64,000 nucleotides of DNA from assembly GCA_013115145.1 (NCBI GenBank), contig JAAPAO010000036.1, positions 50,079 to 114,078 on the forward strand, written 5' to 3'. Within the stretch, counting starts at the first letter, position 1. Every line of letters begins with the position of its first letter. The notes under the pieces were generated by a model. The model did no database searches. It was not told where the DNA came from and saw only the letters and a program-made list of their open reading frames with translations. This DNA comes from Perkinsus chesapeaki ATCC PRA-425 (taxonomy: Eukaryota > Protista > Perkinsozoa). Below, one piece after another: positions 1-64,000 of this stretch. The position numbers and the translations under genes are program-made.

Positions 1-420
1 AGCAGCCGCTGCAATACGAATTAAAATATCGTCATCATCATCATCATCCAAGTCAAGACTGTCATCGTCGTCGTTATCCGAGAAGGAGAAATCGCCGCGC
101 CTTTTTCGTCCATAATCATCATCAAGGTCAGAGAACTCGATCTCCTCTACACTGTAGACTTCCTTTCTGAGCTCATCCACGGCGATCTGCTTACGGCTGA
201 TAACATTTTGACGCCACCAAGAGTCCTTTATTTTGCAGCACTGCCAGCACTTTGTATAGTGACCGAAGTCGAGCTCTACCGGCTCTCGGCGGCCAATAAA
301 GTCTAAAACTACGCGACGGAGAGGCTTGTCGACGCCGACGGCATCCATGGTCTTATCAAGGGCCATCAGGTCAACAGCAAGATTGTAGGATCCTCTGACC
401 ATGCCCACAAAGTAACGCTG
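1..420 (-). CDS. Partial exon of a hypothetical protein with acidic (D-rich) tract, running off the window start
   Basis: Open minus-strand frame from a ttcag acceptor (~420) to base 1: RYFVGMVRGSYNLAVDL...FSDLDDDYGRKRRGDFSFSDNDDDDSLDLDDDDDDILIRIAAAA; no family recognised. Confidence 0.5.
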
Positions 421-900
421 AAGTGCGGATAATGATGACCCCACGCCTAGAAATAAGTAATATTCCAACGCCGATCAACGATGACCCAATCAGTGAGTGC
501 TCTACAAGGACAACAACGTTACGGCTGTGTGATAGCATCGGCTATCACCAAGCGACGGTCCCCTAACAATTTGTTAACAGAGTTCAGAAAAAAGGTTGCT
601 CTTGGGCTGGGCGTGCGCTAAATTAACAGCGCATAATCCTATGGGACGCAAATCTCGGCTTGATTGCTTCATAAGGCTGAGAATCACACCTGCATCGTTT
701 GATATTTCAGTTCTTACATTTTGTTGTCAACACATCCACCCACAGATATTAGATACGTACCATTATGGTTCAGCATGCTGATGTTAGCATGCATACAGAG
801 GAACACCACCACGTAATCACCACACTTTTCCTCTTATATGCTTACAACACTAATACCTAATTGTGTGTCCTACCTCTATTAGGGCCTAACACACTGGTTC

Positions 901-2172
901 ATGTCCCTCGATCTAAGTCACCTTTCCGTACCAGTAGTGTGTGCTATTGGTACTGGCATCGGCCTGCTACATGCCCTATCTGGCCCAGATCATCTAGCCG
1001 GTAAGCTTCCCACTACATTTTCAGCACAATTCTGTAACCATTGCAAGCTGCTGATCATTTCCTATGTTCTTAGCACTAATCCCTCTGTCGGTTAGCCTAC
1101 CGAAGCTCAGATCGTTCGAGCTTGGAATCGCCTGGGGCGCCGGACACGGTTTAGGTGTTGGGGTAAGACCCACTTCGCTGTCTATGCTGAATTGGTCTGC
1201 AGGTGCTAGCTGTGCTGATCTTTGCTATCAAGGATATCACCAAGGTAGGACAGGAGCATTCAAGTCGTGTGCATTGATCAACCTTAGATTCAATTTCTCG
1301 ACAAGTATATGGACCTCGCGGTCGGTGTGACTATAATAATCATTGGATTGTACGTTACGTTAACGTATCTCGTTCAAACTTATTGTCATTTATAGTGTTG
1401 CCATCTACGAGGCTAAAAGTTACAGCAAGCTTCATCATCATAACCACTCTGTCGAGTGCAGCCACGCATGCGACCATGAACACGCAGTTGAGAAAGATGT
1501 TGAGCATATCGGTGAGTGCCCCAAGGAGTCTGATGCCCTATGCGAAGAGGAATCGGACGAATGCGGTAACTGTCCTTGGCAGCAGCATCGCGAAGTATGT
1601 CTGTCTCGACATACTAGATACTAGGAGCACTTCTGCTGGTGAGCCATGCTGCGCCGCCTCACAGGCATTGGCCGAAGCTGCATCGAGTGGCCGTGGGCAG
1701 GCCAGTTTAATATGGCTCACTCTTACCACCGGAGTCATCCACGGCCTCAGCGGGTACTTTATCATTTCTAGCATTTTTCTCTAATGCTGATTACAGATGC
1801 GGTCATATATTTGGTATACTCCCAGCCCTTGCCTTGCATAGATGGCAGCTCTTCTGTGGTTATATCGTCACGTTCTGTATAGGCTGTTGTATCGGCATGG
1901 GTAAGTAGTAGTTGTGCATGTTGCTTACGCTGTTATTATCACAAGATTTTTCCCACAACAACTGGTTCTTAGGTGCATTTTGTGTGCTCATATCGGCGGC
2001 GTCCAAGTCCTTGGTTCAGAGGTTTCAGAGACCCGAACTTCCGAGCGATCTGGCATTCTGGTAGGACAGCTTCATCAGTTTAAAGCTCTATCGTATTGAC
2101 GACAGGTGTGGTGTTGTTGCTGTTATCTTCGGTATAGTTTGGGTCACCGTGGTTTTGCTGTGGCATGGCTAA
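901..2172 (+). CDS. Multi-exon Ni/Co transporter-like membrane protein (UreH/NicO/RcnA-like, DsbD_2-type TM domain) with His-rich loop
   Basis: Exons joined at GT-AG sites give GLLHALSGPDHLA, IAWGAGHGLG, a His-rich loop KLHHHNHSVECSHACDHEH (~1420-1490), TGVIHGLSG, GHIFGILPALAL and a final TM VAVIFGIVW; the HAxxGPDH / WGxGH / HG motifs typify this family. Confidence 0.75.
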
Positions 2173-2778
2173 GCTGTTATGTGCTGATGTGTGGTTCTTA
2201 GTTCACTTGAGTTCTCAGTGAAGTGGCTAAAGGTTTTGTGAAGACGTGCATCACCGGGTTCGGTTAACTAGTTAGTTGATGTGGGACTAGAGGCTCAGAT
2301 GCGTTAACACAACAGGAGGCACCTTGAGGGATAGTAAGCCTACGCTAGAGATAGTAGTGATAACCAAGAACACACCAAGGGCAGGCGATAATCAACCGCG
2401 CCGGTCGCTTAGCTATAGATTAGTATAACACATAGACTGCGCAGAATCCTACAACACGCGGATCGAGGCGACGAACCTTGCGACGGCAGAAATAGACATC
2501 TGCTAGATTAGAGCAATAAATTCGGTTACTATGCGGGATAGATGCTCGTTGCAGCACAGGTCTACGGTCCAGTATAAGTGATTACTTGCCCCCGGGAATC
2601 CACCAAGTTAGTAGAGCTCTGCACGTGCAACAGAGTTTGTTGCACGTTGTCGCAGTTTGTCGCACACAATGTTGTGAGCTTCGACACCTAACCTTATTTA
2701 TTGTACTTGTTTCCAAGAGCTTATGGATAGCTCCCGGTGAGTAGCTCATTTCGTCATTATGACTTCTCGTGTATCAGA

Positions 2779-2854
2779 GCACGTAGCAAGGATGAGTACT
2801 CGATTAGGGTTCTCGCACGTAGCAAGGATGAGTACTCGATTAGGGTTCTCGCAC
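2779..2854. repeat. 36-bp tandem duplication (2 copies + 4 nt)
   Basis: gcacgtagcaaggatgagtactcgattagggttctc occurs at 2779 and 2815 exactly. Confidence 0.95.
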
Positions 2855-3045
2855 CGCACGTGTACCACCACCAGTGGAGCGCGCCCCTTCCTAATCACTT
2901 AAGCGTGAGGCGTCTCCATAAGCTGCGTGGAACTAGTGAAACCTCATCAATTATGGTTGATAGTCGAGTCCCGGCTTCCAGTCCGGGCAGAGGGTTTTAC
3001 GATCCCGAGGCTTTTTTTATCATTAGTTGCTTCGTCTCAACAACA

Positions 3046-3426
3046 ATGCATCTCTTTTCCACCGCCGTCACCTTGGTCGCCTCTCTCTTGGGTAACTCCT
3101 TGGCCCAAAACTATGGCACCTACTCTCAGTGCTATGCGAATCGCACACCATTGAGCAAGATCGATGTTTCTAAGAGTGGCATTAGGTTCCACTTCAGGGC
3201 TATCAACGAAGAAACTTATGAGAAACCAGCCGCTGTGTATGGACCGTATTCGTATTCCTTTTTTGATGGTGAGGTCATAAGCCCCAATATACATGAGGAC
3301 GATCCCATACTTGTCGATTATGCGGCGTACCTGAGCTCCAGCTCGTTTTATTCAATTGCATACTATAACAACGAACTATATATACATTCCTTGAGGGGCG
3401 GAGGTACCCAACCATATTGTCAATAG
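3046..3426 (+). CDS. Small predicted secreted protein (~126 aa if unspliced)
   Basis: ATG at 3046 gives MHLFSTAVTLVASLLGNSLAQ (signal-peptide-like) in the 2737..3426 ORF; no family recognised. Confidence 0.55.
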   Translation: MHLFSTAVTLVASLLGNSLAQNYGTYSQCYANRTPLSKIDVSKSGIRFHFRAINEETYEKPAAVYGPYSYSFFDGEVISPNIHEDDPILVDYAAYLSSSSFYSIAYYNNELYIHSLRGGGTQPYCQ

Positions 3427-4099
3427 TAGCATTCGTCCTTCACTATTGTACTACCGACACAAGAAGCGTGTCAAATCTTGAACTGTGAGCTGTGTCATCT
3501 CTATCCATCATAGTTGACCTCTCATGCATCCTGCGAGTCGCGTTACTAAGAAGTCTGCTAATACCTCATCTGCTCAAGGATCTGATGAACACGGTGGTCG
3601 TGACAGCTTAAGTGGTCAATTCCATTCAAATAGGTATTACAACTTGTGAGTTTCAAGATACAAGTTGTACCATACAACCAATATTTAGAGATCGTTGTGT
3701 TAGTCAACTCTGTCTATTATTTGTTCACTTTTCTCGAGCTGACGAGACACTCCTATTTCGGAGGCCAAAAACGTTTGGCTAGCTGGCAGATGCTTTTGTA
3801 TGCTACGTTACTAACGTATAACGTAACGTTAGAATAGGGAGAGTGTGGTTAATGCGCGCGGTAAGTGCCTTTCATAAATGGCGACCTACGGTAAGCTAGA
3901 AACTTGACTATGGTGCTGATCCAGCCCATTTGTGAAGGTAAGTGACAATCAAAATGTTTTTCGTCGAAGAAAGCGAGAAACCGTAGTCACTTACAATGGC
4001 TGTCTGACAGCTCATAGCAGGGTAGATACCCTCCAGCCATGGTGGCTACTGTGAGATCCGCGGGTTTTATAGTAGTCGCCCTAGTATGACTTGCCACTC

Positions 4100-7000
4100 A
4101 ACACAGTAATCTTGACTGACACCAGCATGCTGACCATGGGCCCGCTATTAATTTCTCTGAACGAATTTGTGTTGGTTCGATGGCCACAACTCCTTCAGCT
4201 TTCTAATGAGCCACACAGTATTATCAAACGCTTGAAGATTCTCTGCTTTAAGCTTCGGCAAGTGCCGTAGCAGTGCCATACCATTCTTCAAGTGAGTATC
4301 GGCTTCCATGACCTGCCATGTGAACTATGAGAAACCTCGCTTACACAACGTTACCTGTTTCTGAGTGGCAGCAGAGATGGCTCTGTTAATGAAGGCCGTA
4401 GCTAGCAATGAGCTTGCCTTGGATGTCTCCGAGTTGGCAGTCATCTCTTGTACCTTGATGAACACCACTCTGTCAAGAACAGCTCCTTCGTCTAATCTTA
4501 CGGCTCGGGAGCAAAAGTATTCGGCCTCATGAAAATGACCCTGTCTGAACAGAACGCAGGCGTATCGTAGGCAACACTTGGCATATCTGCAGACATGGCC
4601 CATGCGTTGGTAACGAGCCGAGGCCTGCTGAAAGTAGAACCTGATCAACTGTTATCACACAAACCCGTGACGCTCCCACATGTGCTCACTCTGCGCGATC
4701 GCCGAGTAGCTTCGGATCCACCTTCGCAGCGGCAAAAGCCACGCCGAGCGCCGTGTCGAAGATATACCTACCGAATGACACTGGAGGGATGCCCTACGAA
4801 CCGAGGCCTCTTACGCCTCAACAACACTCTTGTGAGTTGCATGAAGATCGCGGAGAGCGGCGGGCATCTTTTCAATTGTTTGCTGGACCAAACTTGCCGC
4901 CTTGTCTGATAATTGGGAAGGTGTCGGCTATCCGACGTGTAAGCGCCTACCTAGTTGCTCGTTTTTAACACAAATACCGATGAACCCCGCAATGACTTGC
5001 ATCACGGTCTCGGTCATGAACGGCTGATTAGGGCTCAGAGTGGCCGGGTTAAAAACGTTCAAGTTCCCAATGCTCGTGTCTTCTAGCAGCATAATGCAGG
5101 CAAGGTAATTCCCTTGCTTCTCTTGGTTCACGAAATGGGTGGCAATCTCTGGGCTCTTGAGTGTTTGCAGCAGCTTTGTCCGACACAATCGAAACCTCAC
5201 TGGCTTGATGCCAAGCCACACAGGTTGAAGCTTGCCCACGCAAAATTCAATGGTAACCTGAGAAAACCATCACCATACCGTTTATCTCGCATGGACCGCT
5301 CTGCAGTCTGTTAATGAAGATCCGGAACTAGTCAATACAGCGCCACATAACATTATTCACAACTAAGCCGTTCCCCCTTACAACAGCGGCCGTCTCACCT
5401 TAGGATTTCCACGTGGGTCATTCGATGGGCCTCCAATATCCCGGAGCAGCACCTGCCACGGCTCACTATGCGACCACGCTTCGCTAGTGTAGCAGCTCAC
5501 CTCTTCAGGGTCAACTCGTTTTGGACTATCAGGTCCTCCTGTACTGATTGGTAGAACATTGGCGTCTATATCTTTAAACTGAGAGTCATCACCGTCCATA
5601 TCGATAAGGTATCTAACCACTTATTGACACCAACGCTGAAAGTGGAGCTTACTTTTTCATATACTCCTTATCGACGTTTGCTTGGTCAGGTAGCCCAGCA
5701 TTCGCAGCAGCAGTCACATCATCCACTGACGACTGTGATTTCGACGCTGCCGAGGTACTTGTCTGAGTCTTCTTCTTACTTGACCGCGCTGCACCTTTAG
5801 GGATGGCATCGATATGATATCAGATACGGAGGACCCACCACGGGGGTTCGAGGATGCCGGAACAGGCCTCGAAAGGAAGGCATCTTCACCCTTCCTGGAA
5901 TGTCGCTTCTCGAGCTGCTTGCCACCCTTCTTGCCACCTACGGGAAATTTTACAAAGCGGCAGCAACTAGCGAGTGCTGTACTTGGGGGCGCTGGATTGT
6001 GAGCTGCAGCATCTCGGCTCTGTGAGTGCACAAGCTGTCTCTGCTTCAACTGGGCTGCTATGCTCTCGACCATCGGTTTAAGGTTTGGGTTACGCTGCAG
6101 TAGTGTAGCAAAACGGTCCATGACTGAGGAGGGAGATGTGACACCTGACGTAGGTCACATAACTTACCTTTCTCGTAGCTCCATGAAAGCCATTGCCAGA
6201 CTCTAATCATCTCACCCGCCAGCCACATGTTATACACATAGAGGAAATATAGATTAGCACAGGCAGCATGGTCAGCCTGGATGATATCCGGCAGGGAAGC
6301 TGAGTTCGCTGTTTGGACTTTAACAACTCTGGACGACCGGACTGGACGGTCATCCGCATTTCTGCTGCCAGTCGTCTTCGCTTGGGTCTTGCCCCCCAAA
6401 TACGGCGAGACCTAAAAATGAAAATTAAACTGCGGTCACTTATTCGTCATGCTACTGTCGGTTTGAAGGTCTCAACTGCCTTATCGTCATCAAAGGCTGC
6501 TTTCGAGCGACCTTTTGAACGACCATCCGTGGTGTATGCACTCCTGGCGCTGCGAGCCGTTTCAGGTCCTGCGCACTATATATAATTCTCAAATGGATAA
6601 GTTGATTCTCACCACGACTCTCGCTGCTGGTAGCTTTCCGTGCTTTGTTATGGGACGGAGGCCACGAGGCGAGCTTGCTGAAGTGGGCAACAGCCCTCAC
6701 AGAAGTCACGTAACGGTGCCGCATTATGAAGCCGCGATAGAGTCCTTGGACCTTCACAGTAGAGTGAGCAATCTACGTGGAGCAGGCTTGTGCTTACTCG
6801 TGAAACTAGTCCAATAGTAACATTAGGAACTCTAGCTGTATAGGAAGTGAATGCTTGTGACGGTTTAGTGTATGATTCGGCTATCCAATGATAACCTCTT
6901 GAGTGATACCCATTCGGCCGAGTGCCTGATACATCGTATCTGTGACACTTCACATAGCGATAACGATCCTTACCCGCGGGGATTCGTCCAGCGTCCACAA

Positions 7001-7961
7001 GTTCGAGCCCCGGTGGCGGCAAGTAGTGTTGCCCTGCTCCGAGAGTAACATTATTGACATATCGCTGTGTGAGGGTTGACACCATCTGCGAACGAGCATA
7101 ATTGAATTCAACAGACTCTTTCGACTACAGGCTCGATGCCTTTCCAAACTGCAACCAAAAGATGGCCACTAACGCAGGCACCGTGCAGTAGAGGGGACGC
7201 TGACGAGCCGCACACCTACGAGTTACACTATATGGCCGAAGCTACTGCTCATAATGGCTACTATATCGATCAGTTTGCTGCTAACACCCATCACGCCCCG
7301 AAGCTCTCCGTCATCAGACCATGTGAAGTTACCGTCTTGCTGATGAGGCTGCTGACAAACAGTGCATGCCTTCTGGAGCCGAGCCTCGACCTTACCTCTG
7401 CGTCACCCTTACGGCGCCGAGATGCGTGAGCGGCCGATATGGATTCCAGTTGAGCTTTAGCTTTCCTCTTGTTCATCCTGATCAGTCAGGTGACGATCGA
7501 AAAGCTCAAATGCAACACTCATACGTTTCGAGAGCTTGTGTGCCTTGATCGATGCATTCGTGCAGCCAATCGATGGCAAAGCGAAGAGAGATAACATCAT
7601 TGATGAAGTCGTCCAAGCGGGCTGCTTTCTGCTTCGAGAAAGACCCACTGCCTGAGCGCATGCACTGTCGTAAGGAAGCGTGGAGCTCACTAACCATTGG
7701 CGGTCTCAAAGAGATGCTCATGCGAGGCCACTGCGTCTCGAGTTGGACGCTGACCGTAGTCGAGGCCCAGATGGCCGCGGTCAAGTATGCCGTTATACAT
7801 GGCACGGTCTGCTACTGCCCAGTGAGGCCTATGTTTCAACCCGCGATACCTGCGCACACGTGCGAGTGGAAAATATGCAAGGATAGAGCTGGCGCTGGTA
7901 GCTCGCGGTTCGGATTCGAAATTCGGACTGTCGGGGGAGACACAGGTGGAGTCGGAAACAT
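4100..7961 (-). CDS. Multi-exon hypothetical protein with TPR-like helical segment near the 3' end
   Basis: Chain of minus-strand exons from MFPTPPVSPP (7961); segment YACVLFRQGHFHEAEYFCSRAVRLD (~4490-4570) resembles a TPR; 3' end approximate. Confidence 0.45.
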
Positions 7962-8034
7962 GATAAAACGAGTAGATAGTGCTCTTTTCAACACACACGA
8001 ATCAGGATATTTAACGCATATTAGAAGCAAGAGG

Positions 8035-8108
8035 GGTCGTTTAGCTCAGTCGGTTAGAGCATCGTGCTAATAACGCGAGGGTCGCAGGTTCGAGCCCTGC
8101 ATCGACCA
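8035..8108 (+). tRNA. tRNA-Ile (anticodon AAT)
   Basis: GGTCGTT TA GCTC AGTCGGTTA GAGC A TCGTG CTAATAA CGCGA GGGTC GCAGG TTCGAGC CCTGC ATCGACC A: full cloverleaf with canonical D and T loops, one U-U in the acceptor stem. Confidence 0.95.
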
Positions 8109-8229
8109 TTTCCTCTACGTCCATTTCCGAGTTCCCATCGTTACTTTCCTCCGCCTGCTACTCGCGTTGTGAACTGGTCGTTCGTGCTCCGCCATAAAGT
8201 TGATAGTGACGCCTTGCACGCGACTAAAG

Positions 8230-11200
8230 CCGCTTCGCACGCAGCCATAAACAGCACAATGGCGCGGTCACTTTGATGATTGCTCGATACGATGTAAGTG
8301 AATATACTTCCTGAAAGAAGGGGAGCATCAGATACCCTAGCAAGCCACTAAGCCCACTCCAGAGTGTTGCTGCATTCACAACTGCCTTCTTCCATGGATC
8401 AACGGCCACACCGTGGAAACATGACTTCACCTCCGAGTCGGCTGCTAACTTGCTCGCAATAACACGAGTCACTGCGGCAATATGCTCCCCGAAGCCTAAG
8501 GTGAAAAAGTGTAAACCAGTAAAGGCGTATTCCTATGGGGCTTACTATTGGCTCCAGAGAGCAGCGCTTTCGAGTGGTCGTGGATCATAGGTAATCGATG
8601 ACTCCAAGGTGGCCTAGTGTCGTCTGTACGGCACAGGAAGCCAAACATGTAGGCTGTTGCGTAGAGGAAAACAACCTAACACATGCGAAGCTGAAGAGGC
8701 CAACTTCATCATTCCAGGAGACATACCTCCCGATCGGTCTGGAATTCAGCCTGCATTATGCCACCACACACTGTTTTGGGCATCCACGGGATTGATGACT
8801 CGAAATGGAGTTGTAGCCACGCTGACCACTGGTCAGATGGCAAAGCGCTTGCTACCTGCAGAAGAGTATAGTGCATTGCACAGCCGGGAAGCTCACTGGT
8901 ATGGAATGTTTTTGGGCTGGGCCTTCGTCATCCATGACAGACTGTTCTGAGTCCTTGGCGCTACTATCCTTCAACTTCCGGCTTGCCAATGCCATCTGAC
9001 CTCTTCGTATAGCAGAATGCACACCTGTGGGACAAAGCTAACGGTGATGGCTACTCTCTTGATTGCCCACCTTTCTCGTCATGCGCTGCACCAGCCCTAG
9101 GGTACACCGCGGCCAGGTTCCTGTGGATAGACTCGCATACTGTCTGTATCTGAAAAGGAGGGGACTTCCATCAAACAAACCGCACATTATAGACTCATTC
9201 TTACCGATGTCTTTTCCAGCGCCAACCGAGGACGAATCTGCTGGACCCGTCGGCGAGCGAACGCAGGAGGTTCGTAACAGGAAAGCCGTTGCACTTTGGA
9301 TTCAGTTTCCTGATAAACCGTGATGACTTCCCCCCACATTCCGGCCTACCTCCTTAGCTATCGCGTGCAACCTATACTGCTCGAGTTTCATCATCTTCTG
9401 GCGTGCCTTCATCCGCTTTATGTCCACAACATCATCTCTGTGCTCCTCAACAGCATTCCTGTACTGGCATAACATGTACGATCGTCGAACCAGATACCTG
9501 CATCCGACAGATACCTGATGGACGGAAACTAATACAGCAACATACATATAGAAAGGGAAGGTATCTTTATTTCTCAGCCTCTCCTCAGCTAAGTCGCGCA
9601 ATGCTTTCTTGTATCGTCGGACAATATCCGACCCTTCACCGTGCAGGGAGGACCGTACCTAATAACGTCTACACCGAGATGCATGAAGACTTGGTCGCTA
9701 CCAGATGACCACGGAAGAATCGTTGGATAAGAACAGCTCGAGTGTTGAGGTGATTAATCCAGCGCTGATGGATCTTAGTCCGGAAGATGCTCTGTAACCT
9801 GTCACACATACGTCCATGGCGGCGGCGGTAGCAAGCCTTAGTCTGGAGCACCTTAGAACTGCTCTCATCAACGCTGCATTCCTCCTCTTGGTAACCACCG
9901 AGCGATAGTTATGCTGGATCTGGAAGAGAAAGACGTGTTAAAGTAGTGTACCACCATGATCCAGCATTGTAATACCGTAACCGCGGCAGTGTTCTGCCTA
10001 ACAAGCTGCAATGCTGCCTTGAGAGCTCGCCAGCTCCTCTGCATCCTCAGAACAGGACCCTTGATCCGGTTGGTATATGTTATGACTTTATAATATCGAT
10101 ATTGTGTTTGTATAACTATTGCCGCTCTGTGCCTCATCACCCTGGCTAACAATGCCCGCAAGGTAAGGTGGATCACTACCACCCCCAACACGAACGGCGT
10201 GTGCTCCTGGTACTCATTCCGTCGACTTAGGGCAAAGAGCTCTCTAAGCCGTTGGATCTCAAGGGTTCGGCTAGTAGTGGTAGTGACATCGACAGGCACG
10301 TTGCGCAGCATGACTCCCAAGTTCTGGACGCAGCGAAGGACTTGTCGACGAGTGAGGTAGGCAAACCTGCGGGCCTTCTTCCGCTCCGCCACCTTCTTAA
10401 TCGACGGTGGCTCTATCTTCTTAACATGTCTCAAAAGCTCTTGCACCACCACATGTGCTGTCTTCTTGCCATAATTGATCGGCCAGTCCTCCGGCAGTCT
10501 GTGCTCTATTTCACAGCCGATAAGGTCAAAGATCTGCTGGGCTGCTGTGGCGTCCACTCCTTGAAATGACAGGTTACCTACATAGAACGATAAGACCCAG
10601 AGACTTATCTCACCGCCTCAGAGAAAGGCGCTGCGTGGGGAGCGAAAAGTGTCCCTAATGCGGACGTACAATAAAATTTCAAAAGAATAATAATTTTCTA
10701 TACCAAAAGTAAACACTAAATGCGTTGCTTCAGGCCTAACACATGACGACCATCCCTTAGGACTCCCCAAATGAGTCAGTCAGAAGATTGCTCTGAACCG
10801 TGAAGCATGAGTCCAGCGCAGTACTTCTATGCAGTAACAAAGGTTTACCGGTCAATCTATACTAAGGTTTGAGAGAGTGAATGGCAAAACCGTAGCCATC
10901 GCAGCTTACTGTCCATTTGCAGTCGTGGCTGGTCCAGGAATTCCCTCAAGGTAATCAAAGTCTCTGCAATAAGTGTAACATTAAGAACCTTCTGTGGCAA
11001 GCCCTTCATGGTGAGCAGCCAGAAGTTTTCCTCCGATATCCTCATCCTTCTATCATGGCTGTGCTTCAGGGATGCCATATCCTTCCAAAGGACCATCATA
11101 GGCTCCTTCGCCCGACATGGCACCGAGCAGGTGCCTCGTCCAGGCACGTCACTGAGCTCTACGAACTCCCGAGAGAACGCTCCTTCCGGCATCGCCCGAT

Positions 11201-14200
11201 CAAGAGCGACAGCGCAATGGCCCATAGAGTACGCCGTCCATGTTGTGATGTCTTTAAGGCGACCAACTGTCAACTGCCCACCTGCCATATTCAGCGTCTC
11301 CTTAGTTACGGTTAACAGAATCTCAGCAGCCATGTCACTTCGTCCGCCACCACCAGCCTTCCCTTCAACTGCCTTCATCTTATCCTTAAATCGCTCCTTC
11401 TTCCCAAAGAACATCTCAGATGCGAGTAGCTCGCACGCCTCTATCGGCACGTTAGCGATAGCTCTCTGCAAATGGGCCTTTAGATCCCTAAGTTGCATCG
11501 ACACAGCCGGTGGCAGATGCCTCCACCAAGGATGTATATAGTTATTAATACCCATTAAAGCCAGCATAACTTGTCCCACCACAGTATTCACCTAACACAC
11601 ACCATTCACATACAGGCACTTACCCTACTACCCACCGCACCACTTACCTGCTTCTCAGTAGTGGCCCTAGTACGCCGCATTAGGACAGCCAAACGCTTGT
11701 TAAGGTTCCTTCGTAGGTTCCTCTGGAGCAATAGTGCAGCCAAGTTGGCCAGCTTTGTCCTCATTAACCTCTTCCTTTCCTCTTCCATTGCCTCCAGCTC
11801 GCCAAATAGCATGACCTTCACCTCAAGACTAGCTTGCCACCTTCTCCAGCAAGACTGAATCCTTGTCGCTGCTGCAACCTAGCAAGACATTAACTTTTGC
11901 CCATACCACTACTCCCCCAAACCTACCCTTCTTCGCAGAGCTGTTCGATCCAAGAAGCCCTTAACCAGTGCCTGGACCCTCAGAACCGTCTTCAACTGTC
12001 GCTGCATTCGTGCCCGGACCAAGACCCCTCTTAAAATCCCCTGTATCGTAGCTGCCTTCTCCTGCATATCCCTCACAGGTTTCCTTCCATACCAGTAGCC
12101 TCGCAGAACCCTCTGAATATCTGTGGCCACCCTGTTCATATCAGCCAAGGCCTTCTGCGTCAGTTTCATCCGCCAGTAGCTCTGGATCTTAGCAGCTTTC
12201 ATATGCTTCACCATCAGCCTCCTTCGTTCAGCCATGCCACGGAAGGTGGCCTGCACCTTTGATATGCGTTGATGTGTGAGCTGATAATCGGCTCGCGCTC
12301 GGAACTTTCTGTACCAGCTCCGCAAGATCATCGCATTTGAACCGTGCCGGCCGAAGAATCTCTGAGCATCCCACATACGCTTACAGGACGCGATCATAGT
12401 CACAGCGTCCGTCTGCCGCCGGACACGCTTTCGTACCTAACTTCTCAGATTGCCTCCAAGGCGTGCTCGAGGCCGAAGGCTTACCAATGCTCCACGAATA
12501 AACTTCTGCAGTTTAAGCAGTGCCGTCTGCTCCGCGGACTTCTGGTGTATGTAGGCCGGGTCATCCGTGATCACGTCATGAGCGAAGCTGTAGTAGAAAC
12601 CATCAGCGTCGGGCGCCAACCGAGGGGGGTTGAGCCGAGCCAGATGCCAGTGATCAGCGGGGCACTGCTGGAGTGCTGCCTCGAACGCTTCTCGTGGGAA
12701 GAAGAGCCATTGGCACTGACATGGCCCAGTCTTGTCCGATTGATTGTCTCTGGCTAGGAAGCGTCGACGATTGCAAAAGCCAACGTTGACAAATGGAAGG
12801 GCATCGCTGAACATGGCGGCCTCGGCCTTGGTGAGATAACTGAAGGTGAGATTAGGGAGATGAAGGTAAGGGAAGCAGAGGACTTACCGGCAGCCCGGCA
12901 AGGGGTATGCCCAGTGACTTTTACGCCGCTTGTGTACTGTACCATAGCAATCACAGCAGAAGTTATCCGTGCATTGCTGACACCATACCACCGAGTCCAG
13001 AACACCACACTCGCTGCACTTAACCTGACCAAGAGGATCTTCCGGTAGTGGCAGAAGATATTCAAGAGCTCACTTTCAGAAAGCCACGATAGTCCCAGAG
13101 GAAATCGTTAAGTATGCAGTCATTGAGATGCTCTCGGAATGCCTCCAGCATAGGATGGCAAACCTGTCCCTGGTCCATCGCCAACCTCGATGACTCATCT
13201 GTCCGCCGGCCAGCCCCAGCGAAGGCTCCTGCACCACCCCTATCGAGCTTGACATAATAACGCACATCCGAGCCTCTAATGATGACCTCCCAATCGGGTG
13301 GTAGGTTGTACTTCAAGGCAAAGTAGCAATACCAATAGTAGTGGTAGTTGCCGTGGATGCCCAGCTGCATGGCCATGCTCTTAATCTGCTTTGGAGTGAT
13401 CACCACATGACCCTTAGTTCCATCAGGATTCCCTGTAGCCCTCAATAGAAGGCGTAGACCATTGAGACCGGTAAGGGAGTAACGTTCCTCTTCAACACCC
13501 AGCACATCAGGAGCCAGGAACCGACTCTCGTTACTTGCCCTCCTTAAGTCATCAACGTGGACATATACCTGAAGGGATGAGGCACAGAGAGATGGATGCC
13601 ATACCAGGCATGTTTGCCCTTGAGAATTTAGCATTCACTATGGCAAGATCTCCCAAATTCTGCTACCACAACTACCCACTATTTTTCAGCCGATGTATTT
13701 CTCAGAGCAAATTGCCTTACCTCCTCTTCATCCACCAGCCCTGCCTCCAGCAGATTCTGCATAGTAAGCTCTACTCTACCTCTCAAGATACCATCATTAT
13801 CGCCCACCATAGCCCTGGTTATGTTATCATCATCTTCGCTGCCATCTTGTAACTGCTTGATAAGATCGGCACTCTCTGACAAGTCTGCCTGCAGCTCCGT
13901 ATAGGGCTGCAGCCAGTCCGGCAGCTTCCCCAATGCCATTGTGCTGAATGTCTCCGGCGGCACTATACGTATCCTTGTAGCATAGGAGAACTGTACATCA
14001 GTAAACTCCCTATCAGCATTGCTCGCCACTTGATGGAACCATCCATGGAAGGGATCATAGGGCTCTCCAGCGTTGCCCATGACAACGTTGCCAGCATCTG
14101 GCAGTCCCCAGGCGTCCGGATGAAACATCATAACATCCACAAACTCCAGCCTCATATAGAACAAGTGCGGCTTCTTCCGCTGGAGCTCGAACCACATAGT

Positions 14201-17200
14201 GCCGTTCTGGTCCCTAATGTGCTGCCTCATGAACTGCTCTCTAGTGGCGTAGTCGTATAGGTAGAGGTTGCTGAGGACACATGGATCCCTCCCCATCTTC
14301 AGGCTCTCGTTGGTGATGTCATTCAAACCCGGTCGAAACATATGGGTCCATCGCTGTCCTCTCTCCCTAGCTCGCTCGATTGCCAGTCTCATATGGGTGG
14401 GCTCGATGCCAGCAGCCACTCGACACGTACTGGCTCTAATACGCCCATCGAACAGGCTATCCTGCCTGCCCCTATAGGCAATGTCTGTCCAGTCGCTCGT
14501 GCCCCATCCATCCTCAGTGCTCGTCTTTTCCCCCTCAGACTTCGTAGCCTGAGACGCTGAGAACGCCGTAGTGCCGCCGCCGCCATCACCGCCAGTCCTC
14601 CTGAACAACAATAACCATATCAGCTCCCGCTTAACCTCGGTTATCTCACGTGCTCCCCGGTGGGCCACTAACTGTGGTGGCGGCCTCATCCGAAACCATG
14701 CTGCTGCTGCCATACGCGTCCATGAGAGCTCTCCTAGCCAAGGCTGTGGCCCTGGAGTCCGCGGGGCCAGCAAGGCCGCTGTCCTCGGTCACATCAAGCA
14801 CCAAGTCTGCTATATCAGTAACGTCTCGGAATATATGGCTTTGCATTCCAGGCGGCATGTTGGCCCGGATGAAGTCCCTCTCCGGCCTCCCCAAGGCATA
14901 TGTGGCTGGAGTGCTTATCCGGCTCTCTGAAACCTTCCCTCTGCCCGCAGTAGCACTGATATCAATCATCGGTGGCCTCACAGTATCATCACTGGTTGAG
15001 TCTCGACGTAGAGCTCGATGTCCCGTCAGCCCCGCTGCACTCCCACCCGGGCCAGCGTCGCTCACACCAGATATAGCCGACCTGAATAATAACAGCAGTA
15101 GCAGTGCGGGGCGGATTGATCTTCTCTACCCATCGCCTGAGTAGAGCTCAGAGCCCTCCTCCTCCTCTTCTTTCTCCTCCTCCTCCTCGTCATCGCCTCC
15201 CTCACCCTCCTCCTCCAGTATAGTCTCGGCTACTGGGTGATGATGCTGATGATGCTTCGGTATACCCGGCATAGACTTTAGCATTTTAGACTTCCCCGGA
15301 GCGAAGGCTGTCGCTACTGGTGGCTTAGATGATAACGGTGGGAACTGTGGGTTCGGTCTCGGCACTGCCTTGCCCATGCCCGCGTAGTCTTTGACATAGA
15401 TCTGCCCCGTCGCCTCGCTTTCTGACATAACCCAACTCCTCACCACCCTAACCATCGCCTCACCTTCCTCATCTTTATCCTCTCCAACGCTGCTATCATC
15501 CCCAACCGAAGGGTCGTCCACGTTAAGCTCCGGGTTCATATCGAAATCCCTCCGATGTTCCTATGGCAGCAGCACCATCCACCTCGCTCTCCCCGCTTCC
15601 TCGAGCAGCTCCCACGCCCCCCACCTGCTCCGTCTTCTCGTTCCTCTCATCTATTTCACCGCCCTCCTTCATCTCCTGATATTCAGCGATGGTCACAGCG
15701 AAGTTACGAGGAAAGTATCCAGTTCGGGTGGGGTTGTGAGCCAGCCTTCCCAGCCACCAGTCAGCCTGAACACCACTGACGGGGGGAGGAGACTTCGAGA
15801 TTTCACGTTACGTTGTCAGGACCGTTAATGACCTCCACATAGTCACCGGCAAAAAGTCTCATTAACCTCTGACCCTCTCGCTTGAACGGCCAGCTTACCT
15901 ATCGCATGTAGCTTTGGTATGGTATACTGGCGAAGGATGATGCTCTACCGTTGCTGGATCGAATGAGTGCACTGCCACCACTGTCTTATTATCTATTCCT
16001 GGTACACTTGCCATACGAATGAGCGTCTCTAGAGGCAGCACCCAATAGGCTTAATTAACAACAGCAATAAGCTTAGTAATGACAAGGAGACTCATCTATA
16101 CGCCACCGTCATGCCAGGGAATGTAATGTCATCTCGATAGACCATATCCCCACCAAGTGCAACCAAGGTGTTGGAGCCTAGCAGTCTCCGTCTGATACCA
16201 ACGGCACTGCTTGCCACCGAGGTTGGTCGAGTACTCCCTCCGTCGTTGACTTCATCACGTGGGATCTTCCTTCGGCAGAATCTACACACCAGCTCGAGGG
16301 CCGATGGCAAATGCGGTCTCTCGTAGGCTTTCAGACTACCGAAGAGACGCCTCCTCAAAGAGTAGTCTTCCACCATCCGTATCAGCCTGACCAGCTCATC
16401 AACACCCGGCCTGAGCTTGGTATCCCCGAGCGCCGACGTCGACATCCTTCTCAATAGCGGCCGAGGAGTTCCATGTGAGCTCACGGGAAGTCCCGCCTTC
16501 ATGGCCCTCTCCTCGAGGAGCTGATGACCCACCTCAGGCAGTAACCTCAGCACTTCTAGAACAGCACTAGGGACACCTGATGGGACCCGTGGGGCCACGG
16601 CCCTGACCAAAGCCACCCGATGGAGAAGGTCGACCACACTGCCGAGGCTCCGTGCCAGCTGATTGGCCCCATCTGAGTTCACAGCCAGTAGGAGCCAATG
16701 CAGCCTCGGTGGGTAGTCGCAATGGTCATCATGGGTCGGTGTAGAGAAATGTGTAACCAAAGCTATGAGACGGTCGACTGCCCTCTGGCATTTATCAGTC
16801 AATGACACTCTGTAGCTAGCCTCCACCGATGGCTGCGTACCCACTGACACCAAACCTACCCCCCGCCGCCACCGCCGCAGTCCAAGCATTGCCTCCTCTT
16901 TCTCGTTTGTCGGCCTCAACTGCCCCACAACCTCATGGTCTCCTCCTGTAGAGGGTGTTCGGGCGGTAGATGCCGCAGTAGTACTCGGACGTCTCAGAGA
17001 AGACCTCCGTCTGATGCCTGCTGCCACAGAAGAAGAGCCACCCTCTCTGCATCCTGTCGATGGTCGACGCCTACCCCGCTGCCGGTCCTCGGTCACATCA
17101 TCACTCTTGCCTCCGTCAATACTCCCACCAGCACCCTCTTCAAATGCTACCGTAGCGTCATCCACACTGGCTAAGCTATCTACCCTATACTCACCCATCA

Positions 17201-20010
17201 TCCCACCGACCTCTGATCCTGCTACTGCTGCTACTGCTGCTACTGCTGCTGCTGCTGCTGGGCCCGCCGCTCCCGCTACCGCTCTTTCCGCTGCCAACCC
17301 CTGATCTCCACTGCTTATCTGCTCCCTACTGTCTATGTCTTCTGTAGTGTACCCAAATTTCGTAATAGCCTCGACTACTGGTCCAGTGCTATCTCCTGCT
17401 TTGCCTACCATAGGCCCACCACCAGCCTGGGCCGGTGCCCCATTGGACCTACTGCTCCTAGAAGGCTCCTCGTTACCAACCTCGAATGAGCTTGCCTCCC
17501 AGCCTCCATTCTCATAAAGGACCCCTCCTCCCGCAACCTCCTCTCCTCCCCTCTTCTCCCTAGTAATTGCTCCATCTCCCCCACCTAAGCTGCCTTCTTC
17601 TTCAGTACCCAAGTAGCCCTGCTTCCCCACACTCGGCCGAGGATGTCTGATAGTAGTGGTAGTAGTGGCGTCCTCCTCTGTCCTTCCCTCCTTGTGGTCT
17701 ACTGGAGGCCATATCAGTTGCCCTCCTACTGACGGATGTGACTTCACAGTACCACCAGTCTGTTGCTCTTTATGACCACCATCATCAACTCTCAGGCTCT
17801 GCCCAGTTGTCACCTCTCCAGGCGGCCTTTGCCTGCTGTCTTCAATGCCCCGGCTACCACCTTCCCCTCCTCTACCATACCCCACAGAGGACCCTGTAAC
17901 AGGTCCACCTTGCCCTCCTCTACCATACCCCACAGAGGACCCTGTAACAGGTCCACCTTCCCCTCCTCTACCATACCCCACAGAGGACCCTGTAACAGGT
18001 CCACCTTCCCCTCCTCTACCATACCCCACAGAGGNNNNNNNNNNNNNNNNNNNNNNNNNNNNNNNNNNNNNNNNNNNNNNNNNNNNNNNNNNNNNNNNNN
18101 NNNNNNNNNNNNNNNNNNNNNNNNNNNNNNAACAGGTCCACCTTCCCCTCCTCTACCATACCCCACAGAGGACCCTGTAACAGGTCCACCTTCCCCTCCT
18201 CTACCACCACCTACAGTGGGCTCCGTAACACCGTTGCTTTCCCCGATTAACAATGCCGTCTGGCTTCCCCCAACCGTTGACTGGCTAATGGGTTCTCGTG
18301 ACTCACTACCTTCCTCCCCTATACTCTCGACTACTGCTGCTGCTGCACCAGTCAGCCCAGCCCGGCGGCTTGCCTTCGCTAAGAGGCCCTCAATCGTTGG
18401 ACCGGCCCCTAACACCCCTTCAAGCGTCATACCAATAGCAGCACATGAGTCTTCTAAATCAGCCTTGATACCCTCCCACAGCTGCTCAGCCAAAGCCGTC
18501 TGCCCCAGCCTGGACTCGCCGGTATTCACCATCTCCCTGAACCGCGCCTCTATTCGACGTGCTAAAGCTGCAAGAGTCTTCCGCAATGAAGCAGGCGCCT
18601 AACACAAACCCTATATCGACCAACGGCACCGAACCAACCTCCGAAGAATCCTCCTGGCCATTCTTGTCTTCACTTCCACCTCTATCCCCAATACTCCCCA
18701 GGGTGTCCAAAAAGCTAGCATAGGGCCTCCTTACCGATCCCGTTGACTCATAATACCTACCCCGCCCATCACCAGTACCCGGTCACACTCGACACACTTC
18801 ACTTTCCTCTCAAGCCTGGCGTTATCTATGCGAAGCTTCTGTGCAGCCTGCTCGCAGCTTTCAACAGTCTTCTCCAACCTCCTCTGCTTCTTCATCAACC
18901 CCCTCACGGTGTTGTTATAAACCTACAGTAACAACCGCAGTCCGTAGAGCGTCGGAAAAATCTCCCTAGAGCGTCGCCGAAACCGTTGCTCACGTTCTCA
19001 ACGTCCTCCCTCCATCGTAACGTATCTCCGTCCACGTTACCGAGCGCTCCTCCCAGTTACCTCCAAGAGTGACATTAGTTCCCCAAGCCACAGCTCCAAG
19101 TCCCTCAATGCATCACCACAGGCCTTAGCAGCTGCCAACGTGTATATCTGCCCTCTGCTGGCTGAGCTCCGACTATGCTTCATATTACCCCCCGATGACC
19201 CCCTGTGATCCATTCCTCCCTAGTAGTGGGAAGCCTGGCTTCCTTGATTGCCTTCGATGTCCGTGAGATCTCATAAAACTCGGTAAGCAAGGTGAACTCC
19301 TACGAGCCTACCCTTTTCAATATAACATCCGCAACCCCAAATATCTCTTTAGTCCAGACCTCCTCGGATGCCGACCTATAACGAACCATACTATCATCAC
19401 ATGCCTACTAGCTTCACCGTCTGGCCGCTATGGCTCATTTCAGTACCAAACTTCTCAACATTTTCGTGGATGTGATTCTCTTAGTTCTTCCAACTAGCGA
19501 AATGTCAGCTTGTGTGATCGGGCTTCGACAAAATCAATAAGCCGTTCCCCTGTCCCACTTGGCAAGCTCCCCAACTTTCCTGCTCAATTCCGCTTCGGTG
19601 TTTTCGTCGCTGTCCTCTGCCTTATCCCATTTCAGTATTCTATCATTATCCTCGATGAACCTCTCATAAGACGTCTTCTCAAAAAGCCTCCGGAACATCT
19701 TCATCCTTCTCCCATCCTCCTCCTCTTCACCCAACGGCACCTACCCAGTATTCCCACCCACACTGGCCCCGCCTGGGTAACTTTTGTCACTGAAGTCTGA
19801 GTCCCTATAGAAATCCTTCGTATACCAGACAGAGCTTCATCCGAAGCGCTAAGCACGCGGCCAGCACGGCGAATGACCCTACCGGAACATGATCAGCTCA
19901 GTTGACACTGGGTCCGTTACCCATCGAGGGCTTCGGCTTTAAACCTGAGGCGACCTTCAGAGTCTATATCCACTAGGCTACCGAGGAGTGCTGGCCTCTT
20001 GGGCATCAAC
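8230..20010 (-). CDS. Very large multi-exon protein: N-terminal coiled-coil/low-complexity region, SH3 domain, WW-like domain and many IQ calmodulin-binding motifs (may be two genes)
   Basis: SH3 exons ~15695-15985 (TVVAVHSFDP...LFAGDYVEVING...DWWLGR...TGYFPRNF); WW-like ALKYNLPPDWEV...RYYV...HPML (~13150-13330); IQ motifs IQSYWRM, IQRVLRG, IQGILRG, VQALVKG, IQRFFRG, LQKFIRG (9700-12500); ends approximate. Confidence 0.6.
17857..18206 (-). repeat. 48-bp coding tandem repeat (GYGRGGEGGPVTGSSV units) interrupted by an assembly gap of 96 N (18035-18130)
   Basis: Unit ccaccttcccctcctctaccataccccacagaggaccctgtaacaggt at 17857, 17905, 17953, 18001, 18138, partial at 18186; true copy number unknown. 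Confidence 0.95.
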
Positions 20011-20321
20011 ACATGTTAGCTACCACAGCAGCCTAGGAGCCAGAGCGACACAGCGGCCCTGATAGGCGAACACAACAATGAGATACATAATGGACACACT
20101 TAGTGAAATAATAATTATACTGTCCAACTATATTGCGGCCAACCAAGATGACCATCTGCAAACTGATGAAGCGCAGAATGGTCACTTTTAATGGGAGAGC
20201 GTACTTGCTGCAAGACAGTATACCAACAACAACAAATAGCCTTAAGATGGACTTGCCGATGAGGAGAGGATAAGATCGGGTTCGTTTTGAACCTGTTGAG
20301 AAATAACAATAATCTTAGAGT

Positions 20322-21131
20322 TTAACCATAGGTGGGAGTGCTCGAGTCACCGGGTCCATAAGCTTGTGGCGACAGAGCCATACCATAGGTTCCATAAGAA
20401 GCGGCATTATACAATACTGCAGGCAATGGTACTGATTGATAATAATGAGCATACAAGTCAACCATGGGAGGATGAGGAGCGTACATATAATAATGGTAAA
20501 AGTGACCAGGATAGGTAGACATCATCATACTGGTCTGATCTATAACAGGATCTTCTAAGGATCTTTCAACAGTAGACTCGTCCTCAAAAAGTGGCCCAAA
20601 CGACCGACGGGTGGTAGGTGTATTCCGAAGTTGGCTGCAGTCATAATCGGGCTCGGATGGAGCTGTTGATGCCGAACTAGCTTTACTCGATGAACGCTCT
20701 CTAATGTTGGGATTCTCAACTATGTTGACATCATTCCCAACAGGCCAATCATCAGGGTTGAGCTCCGACTCACTGTGAGCATACCGACATTTGTTACCGA
20801 GCTTACAGAAGCCTTCTTGATGGAAGCTGCACAACTTGGTCTTAAAAAAGGCGTTAGTAGACCTCACTTGCTTTATGTCATGAGCATAAGGGCATCTCTT
20901 AATATTGGGGCATGTTCCTTTTTGGAGCATCATCCGGCACATACGGGTCTTGGAGAGGTCGGGCTTGTTCCTCAATTCCGCCTCGGAATGTGCGTGGCTG
21001 CAGGATTCACCTTTGCTGCATCCACCGTTCGCAACAAACTTGCACATTTCAGTCTTGTAGAACTGATTCAAGTAACGATTATGCCATGCATCACGGGCAT
21101 TGCTGAAGATGGCTTTCGGTTGCTCAGACAT
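20322..21131 (-). CDS. Intronless tandem CCCH zinc-finger (3x C3H1) RNA-binding protein, TIS11/ZFP36-like
   Basis: YKTEMC-x8-C-x5-C-x3-H, KTRMC...CPYAH, FKTKLC...CRYAH in a single 269-aa ORF; P/Y-rich C-terminus. Confidence 0.9.
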   Translation of the reverse strand: MSEQPKAIFSNARDAWHNRYLNQFYKTEMCKFVANGGCSKGESCSHAHSEAELRNKPDLSKTRMCRMMLQKGTCPNIKRCPYAHDIKQVRSTNAFFKTKLCSFHQEGFCKLGNKCRYAHSESELNPDDWPVGNDVNIVENPNIRERSSSKASSASTAPSEPDYDCSQLRNTPTTRRSFGPLFEDESTVERSLEDPVIDQTSMMMSTYPGHFYHYYMYAPHPPMVDLYAHYYQSVPLPAVLYNAASYGTYGMALSPQAYGPGDSSTPTYG

Positions 21132-21207
21132 AGCAATAACAATGAACTAGGATGAGTTTTCGGGCGACTTGAGGGCATTAGCCTGCTGGCGCCCTAATGC
21201 AGAAAAA

Positions 21208-21243
21208 TGCAGATGCCAGGGATCGAACCTGGATCGCACCACC
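21208..21243 (-). other. Isolated tRNA 3' half / B-box-like element followed by oligo-T
   Basis: Minus strand reads ...CCAGG TTCGATC CCTGG CATCTGC A TTTTT: T-arm, acceptor 3' strand, discriminator and Pol III-like terminator; no canonical D/anticodon arms upstream. Confidence 0.45.
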
Positions 21244-21288
21244 AATCAAATTTTCGAAGTTTCATACTTGTGTGTAATTCTGGTAACA

Positions 21289-23007
21289 ATGGACACTACA
21301 TCAGCTCCTCAACTAATTGAGCATATCAATGAACCCCTTAACTTCACTCCTTTCGATGTAAGTCATCGGGGCGTTCCAGCACTCTGGGCGTCGAGCATGT
21401 CTGTCGATAGACCTAAGTGACGTCTGCTTGCTTTGTCTAGGGAGTAATGGATATAGGTTCGCTGGATTCCTCGATCGGCCCGCTTTGCCTTGATGGGACA
21501 GTTTCCTAAGGCAACAGGGGTGGTACGCATATGCGAGATGGATCAAGGGAAGTTAACAAAACTAGTAGAGAAGGAATGGCCCGTTGGTAGGTTGTACTAA
21601 GCATCTTGTTCACTACACAATACCGAAATCAACCCGAAAGATATTCCCTGTAGGAGTCAAGTGCGGCAGTTTCGGGGCGTCCCCGTCATACGAAACACGG
21701 CATCTGACCATCGGGGATTATGGAGGGCGCCTTACCATCTTCGACGTTGATCGTATGGATAAGCCCTTCTATAGTGTCAAAGCCCACGATTCCATAATAA
21801 ACACTCTCGACGGTAACCACCATTAGACCAATCAACCCTCGCATCGTCCCTCGTTGCAGGCTGCAAGGGCCCCGGACCCGTCGAAATAGTTACTGGATCT
21901 CGCGACGGAAGCGTAAAGATCTGGGACCCACGGACGGCAGAGCCAGTTGTGTGCCTTGAGCCAGTAGCCACACGGGTCTCACTAGGTGGTCGGATCGACT
22001 ATGCAAGGTCCCCGATGCAAGAGCTGCGAGCGCCGGTGTCTCCGTGGCCGACTGCTGGGCAGTGGGATTCGGAAATGCATACAATGAAGTTGAACGAACC
22101 GTGGCTGCTGGGTGAGTCCTGACTTGCGGAGCGGCTGGAAGAATGACCCTAGTTACGATAATGGTGACGTGAAACTGTTCGATTTGAGAACGATGCAGCT
22201 TCGATGGGATACTAACGTGAAGAATGGCGTGACACATGTCGCATTCGATAGAAAGGACATCAAAATGAACAAGTTGGCCGTCAGCTGTCTCGAGGCCACA
22301 ATGATTATATATGACATGAGTAAGGCGTCACCCAGTCACCTATATCCGGGTTCATTTTCAATCAACTACTAGAGCCGTGCTAGAATGCATGCTACGCAAT
22401 GGTTTGAAACTGTCATAGGAACTTACAACCCCACCAGTGGATACAGCGGTTGCCTCGAGAAGGTCCTGACAAAGGGAGAGAACCAGAAGAACCAACCACA
22501 GGGAGGCGCCGGTCGGCACCCAGATTTGCCCAACGCGCGAGACTCGTTCCCTTAGGCACAGTCTGGGGCTGCCACTTCTTGCCTCAGAATCGTGACGTCT
22601 GGTGTACTGCGGGCGGCTCTGGTGGCTTATTCTTGTGATACCACGAATAACTCGGGCCGTGGCAGGAGTACCAGTAGCTGCTCAGGCACAAGTACAATTA
22701 CCCTATGGAGCGCGAAACTCGGGACAAAAACAACAATCCTGTTGGTGCGCTCATCCGAACCCGTTCATCCTCCATTCGTCGACTGCCATCTTAGGTGTAG
22801 CAGGGACGGTCGAGCTGCTGAACCAACGTGACGTATCTACTCAGCCAATTGTTGCATTTGATTGGCATCCCGATAAGTTGGGTTTAGCGGTCATGGGAAG
22901 CCTTGATCAGACTGTCAAAGTGGCTATTTGTACGTCCTTTCTCTTGCCGGCTTCCAACACCATATTATATACCTTATCGATCAGGCACTAAGCTGAACCT
23001 CTATTAA
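21289..23007 (+). CDS. WDR92: WD40 repeat protein 92 / dynein axonemal assembly factor 10
   Basis: Exons give MDTTSAPQLIEHINEPLNFTPFD, FPVGVKCGSFGAS...IGDYGGRL, VKAHDSIIN, VTGSRDGSVKIWD, YDNGDVKLFDLRTMQLRWDTNVKNGV..VAFDRKDIKMNKL, QPIVAFDWHPDKLGL...DQTVKV...TKLNLY*. Confidence 0.9.
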
Positions 23008-23338
23008 GACCCTGCAAACCTTCTCGATGAGGGTTTAAGAGTTTCCTCATGTCGCGATGAAAGCATTCTCTTGTGTCACTGTGAGTCTCTTGTTTGACTA
23101 AGCTTTCAATCTCTACCGTTACTATTACGAGCAACCTAGTCAGACCGACAACATTAGCTTCGAACTGTCGACGGGTTCACCACAGCCTTGGTTGCATGCT
23201 TCGCTGCTTACTCGGATTGGCCGGGCGAGTCAAAAGGTATCAGATAGACTAGATGCTTCGTCTTGAGCACGATCCTTGCGGTAGGCGATTTTCTTGTGAC
23301 GCATACTGTAGTTTGCTGAGCTCGCCGTTTGCTATATA

Positions 23339-25083
23339 ATGGCCTCTGAGGCAAGCGTGTCCGAGGCGGATAAAGTAAACGGAGTGAGTGACGATAACAC
23401 GGAGAAACAGGGGGACGAGAGAGATATGCTCATAAGGGTAGCGATTCGCACGTTTTACAGTGGCAGGCTCGACGTTTCCAAGTCAGCTGCTGCTGTAGAA
23501 ACTGTTAATGACTTAATCGAAACCGAGCTATCCAAACGGAAGCGCTCTGCGTCAGTATTGGTAAATTTTCCTGCCTACCTTACGTTCAACTCGAAGACTC
23601 GTTCATATAGGAAAATCTGACCACGACTGGCAGCTTGAGTGTGGATGGAATCGAGGAGGATTCCTCCCCCAAAAATCCCGCGATTCATTTGCCTTGCTCG
23701 CCGTCGCCTCGTCGATATAGGCTGAAATCAGGCATACCTCGGACAAGTGCAACGTGCAGCATACTACAGATCTGCCTATGATAAAATACGCGAAGGGGAT
23801 GACTTCTTCACGTAGGGACATTCTCACCCCGATAAAACCAGGCAATGTGAACACTCAGGTTGAGAAGGGAGAAAGAGAGGCAAAAAACAATAAACGCAGG
23901 TATGTGGTCTCCACCAAGTGTACAGGGAGTCGAGTGGCATTGAGCTCTCCATCTCGAAGCTGCACAATTATGAAGTCGTGTGCTTCAGATCTTCGCCGGA
24001 AGCTGGACGAAACAGGAATACTTGTCCTGGAGAGCCGTGTCAAAACTCTAGAGAATGAAGCTAACTGCCAATATCAGCTTCAGCTTGATAGCTCACACGC
24101 AGGTTAAGGCAATAACCGCGGAGCTTTGTGATGCGCAGAGTGAACTAAAACTAGTCAAGGACACCAGGGACAAATATCGTGACTTGTAAATAAAGCTTAT
24201 AATTCTACCATTAGCCACACTTGCCACTCGAGATATGCCCGATTTGCGAAGAAGTGCGAGGAGCTAATGATCAAGCTGAACGAAACTGAAACAGCAAGAA
24301 ATGTGTAGCACAACGAATCCGTGAATGCAGTTGAATCATCTCGCGTACCAGGGCAGAGGGGGATCGAGAAAGACTACAAGCCTTTCTCACAGCATGCTGC
24401 GACGAACACAATCAAGACGCCTACAGCTTGGGAGTGAAGCTATCCAGAAGCCGGGAGAATTACAAGGTTGGGCACGGTCATGACTATCATCTGGACAACG
24501 TGGGAATCCTTGGTGCTCCTTGTAGGCTTTGCAAGGGAGTCTCAGCTTGGCAAGGTCGGAGGTGAATCGGCTAGAGAGAAGAGTTGAGGAGCTCGAAGAA
24601 GAGGTGACTCTATCCCCACTTGACATAACAGAGTTTGGTTCCACCGTGTATAGGTGAGAAATTATCGAACGAGATGTGAGCTGGCTAAAAGTGTACACGA
24701 GTTCGAGGCCGAAGCACAACAAGAGAGCTTCGATGGGGAAATGAACAGCCTGCTCAAAGCCAAGGACATCCAGATTGACAGAGAGGTCTGTCCTTTGTTC
24801 TCGACGTTGATCGACTGATAAAGGTTCACAGATACGTAGGGCAGACCGAGCCGCTCAAGAGGCGACCTTGTTGAAAATACATTGTTATGGGAAAGAACGT
24901 GGAATGCCACACTATAGTGGGTCAATTTGGCCAAGCCGCATTTACAACATCTGTGGACGTCTACGAGAGCTCGCCTCTTGCTTAGGTCCCTCGTTCAGTG
25001 AGGCTTTACAAGAGATGGAAGCTATAGATGCAGAAATCGATAGAATAGATCCAGCCTATGCTACTTGGAAAAATAGGCTAAAG
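23339..25083 (+). CDS. Multi-exon coiled-coil hypothetical protein
   Basis: Start MASEASVSEAD; E/K/L-rich heptad exons; final exon ...EIDRIDPAYATWKNRLK*. Confidence 0.5.
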
Positions 25084-25345
25084 TAAGAGCAGATAGCTTA
25101 GTATAAGCGTTCCCACTTGCTTGATATGAGGTTCCATAGCGACTTCGAAAGAGATGGTACGGTGACACACGTGAATGGAGATGAACGAGAAGTTACAACC
25201 CAAACGATGAGCTCGCTCCGCGATGATAATCGTCCTACCACGGACTAGAGTTTTCTTGCAACCTAATTGTGATGCCTTGTATAAGAGGAACATGCACTAA
25301 CGCGTAGATTGTTTAGAGCTTCTAGCCCCTCTCTGGATTCCTCCT

Positions 25346-27361
25346 ATGGCATCGACGCCGACACCCGTCAACAAATGGTCCTGGGCCAGCAGCCGCCATA
25401 GTTCGGAGAGGCCAAGAGAACGCCTCTCAAGTGCCCGTAAGCAATGCTCAGTTTACCAGCTCTAGTAGCTCGTCGGACCACTGCTGCCCCGTTCAGGCCG
25501 CGAGTCCTGTCCAAGTGGAGATCCTACCTTAGTTCGGGTTTGGCCCCAGCGAGGCCTTTCAAGTGTTGTTGTATCGGTAAGCTTGTTGCGAATACTACCC
25601 AGCTGTAGTCGGCTTCACAACACGCGTCGAACATCGATGGCCTATTTCAAGAATCTCCCGAAAGACCTTCTCATTGAGAACTTAGTTCTCAAGCCTCTTT
25701 AAGCTTACACGGCGCGACTTCGCTTTAACCAGTTTCAAAAAGTCCTACTTACGAACCTCAATGAGACTTCTTCAAACCGATAGCTAGACAAAATACGAAA
25801 CTTTCTTGAAATAAACAACGGCTTTTGGAATGGGTGAAGCCTCTTGAGCTACTTCTTGTAAGAGCTACTCACACCCTAGGAAGCATTTCCTTCAAGAGAC
25901 TTTATAAATAGGCTCCAGGTCTATGTGAGTTTACAGTTTGTCGCCAAAACGCCCGAGCACTCCGTTTCTTGCACGTTTCACTGCGTGCTCTCAGGCTAAT
26001 GGATCGTGTCTTAACGGGGATTCTGATGACTCGCTTGCAGATGATGTATGAGTTCTCAAAGTTACACCGGCAGGGTATTTCACGCAGGTACTCCGTCTGT
26101 ATATTGAGAATCGACAGCTCAATGTTAATGGAAGGTTTCCGGAGCACAGGACCCGGGAAAAGTCACATTCGTCTGAGGAAGGACAGACGGCGAAGGAAGC
26201 CAAGATGGGCTCAGCGTCATTCTCCGAGAGATCTTCAGAGAGGGTTGCTGCCTTTCCTGCAGGTGTTCTCTTATTCGGGCTTGCATACACGCTCTTTTGA
26301 CTAGGACATAAACTGGATATGACCGAGCCTAAATCTCCAGCTAGTGTACCTAGAGTTCCTTCGAGTACGAGCCTGTCGACTAGAGAGGAAAACCTTTGCG
26401 AGATTCTCCGATCGGAGATTGCTTTTCTCGAGCGGAAGCTGCAACGATCCAATGAGTGAGTGACTGGAGCATTCTGCAGTGCTAGAGCTCACACGGCAAA
26501 ATCAGGTACGCTAAGTACGGTGAAGTGTCACCCCCCGAGATAACAATAGGCGACCTATCTCCGATAAGCAGCGTCTCGCGGTGTGGGTTCATCGGAGATG
26601 GACTGCTGGACACGATTCCCTTCAGGTGGTGTGAATGCTGCTTTATATGCCAACAAAAGTCTCGAGGAGGTTTCGCTGCGTTGCGATGCTTTAGAGGAGC
26701 AAATGAAGCAAGTGAAGTCGAAATTGGTAGGGAATGACCCTACCGCTCACAAGCTGAATCCGGTTCTGTGACATTCCAGAGCCATGGTGAATCGAGAACC
26801 AGTGTATCATCAAGAGCCACTCGAATTGAACCGTGGATGGAGGCGTCGGCTTCGGCGAAGATCAGGTCTGTCGCGTACTTGCAAGCCAGGGTCATATGGC
26901 TACTCATATCGTGGATATCTACTTCGGTGTGTATGCATTGTGACATTACAGTATCACTTCAGGCTACTTGAAGAAAAGCTGAACAGCGCTCGCCAGGAGG
27001 CTGCCAAGTGGAAGGTAGCGACGATTAAATACTTCCACTTCCTATAGTGTTCCTTATACAGGACGCATTCCAACAGCTTGAGCTGGAGCAGCGTGAACTC
27101 ATTGAGGCGTCTTATGCAGACGAGCGCCGACTGAGAGAGCTAACGGATAAGGTGAAGTCATATACGAATCCCTCGGCAATAATAGCTGAGCACGTCGTCT
27201 TGTGCCGTTCGCCGACGTCATGCCATCACATGATGGTGCTGTGCCAGGTATCGCAGTTAGAAGCTCAATTGAACAGTAGAGTAGTGAACTTAGATGCCAC
27301 GAGAGCCCCGATACGGTCGAAGAAGCTCAGACTGCATAAGAGTTCAAACCCTGGTTGTTGA
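25346..27361 (+). CDS. Multi-exon coiled-coil hypothetical protein
   Basis: Start MASTPTPVNKWSW followed by gtaag donor; exons LEEQMKQVKSKL, LLEEKLNSARQEAAKWK, FQQLELEQRELIEASYADERRLREL, QLEAQLNSR. Confidence 0.5.
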
Positions 27362-28807
27362 CATTCACCTGCTTGCCTTTTGGACTGATCGTGATTCAAT
27401 TGTTTGATGTTGAGTTGCCATCGACCGCTTTTTAATGGGATAAACACTACACATCGCCTGGGGAAAGTCTTCTCACAGCCTTTGCATGTAAACCGAGAGC
27501 ACCAGACAAGGTGCTCTAACATGCAAACAGATTTCTGAACTTCTATGATCCACAGAAAAGATCTACGATAATAGTTGAATGAGAACCATGAATGTTAGAA
27601 TGCCGGATATCCGTGCATCGGCGGCGGTTGATTTCTTCTCCTCGAAATCGAAATACGGTGTCTCCCGTGATGTACCACAAGCCTCCTAAGTCAACAACCG
27701 AACTCAAGCTATCAGACGAGCTACTACTACACGTGTGGTTGATTCTTGGCAAAGGAGGGATTCGCGCCCAATTGAGAGCAAAGCTGGAACCGATCTTGAC
27801 AAAATAGCAGCTGAATTGATGCCACATGCGTTAAGGGCCCAACGGCAGGTCGGGCGATCGTTGCATGCATCTAAGATGCCAATGAATGAGCCCGTAAGGA
27901 TCGATGACGGCTACCCCTTTCGAAGAGGAGCTTGCATATTTCATGATAATCTCTGGACATTAAATCGAATAACGTGTCTCGATACGCGGGGTCTCTCGAT
28001 GAGCGCCTAACCAGGCTTGACGTACCTAGCCAAGGTGGAGGTAATATCGAAACGTTCGGACCGAATAAATCATACGCGAGAAAACGCATTTGCCCCATGG
28101 AGCTTTCCAGGTGCAGCTGTCATCCGAGTCACAGTCGACCTCCCCTGTATGCTTGTCACACACTTCGCAAGATTGATCAAAATAAGACTGTGATCGATGC
28201 ATGCAAGCTCAGTCTTGCAAGCTACAGCTTTAGTACGCGTGTTAGATCGTCCAGAGAGGTAACGTCTATCTTCTCGTACAGATTGCATACACGACTATCC
28301 GACAAGGCACAGCCTCCTTGGACGTCCTAAAAGATCATTAGCTTCTCGTAGAACAAAAAACAGTGTTCCTTTACATCCCATTCACAGAATCTCCCTGAGG
28401 AGGATGTCAGGTCTGCCCGGAGGAAGAGACACAACAATACACAAAACATATATAAAAGAAGAGAGGATACGTCACTTTTGATATAGAGATAGCACGGGAT
28501 GAAGTGACCAACTCGACGCTCTCATTGTGAAAAGACCATTGGCTAAGCTGATCGGACACAAGCCGAAACAGGTTGAAGCCTTGCTGAAAGCAAGACAGAC
28601 AATCCGGTCACAACTGACCAGCGGGAGAGAGAGTCTGCAACAACTGTATTCAACATTTAGGCTAATATGGACGGATCATCCTTCATCACGGAGCACAGAG
28701 TAAACTTTAAGTCCGTCACATAATAGCTTAGTTGTTAGGGTTTGTGGAACACGCACTATCCGAGAATAGGTTTATGCCGCATTAATTATGCGGCCGATCG
28801 TAGTTGG

Positions 28808-31800
28808 CTAAATAAACCTGAATACTTCAGCGTGAAAGCCAGCAACATTGTTGAAACTATTGCGGCAGTGCAGATAAGCAGACCAGCAGGCATCTGTAGC
28901 AAAGCGGATAATATCAGTATGATTAATTCGACAATCAACCTTACTCTGCAGTGGAACAGGACCACAAACGAATAACCCGATCTGCTCCTCTCCACCCACT
29001 GAGGGAATGCGCAAATCCACCACCCCAAGATTGAATGAAGCCTCACCTTCCGCGCAGACTCGACTAATATATTGCTTCACATCTGGTATACCATCCTCAT
29101 CGGTATTCATACAAGTAACTGAATGAAACTTTACTGCACTCCAGCAGCTTATCAACACGATAAAGGTTAAAATACAGTCACACTCAGGCGTAAGTCTGAT
29201 AGGAGTCCTGTAGAAAGTAGGTTGGTCGATTATGAGGAGCTGAATTCACCTGGACATGTTACCGTTTCCTGGGGAGACATAGTCAGACAGAACAGGTAAA
29301 AGAAGGTCGCTCATGTCATTATTTCTATGAGGCCAGAACAAAAAGACCTTCTTTTGCATTGAGCTGAGAAGAAGAGAGGGATAGTTGAGGGTAACAACTA
29401 CAATCAGTCGGTACCTAGCCAAAGAGACTAAGCTCATCGCGGGAGTGATCCCGGTCCCACCACAAAGAAACACGATTACAGAATCTAACAGAAGAGGACA
29501 GCCATCTTCAGTGCAACACGAAGTGGGCACAGGCCTAGGAGACACTGACTTTTAGAAAGTACAGCGGGGAGGTTTCCGGCTCCATGAGGGCCAGAGACCC
29601 TAACCGGACGTCCCTCAAGAGCCTCCATATTATTCCACAAGTAGCTGAGACAGGAGAGACAATTCAGCCAAGCCTTTGGCATGCAAAGATTCTTCGGATA
29701 ACAACCTTACGTGCAGAATGGCCCGGGGCTGCGTCCAATAACGAGCCGGAACTCTGCAGTCTTATCGCAGGTGGGTATCTGGGCAATCGATGCACCGTAC
29801 GACTTTCCCTTTGAGACATTAGCTTACGACGGTAAAAGGATGGTAGGTAAGTAGAGGAGGCCCCTGCAGTTGTATACCAACCCATCTACCAGGGAGAAAT
29901 CTGAAATGACTGAGGAATAGACAAAACTGCAAAGACAATACGAACGCACTTTCTATATCGGAAGGCCTTGCTAGATGCCTTGAACTCTAAGCACACCGCA
30001 GAATTTCCCAGAGGAGTGCATCGGGAGATGATGTAATCTGAAGGAATATTAACTCGACAAGATGATCCAATCAACATCGACCCACTTGGTTTAACAAGCC
30101 TTGCGAAGAAAGCCATTTTACCCGGAATGTGCGAGAGAACGGCAAGAGCCAGAATTATGGCAGCAGATATCCAACTACGCCCATTATCTGGGGGATAGCT
30201 ATTTATGAGAGTAGCTAACTGGAGTGTGTGGTATGACTCACATCCAAGGTGTGCAAATATCAAAGATACAGTGACAATCCAGAAGATAATATGATTTGCC
30301 AAGAAAAGATCATAAGGTAGCTGAGAAATAAACGAGGCTATGCAAAACAGTGATGGCCTCAATAATAGCTCACCTTCACGAAAATTGGCAGCGCAGCGCT
30401 CATCGTGGTCGCAACCAGGAAAGCTAAACTAGATATTCCTAGCCTAATATTCCAAAAGTTATAACCACTGTACACGCACTCCGCAATTCTGATATAACCT
30501 GTTATATAACAATGATACGTCGGGCTTACGCGTGAGCAATAACAAATGCCATAGCAAATAAGGTAATTACTCCATGATATCGTATAACCCTCTCGAAGCC
30601 TGGAAACAAAGAAATAACAATAATCACGAGCCTCATCGGCGCTAACGTGATTAACTAGCTCACCCTCGTCAAGCAGTGGCTGGACCACGTTCTTTGATGC
30701 GGCGACTACAGCAATCGATAAGAAGTACACAGCAACTTGTCCGAGGGAGGCTCTGAAGTGAAAGATGAGATGCAGCCGACAGCCAGCCTAATCAAAGCTA
30801 GCATTCGTCTTACGAGTAATCTATCTTATTGCCCCCCTCAGCCTTCACAGCGAACAACAACGCTAAAAGGGGTAAGCAATGATCTCTGGATCAGTGTAAA
30901 GCACAAACAGAAAAAGGAGCCCCCAACTTACCGATGCCAATGACCAATATAGCTGCTAGCCCGAGTAGACCCTAAGTTAAAGAGCTGGATGCCTGGCGTA
31001 GCTCAAATAATACCTTCTTCGAGGGGACTGGTGGAAGCCCGAGAGGTGAATTGAGATAACGGCGTAGAACTATTCTCCCGATAAGTAGAATCTGGGAAGG
31101 GTTAACTAGTAGGATACTAAGGTAAGTTCGTGCTACCAGCCCGGTGAGAAAGAATGCCACGATTGGGCTGGCAATAACCGTAGGGGACTCATCGACCTGA
31201 GGGAATTAATAGAGCAAGCCAATCATATCGTCACTGACGCCGGGAGAACGATCCGGTAGAATACTTGGCTTCTCTGGTTGGCTAATAGTTAAGGGCTGAC
31301 AGGAGCGGATGGTGATAAATAGAGTTCCACTCACCGATAACCTCACTTCGTTAAAAAGAGAAGGGTGTGGTGCCAAGTTTTGTCCTTCAATGGATAGGGT
31401 GCTTGAGGGTCTGGAGTCGAATAATAGATTATGAAATGTAAGGTGAATGTTCCGAGTATCTATATTGTTGAAGGGATGGATACCCACAGCAGCAGGCCAT
31501 CTCCTACCCGCAGGAATAACAGCATATGTGTGGCCCCACGGGGCATACAAAAATGTACCATCTTCTGAGCGAATGCTCTGAGAATAAAATCGGCGTAAGC
31601 ATCGCAAAATAGCGCGAAACTCTTTGGGATTTAATTGCGAATGTTGAGGAAGTAGTTGTGGCTCCCCAGCTGGCACCGACGATCAAAATGACAAAGCTAC
31701 TTACAACATGACAGACGCACTCCTGGCTTCGTCCCAGCGCATCAGCCCAGTCGATGATAGCTCCATTTCTGCCAGTATAAACCCCTATATTAGACGCATT

Positions 31801-32418
31801 TAGAGGTTCGATATCCGATGCAGCTACGGGAAGCAGATAACCACTAAACTGATCCAGGGGACAACTTACTGCACGACTTGTGCCCGACGATGCGAGAGCT
31901 AGGATCCCCGGGGAGTGATCCTAAAGTGGGATAATATGGGAATGCATTGAGTTGGTTCAAAGCATTGGAGGTACTCCGATCCTCATGAAGCGTGCTCATG
32001 ATATTCTCTCTTTGCCCACTATGGATCCAGTAGTTATACAGGCAGCAAGGATCTCCGAGCTCATCACCGTTCGAGTAGCCATCACTGATAAATGAACAAG
32101 AGAAAGACATCTTCTAAGTCGACTTACCCATCGCTGTCAATGGCACACAAGGTGTCAGACCAAACGTGTTGTCCTTTGGCGAAATCTATGCCGAACGGGC
32201 TGAGACCCCCAGTCTGGCTGTGCCCAAAGCGGCGATATCCTGCAATACTTGGACCGCGGAACGGGAGAACCTGCCAACCGATGAAGAAGCGGTAGACTTT
32301 GATGGATGGCCTCCTTTATAGGAAGAGGCCTTGAATTAGCCGAGCCCAGCCTCACCTCGTTGTAAATGGGTAAGCAATCGCAATAGAAGTATATGACGGG
32401 GAGAATCACGGCTCGCAT
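28808..32418 (-). CDS. Temptin-like domain / ferric reductase (FRE/NOX family) fusion protein, paralog A
   Basis: Signal peptide MRAVILPVIYFYCDC; spliced LSPFGIDFAKGQHVWSDTLCAIDSDG|DGYSNGDELGDPCCLYNYW; TM helix YDLFLANH-x13-H; YHPFTVV (FAD); VSGPHG; FLCGGTGITP (NAD(P)H); LFVCGP; C-terminal FHAEVF. Confidence 0.85.
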
Positions 32419-33240
32419 TCTCCGGAGCAAAATCAGAACTTCTGAGTAAAACATCTGTAAGCTCTCAAGAGCAAAGCGACATGCCGAGTTCCGAGTCCGA
32501 ACTCTAAAGCACCTACCACGCTGGGATACTTTTGACATCGGGTAACGGTAAAGACATTCTAAATAGGCTCGTATCGTGATAGATACATCGATGGGTACCA
32601 TCTGTAGATTTTACAGGGTAGAAGATGGCTGATTCTGGTAACAGAGGCCTCATACAGAGAAGTTCTTGGCGGGCAATTGACGAAGCGCAGGTGAATCTTA
32701 CTTTTCGCTAACAGCATGCATAAGAAGATTCCGGTCTTATCTTGCAACTCACACGCGTCCGCCGCGTACGCGTGCGCTCTCCCGCACAAGGAACGTCCCG
32801 CTCCTGATCAACTACTAGGGCAGGGGAATGTAAAGACTCGCAGCAACAGATGACCGACCAGAATCAACTTACATACAGCAGAGCAGATAAAACAGCTACG
32901 AACAGTACAAGCAGAAGGAAGTCCGTTCAAGGAACGCGGGAACCCCCTGCCAAATTGCTGAATACGCGAGCGCAAAGGCAGATGCGTACGTAAGGATTTT
33001 CTGAATCTGTGCGGTAAACGCACCTCGTTATACCCTGCCTCTGCCCGAGAATTGCGATTACAGAGGTATATCGCAGGCTCTTGGCAGTGGCCTGAGGACC
33101 TCTTCCCACATACCGCCCCCTAGGCAGTGCTCAGCTTCTAACGCAAGATCAGAGGGAGGCTAAACACACCAATACGTGGGCATATTGATTGATCTTCATT
33201 CAAAGTCATCGATGTACGAACCATATCGCTCCCGGAGAAA

Positions 33241-36200
33241 TCAGAGGAATCGAAATTGGCAGTCATGAAATGCTCGCAGTGCCGGTGATGTCTGCTTGAT
33301 CTCCGTATAGGCTTTAAAGGCAGACTCTGCATAGTACGCAGTGCACACAGTCTGTTACGTGAAGTCTGCTTCCCACCGGGAAGCAGACTACCACCCACCT
33401 TTCAGACTTTCCGGGCCACACACGAATAATCCAACAGAGTCCCTCGATTTGCCTACGAAAGTTACGAGTGATTAACTCATCCTACTTAATGCCATATGCA
33501 AATTCGTTTACGGTTGTTGTTATTCACACCAGACAGCTAGTGGCGCGCATAGTAGACGACGGAGAGAAATGGAGGTATAAAGCTAGCCTTCGAAACCTTT
33601 GAAATATTTCTTTGGTGATGAGGGTGGCGGGAGACAACACAACGTTGGTAGAGTACGTACACATTTCACCAGGGAAAACTTTACCTTCGCAAAATTCTGT
33701 GATGACTTTTAATAAGTCAGGCCTAGGCCTCCCTTCTGCAGTATTGACAACGGTATCTAGCTAAACCATACAAGTATTCAGTAATTTCCGTACATGAGCC
33801 CTTATCGGTGAGGGCGGCAAGCTGCGAAGACAGTAGCTCTATCATTTGCTTATTGCGAGCGATCCAAAGGACGTTCGGCTGTTGCCCTCGATTCCTAAGG
33901 AAATCAAATACATCAGCCTGTTAGAGACAATGGGTACATTGTGGCTGTAGCGAGTGATAGTGCTGGGGTTATACCCGAGCCTCCACAGATAAAAAGGATA
34001 TCCGAGCCTGGAGACCCACAACTGAGTCGATGGCGGACAAAGGATTGCCCTCTTTTACAAGCTCTCAAAGCAGCTGGTACACCAGCCTCTCCATAAGGCC
34101 CAGTCAGGGTGACTCGTTGACCTTCGAGTGAGGTGCCCGCCTTCACCAGGGAGCTAAGGATCCACAATAGTGTACTTGACTCTAGGTCGTCAGGCAGAGA
34201 CCTTGTGAATGTTGAGGTGCCTCCAGTGGCAGCAGCAATCACCAAGGTAACGGCTTTCTGGTTATCGCTGACGGGTATCTAAGGGACGCATCATGCCTTC
34301 GGAGTGAATACTCTTTACCACTGTGAAAGGGTGCTCAGCCGCTCGAGTTACACTGGGGACGCTCAGCCCCGCCCACTGGCCCGGTTTGAATCTGTCACAA
34401 GCTGGTGGCTTCAACGCCACTGAGAGTTTTACGGGGCCTTTCTTCCGTCTGTTTTTTCAATCTCAAGAAAAACTGCCTTCCCACCAAGTACAATAGCACG
34501 CTTTACGACGAAGTCTGGAAAATCGGCCATCGTAGGCGATCAGAGCGAAAAGGTCGCTCACTAGGGCGGACAAGACGCCAAATAATAACGAGTTTTGCAG
34601 GGACATGAGTGAGCACAGCCACACCTAGGATGATCGCAGCAGCCACACCGCTCCTTTCAGTATCTACATTATTTAGCCAATGTGGAAGAAAGCCGCAACC
34701 CTGTGGTCTGGGATATACCTACTGATCGTATGTAAAATCAATAGAAAGCTGATAATGGTGACCAGCACGACATGAAGCAAACGGAAAAGGTCATAGGTTA
34801 TCTGTGGCAGAATCAAGAATGGGCAAGTGTGACAGGTGGGCTCACCACTTTAACTTGCTGGAATCCTAGCACTGTGAGAATGATAACTCCGAATAATGCG
34901 AGCGCTATGACAGCGTAAACCATATTAGAACCAGGGAACGCGAAGCCAGTGATATATATTTCCATAATACTGAAAGCAGTAAAAGAGTTCGGGAAGGTGG
35001 GTGGGTCAATCAGCGGCGGGCTACCCGTGGGCGATTCCAGCGAACACCGCAAGGTAGGCGAATATAGCATGGTATAGTGGAAGCTGCTCAAAGCCTACAC
35101 AAGGCTATGAGCAGCCATAGCCTGGCCTCCTTCAATAAACTCACCACAATGCAGTACTCTTTCAATAAGGCTTCTGTTTCCCATGGTAATAACGAAAGCC
35201 ATAAACAGCGCGGCCACGTGTCCCAAGGCGGACCTGCAGAGCAACAGGCTACATCAAACAAGCGCAGAGTTGGAGGGCAGCCCACTGGTAGAATATTTTG
35301 TAGTCCCTCTCGGCTTTCAAGGCGAACAGCAAGCCTAAGATGAAGTTAGGCGTATAATGAAACGCTTGGGAACGTGCTAACCTATTCCGGCACCGACACC
35401 GATAATCGTGCAGAGACACTCCTGAATCCAATACCAATGACAAAGGGCCAGAGAACAGCAGTAAAACACAACTCACCTTCGGTGATGGCCACAGAAATAG
35501 TAGGAATCTCTGATTCATACGATTCTTCAGCAAATAACCTCCTACGAAGAGCAGCTAAGAACAACTATAGTTTCAGCTAGAGGGTATATGGCCTGCAAGC
35601 CATGGGGTCTCACCAAGCCAGTTCCGAAGTAAAACACAAGAGGTGAAATGAGGACAACGGTACCGTCGTCGACCTGGCAAGAGAGCACAGCTGGCTCACT
35701 ACAACATTACGTAGAAGAGAAGTACCGTTTGAGAGGGAGCTCGAGGCTTGTCGGGAGAGTCCATGGTAAGAGCCTGAAGAGGTTCAGCTGGTGAGTAGAA
35801 CTCACGGAATGTTAGCTTGAAGTTTGAACTTGTCGAAACCATAAAGGATTACTTACTTCATCGTATCGAGTAGGATGATCTTCAGGGCCAACGGCTCCGA
35901 GAGGTAGGCTGTCAGAGAAGGGTGAGCGACCGAACAGATTACGCGAAGCTAGACGAATCTCACTAATGTCTGAAAATAGGTAGACTAGGGAAAGAGAAGA
36001 TCTAGAATCACTCAAGGACGTATTGGAGACCTTGTACAATACGCCATTACGCCTGTGTAAGGCGCCTTACTATTCGGTATGACTGCATGTCTCTGACCCC
36101 ACGGAACAGTGAGCTGATCGCCGTTATTGTAACGAACGACCTAATAATGAGACGACTGCCGGTTACAGAGACCCCCTCGGGGAGTTGCGCACACAGACTA

Positions 36201-37092
36201 CCACAGTGCAAACGCATTCTTCACTGTCCTTCAGAGCATCGGCCCACTCCACTATGTATCCCGAAGCGGCTCGGCTGACCTTCACTCCCGCTACACTGAG
36301 AGGAGTTGCTATTGGAGAGGCTGAGAACAAATGCGATCTAGTCTGACGGATGGTGCTGTATCTCAACCAAGTTCATACTGCAGGACTTTCTATTCGTAGG
36401 AACTGAGCTCGCATCACCGGGTAGAGTACCTGGAAGGAAGTTCCTATGGACCACGTCTTGATAGGAAGGGCATATTTTGATACAATGGACAACAAAGAGC
36501 TTGGACGAAGGCTTTCGACTCGAAGCATGTAGTAATAGTCTATTGCTAAATGTGTGGAACTAAATCTGTTTTTTGGGGCGAGAGTAAGTTCAAGAATTTA
36601 TCCCGGATAGTTACGTTGGTCTGGGTATAGCAAGTTGCCGAGCTCAGTCGGTTTGCCGTGTGCACGCCAGTAGTTGTAAATGCAACAAGGATCGCCCAGC
36701 TCATCTCCATTCGAGAATCCATCACTGACGGCGAAACTAAATCTGGCGCGGCTCCAGAGGGCAACTAACCCGTCGCTATCTGCTACACAGTAGCGATCTC
36801 GCCATACTTCTCCCGAATCTTCGAATGCATCCCCGAAGCCATTCACATTGTCCTCGGTAGCCGAGTTGCAAGCATCTATGAATGAGATCGTCCTGAAATG
36901 GTGAAAACCATTGGTTGCAATACCATGACCGAAAGTGCAGCAGCCATCAATACAGGCACCATGGAAGGGCAGGACCTGACAGAAATCATCCCTCCAAGAC
37001 TAAGAGATGTTCACCTCTGAATACGACGGATAGCAGGAGAGCCGAGGAAGGAATGGAAAAATGGATATGATGGTTGTATGTTGCCAATGCAT
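33241..37092 (-). CDS. Temptin-like domain / ferric reductase fusion protein, paralog B
   Basis: MHWQHTTIISIFPFLPRLSCYPSYSE|VLPFHG...VNGFGDAFEDSGEVWRDRYCVADSDG|DGFSNGDELGDPCCIYNYW; YDLFRLLH-x13-H; EHPFTVV; LTGPYG; FICGGSGITP; LFVCGP; AFHDCQF; shares checked intron positions with paralog A. Confidence 0.85.
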
Positions 37093-38960
37093 TATAAACA
37101 ATGGAATGTGCTGATCGACAGGCGAAGCAAAGGTACAAACGCTCATTGAAAATGTCCCTCCGTTATGTGCAATGCGGGCCACGGTTTACGGATCTCAGAC
37201 GCGTCGTTATCAAATTCTGGACAAGTCACACGTAAAACGGGCGATGTGTAAAAAGACGTTTCATAAGTTATCACGCGGAGTTATCACGCGGTGCGCGTAT
37301 CAGATTATATCAGGCGGGCGTATCCACTCCTTTAATGAGGTAACACCGGTCCAGGCCCATTGACGTTATGAAAAATCAAGAATGACAACGTGGCGGGGGA
37401 AGATTATTCTGCTCGAATGAGCCTACTCTGCCGAGCAAAACCAGTTAGGCAGCTTCACGCGTGATTCAGGCCCATCACCATGGATATGATCGATGAGACT
37501 AGCGACTCGTCACTTCGGAATTGACTCTAGGGTTACCCTGGGTAAAGGTATTTTTGCAACACGTCGCGTATTTTACAACTCCGTTTTTGTAAGCACTCCG
37601 CTTCTCCCGACTTGGTTTTTGCCGCTTTCGTTTTTCTTTACTAAGTTCACTCCGCTTTTCTTAGCTTCAGTTTTCTTGGCTCCGTATTGCACGGTACGGT
37701 TGCCTTTTTCTATACAATTTCACGTTATCCTTCACGCCTCTACTTTTCTAGCTTCGCTTTCTTCGTCCCGTTCTGCTGAGCAAATTTTTCAAAGGCCATC
37801 GAGGCGGCTTCACGATGGCAACAAATACTAGGGTAAACATTGGATCAGCATACTCCATGCGCAGCAGCCATCAATGTAAGGAAAGACCATGAAAAGGCCT
37901 GCAAGGCCTTCTGTGCGGCCGTGGCATTTATTTCAGTTTGTTGAAGTTATTGGTCTGTCCCGGGAAGGTACATACATCCATCCACGCTCCACCAATGCGA
38001 CAGGAAGGGATAGATCGTGTTCGTTTGATTCGGAAGGCTTCGAGACTTGACTCTCGCATGGGGAATCCTCACTGGCGCAGCCCGACCATTGCCCACTCCT
38101 CAACCGACAGGCATCCTGATGAGCCTTCTAAATTATGAGTAACAATATATGTATGAATACAGTGGACATGTCCTGTACAAAGTACTCCATGTAATGTCGT
38201 GCAGCACAACTTGTGCTGCGAGATCCAGGTACCAAAGCCATGTGCTCCAGCATTCATTTCTGTCATTTCAGTTTACCCAGTTGCAACATGCGCAAAATCC
38301 AGTCGATGTAACAGGCTCAACGACATCGTTCGAAGCCGGATCAAAAAGCACTGGTCGGTTACTCCGAGGTGTGATCCGCGCCACGACATACTTCTCAACG
38401 AAAAGTTCCATCGGATAGTGGAGCGACTTAATCTTCGAAAACTGCCCTTTTCATTGTCGGATAGCGAACGCACCTCCGGGTGTCCACAACCGCCCATCCG
38501 AGAGGCTGAACTTCATGATAGAAGCTTCGTGATCTTCTGCGTGTCGGCATTCGTTGTGTCCTTTCGTGTATGCCTTCGTATAAATTGAAGTCACAGATAG
38601 TATGGCGTGTAGACAGGCCAGCACAGTAGGAAAGGAGACCACACGGATTGCCTCATACTCAGCTAGCAGTCAATATCGAGCCCAAATGAGTCTTGTACTC
38701 TGTGCGGCATACAGCCCATACGAGACGCCTCCGGCTGAGCTAACAAAGTGGCATACTTTGATTGTGTGGTAGATCCGGATCGACTAAGCTACCTAGATCG
38801 CGGCAGGGACACCAGACGGAGCAGATACGCAGACGTGGTGTCACCGCGGATGACTCCCAGTCATTGCTCCTCTGAGTCCGACTGTTCCCGGTCTAGTCTA
38901 TGGAGAAGGCCTGTACTAAATACGAAATGAGTTGAATGTTGAGCTGTTTTCTCTTATATC

Positions 38961-40026
38961 ATGAAGCTGCTCCTCAACACTATCTTCGGCCTCCTCTTGT
39001 TCTCAGATGCGGTTAATATCGTGTATCGAGACTATAAAGAAGGCGATGAATTCGTTGAACCAAATGAGGAGTTTCGTCAATGTCCCATCAAAAAGGGACT
39101 TCCTTGCTATGTCGCAGTCGATGAAGACATAGGCGCTACGGTGAGTTCATGTCGACGAGTCCCTGGATATACAAATTGGTTGCCAAATGCAAGGACGACC
39201 ACAAATCTGCGGCTGATCCACAACTATATCTACGTTTCAGGCGGTTGTCGGCTTCATCGGTATGACATTAAACTACGAGTTGACCCCAGAGGAATTACTT
39301 GCTCTCAAAAAACATATGTAGGGTCAAGGACTTCGACCATACCGCACTATCTATGATGTTCCATTGTGATGCATACCCTCGATCAGGCTACATCCGTCGA
39401 CCAATGCGAAAGTAAACTATGTAGACAATGTAGGTGTAGGAAATCGCGTATTTTAGCTTCTTTCTTAGTTTTGATAGCTCGACGACGACTATACGTTTCA
39501 CTTGAATGCGTGACATGAATATCCTTCACAATACGTCGGTTATGTCTTAGGTTGAGGTCGCCACAAGCTATCAAGGACGTCGTATTGGGACCACTCTGCT
39601 GAAATACAGTCTTAAACTCGTAAGAACATTTGTTCTGTGGTTAAATCTACTGTGCTTGGTCGGCGAGTGTGTAGCACTTTACGTGCTATACACCGTATAC
39701 TCATACGATCTAACAAGTGAGCACCTTGGACCTAAGGTATAACTTACGTTAGGTATAATATTTTCCCCCAAGATAGTAATGTCTGTTGCCGATCAGGGGG
39801 AAAAAGCGACAGACGTCCTTGCTCTCACTCTGGACGTCTGGAAAGTGAACGAAGGCGCAATTAAGCTTTATGAGAGACTTGGTTTCATCAAGTTCATGGG
39901 TGAGCTGGGCAAGATTAGGAGTTCGACTATCAGTGGAAAATCTACACATGAGCTACCTTGCTGTTGCTTCTCTCAGAGGGGGTAGAAGACGCATCTGTTT
40001 GGTACTTTTATGCCTATTATTATTAA
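38961..40026 (+). CDS. GNAT-family N-acetyltransferase with N-terminal signal peptide (GNAT1, apparently intact)
   Basis: Exons: MKLLLNTIFGLLLFSDAVNIVYRD...IGAT | AVVGFIGM...KKH | HPSTNAKVNYVDN | VEVATSYQGRRIGTTLLKYSLKL (motif A, from 39551) | GEKATDVLALTLDVWKVNEGAIKLYERLGF (motif B) | ...AYYY*. Confidence 0.85.
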
Positions 40027-41728
40027 GCCGATTATTTCAAGCGTTATAGGATATGATCAGCTCCGAATGATCTACTATTTCGCGAACAACATTGAGCAGG
40101 TAACAATAACGAGTTGCGCCCGTTTTGTCACTGAAATTCATTGCAGGCACTTTCTTTAGTAGGAAACTCCATTCTGTTAACTGGCTTCGTTACTGTACTT
40201 GCCAGGCAATAAGACAGTGTTCGTTATTACGGTTTCGCGATGTCTACAAATGATCGTATGTAGTAACGATGATTCATCGTCGATGAAGCTGAATACAGTT
40301 GATAACGGATGATGTTTGTGTTTTTGTTACCGATAAGGGATGGAAAAGGCTCCTTGTCTCAGACAGCATATCTGATTGCATAACATGGGGTAGCAGCCAT
40401 GCTAGCAGCCTGACTATGTGAGCAATCCACTGGAGATAAATTCAAAAGACGACGCGCCCAAAAAAGTACAGGGACTTTTGGTACGTAGGTCTAGTGCAAT
40501 GCTATACTAGACCACGGCATGGTCTACGGCCGTGCCATAGTAGACCCTCAATCGTAGTGCCCGAGTCGGGACTCCCGACTTGGGAGAATCTTGAAGACTG
40601 ACGCAAGGCTTCCTTCCAGACTATGAGAGCCTTGGATCCAACTACTGCCGACTCTTGCGAATGGTCGGCAGACAGTATCAGATCGATGATGAACGGATTC
40701 CAGTCATTGGAATTCCGCCCACGAACGTGGGTGCTCATAATGGGGCACGTAGGACGATTGTCGTTGTAGATGATTGAGACGGTCCTTAATATCGAGCAAT
40801 ACTGCATTGCCAATACATGGTACAACAATCACATTCTCCCGCTCTAGGAAGAATGTGAATCTATTCTTTCGCCATTAACATCGTCTCTCGGGCCCTCCAA
40901 GCACTCAACGTGTGCTCGCACACGGGGCGACTAGTGCGTCACTGGAGCGCGTATCTTTGCACTTTCATGCACTATCGCACTCTGAATATTTGCTATCGTA
41001 TGTCGGTAGTCCTCTGTTGCGAACGCTGTTGGTGTAACTCCACCCTTCTTTTTCTTCCCGCCGCAGCGCTGTATCACTTGTCACCGTATTCTCGAATATC
41101 ATCCGCACAAGGCGTGCGGGCTGGAGGTTTCCCATGTCTACTCTACGCTCGTTGTGTTGCTCCAGGGGTCAGAGCGCTAGTCTCTGGGCCTTCATCCCTT
41201 GGCGATTCTCGGAACGGCTCTATAAACTCTAGAGTTCTGCTGTAGAACTGTTCTACTGCTGTACGCTAATATCGTGATCTCCCGCCCAGTCCGAATGTAC
41301 TTGCATGTGGTGAAGTTAGAGTTTATATATATGTACCTTTCCCCGATTGAATTGAAACTCTTGTTAATTGATTTGTGAAGCGGTCCTGAATGCGATCTTA
41401 AACTATAAACTTCCTGTATCTACTTCTTTCAATCACCTTAAACGAAGCGCATTTCTACCTTATGTAGCGAACGGTACGTTTTGACACGACACGTCCCTGT
41501 GGATTGAAACACTCGCTTTGATACTCGAGCGAGGACGGTGATTTTGAGGTGTCTATGTCTCACGCTACCTGATTGAGCGGCCGCGTCCTTGTTGTGTTCT
41601 CCCAATGGTCTCCTGTGTACGAGTCCTGAATGCTTTACAACGAAGATGCGGCGTGTTATCGTATTTCGAAAGAGCAGTCGGAATTCGAAAACATATGTAG
41701 ATCAATAACTGGGGCGTTCTGCAATTCA

Positions 41729-41843
41729 GGGTAGCAGCAGTTAGTAGTTGGGCTGAGCAGCTTGCTTAGCCCAACTACTAACTGCTACTACCCTTGCTTA
41801 CCACAGGCGTATTCAGAATCTGAATACGCTTGTGCTAAGCAAG
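41729..41843. repeat. Two abutting long inverted repeats (31-bp arms/3-nt loop; 25-bp arms/1-nt loop)
   Basis: 41729-41793 gggtagcagcagttagtagttgggctgagca-gct-tgcttagcccaactactaactgctactaccc (2 mismatches); 41793-41843 cttgcttaccacaggcgtattcaga-a-tctgaatacgcttgtgctaagcaag (2 mismatches). Confidence 0.95.
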
Positions 41844-42359
41844 TGTACTGGGTAGGATCAAAAACACAGCTGGCTGCACATGAGCATGAACCATCGAACC
41901 CATTGATACCTTTTGAATCGATCTCGATGATAACCTCCGACGTTACTATGAAAGTAGCTTGACGTTTTAACTTCTGTGGCGATATTTCATCTGATGGAGA
42001 CCTCGTCATAGACCTTAGTTTTTATTTCAACGTGGAAAGGCGTAGAGAACACAGAACAATGGGACAGGAGACCACACTCACTTGGCGGGAATGTACTGAA
42101 GTACTTTCGGTGTGATATATCCATTTTAGTAGTCCCTTGCCAAGCTAACATACATGTGATTGATGTATATACAATAGCTTCGGTTTCACTCAGCTATCTA
42201 GAACGTGGTAAGAACACCAGACAGACTAGACACGCAGACGTGGAGTTTGCGGAGAGACTGCTGGGGACATCTCCAGCCTTGCCAGACATCGGGCGTCTCC
42301 ACAGATAATTCCGGAGACATGTCCGTCGGAGATTGTCCAAGACTTGGACATAAACCCAC

Positions 42360-43248
42360 CATGGACTACGGTGGGTTTATGTCGACGAACTTACGGGCAT
42401 ACAATTGGGTGGTTTCCAACGAAGTCTATACATCCCACGAGTCCACGGCCGATCAGCAAATATATCTACCTGTCAGGCAGTTGTTGGCTTCATCGGTATG
42501 ACATTAAATTATGAGTTGACCTGAGAGGAATCACTAGCTCTCGAAGAGCATATGTAGTTTCGAGGACTTCGACCATACCGCACTATCTCGCGATGATGTT
42601 CCATTGTGATGCACACCCTCGATCAGGCCACACCCCTCGACCAATGAGAAGGTCAACTATGTAGACAATGTAGGTGTTGAAAGCCGCGTATTTTAGCTTC
42701 TTTCTTACTTTTAGTAGTTCGATGACGACTATGCGTTTCAGTTGAACATTTCAGATGAATATCCTTCACAGTGCGCCTGTTGCCTTAGGTTGAGGTCGCC
42801 TCGACACATCGAGGAAACAAAATTGGGTCAGCACTGTTGAACTACAGTATTGAACTAGTAAGAGTCTTCGCTTTCCGACTGTGTCTACTAGACACTGTCT
42901 AGTCGGCGAACATGATGTTACTTTGCACCTGAGATATAACTTGTTGCTAGGCTATAGGATAGCATGTTCTGTTGCCTGTTAGGGAAGACATATGACGGAC
43001 GTTCTCGCTCTCACTCTGGACGTCTACGCAACCAACGAAGGCGCGATCAGGTTGTATGAGAGGCTCGTCTTCATTAAATTCATGGGTAAGCTGGGCAAGT
43101 CTTTACCCGGCAAGAGTAAGAGCCGACTGCTCCTCTTCTGTTGCTTCTCTCAGAGGGGGTGGAAAACGGATCTGCCTGGTACTTCTTCGCCTATTACTAT
43201 GAACGCGATTCTTTCAAGAATTGTAGGACCTGCTTATCTCCGAATTAG
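42360..43248 (+). pseudogene. GNAT paralog 2, disabled
   Basis: Same exon structure (VEVASTHRGNKIGSALL; TLDVYATNEGAIRLYERLVF) but most of the signal-peptide exon is missing, in-frame TGA at 42522-42524 where GNAT1 has CCA, and the terminal TAA is replaced by GAA. Confidence 0.8.
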
Positions 43249-43815
43249 GTGTGGAAAACATTGAACAGGCAACAATAACGAGTCGCACCCGCTGTGTCTC
43301 GCTTACTGAAATTCATTGCAGGCACTATCATTAGCGGGAAACTCCATTCTGTTAACTGGCTTCGGTACTTGCCAGACAATAAGACAATGCTCATTATTAT
43401 AGCTTTGGGATGTCTACAGATGATTGTGTACTGTAACGATGTAGCTGAATACAATTGATGATGATTTGTGTTGTTATCACTTAAAAGAGATGAGAAGGAC
43501 CTCCTGTCTGATTCTCCAACACGGGGCAGCAGTCATGACAACAATCTGGCCATATAATCAATCCATGGGTGAGTAATACAGTATATGGGACGAAAGTGAC
43601 AAGTTTGACTACGAGTCACTGGCGAAACTGTGACCGTAGTTTTGTCTCCGCTCTCTAATATAGAGTCTATATAACAAAGCGGAGAATTGCATAATAGCGT
43701 GCATTTCCTTGCGGCGTTTACATGGTTCCGGCTATCACTAATACCCTAACAAATATCCATTCCGGCCGCTCTGAGCTATATCAAGGTTTAGAATCCAGGG
43801 TTTGAGTGTAAATCT

Positions 43816-45071
43816 ATGCTGGTCCATTGTTCAATAACGGTTGTTGCCTTCGTAGTATTAGGATATCTTATGAACTCCAGGCCATCTCCGTCGGGCGCTT
43901 CTATCTTGATATATCTGTGCAGGTGTTTCTTTGCTAGCAGCGGTTTGTTCCCAATACTCCAGTATATGGTCCAAGGTTTATGTGCTATGGTATGCTTAAC
44001 TTGTCCATTAAGGGCCAGAGCCCAGGTATTGGAGCTTTGCATCATGCAAGGGCATCTACCGGATTTCGGTTACAGCTTATTTGCAAAGGTTACCTTTACG
44101 ACAAGCGAAGTGTGGGCCATTGTGTATACAGGGTCACCAAGCATGTTCTTCGTCTGTAAAGATTGGTATGAAAGTCAGCTTGGTGAATGAGCGTGTGCGC
44201 ATTTCAGTGGCGAATGCTATGCTTGCCCTGAGCCTTGTGAGCCAGTTGAAGAAGACATCATTGAGTTCAACGACGATACTGTCGTAAATGTCTTTGACTA
44301 CAAAGATACAATCATATTTGGCCAGAGTCGCATTTCTGATTTGCATTTCGGGTTGGTATATGACCAAGACCCCCCTCCACAAGAAAGTACACCCTTCAGT
44401 TTAACTGGCCTTGGACCGTACCAACAGGGCGATTTTAACTCGCTGTTAGAACAATTGGCGAGTATGTCCCCCCCAAACAGGTAGCAGCCAAGGTCTTCGC
44501 GGTATACCTCAGCCCACCGACCGGTCGTGATCCTGCTCATGGCAAGCTTCTTCTGGGTCAAGGTGACCCCGGAATCTATAAGCACCCGCTATACTATGTG
44601 CACTTCAACAGTGAGAGAGAGTACACATTCACACTAAAGAGCATGCAAGTTGGTGAAGAGGGCCTCACCCTTGGCAGGCAAGAGGAAATCATGCTGGACA
44701 CTGGGAGCAATAATCTTAGTATTCCCGAGATCTACTTCGACGGCCTCCTTAAGAAGATCGAAAACGGGGCTTCGAAAAAGGCTGGAGCGAAGATCACACT
44801 GTCCTGGGATCCCTTGATCAAGCACTGGGTTGTGACTTGCGCCCATCGTATCGTTCTGCCGCCGTTGCTCTTCTGGTTTGGTACAAAAGGTGATGCTCTT
44901 TTAACTATTACTCACGTAAACTACATTCGTGATAGTGGTTCAATGTGTGTTCTAATTCTACACAAGGCAAAAGGGTCAATGTGGAGTTTACCGGATCAGA
45001 CGTTGGTCGGTTAATACTTCGAATTCCGACCCGAAGAAGGTCGAGTTGGATTCGCCGACTTGGCTTCTTAG
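43816..45071 (+). pseudogene. Pepsin-like (A1) aspartic protease pseudogene
   Basis: Signal-like N-terminus; first catalytic motif reads AIVYTGS (D>Y); TGA at 44188-90; frameshift at C7 run 44468-74; second motif IMLDTGS intact; TAA at 45012-14; C-terminal YFEF...RVGFA*. Confidence 0.85.
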
Positions 45072-46133
45072 GTGATCAACTTGAACTCATGAAACTTTAC
45101 AATGCTCAATTAGTACATTCCTTAACCTACAGCTCACCCACTAGGGGTACTAGATATCCTGATATAGTCTCCAGCACTTAATAGTCTGGGCAGTCATTGC
45201 CCTTAATCTTCGATCTTCTCTTGCGTCACTTTAGTAACGGGACACTAGGTTAAAACGTGGGTTCAGCCATAGAAAGCCTATGCTGACCAATGCTGCCTGC
45301 CATCCAGCAAAGTCATGTACCCTTTATTGAATCCCACCGACGTTGGGTGGCTTTTAGTCGGGGTCCGCCCATCAGACCTTGAATCAAAGGCTTTAACTGA
45401 GTCAAAGAATTGGCTTAGACGACATCGGCGTCGACAGTCTTGGTGAACTTATTAATATTAGTTTCGGACACTCCTAGCCCGCAAGTTGTACGCATGACAG
45501 TGCTCGTTCAAATTCAACGGTTGAATCGGTTGAGTCTGGATCGGCGATGAACACACAGCGTGTTACACAACTCAAACTGAGCAGAAGTGAGCAGTGCTCT
45601 GAACTTCTTAGACTTCTTTCCGTCAGCTTGTCAACGAAACTTCCTCCACATTACGCACGTTGGTTTCGGCACCACAACCACTGTATCAGGACTAGTCGTC
45701 AGTAGTAGCATATCGACAGCAGGACTTCAGCAACATTACCCTCAGTTGGTTTTGGGGCAGTAGCATCCTTGCTGTAGAGAGTGAATTCACAGGCATCTTC
45801 CATCAGAGGATCACGCGAGCAGCTCCTTCCCTGTGAACTGTTTCTCCTAACCTCCATGCGCACCTTACTAGATCACTCCGACTGTCACCAATTACACTAA
45901 AACTTGATCCGCCGTATTAACAATTAAGATAATAGGAAGCATACAAAGAAACTGCGGTAAAAGGAGTAGCTAAGCGCTGGGCCAAGGCGATGAGCCACTC
46001 ATCATGAGCGCAACTATAATGAACATCAAATTTACCGCTCGGACTCGGTGATTAGCTCCAGAAACTGATATCTTTCAATGTATCGGTGTTAGTGTACAAG
46101 TTTGCCGCTTTCTCGAATTTGATGCAAAAGACG

Positions 46134-49100
46134 TTAGTTGTTATCCTCCTCAAGCTGGTATTCGTCGCGTAATGACCAAATTCCCTGCCCTCTATCCGAA
46201 CGCTCGAACTTGCACATTTCTTGGAGAATGTGGCGGAAGAGCTTTCTGTGAGTTCTGACATGGAGAGTCGACCGCACACAGACATCTGTTTCTTACGCAG
46301 GAACATATCGATCCATAGCGTCTAACAACTCACTCGATGACGATGCGAAATAGGGCCTCAAGGAAAGATATCGAATTAAATGGTCCATTATGCGAGACTC
46401 TACTGTGGAAGATATCGATGACCTGGACATAGCAAAATTGACAACCCTCGAGTGATCCCCTTTGGTCGGAAATGGACTGCACAACCTGGAAGCCTACTTA
46501 GCGGATCCTGGTTTCGCCGATACAGCTCGCTTAGATACTGGTTCCTCATCGGCAGTAATGTCCGCCAAGAGAGATATGCTCTGAGCCATGGCACCTGCTT
46601 GACCAGTTTTGCCTGTCCAAGTGGGTACCTGACCAAACACGGGAAGGTTAGCGGGGACAATGCAACTGCCAACCCACATGAGAGGGGTAATTTGCGACTT
46701 GGCCCTGACTCCTGCGGATGGCGGCCAGAGCTTGATCTGCTATCCTTGTGGCTTGGGCCTCGTTGACCTGCATGATACAGATAGTAAAAATAAGAACATC
46801 CCGCATACCTGAGATTTGTCCAGATGTGGCTCTTCGATTTGATCTTGATCCCATATGCAACCGATAAGTTGCTGAGCTTCCACCGAAGGGCCATTGTCTG
46901 ATCGTCTTACGTGACGCCGTAACCGACCCGCCGCTTACCTTCCTTGGACACATTCTCCTCAGAGCTGTGGAACTCCTCCGAGGGTGGAGGTGATGGAGTT
47001 GGCGAATCTTTAAGAGCATGCGATTGCTCCCTTGTAAGCGCGTATCTGATTGCCACCAGTTCTCAGTGCTCGAAGCTTGAAACTTACTTATCTTTAATCC
47101 ACCCTCTATCTCGCGGTGACCACCCCGGAGGTTCTGGCGGAACTCTGAATAGCTCTTCCAAACCACTCCAGTACTCCGCACCTGCCCAAGGATAATTAGA
47201 AAAGACATAACGCTACCCGGGCTGATGCTCCCTCTGAGAGAAATATTCTCCGATAATCCCGAGTCGCCCTCCGAACGAGCCTTCCGAACACTTTTAAGAT
47301 GTAGCAGATTCGCCAAAAATGCAAGAAATTATCGGATACGAATAATTAATGTGTGCCGGTAGATCCTAGGTACTCAGCAATGATACCCACAATGACGACG
47401 GCGTATACTGATGGTATCAGTTTGGTACCAGACGTGCTTTGGCGATAAAGGGAAAGCTTGGGATATTTGCCGCCTTCCGCAGCCCTTGGCGGCGCCGTGT
47501 AGGTTATTACTGTGGCGAAATCCAAAGACGAAAATTCGTAGCAAAGGACTCGGAGACTTTTATAATGAACATAGGCAACCCAGCCCACGCAGACTTACGC
47601 CTCTGTCGCGGGTCGGAGAGGATCTTCTGCGATAAGTAATGTTTGAAGATTTGCTTCTTATACATAGATTCCTCCACGGTACCTAAATTGCAGCTGATGC
47701 GAACCATTGATAAATGCAACACTGACCCATAGCGATGAGCCTGTAGATAATCACTTCATTTTTCTGCCCAATCCTCCACGCTCTCTCACGAGCTTGTGCG
47801 TCCGTCATCGGGTTCCAATCCGGATCAAATATTATTATTCTATCCGCACCAGTCAGATTCAGGCCCACGCCTCCGACACGAGTGCCTGAGATAAGCCCGT
47901 TCGATACTTAGTTATCCCGTCATAGCGAACCTACTCAGCAACATAACCTGTGGGCCATCCGCCGAGTTGAAATCATCCACTATGTGCGCTCTGTCCTTCA
48001 CCTGTCGTAAGGAATTGCCACCCCCGAGGCCGCCCTTTGGATTCACCGGAGTGGAGCCATCCATCCTTGAGCACGTCCATCCCCTTTCATCAACCTTTCT
48101 TTCGAGTATGTCTAGCATGCCCAACGTTTGAGAGAACACAAGAACACGATGACCATCGGGAAGCCACCGGGACAATATCTGACCGTACTAGCCATCAGCT
48201 CAATCAAGGCAGCCGCCTCTGCTAGTTAACAAGTCTAAACAACTTCCCACTTCGAGCTTTCACTGCGTTGACCAGTTAATTGCCTCCCAATCAAGTGGCC
48301 TACGTTACGATCTTCCCACCTACCTTCAAGCAAACCGCCAACTTTCCACTACGATCCTCTGAGCCATAGCCCCCTTCAGCCTCCACCCCAGGATACAAGA
48401 GCATGTCCGGATGGTTACATATCCTTCGTAGAATGCCAAGATAAAACAGTGACTCCGGAGGCAGGGTGGTCTTGCCCCCTGAAACCCAACACCGATCGCT
48501 TGAATCAGATGGCAAGCAATACTTACGCTCGTCGATACGATGACCATATCGTCGTTGTATCGAGGAGCCTGTAGTGCAGCGTACATTACTGAGGACCTCA
48601 CAGTAGACTTCGAACTGCTCTGGGGCCAAGTGACAGAACAGAACCTACGCTCGTATCAGGAAAGGAGACGGTAGTAGCCCTACCTGTTCGCTCTTTCGTG
48701 GCAGGGCCAGGATGTCCTGTACGTCTGCCTTCAATCTCCGAATGATGAGCGGCATAGTAAGATCTCTCACAACAACAGCGCACCTATACGCAGCGCTAGT
48801 CGCCGTTGGGCTCGCATTAGGCCGGGTTCCTAACATGCACAATGAAGCAGCCATGAGGTGCCAGAAGAAGCTTACCTCTTTCAATCGGTGTAGCGAGTTC
48901 TTCCTCAAAGGTCGGTAAGGACCCTAGACGTCCGGGAGCTACAAAGTCACACAGGGACCAAAGCTCTCGGAGGGAGTTCTGGATAGGAGACCCACTTAGA
49001 GCGATGCGATGAGGCTGAGTGGCGAACATTGCTGCTGGATGGTAATGGGGGATGTCTTAACTGTATTGATCCTCTTCATCCGCTGAGTTATGCCACTATC

Positions 49101-51270
49101 TGGGTTACGAATCTTCTGAGCTTCATCCAGCACGCAGACACTCCACACGTAATCGAACAGTATATCCCCACAATATCGACGATAAGCTTCAAACGATACA
49201 ACAAGAATACCGCTGCATTCACCTGAGCTATCACACTTACCGTCAACCTGTTATATAGGGATATCAGCTATATAGTATCATTCATGGTGAAGGATGTTTC
49301 AAAATCCTGTGGAGAAATTCGCCTTCGCTGGGGAGTATTCGATTCTAAAGGTGTTCACGGAATTCTAGAACGTCCCTTATAGTTGGAGATATCGGAGTAC
49401 ATTATAGGTATAGTACACGGGGACGTATGCTTCCAACAATAAAGTAGTTTATCTAGCAGACATTAGAACGCGGGGCCAGCTACTCACTGATTTCCTCAGC
49501 GGCATCTCGCTTCTCTTCTACAGTTGACCCTGTAGTCCACCCTGTTATTTTCAACCCGCAGTCGACTGAGACGCTGCAATGTCACGCGTGGAGCTAGGAT
49601 ACCCTACCTCCTCCCCACGATAGAATCTCCTGTTCCCATTGCTGCACCAATGTAGCTGGGCACACAATTAGCACTCCGCCTGGGCCAGCATCGCCACCAA
49701 CACCGGCATGCGTGCCTAAACGCACAAGTCTAACCGAGCCCATCCACAGTGACCCACTCCTCGCAATCGTCGAGCGTAAAATACCAGAGACATGAAGACT
49801 GATGAGAAATGCTGTGGTCTGGATCTGAGAGGGAGAAGGTTTTGCAGATCTGAGAAGGATGCGGTACTGTCTTGCCGAGGCCCATCTCGTCAGCCAAGAG
49901 CGCTCCGGAGCCTTCCCTCCATCGCTGCCACAGAAATCGAACACCCTCCTTTTGAAAGGGGAACCTGCCAGAGGCGAGGAGATAGTCGAGTGCAGCAGTT
50001 ACCCTACAGTTTATCCCAAATGCCGAAGGGGCACTCTAACTGAGGCCAGTGGCGGTCGGCAGGACATACTACTACCTGAAAAGTATCTCACCAGGCTTTC
50101 CCGCAGCGCATCTTACCCGCTTCTCTCCGCCGTCCCTAATCTCGACTACGTCCTCTCCACCATTCAGGCCCAGCTGCAGCGTACCCTTCCGCCGCCGTGC
50201 CAGAGATTTACGCCGCCGTTTAGACGGCGACATCGACCCAACCGAAGATTCTTTCTGACATCAGTGAACTCAGCCAATCAGCCTTCCCCGTACTCCTACG
50301 ACTCGCTTCCGATTAACGCCGCCCATCCCTGGCACCAGAGATCGGCCAGTTAGCAACACTCGACGCGGAGATGCCACCGGTGTTGACGACGCGGAGGCAG
50401 AGGCCACTTCAAGCGTGTTCTAAGATACCTTTCGAAAATATACAGGAACATTCCCGATAGTACTCCGTCCCTGACTGCCTGAAAGAGCTCCTTCATCACG
50501 GGCTTCGACTCCGTCACATCCTCTATTTCCAGATCGGAGCCACTTGATGAGGATGACGAGCTATCATCTTCATCATCTGCCCCTGCACCCTGACTTGGCT
50601 CCAGACCGAAGCGACTACGCAGGTCACGCAGCTTGGAGTCGTTTGATCGAGGCTTTTCTGAGAAGTACAACGATTCCACCGAGAGAGACGAGCATGAAAG
50701 GCAGCCAATGGAAGTGTAACGATGCTCGATAGATGGTCAAGTAGCAATTCTCCCCAATTTGGTGTGTATTAAACCTATAAAATAACATACCAATTTTATA
50801 AGTGTCGGAAGTTATCATCAGTGGTACGGATCCGACACGTACGTTAAGCAAGTATTAAATAGTAACCAATATGACATATACAGTCGTAAATAGTAAGAAT
50901 TAATGCCCAAGTTGAACTAGTAACCACTACTACCACAGTTATGGCTGCAACGCTTTGGATGTGATCACCTTGTCGTTTCTGTTTTTCCTTCTTTAATGCT
51001 TTCTCTACCTCCCTCTCAGCCTCCATCTCTAACTCCCACTGTGACATCTGTTTGCCAACTCCATCTAGATCATTCACAGACTCGTCCGATGCTCCAAGCC
51101 CATCTGAGGAACATGATTCTACAAGTCCGACAAGAAGAAGCCTTGACCAACACGTATGCCCTCATCACAGCATGCCTACCCTCCCTCAGCTCTGCCTTGG
51201 ACGGCTGCTGAGATTCATCCTTTGCTATGTTCTCAGCAGGCACTGCAGCAGCAGCGTCGTCAACCAACAT
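46134..51270 (-). CDS. ERCC6: SNF2-family helicase, ERCC6/CSB/RAD26 type
   Basis: [122 protein letters not shown] and C-terminal winged-helix [10 protein letters not shown]...WSLRDEY. Confidence 0.9.
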
Positions 51271-51514
51271 TTAGAATACCAATTCTTCCTGTTATAACTG
51301 CACTAGGCTTTGGCTACCAACAACGCAACACTTCTCGGTATGGTACTCACAAACAGAATTAAATCGTCTATCGATTTCCCCATTGGACCTGGACGTCCAC
51401 CTCAGGTCTGCCCAAGCTAGCTCTGACTCTCCCTTGCACTGTGTTAAGGATTGGCACCACTCTATTAGGCAGCGTAAGTGCTAGCAGCACCCGCGTAGGG
51501 CTCACCGATTTAAC

Positions 51515-52160
51515 CTAAGCCGGCCTCTTTAGCTCATCACCCTTCCCTACTACCACAAGCCTTCCCCCAATGTCCTCAATTTCCCCTCTGATCTCCCTCA
51601 CAGCACTCTCGAGCTCCCCAACCGTCAGCGGCCCCGACTCCGAGGCAGCATCTACCGCCGACACTGCCTCGATTGATGTTAGAGCTGGAAACTCCCGAGA
51701 CAGCACGTCCCAGAGGCCTGCACGGGCGGCAGACGGAGATTTAGTCGAAGCGGATTCGTCAGTTGACAACCTTATTACCGTATTTGGTACTGGTCTCTGA
51801 GAGAGCGCAGGAGCTACACGCCCCGGTGAACAACACTCGCACTTTCCCATCATTCGTAACACCAAGCACTCTGACCCCTCCACCATCCATAGCCAAGCCT
51901 GGCCGAACCTAAACCACATTAACGTCGGGACAGTCCGAGTCGTCCGAGGTTCCCTTTATCTAACCGATGAGCCCCTCAAGCATTACCGCATCCAGCGCTC
52001 TGTCCACCTGATCGATGCTTGGCAGCACAAGCTGGTATCCGTTGGGGAAGATGGCCACTAGGGTACTGAGGCAGTAGAGCACCCCCAACAGAAGTACCAG
52101 AGACAAGGAACGTCTCTTGAAGGAACGGCGACCTTCCCTGGCCTTAGCTTGGTAAGGCAT
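51515..52160 (-). CDS. Hypothetical type II membrane protein (spliced)
   Basis: MPYQAKAREGRRSFKRR followed by hydrophobic SLSLVLLLGVLYCLSTLVAIF; downstream exon ends in short coiled coil. Confidence 0.45.
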
Positions 52161-52810
52161 ACACAGCTCTATGAAACAGAAAGCGATGCTCGACGATTGT
52201 ACTCTAATCCCTCCCTTTAACTAACACAAGACTGCTCAAGTTTCGTCTTGAACTATTGGATTTATCCATCCGCACCGAGGGCCACAAGAGAGGCCTTGAG
52301 TGGAAGCAAAGACGAAGGGGGGATATATAGGACTATATACAAACCGGATAAGGAATGGTTGCAGGATAGAGGCAATCTGATGATGATGAGCCACATCAAA
52401 AACGGGGAAAACAACAACAGTAAATCAGTCAAATGGCGAGAGCAAGCATACCTCTGAAAGAGACTATATAGAAGGACAAGATGAAAGAATAAGTACAACA
52501 AGAGTAAGGCAGCAGCAGAATCTGTACAACCCTTCGAAGACAATCGTAATTCCGAAACAATGCGCCAAACTGGTGAAGTAAGATTACTGGACATTTTGGG
52601 TTACCCCGAGCGCGTAAGAGTACATAAAATTGCTGATAGAGGAGGAGGGGTAAGAAGACCGGCGAGAGCAGATGAAACATTAGGAGGACACTGGAAGACC
52701 TCACAAAAGAACATGTTGAAGGCGCGTTACTAATGCCCTTTGGAAGGGCTTCTAAGAGAATCGCCCCCCTTCATACTAAGTAATGGAGCGTAGTCATGAC
52801 CCAGCAGCAT

Positions 52811-54336
52811 CTATGCTGCGGCGATAGCTTGACTAATGCTGCGACTGGAGGTCAATCCAATGAAGACTTCCGGCGTCGGTGATTGTATACCCTCCTCTAT
52901 GTCTCCTGACGAGGACGATGGTGAGGAATCGTCCAGACTAGGGTCAGAATCACGACGACCCTGTTGAGCGCGGCTTTCCAAATGATGCAAATGACTAGGA
53001 GCGACTGGATGAAACAGTTCACCATCATCACCAGCGTCCTTAACAAGACCCAGCATCTCAATACGCTCGCGACCTATCACAAAGATACCCTACATCAATA
53101 CCTACCCAAAGGCTTACACATGTAGCACTTAGTAGTCCTTAACACCAAGTCTTTGGCGCATCCCTCGCAGAGGCCACCATGACCACATGGCAGCAGGACA
53201 ACTGTTGCAACAGCGTCCATACAAATCTTGCAGGGATGAGCAACCTGACGCAATCGAGCTGTCCCCTAAACCTCAGACCCTGCCTTCCCTGTCACCTGCT
53301 CGTCTGGCGAAGTCTCCCTGGATATCGAGCCCTTCGTCTTGGAGCTATCGGAGCCTTCGTCCTCGTCGGCATCCTCCTTAGTCTCACGGGGGCTGCCAAT
53401 GTGGAAGAATGTACCTATTGAAACCCGACATCCCGGCTTCAACTAAGAACATCATGCCATACTCGAAACACGCTCCAGCTTTCTGACTTCATCACACCGT
53501 TCGTTAGCATTCTGCTCCAAGGCCACTACGGCCGCCTTCTCCTTCTCGCGACGTGCCTGAGAATGCGCTGCATCAGCCGGGGATCGAACTCGCGCTATGT
53601 ACCTCGCTCATTCGGCGCATGCTGGCCCGGAGGCAATCTCGGCACATCGCAGCACGGAACGTAGAATCATGGTATATCCGTATGGCTCTACCGCAGCCAG
53701 CGCACTGGACCACCTTTAACCAATAAACACCATTTACAAGGTGATATTAAACGTTAAAATGCCCGTCTACGGGATGGTATTAGCATTGAAAGGCCGGTCT
53801 ATGGGATGGTATTAGCATTGAAAGGCCGGTCAACGGGATGGTATTAGCATTGAAAGGCCGGTCTACGGGATGGTATTAGCATTAAAATGCCGGTCTACGG
53901 GATGGTATTAGCATTAAAATGCCGGTCTACGGGATGGTATTAGCAGGAAAACTTTTAATTTAAAAGGCCGGTCTACGGGATAATATTAAACATTATGATG
54001 GCCGGTCTGGCTACAGGCCTTTGATTACTACTCGTCCTTAATAACTATTAACTATTAATAATTAACTAATTATTAATTAATTATTAATAACTATTAATAC
54101 CATTATACTACCACTGTGTTCTGAGCTTTCCACAGCTCGCACTTCATCCGCACTATAAGATACAATGTGACTATAACGGCCAAACATAGAATAATAGCGG
54201 CTACAGCGATGGTCCATGCCGCCCAACCAGGCAATCCCCCTGAGGAAGAAGATGCTCGACGGAGGTTACCATGTACCAGGCCAGTAGCATCATCAGTAAT
54301 AATCGTCGACACATCTGTGTTGATGAGATAAGTCAT
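52811..54336 (-). CDS. Hypothetical single-pass membrane protein, spliced, with a repeat-containing intron (5' end unresolved)
   Basis: TM GGLPGWAAWTIAVAAIILCLAVIVTLYLIVRMK (54150-54240); later exons with ARREKEKAAVVALEQ and S/D-rich tail. Confidence 0.4.
53761..54010. repeat. 32-bp tandem minisatellite (6 near-perfect + 2 degenerate units) followed by an A/T-only tract (~54040-54098)
   Basis: Unit gccggtctacgggatggtattagcattgaaag at 53761, 53793, 53825, 53857, 53889, 53921; no unique spacers. Confidence 0.95.
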
Positions 54337-55106
54337 CAGTTAACTCAATATAACAGTATCTATCACTTTATCATTTATACACTTAACACAATACATAAGG
54401 AATACAGCCTTAATTATATTAAGCGTTACAATTACCTCCAATGACAATTACCGATAATGACTTCGGCCATATCATTCAGTGCTGCTGCTTTTTCCCAATC
54501 CGTTTGAGCCGTAAAACGCCCCCGAACGGATCCAGAGCCTTACCGTCACTATTACTTTCCGTACCGCTGCACCTCCAAGTAATATGGCGGCAATTAGCTA
54601 ACCCGAAGTCGCATTCTGCAGACATGATTTGAGCAACAATGCCGACTCTAGCCGAACTAGCGGCGAAGGTTACGTTATTAACCAGGTACTACTACCTGCT
54701 TCACACTTTCCGAGCCTTAGCTGCTAGTCGGTGCATAAATGAGCTGGACTAAATATGCAAGAGGATACATACTGCACAGAGCTTCAGCTGAAGACATGGA
54801 CTAGAGCCACAAAAGGATCTAGGGAAAGAGTGTAACTTATTTTCCTACGGCATATTACGAATGTATAGTAGCTAAAAGGTAAAGTAACATTCAGTCGCTA
54901 ATTCAGATACTGAACGTCTAAATGCCCTGTGCAAGCGAACGAGATTGGACACTAGCGCAACACCGCACAGGGCCACCGCCACACAAAATTAATGACATCA
55001 CTATGTTATAAACTATGCACTTATCGATCCCGACACCGCCGACTGTCCCACAAATGTGAGGCCCTCACATTAAGGTAAAATATAAAAAGTCAACTTGGTG
55101 AGCATG

Positions 55107-55893
55107 TCAATCGAGAAGCATCCCATCCCGCACTCTCAAGGCTAGTACATCTCCATCCGCTGTATTCACGGCGTTCCGCGGACAACTCCGCTCATCAATA
55201 GTGCATATCTGTTGGGCTATAATAACTGGCTCAGCAACGCCCTGTATGGCATCATTCACAGTGTCGTAGCTAGTCAATGCTCTTCGCTTTCCACTATGAC
55301 CATCGCGGACTGAAAAGTCCCATTGATTGGGGGATGCCTCTATATATGACCGAAAGGCGGGGTCATGGTTAAAACAGCCGTATACGACTCTTTTAGCCCA
55401 AACGAGGCGTTTGCCGGAGATAACATGACCATTTAAACCGCGTACCATACGAAGCTCACATTCACGTACGCCTTCATCTGAAAGCACTTGTTCATATGAA
55501 GCTCACCGCGATATCATAAATAACTACTATCACCTTCCAGATGCCCCTTCTTCTTTCTCCGTTTCTCGGTTCTGGCGCCAGAACTAGTCACTTGCGGTTC
55601 GTCAACAATTTCAAGATCATCTTCGACCCCTGTACGAGTGCTTGCCGAACAAGGCGAGCAGCGGCCCTTATGCAGCCTCGTATCCGGGGCAAGAGTACCC
55701 GCGGGACCACGGTACTCTACCAAACAGCGAGAATGCCCGAAAGGTTGATGACGGTGAACTCACCGAGCTTAGATTCTAGATCGCCTATCCGCCTCTGCAA
55801 CTGTACGCTCAGGGCTCTGAGTTCTTCTAATTCCTCACGTATATCCTCATGGTGAGAATCAAGTAACATTGTGGAACCACCAATCGATGCCAT
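55107..55893 (-). CDS. Spliced hypothetical protein with N-terminal coiled coil and basic NLS-like motif
   Basis: MASIGGSTM...EDIREELEELRALSVQLQRRIGDLESKL|gtgag; EKRRKKKG; last exon ORF 55107-55487. Confidence 0.45.
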
Positions 55894-56375
55894 GATGATA
55901 AGAAGTAAAAACGGCAGAGCCGACAGCGCGTTTCTAGTCGCGCTCGCCTTTCAATTGAGGAAACGCTTCTTTTTCCGCAGATTGACAGTGATTTCCCGAT
56001 GGGTAATCGACGAGAGTGAAATCCCACAGCAAGAGGGACACTCGACACAAAAGACACCACACAAAGGTGAAGCACCCAAACACAAGCTAGCAAGGACCGA
56101 AACAAGTAAATCATACACTGATACTCATCCCATGAGCTATCAACGAACCGCACACTCTCTCTATGATGGAAGGTCTAGGACATCCGCCGTAGCTTGAGTT
56201 GCGATTCACAAAAAAAAGGGGGGGGGCAATAAAGAATCATCAAGAATGATTACTACTAATAAAGTAATGACCAAATGAGATATATCTTGCGTCGATTAAG
56301 CTATATAGCCAAAGGAACGGGACTGGAGAAAACCTACCCCCCGTGATATATCCTTACAAATTGTTCCATAAAAAA

Positions 56376-57044
56376 ATGAATGTCTACTTCAACTATGGAC
56401 CACAAGGACAGTCACTTCCTCTACAACCACAATCTCAACCTCTTCAGCCTCAACCTCTTCAACCACAACCTCCCCAACAACAACAACCACAATTCCTGCA
56501 ATGCCCACAACCCCTACAAGTTGGACAACAACGTCTATCCGATGACAACTCCTACGATCAAAACTATGATACTACTTATCGTTGGAGGTATAATGGTGGA
56601 GGAGGCAGATACAATGGAGCTGGATATCACTACAATAAGAAGAACTGGAAGTGGAACAATAATGTTAACAACAACTATCATTTCAAACCCCGTAGGGGTG
56701 GCTACTCCGGTCCTCGTAAGAGTTGGAACAACTATGACTATTGGTACAACAACAACGACAACAAGTACTACAAGACCACAAACCATGGTATGACTACAAG
56801 TAGAAGGCTTCCATCAGAAGACCCCCGAGTAAGGGGAAAACCTTACCACGAGGTCAAGCTAACCCGTGCTAGAGCTGAAGCGAAGATTCCGGTGGTTGAC
56901 TTATCGTCGTCACTTGAAGGTCATAATGTTACTGATACTCGGATAGTAAATGATAATAATGATGATGAAGAAGATGATATGCCCACGCGGTTGGTATTGT
57001 GGCCTTTCCAGTCTCTGCAACATCGCTGGTCACGTGCATTGTGA
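56376..57044 (+). CDS. ORF1 of YR element: Q/P- then N/Y/G-rich low-complexity protein (gag-like position)
   Basis: Intronless ORF from ATG 56376; QPQPLQPQPPQQQQ, YNGGGGRYNG, WNNNVNNNY, YNNNDNKYY; overlaps the YR frame by ~65 nt. Confidence 0.55.
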   Translation: MNVYFNYGPQGQSLPLQPQSQPLQPQPLQPQPPQQQQPQFLQCPQPLQVGQQRLSDDNSYDQNYDTTYRWRYNGGGGRYNGAGYHYNKKNWKWNNNVNNNYHFKPRRGGYSGPRKSWNNYDYWYNNNDNKYYKTTNHGMTTSRRLPSEDPRVRGKPYHEVKLTRARAEAKIPVVDLSSSLEGHNVTDTRIVNDNNDDEEDDMPTRLVLWPFQSLQHRWSRAL

Positions 57045-57856
57045 GCCTCACGAAGAAGAACCATAAGTACGGTACCGTGGTTACGTATCTTAGTAATATA
57101 CGCACTGAAGGTCGTCTTTACGAAATTTCCCCCTTAACTGTGGCTGAGGAAGAGCAAGTTCGATTGTGCCTGCAGGCAGCTAAGCGCATGCTAACGAGTA
57201 TCTCCACCAAAAGAACGGTGACTCTCACACTAGAGCAGATCCGTCTTCTGATACGTATTGTTCCCAGAACTGGTCATAGAGATTCTCGTGTTGCTTTCTT
57301 AACAGGAACGTTTGCATTACTGAGGCTCAAGGAGGTGGTGTCCTTGACCCCGGGCGACGTACATGTTGGCTGTCATGATCAGTATCTGATACTACATATC
57401 AGGTCCTCTAAAACCGACCAATCGGGGACTGGTGCTAATGTTATACTTGGGTGTGTACAAGGTCTATCGTGTACAACTGAATGCACAGATGACTTATGTG
57501 CTATGCATCAGTTATTTTACCTTCTGCGCAAGGGACCCGATCTCCATAATCAACCCACTATCTTCGGTTTATCTTATGGGCAACTTTCTGCGGATATCAA
57601 CTTTTTGGTTAATACCGTCTTCCAAAGTACTGATCCGAATATAGAGGTAGGAAGAAAGACGTCCCATAGTATGAGACGTACAGGTGTATGCCTCCTAGCT
57701 GACGCTGGAGTACCCTTACCTGTTATTGCAGAATATGGGAGATGGAAGGATGTATCGGTGGTCGAGAATGTGTATATGCGAGATCACACCCAGCGTACAC
57801 TACGAGAACTCAAGTTCGCACAGCTCATGTCGGGAAACGTAGAGAGTCTCTACTAG
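56978..57856 (+). mobile_element. Tyrosine recombinase of DIRS/Ngaro/VIPER-type YR elements
   Basis: N-terminal FPVS...YLSNIR, catalytic R (ALLRLKEV), K (IRSSKTDQ), HxxR (SHSMRRTG), GRW and Y (ENVYMRD); intronless; no in-frame ATG, frame opens after TGA ~56977. Confidence 0.9.
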
Positions 57857-58519
57857 AGACCACACCGGCTTGGTCCTCTACCGCCACACTACCACGGGGC
57901 GATAGCTCCCCGCTCACAATCGCATCAGTCCAAACAGTGGCCTCAGCGATAGCAAAGTACTCGATCACAACGCGACCAGCCGAGGCCAGTGGGGAGAGTC
58001 TCTGTGCCACCGACATCAACCCGTGTGCAGCCGTAGATGCCCGAATAGAATGGTGACGTAGTTTTACGACCGATCATTGACAGGTATGGGTTTCAGTGTA
58101 ACTACCAGTTGCTAGACTTGTGTTGTATTTAAGAAGACCATAGGGCTGTGCTGGACGCAGAAGACAAAGGGCGAGGTAAGGTAGGATGCGGAGGCTGCCC
58201 AGTCTCTGGAGTCCAGAGGTTGGACACCAGAGATCTGGCTCAAGTACAGTAGTACTCAGCCAGAACCAGGACAGACCTCCTACTCCTAGTGGACAAGGTA
58301 GCGTACACTGCCACCATAGCAGCCGCTACCACGTCCACCCTCGCCCATCGCTCTGCGTCATGGGATTTCAGGAGAAATTACAAATTTTCACGGAGACGCG
58401 CACTTTTCCTTACGCGGGGATTGAGATTTCGCACCTGCAATCGATAGGTCTGTTATCGTGCAGGGGTTGAGATTGTACTGTGCTGAGCTGCGGAAGCCCG
58501 ACGGAAACGTGTGGATCAC

Positions 58520-59130
58520 ACCGACAGTCCATTATGGACTATCCATACCGTTCAGAGATCTTTTTTGCGCTTAAGGCCTTTTTTGTCCATACCGTTCAAT
58601 TTGGCCACCAAATCACGTTCGCGGATCGGGAAATCAATTTCGCGAATAAGGACATCAATTCAAAGAAGGAGGACTACATAAAGTTACTCAGGGCATTTGA
58701 TCCAACTTGGCGGAACATTTGGAGATCCCCGGTGGAGGATATATCCATTTGAGAGACCTAATATCCATTTGGACGAATGGTCAGGCTATGGACTACGATT
58801 CTCTGAGAAGGAAAATAGTCATATGGGTCTCAGAGTTTACGGGTTAGCCTTTAACCCCGTGTTGACAGTGAAGTTGTCGGCTATGATACTGTCAAGGCTC
58901 GTTGACAATGGCTACGCCACCGTATGTTTTCGTTGTACGATTTCGTACGCCGGATGTTATGATCATCATATCGCCCTTCTTCAGGGGTACTCATCCTTCT
59001 CTACATTTTGCTACTCTTTTCATGATACGTCGCTGAGGTGTCCTACGGCCGTGTGGGAATTCCATTAAGACACAACTCCTCCTATCAAGTTCTTTCATAG
59101 GAACTCAAGCGGGTTGCGTACGACAGTAAG
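58520..59130 (+). pseudogene. Decayed reverse-transcriptase-like remnant downstream of the YR
   Basis: Across shifting frames: FFVHTVQFGHQITFADREIN (cf. F-x-V-x-K..D-x-R-x-N), LDEWSGY (motif A-like), VYGLAFNP..KLSAMILSRL (cf. FGL..P), no intact YxDD; stops and frameshifts. Confidence 0.4.
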
Positions 59131-59611
59131 CTCCACTAGACATAGCGACACAAGGGTGATTGGGCCCACGCCATTGGCCATGATCTACCCCAAGACTGTA
59201 AGCCACAATTCCCTATCGTTCTGCTGCAGACTACAACGCAAATCATCATCAATCGTACTCCGATACGTACCACGATGGTAGATGTTAGGTTTCGATAAGT
59301 CAGAATCACGGGTACTATGTTACTTTCTGGCAAGTGCTAAGGCCAGCTAACTGAAGGGGTGAAATACGGTATTCCAAATATCTAACAACAAGTGAGACAC
59401 AGGCACTGCGTCACAGTGAGTGCCACGCTCAGAGCGCGGCACCTGCTGATTGTTTCTCGAAAGCCTGTATCTCACTCAAGGATAACCGATAGTTCCAAAA
59501 ATACTTGGTTTAACGATGAAATAACAATACGCGACAACTTTACGTAGACTAGTGGCTCACTTGGAGCCGCGAAATACGCTAACTTCATAGTTACCGGAAT
59601 AATAATATTAC

Positions 59612-60617
59612 TTAATAATAATAGGCGAGGAGGGAAAAGGAAGGTATGTCTGAGAAGAACAACAGGACTTTCCTGCTTTTATAAGCTTTCGTGAAAAGCT
59701 TAACTGAAGTACGCCCGCCGACAGGCAGGGCCACAGTCTATCTCAACTCACCCATGACATCAATGAAGTTCAGCTTTTTGTAGAGCGCTATCGCGGGTTT
59801 GTTGCTTTTAAGGACATCCAGGGCGAGAGCAAGAACGTCTCCTGATTTGTTGCCCTAACAGGCAAGGAGGCTTACCATACAACAAGTTCGCCAACCAAGA
59901 TCGCCCGCTAAAAAAGCGAAATAATCTTACGAGTTCGATACTGTATTTCATCAGTACTGTTGCGATCATGCAACGGCTTACCAACGAAAGGGCATCGCAA
60001 TGCGATGCCCTTTCGTTGGTAAGCCGCGTCTACCTCAACCTAAAACACAAACGCTGCCCGAAGGTACAGAAGATGTGTCAGAATGAACCTTCACAATTTG
60101 GATCACTTACATTAAGGATATAGTTGAACTTCGTCTTGTTCGACGGGTGCGGCCTGATCGGGACTATGCGTGATGGGGAGACTGTCCTGCACGATAGCGT
60201 GGCAGGCCCAAGTGCCTCCCAATTACATATGCTTCTTGATCGCTGTTTTCTCTCGTGGGGTTAACGGATCCCCTAGAGACACCGCGATGAAGCCAACAAC
60301 CGTCTGGAACGAGAATATAATATATGAACAGTTCCATATTGATAGCTCTTCTCCGAAGCCACTAGTCCCCCTATTATATCATTAATGAATAGACACATAC
60401 TCACCGTTTGGCTTCTGTCTAGGTCGACTGCGACGTAACAGGGAGGTTCCTTCCTGTCATGGCATTCCCTAAACTCCGCACTTGGCTCAACGAAGTGATC
60501 GCCAGTCTTATAGACTATAAGACTATAAGACTATAAGTTATAGTCTCGATACACGACATTAACTGCATCTGAAGGTAGAAAGTTAAGGCAGAAGATAGCG
60601 GAGAGAAGCAGCTTCAT
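59612..60617 (-). pseudogene. GNAT paralog 3 (inverted, dispersed), disabled by two templated inverted insertions
   Basis: MKLLLSAIFCLNFLPSDAVNVVYRD | TVVGFIAV | PHPSNKTKFNYILN | VEVDAAYQRKGIA..LMKYSIEL | GNKSGDVLALALDVLKSNKPAIALYKKLNF | ..AYYY*; insertions at 60514-60543 (in-frame TAG 60531-33) and 59961-60000 (frameshift). Confidence 0.85.
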
Positions 60618-60949
60618 GTATAAAAATTAGCTGGCTGGATGATTCACAACTTTCAATAGTTTACTACGAAGTCAGCCAAACTGACTCGGCTCCTAGTGAC
60701 ATACCCGAGTCATGGCGCGCCATGCTGTCCCCGCAGCGGGGACAGCGGCTCCACAGACTAAATAAATGAACTACACCGGAGGTATTACAAACTTTGTTAG
60801 TTTGGTCAGAAAGTGTTACGCTGGAGTCTGTTGGGCCGCAAACAAAGCGACAATTTATCTTGCTCATAATAAATGCTGTGGTCCATACCCATGAAACCTC
60901 AAGTGTGGTTTCCAGCATTTCTGTGCTGTCCTACCTGTTTGCCGCACAA

Positions 60950-61990
60950 GGGGAAGAGTCGAGGCGTCTCTGTCGGAATCTTCACCGAAATATACAATAA
61001 AGTACTACTACCAATAATTCTATATGCCCATGAAATATGGGGAGGAACTATTGCAAATAAGACCATAAGAGAAGAGATAGATCTTTTGGGGGCTAGCTTC
61101 CTTAGAAGAGCTTTAAGGGTTAGAAGGAGTACACCCCGTCCACTACTATATATTGCCTCTGGAGTGATGCCACTATCGCAATTGGTGGCAGAGAGGTTAG
61201 TTCTGGCTCAAATCCACAAAAGGCCAATGGACATGCATATGAAAGGGAAGGTAGGTACTACCAAATTTCGAGAGCTGCTGGAGGAGTGGGGCTTCCCCAC
61301 CACTCATCATCACGGTGAGGATAATACACCTGGAAAAGTTGTCAAACCCGCTGATACCAAATTTCGTCTTTCTCTAGTGAGAGATTACCATATTGTTAGA
61401 CCGGTATCCTCTTTATCTGAACCCTTACGAAGGGCTGTACGAAGTTCAAGGCAGAGAGAATGCTTGCAGTGCGTTGTGCGGACTAGCAAGAACGGTGCTT
61501 TTTTACAACTCTTATCTGGGCACTCTACTCTGTTAAACGCCTATGTGTATCGGCCCGGCATCAATGTCGCGGCTCATGATATAAACTGTAACCACTGTAG
61601 AGTAAAAGATGATAGCTCACACTTACTGCTTGATTGTGAGCGACAGGATCGGTCACGTTTTAGGCCTTCCTTTGTGGACGAGAACGGAACTCTCGGGCAG
61701 ATAACAATTTGTGCGAAGCGATGTGCGGCGGTCGCTAGCTTTTGTGAGAAAATATTTTTTAGACACTTACGGAATGGAGGTTGAGAGCATTAAACAACCA
61801 TACTGAGCTCATGGGGATGCCTGGTCGAGTGAAGCTGTGTGGCAAGGCTGAATACTTCGAGTCCTAGAGATGAAGCTTGTGGTCTCGCACCTTGGGAGCC
61901 ATTGTGTTTTTGGTAGTTGTACACAGGCCCTTGGTTGTGTAAGTGGATTCTGCTAGGAGGAGTAGGATCTCTTGAGACTAGCTACATTCG
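60950..61990 (+). mobile_element. 5'-truncated non-LTR retrotransposon (post-RT region, C-terminal CCHC knuckle, putative 3' UTR)
   Basis: IYNKVLLPIILYAHEIW...FLRRALRVRRSTPRPLLYIASGVMPL and GHS...CNHCRVKDDSSHLLLDC; RT core absent; 3' end approximate. Confidence 0.8.
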
Positions 61991-62003
61991 TTTTTGGTAA
62001 ACC

Positions 62004-62560
62004 CTACGGTGACAATAACAGTATAGGTATTAAACTCTCGCTCTGAAGCTGCACATGGAATGGATAGTCTAACTCAGCCAATTTTCGGCGTTGGACTATA
62101 AACTCACACACACGCCGCACAAGCTGTAGCTTTACCTTATAAAGATCATCATCTGGGAAGGTAGTGCAGCTTCGCGAGAGGGCACGGACTGTGCCGCACA
62201 GTAAAGGCCGTGCCCGATATGTTCCCAGCGGTGAGTTCACCGCGGGCGAATCGATGAAGGCCGAGCCTACCTTGTGAAGCTCCGGCCTCCGAGCTCGGAA
62301 CAAAATTCTCTGTCCAAGTGCCATCCGTCCGAGTACCCCGATTCCGAGTATCCAGAAAAACCCTTCCGAGCACGACATTCCTAGTCCCTCATACCATAAA
62401 GCACCGGAAACATAACAAACATAGAAGTACGGATACTTGAGGATCGACCCAAATAAGGCAGTGCCACCGCATCGCATTTTTCTAGGAAGAACACCGTACA
62501 GTACCGGAGTCTGGTAACGAGATACACCAGACACAATGTTGCTAGCGATTGACACAAAAG
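62004..62560 (-). CDS. Possible spliced hypothetical gene
   Basis: Open frames with plausible GT-AG sites (YFY|gtatgt); no family recognised. Confidence 0.25.
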
Positions 62561-62744
62561 GAGAAACTACAGGAACATGCCCAAGTTGGTGATTCCAGCG
62601 CCTCGGCGGGTAAATTTTGCTCGCAATATTTCAAATAACATATTCGTAAATTACAAATTGTAATTGGTTCTACGGGACCATTTTATCGAAACTAGTCCTT
62701 GAGTTGAATTTTGGCGACTGACCAAGTGGAGGGTAGTTTTATCA

Positions 62745-63360
62745 GTGACGATGACGTTCCGAGGAGCTACTGTGAAAGTGAGTATTCACTTGAACACTGT
62801 GAGTGGGCAGCCGAGCCAAGTACTCGGCCAAATACCTCGAAATACCCTCCTTTCCGAGCTGTTGCACTTGAATAAAGATATGCCAGGATTTTGGGGCTCG
62901 GACTCGGAACTCGGAGCAAGGCCTGGCTCAGTGAGCCAGGCTCACAAGGTTCGCAGCACATGTTTTTTGCTATGTTAGACGCGGTTACAAGTACCTTGCA
63001 TCGCTGTGCCGCACAACGATCCGTAGTGCCTCGGCACTTGAGTGACTCTATGAACAAGATGACTGTGACGAGCCCATCACAGTGGAAGAGTTAGCTTCGC
63101 AAATTGCTAACGAATGCCCTGTCTCAGCTCTGCAACCACTCCAAATCAACGCTATCGTGGCACCCTATGCCTTCAAGGCTGAGGCATCATCATCAGTCAG
63201 TGTGTTGTGGGCATGCTTTAGTGCTAATGAAGGGAGACTTCGGTGTGCACAGACTGTGCACAGGTGTTCAGCATAGTATACGATATCTCACGTTCCGCTC
63301 TGTTTCTCTCAACGCGACAGCCAGCCTTCTACCAGCAGCTGAGACATTACCTTGTTAGAG
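62745..63360 (+). CDS. Possible spliced hypothetical gene
   Basis: Consecutive short ORFs (LSELLHLNKDMPGFW; EELASQIANEC...SVLWACF) with intron-like gaps; no family recognised. Confidence 0.25.
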
Positions 63361-63724
63361 TTTAAATCGCATCGTTATGCTACCGACGCTTAGTGTTCTA
63401 TTCGGGAATGATGTGCAAGTCGATCCAGAGCACACCGATCCAGAACACTGCGAGCAAGAAATACAGGTGCACAAACGGTAGATGGTCAGACTGACCGTCA
63501 GTGTGAATCCAATATCTTTTGGTCATCATTCTTCGATATCCCCCTCCCTCCCCTTCTGTTGGGTTCGCTTCAATTATCCCCTGTTGACTTCCTTCTGCGC
63601 ATAAATATGATGCAACATGGTTTCCGTGTGGTGCTATCAGCTGGTTACAACCAAACTATATATAAGCTGCCTGGATACAACATTTTATACGAAACCGACA
63701 TTTGATGGAGTGCTTGAAGTGGTA

Positions 63725-63813
63725 AAAGTTGAGGCTCAACTTTGCTTTGTCAGTGCTCAGCACTGACTTGGCATTGGCTGGGATGACCTAAACTTTAGGT
63801 CATCCCAGCCAAT
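63725..63813. repeat. Cluster of three perfect palindromes, each with a 1-nt centre, separated by 5-nt linkers
   Basis: aaagttgag-g-ctcaacttt (63725-43), gtcagtgct-c-agcactgac (63749-67), attggctgggatgacctaaa-c-tttaggtcatcccagccaat (63773-813). Confidence 0.95.
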
Positions 63814-64000
63814 TAAACTGAAGACTATGCCGAAGAATGGACACGTCATATTTGGGATCATCTGGAAAGATTATCAATGAGGCAGGAAACACACACTGCA
63901 TTCACTTGTCGAACGCTTCCTTGAAACTACACCTTTTCAATCTCAAATTCGTCAAACAAAAGGGAAAGTTGAATGAACAAAACCAGCTTTTCGTCAAACA

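Follow-up and report, generated by a model that had tools for sequence, protein, structure and literature searches.

Temptin was first described as a protein of the Aplysia pheromone complex, and both this protein and the stand-alone temptin-like proteins of oomycetes (P0002, P0004, P0006) are small, secreted products of roughly 100-300 aa, sharing one Pfam domain, Temptin_C, with the motifs GH, FG, W, C and DxDxDG..NG.ELGDPCC. In the temptin/copper-monooxygenase hybrids, such as those of Lymnaea (P0017) and Macrostomum (P0021), this domain is placed N-terminally on an extracellular redox enzyme, where a DOMON domain usually resides, an arrangement taken as lophotrochozoan-specific by Takahashi et al. 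(2009; PMC2762978). DOMON domains, for their part, are found as extracellular N-terminal additions to the ferric reductase (FRE) core in Naegleria, Albugo and Phytophthora (architecture M10; Zhang et al., 2013; PMC3591440), and Temptin_C is missing from the architectures catalogued in that work.

Here we describe two tandem paralogs of Perkinsus chesapeaki that, in our assessment, quite probably both encode seven-TM, FRE-type NADPH-dependent metal reductases with a predicted Temptin_C ectodomain. Like the DOMON-FRE proteins, they have a predicted extracellular N-terminal domain added to a eukaryotic FRE core of TM, FAD and NADPH domains, but here the added domain is Temptin_C followed by a predicted FN3/Ig-like sandwich, and Pfam detects no DOMON (PF03351) in the ectodomain of P0001, the public protein of gene B. 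In the hybrids the copper monooxygenase partner is soluble or lumenal, whereas in Perkinsus the partner is a membrane flavocytochrome. The layout predicted for the pair, a putative signal peptide, an extracellular domain, an extra TM helix, a six-TM core and a cytosolic dehydrogenase, is that of DUOX; however, the Perkinsus proteins lack its peroxidase-like domain, its cytosolic EF-hands and the NOX His-119, and their calcium-type loop is predicted to lie outside the membrane. Yeast FRE1 and plant FRO share the H-x13-H pairs in TM3 and TM5, the HPFT, GxGxxP and CGP motifs and a probable Fe(III)/Cu(II) substrate, but possess extra TM helices and no folded ectodomain of the temptin type. As to the stand-alone temptins, the Perkinsus domains differ in being enzyme-fused and membrane-anchored, and are divergent (56 bits versus 100-190).

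The gene pair and its models

Both genes are located on the minus strand of contig JAAPAO010000036.1, gene A adjoining gene B, within the window, i.e., the 64,000-nucleotide stretch of DNA analysed here, to which all coordinates refer (Table 1). The two fusion genes of the original prediction were thus recovered in place and orientation. Their products are 38% identical and 22 intron positions are held in common, and because of this identity level and the retained intron positions we infer an old tandem duplication.

Table 1. Features of the Perkinsus gene pair (window coordinates)
Feature	Position	Strand	Basis and remarks
Gene A	32418..28808	-	Curated model, 26 exons, about 741 aa, Temptin_C-FN3-like-TM0-FRE
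Gene A Temptin_C	31975..32270	-	Exons 2 and 3 (32270..32128, 32084..31975); Pfam exon matches, RNA-skipped intron, family alignment
Gene A middle domain	31347..31823	-	Exons 5-7, transcript-confirmed; WADAL..ECVC, PWG..AVIP; predicted beta-sandwich
Gene A TM0 and basic loop after it	31014..31196	-	Residues 249-267, exons 9-10; hydropathy; transcript to 31024
Gene A six-TM ferric reductase domain	30086..30971	-	H-x13-H in TM3 (residues 356-370) and TM5 (419-433)
Gene A FAD and NADPH domains, predicted cytosolic	28808..30037	-	HPFT (FAD); GPHG, GGTGITP, CGP (NADPH)
Gene B	37092..33241	-	Curated model, 25 exons, about 747 aa, architecture as gene A
Gene B Temptin_C	36615..36975	-	Exons 2 and 3 (36975..36770, 36724..36615), split by intron 36769..36725
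Gene B middle domain	35857..36320	-	Predicted FN3/Ig-like beta-sandwich
Gene B six-TM ferric reductase domain	34562..35421	-	H-x13-H at residues 379-393 and 445-459
Gene B FAD- and NADPH-binding domains, predicted cytosolic	33241..34514	-	Pfam FAD_binding_8, NAD_binding_6

The public models of both genes are in need of correction. Gene A, whose stop is at 28808, is annotated as two pieces, of which one is a protein of 518 aa (32418..29485) and the other a fragment of 67 aa (29110..28808). Gene B is represented by NCBI FOL47_006456 (P0001; 724 aa), which begins at an in-frame ATG at 37146 and skips two exons, 36429..36379 and 33756..33685; its start codon is ambiguous between this position and 37092, the start originally proposed. 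P0001 was placed on the DNA with a breadth-first exact mapper instead of a literal tblastn.

Splicing of the 5' half of gene A is documented by transcript contigs from two runs, each of about 4 million letters, of a single study. An intron of phase 2 had been predicted inside DSDG|DG, and in gene A this GT..AG intron of 43 nt (32127..32085) is indeed absent from two spliced contigs, as are seven further introns, confirming exons 2-10; the gene B counterpart (36769..36725) is present in the public gene model. The contigs also join the DSDG|DG motif, the middle domain and TM0, so that the temptin part and the first TM helix do share a transcript, as had been supposed, for gene A and as far as 31024, where coverage ends. 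The later exons of gene A were deduced from GT-AG sites and from the colinear exons of gene B, and the 3'-half exons of both genes in part by demanding agreement between the paralogs; the 5' side of gene A exon 24 (29207..29047) is uncertain. The splice model was trained on transcript-confirmed introns, recovered 7 of the 8 introns it had been trained on, and was then curated by hand against the paralog. Homology-free minimum-intron dynamic programming, which read through in-frame introns, was dropped, and a further intron considered for the temptin exon of gene B, for which 36923..36876 was the best candidate, scored poorly and was left out.

The same two runs yielded no transcript contig for gene B, and this copy has two long introns (185 and 232 nt) and, between GH and FG in its temptin domain, an insertion of 21 aa that gene A lacks, features that would fit an unexpressed or decaying duplicate, leaving a single functional fusion gene. 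We consider this unlikely: the runs are small, and contigs of this kind prove presence, not absence, while the gene B frame is open over 25 exons with all the cofactor motifs and the calcium loop intact, and such integrity in a copy that shares just 38% identity with its neighbour suggests long-term constraint.

The N-terminal domain is Temptin_C

The assignment of the N-terminal part to temptin, originally made from the sequence alone, is upheld by Pfam. P0001 matches Temptin_C (PF24784) at 56.4 bits (E 4.4e-15; cut-off 27), the two temptin exons of gene A are each matched on their own (27.0 and 23.9 bits), and the 518-aa public protein of gene A has a Temptin_C match on record. In an alignment of 22 sequences, the family-invariant GH, FG, W, C, DxDxDG, NGxELGDP and C are all kept in both genes, and the same columns are invariant across 42 environmental ORFs. 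The DxDxDGxxNGxE loop is intact in both genes, reading DSDGDG(Y/F)SNGDE, and the cysteines, expected to form two disulfides in this family, are conserved. The motif is therefore present in both genes as first described, save for its spacing, which is F-x6-W and not F-x5-W. By these sequence criteria the N-terminal domain of both proteins is a true Temptin_C with a putative calcium loop. A PDB sequence search with the canonical temptin P0006 retrieved no solved relative, and an ESM Atlas search with the unspliced gene B exon returned only noise (LGFP at 0.84).

Middle domain and topology

The middle domain of gene B is predicted by AF2 at a pLDDT of about 75-87 as a beta-sandwich, which was used alone as the query in the fold searches of the ectodomain. 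The best Foldseek matches are FN3 domains (E about 0.01) and VIA-align gives Z scores of 5.1 or less, so these FN3/Ig-like matches are weak; for gene A the fold is taken over from the gene B model. What had been called signal peptides are, more cautiously, hydrophobic N-termini, with best 9-aa Kyte-Doolittle values of 2.5 (gene A) and 2.2 (gene B). Both curated models contain seven hydrophobic helices, one extra (TM0) plus six, a count consistent with a topology in which the ectodomain would be outside and the FAD/NADPH domains inside. As the full-length AF2 model of P0001, built on a 7-sequence alignment, is poor (pLDDT 45) and was left out of the fold search and of domain packing, we offer the placement of the ectodomain over the outer heme as conjecture.

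The reductase core and the type of enzyme

In P0001, FAD_binding_8 (28.8 bits) and NAD_binding_6 (31.2 bits) both exceed the cut-off; Ferric_reduct scores 24 bits, under its cut-off of 28, and the public model of gene A has a match to this domain (PF01794) on record. Gene A aligns with the environmental protein P0014 from TM0 to the C-terminus (P0014 residues 132-585). WADAL..ECVC, two H-x13-H pairs, HPFT, GPxG, GGxGITP, CGP and a terminal FH..F.F, all listed in the original prediction, are present in both curated models, and the four histidines expected to ligate heme occupy columns invariant among six fused proteins.

The dehydrogenase domain of gene B matches the csNOX5 structure (5O0X/8CAK; E 8e-09), the core is one that NOX enzymes have in common with the rest of the superfamily, the layout of an ectodomain with an extra TM helix is DUOX-like, and some proteins of the FRE clade, such as yeast YNO1, do produce ROS (PMC3591440); the two proteins could accordingly be seen as NOX-like ROS generators, with their output gated by extracellular calcium or by a ligand bound to temptin. 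NOX enzymes are marked, however, by a histidine at the position of NOX2 His-119 and by TM5 histidines 12 apart (His-209, His-222; PMC3591440). Four residues past the outer TM3 histidine both Perkinsus proteins have Glu (AHAIAE in gene A, AHGIME in gene B), the spacing in TM5 is 13 in both, the His-119 equivalent is also absent from every other fused protein inspected, and Pfam finds neither cytosolic EF-hands nor other NOX regulatory modules in P0001. These TM3 and TM5 positions, a signature that is predictive only, point to a metal reductase over a ROS-producing NOX; we regard the NOX-like alternative as quite unlikely, and the ROS output once envisaged for these proteins loses its footing. 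A surface oxidoreductase with an extracellular domain is still what the complete FRE/NOX-superfamily module and the predicted topology suggest.

Distribution of the fusion and the question of a host link

Public records already carry the Temptin_C fusion for both genes: Temptin_C, FAD_binding_8 and NAD_binding_6 for gene B, with the UniRef name of ferric-chelate reductase, and Temptin_C and Ferric_reduct for the truncated model of gene A. The splice inside the motif, said to hide the fusion from the ORF track, has thus not hidden it from public annotation. The same architecture is encoded outside Perkinsus by Cyanophora paradoxa (two genes, P0011 and P0020), by Hemistasia phaeocysticola (P0015) and by five environmental sequences (P0014, P0016, L006, L043, L054), with a common order of signal peptide, Temptin_C, a linker or extra domain, and FRE; the Hemistasia protein bears three DOMON domains besides Temptin_C on its single FRE. 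We found no paper describing a Temptin_C-FRE fusion in the literature searched, so the fusion is apparently unpublished within that literature, though not unannotated, and the novelty first claimed for it is not supported as stated. An Atlas search with the whole of P0014 revealed no large cluster uniting Temptin_C with FRE, and a profile word search with alignment A1 gave no yield, its words deriving from low-complexity linkers and its own members being missed.

Among 42 long environmental Temptin_C proteins, the partner is a copper monooxygenase in 24, cytochrome b561 in five, FRE in three and, in three more, a membrane desaturase. The share of copper monooxygenase hybrids runs against the lophotrochozoan-specific view of this combination. 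The partners in this sample are mostly redox enzymes, and the partner set is largely that of DOMON.

Molluscs are the hosts of Perkinsus, temptin first became known from the Aplysia complex, and the large Atlas clusters of Temptin_C are mostly molluscan, which together gave some appeal to the idea of a host-interaction device, a pheromone-like module derived from or mimicking that of molluscs and used in sensing or manipulating the clam host. The fusion is, however, shared by the free-living Cyanophora and Hemistasia and by environmental sequences; the temptin tree places the Perkinsus domains on a long branch of their own (98/93), apart from Lymnaea, the sole mollusc sequence sampled; they are 26-37% identical to the domains of animals, oomycetes and protists alike; and the domain is predicted to be membrane-tethered, not secreted. 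No mollusc link is seen, as far as a tree with one mollusc sequence can indicate, and since free-living protists share the fusion and the Perkinsus domains branch apart, the sensing of host-mollusc cues proposed at the outset is unsupported. We judge such a device very improbable.

Proposed mechanism and implications

The metal reductase that we favour would operate as follows. The hydrophobic N-terminus would send the first roughly 250 residues across the membrane to the outside, where they would form the FN3/Ig-like beta-sandwich and, ahead of it, Temptin_C, with its conserved cysteines and a calcium loop of EF-hand-like type (DSDGDGxSNGDE). Like TM0 of DUOX, the extra TM helix would return the chain to the inside. 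The six-TM core would then bind two hemes through its two pairs of histidines (H-x13-H), with the FAD and NADPH domains in the cytosol. Electrons would pass from cytosolic NADPH to FAD, then to the inner and the outer heme, and on to an extracellular acceptor, with chelated Fe(III) or Cu(II) as the likeliest one. The temptin ectodomain would probably be a calcium-stabilised cap or a docking module above the outer heme, in a position analogous to that of DOMON in DOMON-FRE, and it does not appear to be a mimic of a host pheromone.

A broader proposal, which we put forward as possible though doubtful, is that Temptin_C serves redox enzymes as an ancient extracellular accessory, stabilised by calcium and functionally a counterpart of DOMON, with the pheromone role not primary. 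The partner classes of DOMON recur with protist Temptin_C, which is found N-terminal to copper monooxygenases, to chains of copper monooxygenase and cytochrome b561, and to NADPH ferric reductases; as an accessory module it may be a relay, for a metal ion, a substrate or electrons, linking the membrane enzyme with the exterior. If so, the free mollusc temptin would be a derived, released form, and the Perkinsus pair would be a tractable case for the function of Temptin_C on a ferric reductase.

A domain known almost only from a mollusc pheromone is now placed in a recurring protist context, that of extracellular and transmembrane redox enzymes. A question to ask of Temptin_C is whether calcium is its sole ligand or whether it additionally binds the metal substrate of the reductase or a partner protein of that enzyme. 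Clams and oysters have serious parasites in the Perkinsus species, and reductive iron uptake usually starts with FRE-type enzymes; a pair of surface reductases, each with a folded ectodomain, are plausible players in iron uptake, and possible surface antigens.

Gene Structure and Transcription

The Temptin_C-FRE gene pair of Perkinsus chesapeaki (a perkinsid alveolate, parasitic in clams), in which a Temptin_C domain (Pfam PF24784) precedes a ferric reductase core (FRE), is real, but public machine annotation already includes it, and the fusion occurs outside Perkinsus as well. The locus on GCA_013115145.1 JAAPAO010000036.1 matches the window base for base, and the unspliced temptin exon of gene B retrieves one near-identical protein, its own public product (P0001, 724 aa, E 5e-62), named hypothetical protein FOL47_006456 at NCBI and ferric-chelate reductase (NADPH) in UniRef. 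Neither public model is correct. That of gene A breaks the gene into a protein of 518 aa and a fragment of 67 aa, and the 23-exon model of gene B includes introns of 294 and 341 nt, each concealing an exon conserved in gene A, and begins at an upstream in-frame ATG, burying the hydrophobic N-terminus.

Features of the gene pair, its neighborhood and related metagenome loci (P. chesapeaki positions are those of the window)
Feature	Position	Strand	Comment
Gene A	32418..28808	-	exon 24: 5' side uncertain
Gene B	37092..33241	-	start uncertain, 37092 or in-frame 37146 (public model)
Gene A intron	32127..32085	-	phase 2, within DSDG|DG
Gene A intron	31136..31092	-	placed by matching a contig's loose end to the window
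Exon absent from public gene B	36429..36379	-	counterpart: transcript-confirmed gene A exon 31920..31870
Exon absent from public gene B	33756..33685	-	bears GRP motif, NADPH domain
Part of gene B exon 2	36860-36925	-	21-aa insertion
Annotated neighbors	38900-47146, 23339-27407
L044 triple fusion	217-2505
L006 Temptin_C-FRE ORF	2874-5516		881 aa
L006 temptin ORF	5715-6275		187 aa

About 25 colinear conserved blocks are shared by the two genes (tblastx), and the curated models comprise 26 exons (741 aa) for gene A and 25 exons (747 aa) for gene B, with all introns GT-AG, most of them 39-72 nt, and with near-parallel exon lengths (110, 51, 119, 70, 113, then 60, 78, 40, 49, 89, 70, etc.). Identity between the two proteins is 38%, and 22 introns match in both phase and alignment column, an agreement that is partly built in, as about six introns were chosen by concordance between the genes; independent agreement exists between the transcript-confirmed introns of gene A and the public introns of gene B. 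The insertion in gene B, which falls between GH and FG in its temptin domain, is present in neither gene A nor any other family member and may be an unrecognised intron; no intron candidate with good splice scores was found.

Spliced contigs from two public runs, both small and from the same study, skip eight stretches of 42-127 nt in gene A, seven of them seen as contig joints. After correction for the stated cut offsets, each of the eight has GT..AG borders on the minus strand. As these contigs lack introns, they derive from spliced RNA, and gene A is therefore transcribed. One skipped stretch is the phase-2 intron foreseen in the original prediction, and the joined frame leads from CAIDSDG|DGYSNGDELGDPCC across the WADAL..ECVC segment (the middle domain) into a hydrophobic helix and a basic loop. 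As to the possibility of a separate temptin transcript, the contigs physically link the temptin exon to the first membrane helix, but their coverage stops short of the heme helices. No contigs from the two RNA-derived runs fall on gene B (window 33241-37100), though adjoining gene A is covered, reflecting either differing expression or too shallow sampling.

Domain Architecture and Predicted Function

Three-frame translation of the minus strand reveals both genes and their motifs where the original prediction had placed them. The N-terminal domain is indeed temptin, with Temptin_C matching the exons on either side of the intron in both genes and scoring 56.4 bits on P0001 (cut-off 27). The proposed C-terminal FRE/NOX module is borne out by FAD_binding_8 and NAD_binding_6, both above cut-off in P0001, and by the match of its dehydrogenase part to the solved csNOX5 domain, with Ferric_reduct scoring just under cut-off. 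Both proteins possess the DSDGDG(Y/F)SNGDE loop, two H-x13-H pairs, HPFT, GP(H/Y)G, GG(T/S)GITP, CGP and an FH..F.F end. The loop (DxDxDGxxNGxE) has acidic or amide residues at EF-hand positions 1, 3, 5, 9, and 12 and is a putative calcium loop. Each curated protein has seven hydrophobic helices, one extra (TM0) plus six; if the N-terminus is external, TM0 would set the six-TM core in canonical orientation and make the FAD and NADPH domains cytosolic, the topological solution also found in DUOX, which likewise has one extra helix ahead of its core.

Modeled with AF2, the ectodomain of gene B reaches a mean pLDDT of 62, with about 80 in the temptin core and 75-87 in the middle domain, a beta-sandwich whose Foldseek matches are FN3 domains nearly throughout (E about 0.01; VIA-align Z 5.1 or less), weakly suggestive of an FN3-like domain, a common fold. 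The full-length AF2 model was too poor for use.

Iron reduction and ROS output had both been suggested. The heme ligands of NOX2 are 101/115 and 209/222 (Zhang et al., PMC3591440). At the NOX2 His-119 position, each Perkinsus protein carries Glu; the TM5 histidines are separated by 13 residues in both, not 12, and neither has cytosolic EF-hands. These features argue against ROS output, and the prediction from them is that the two are metal reductases.

Distribution and Origin of the Fusion

The novelty ascribed to the fusion stands for the literature searched, in which no account of it was found, but not for the databases. The order signal peptide, Temptin_C, linker or extra domain, TM0, FRE is also present in Cyanophora paradoxa (P0011 and P0020), in the diplonemid Hemistasia phaeocysticola (P0015, with three DOMON domains as well) and in environmental proteins P0014 and P0016, gene A aligning with P0014 over the temptin domain and again from TM0 through to the C-terminus. 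A catalogue of FRD architectures includes DOMON-FRE and lacks temptin (PMC3591440), and the sole published temptin fusion found is a temptin/monooxygenase hybrid, then thought to be lophotrochozoan-specific (PMC2762978).

A link to mollusc hosts, also proposed, finds no support. In a maximum-likelihood phylogeny with 23 Temptin_C domains (including a single mollusc sequence, and with long branches), the Perkinsus pair forms its own long branch (98/93), not joined to Lymnaea and outside a weakly supported group (84/88) of other FRE-fused and animal monooxygenase-fused domains, which argues weakly against a mollusc origin. With this tree, and with free-living organisms carrying the fusion, there is no indication of a mollusc origin or of a role in host sensing. 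The annotated neighbors are a SNF2/Rad26-like helicase, a gene with GNAT acetyltransferase and aspartic protease matches, and two genes without Pfam matches, with no obvious iron-uptake genes among them.

Temptin_C is common in environmental sequences, largely planktonic eukaryote-like, usually N-terminal to redox enzymes (L003-L082), and a pattern scan of metagenomes yields at least 353 loci. Among the 42 metagenome Temptin_C ORFs of at least 400 aa, Pfam detects copper type II monooxygenase in 24, contradicting the lophotrochozoan-only view of the hybrid, cytochrome b561 in five, lipid or fatty-acid desaturase in three, SMP-30/gluconolactonase and CEMIP/G8 in two each, and DOMON in one. FRE is found in three (L006, L043, L054), and no large ESM Atlas cluster combines Temptin_C and FRE, so the fusion is recurrent but minor. 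The L006 fusion ORF, on a contig from a groundwater metagenome (record of about 14 kb), is uninterrupted, notable for its lack of introns, and is followed by a separate temptin ORF. The Atlas cluster at rank 2 (69 proteins, mostly molluscan, all with Temptin_C, representative 153 aa) is auto-named "Ferric-chelate reductase," a name probably propagated from fusion proteins or FRRS1-like entries.

Overall, the original prediction holds as an observation and in part as an interpretation, and the best reading of the Perkinsus pair, from sequence, is a surface metal reductase of FRE type whose ectodomain bears a putative calcium loop. In L044, Temptin_C and both copper monooxygenase domains are followed by a C-terminal cytochrome b561, and this triple fusion would be a monooxygenase with its own transmembrane electron supply. 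The fusion partners of Temptin_C are largely those of DOMON, and this overlap is the most interesting by-product of the analysis.
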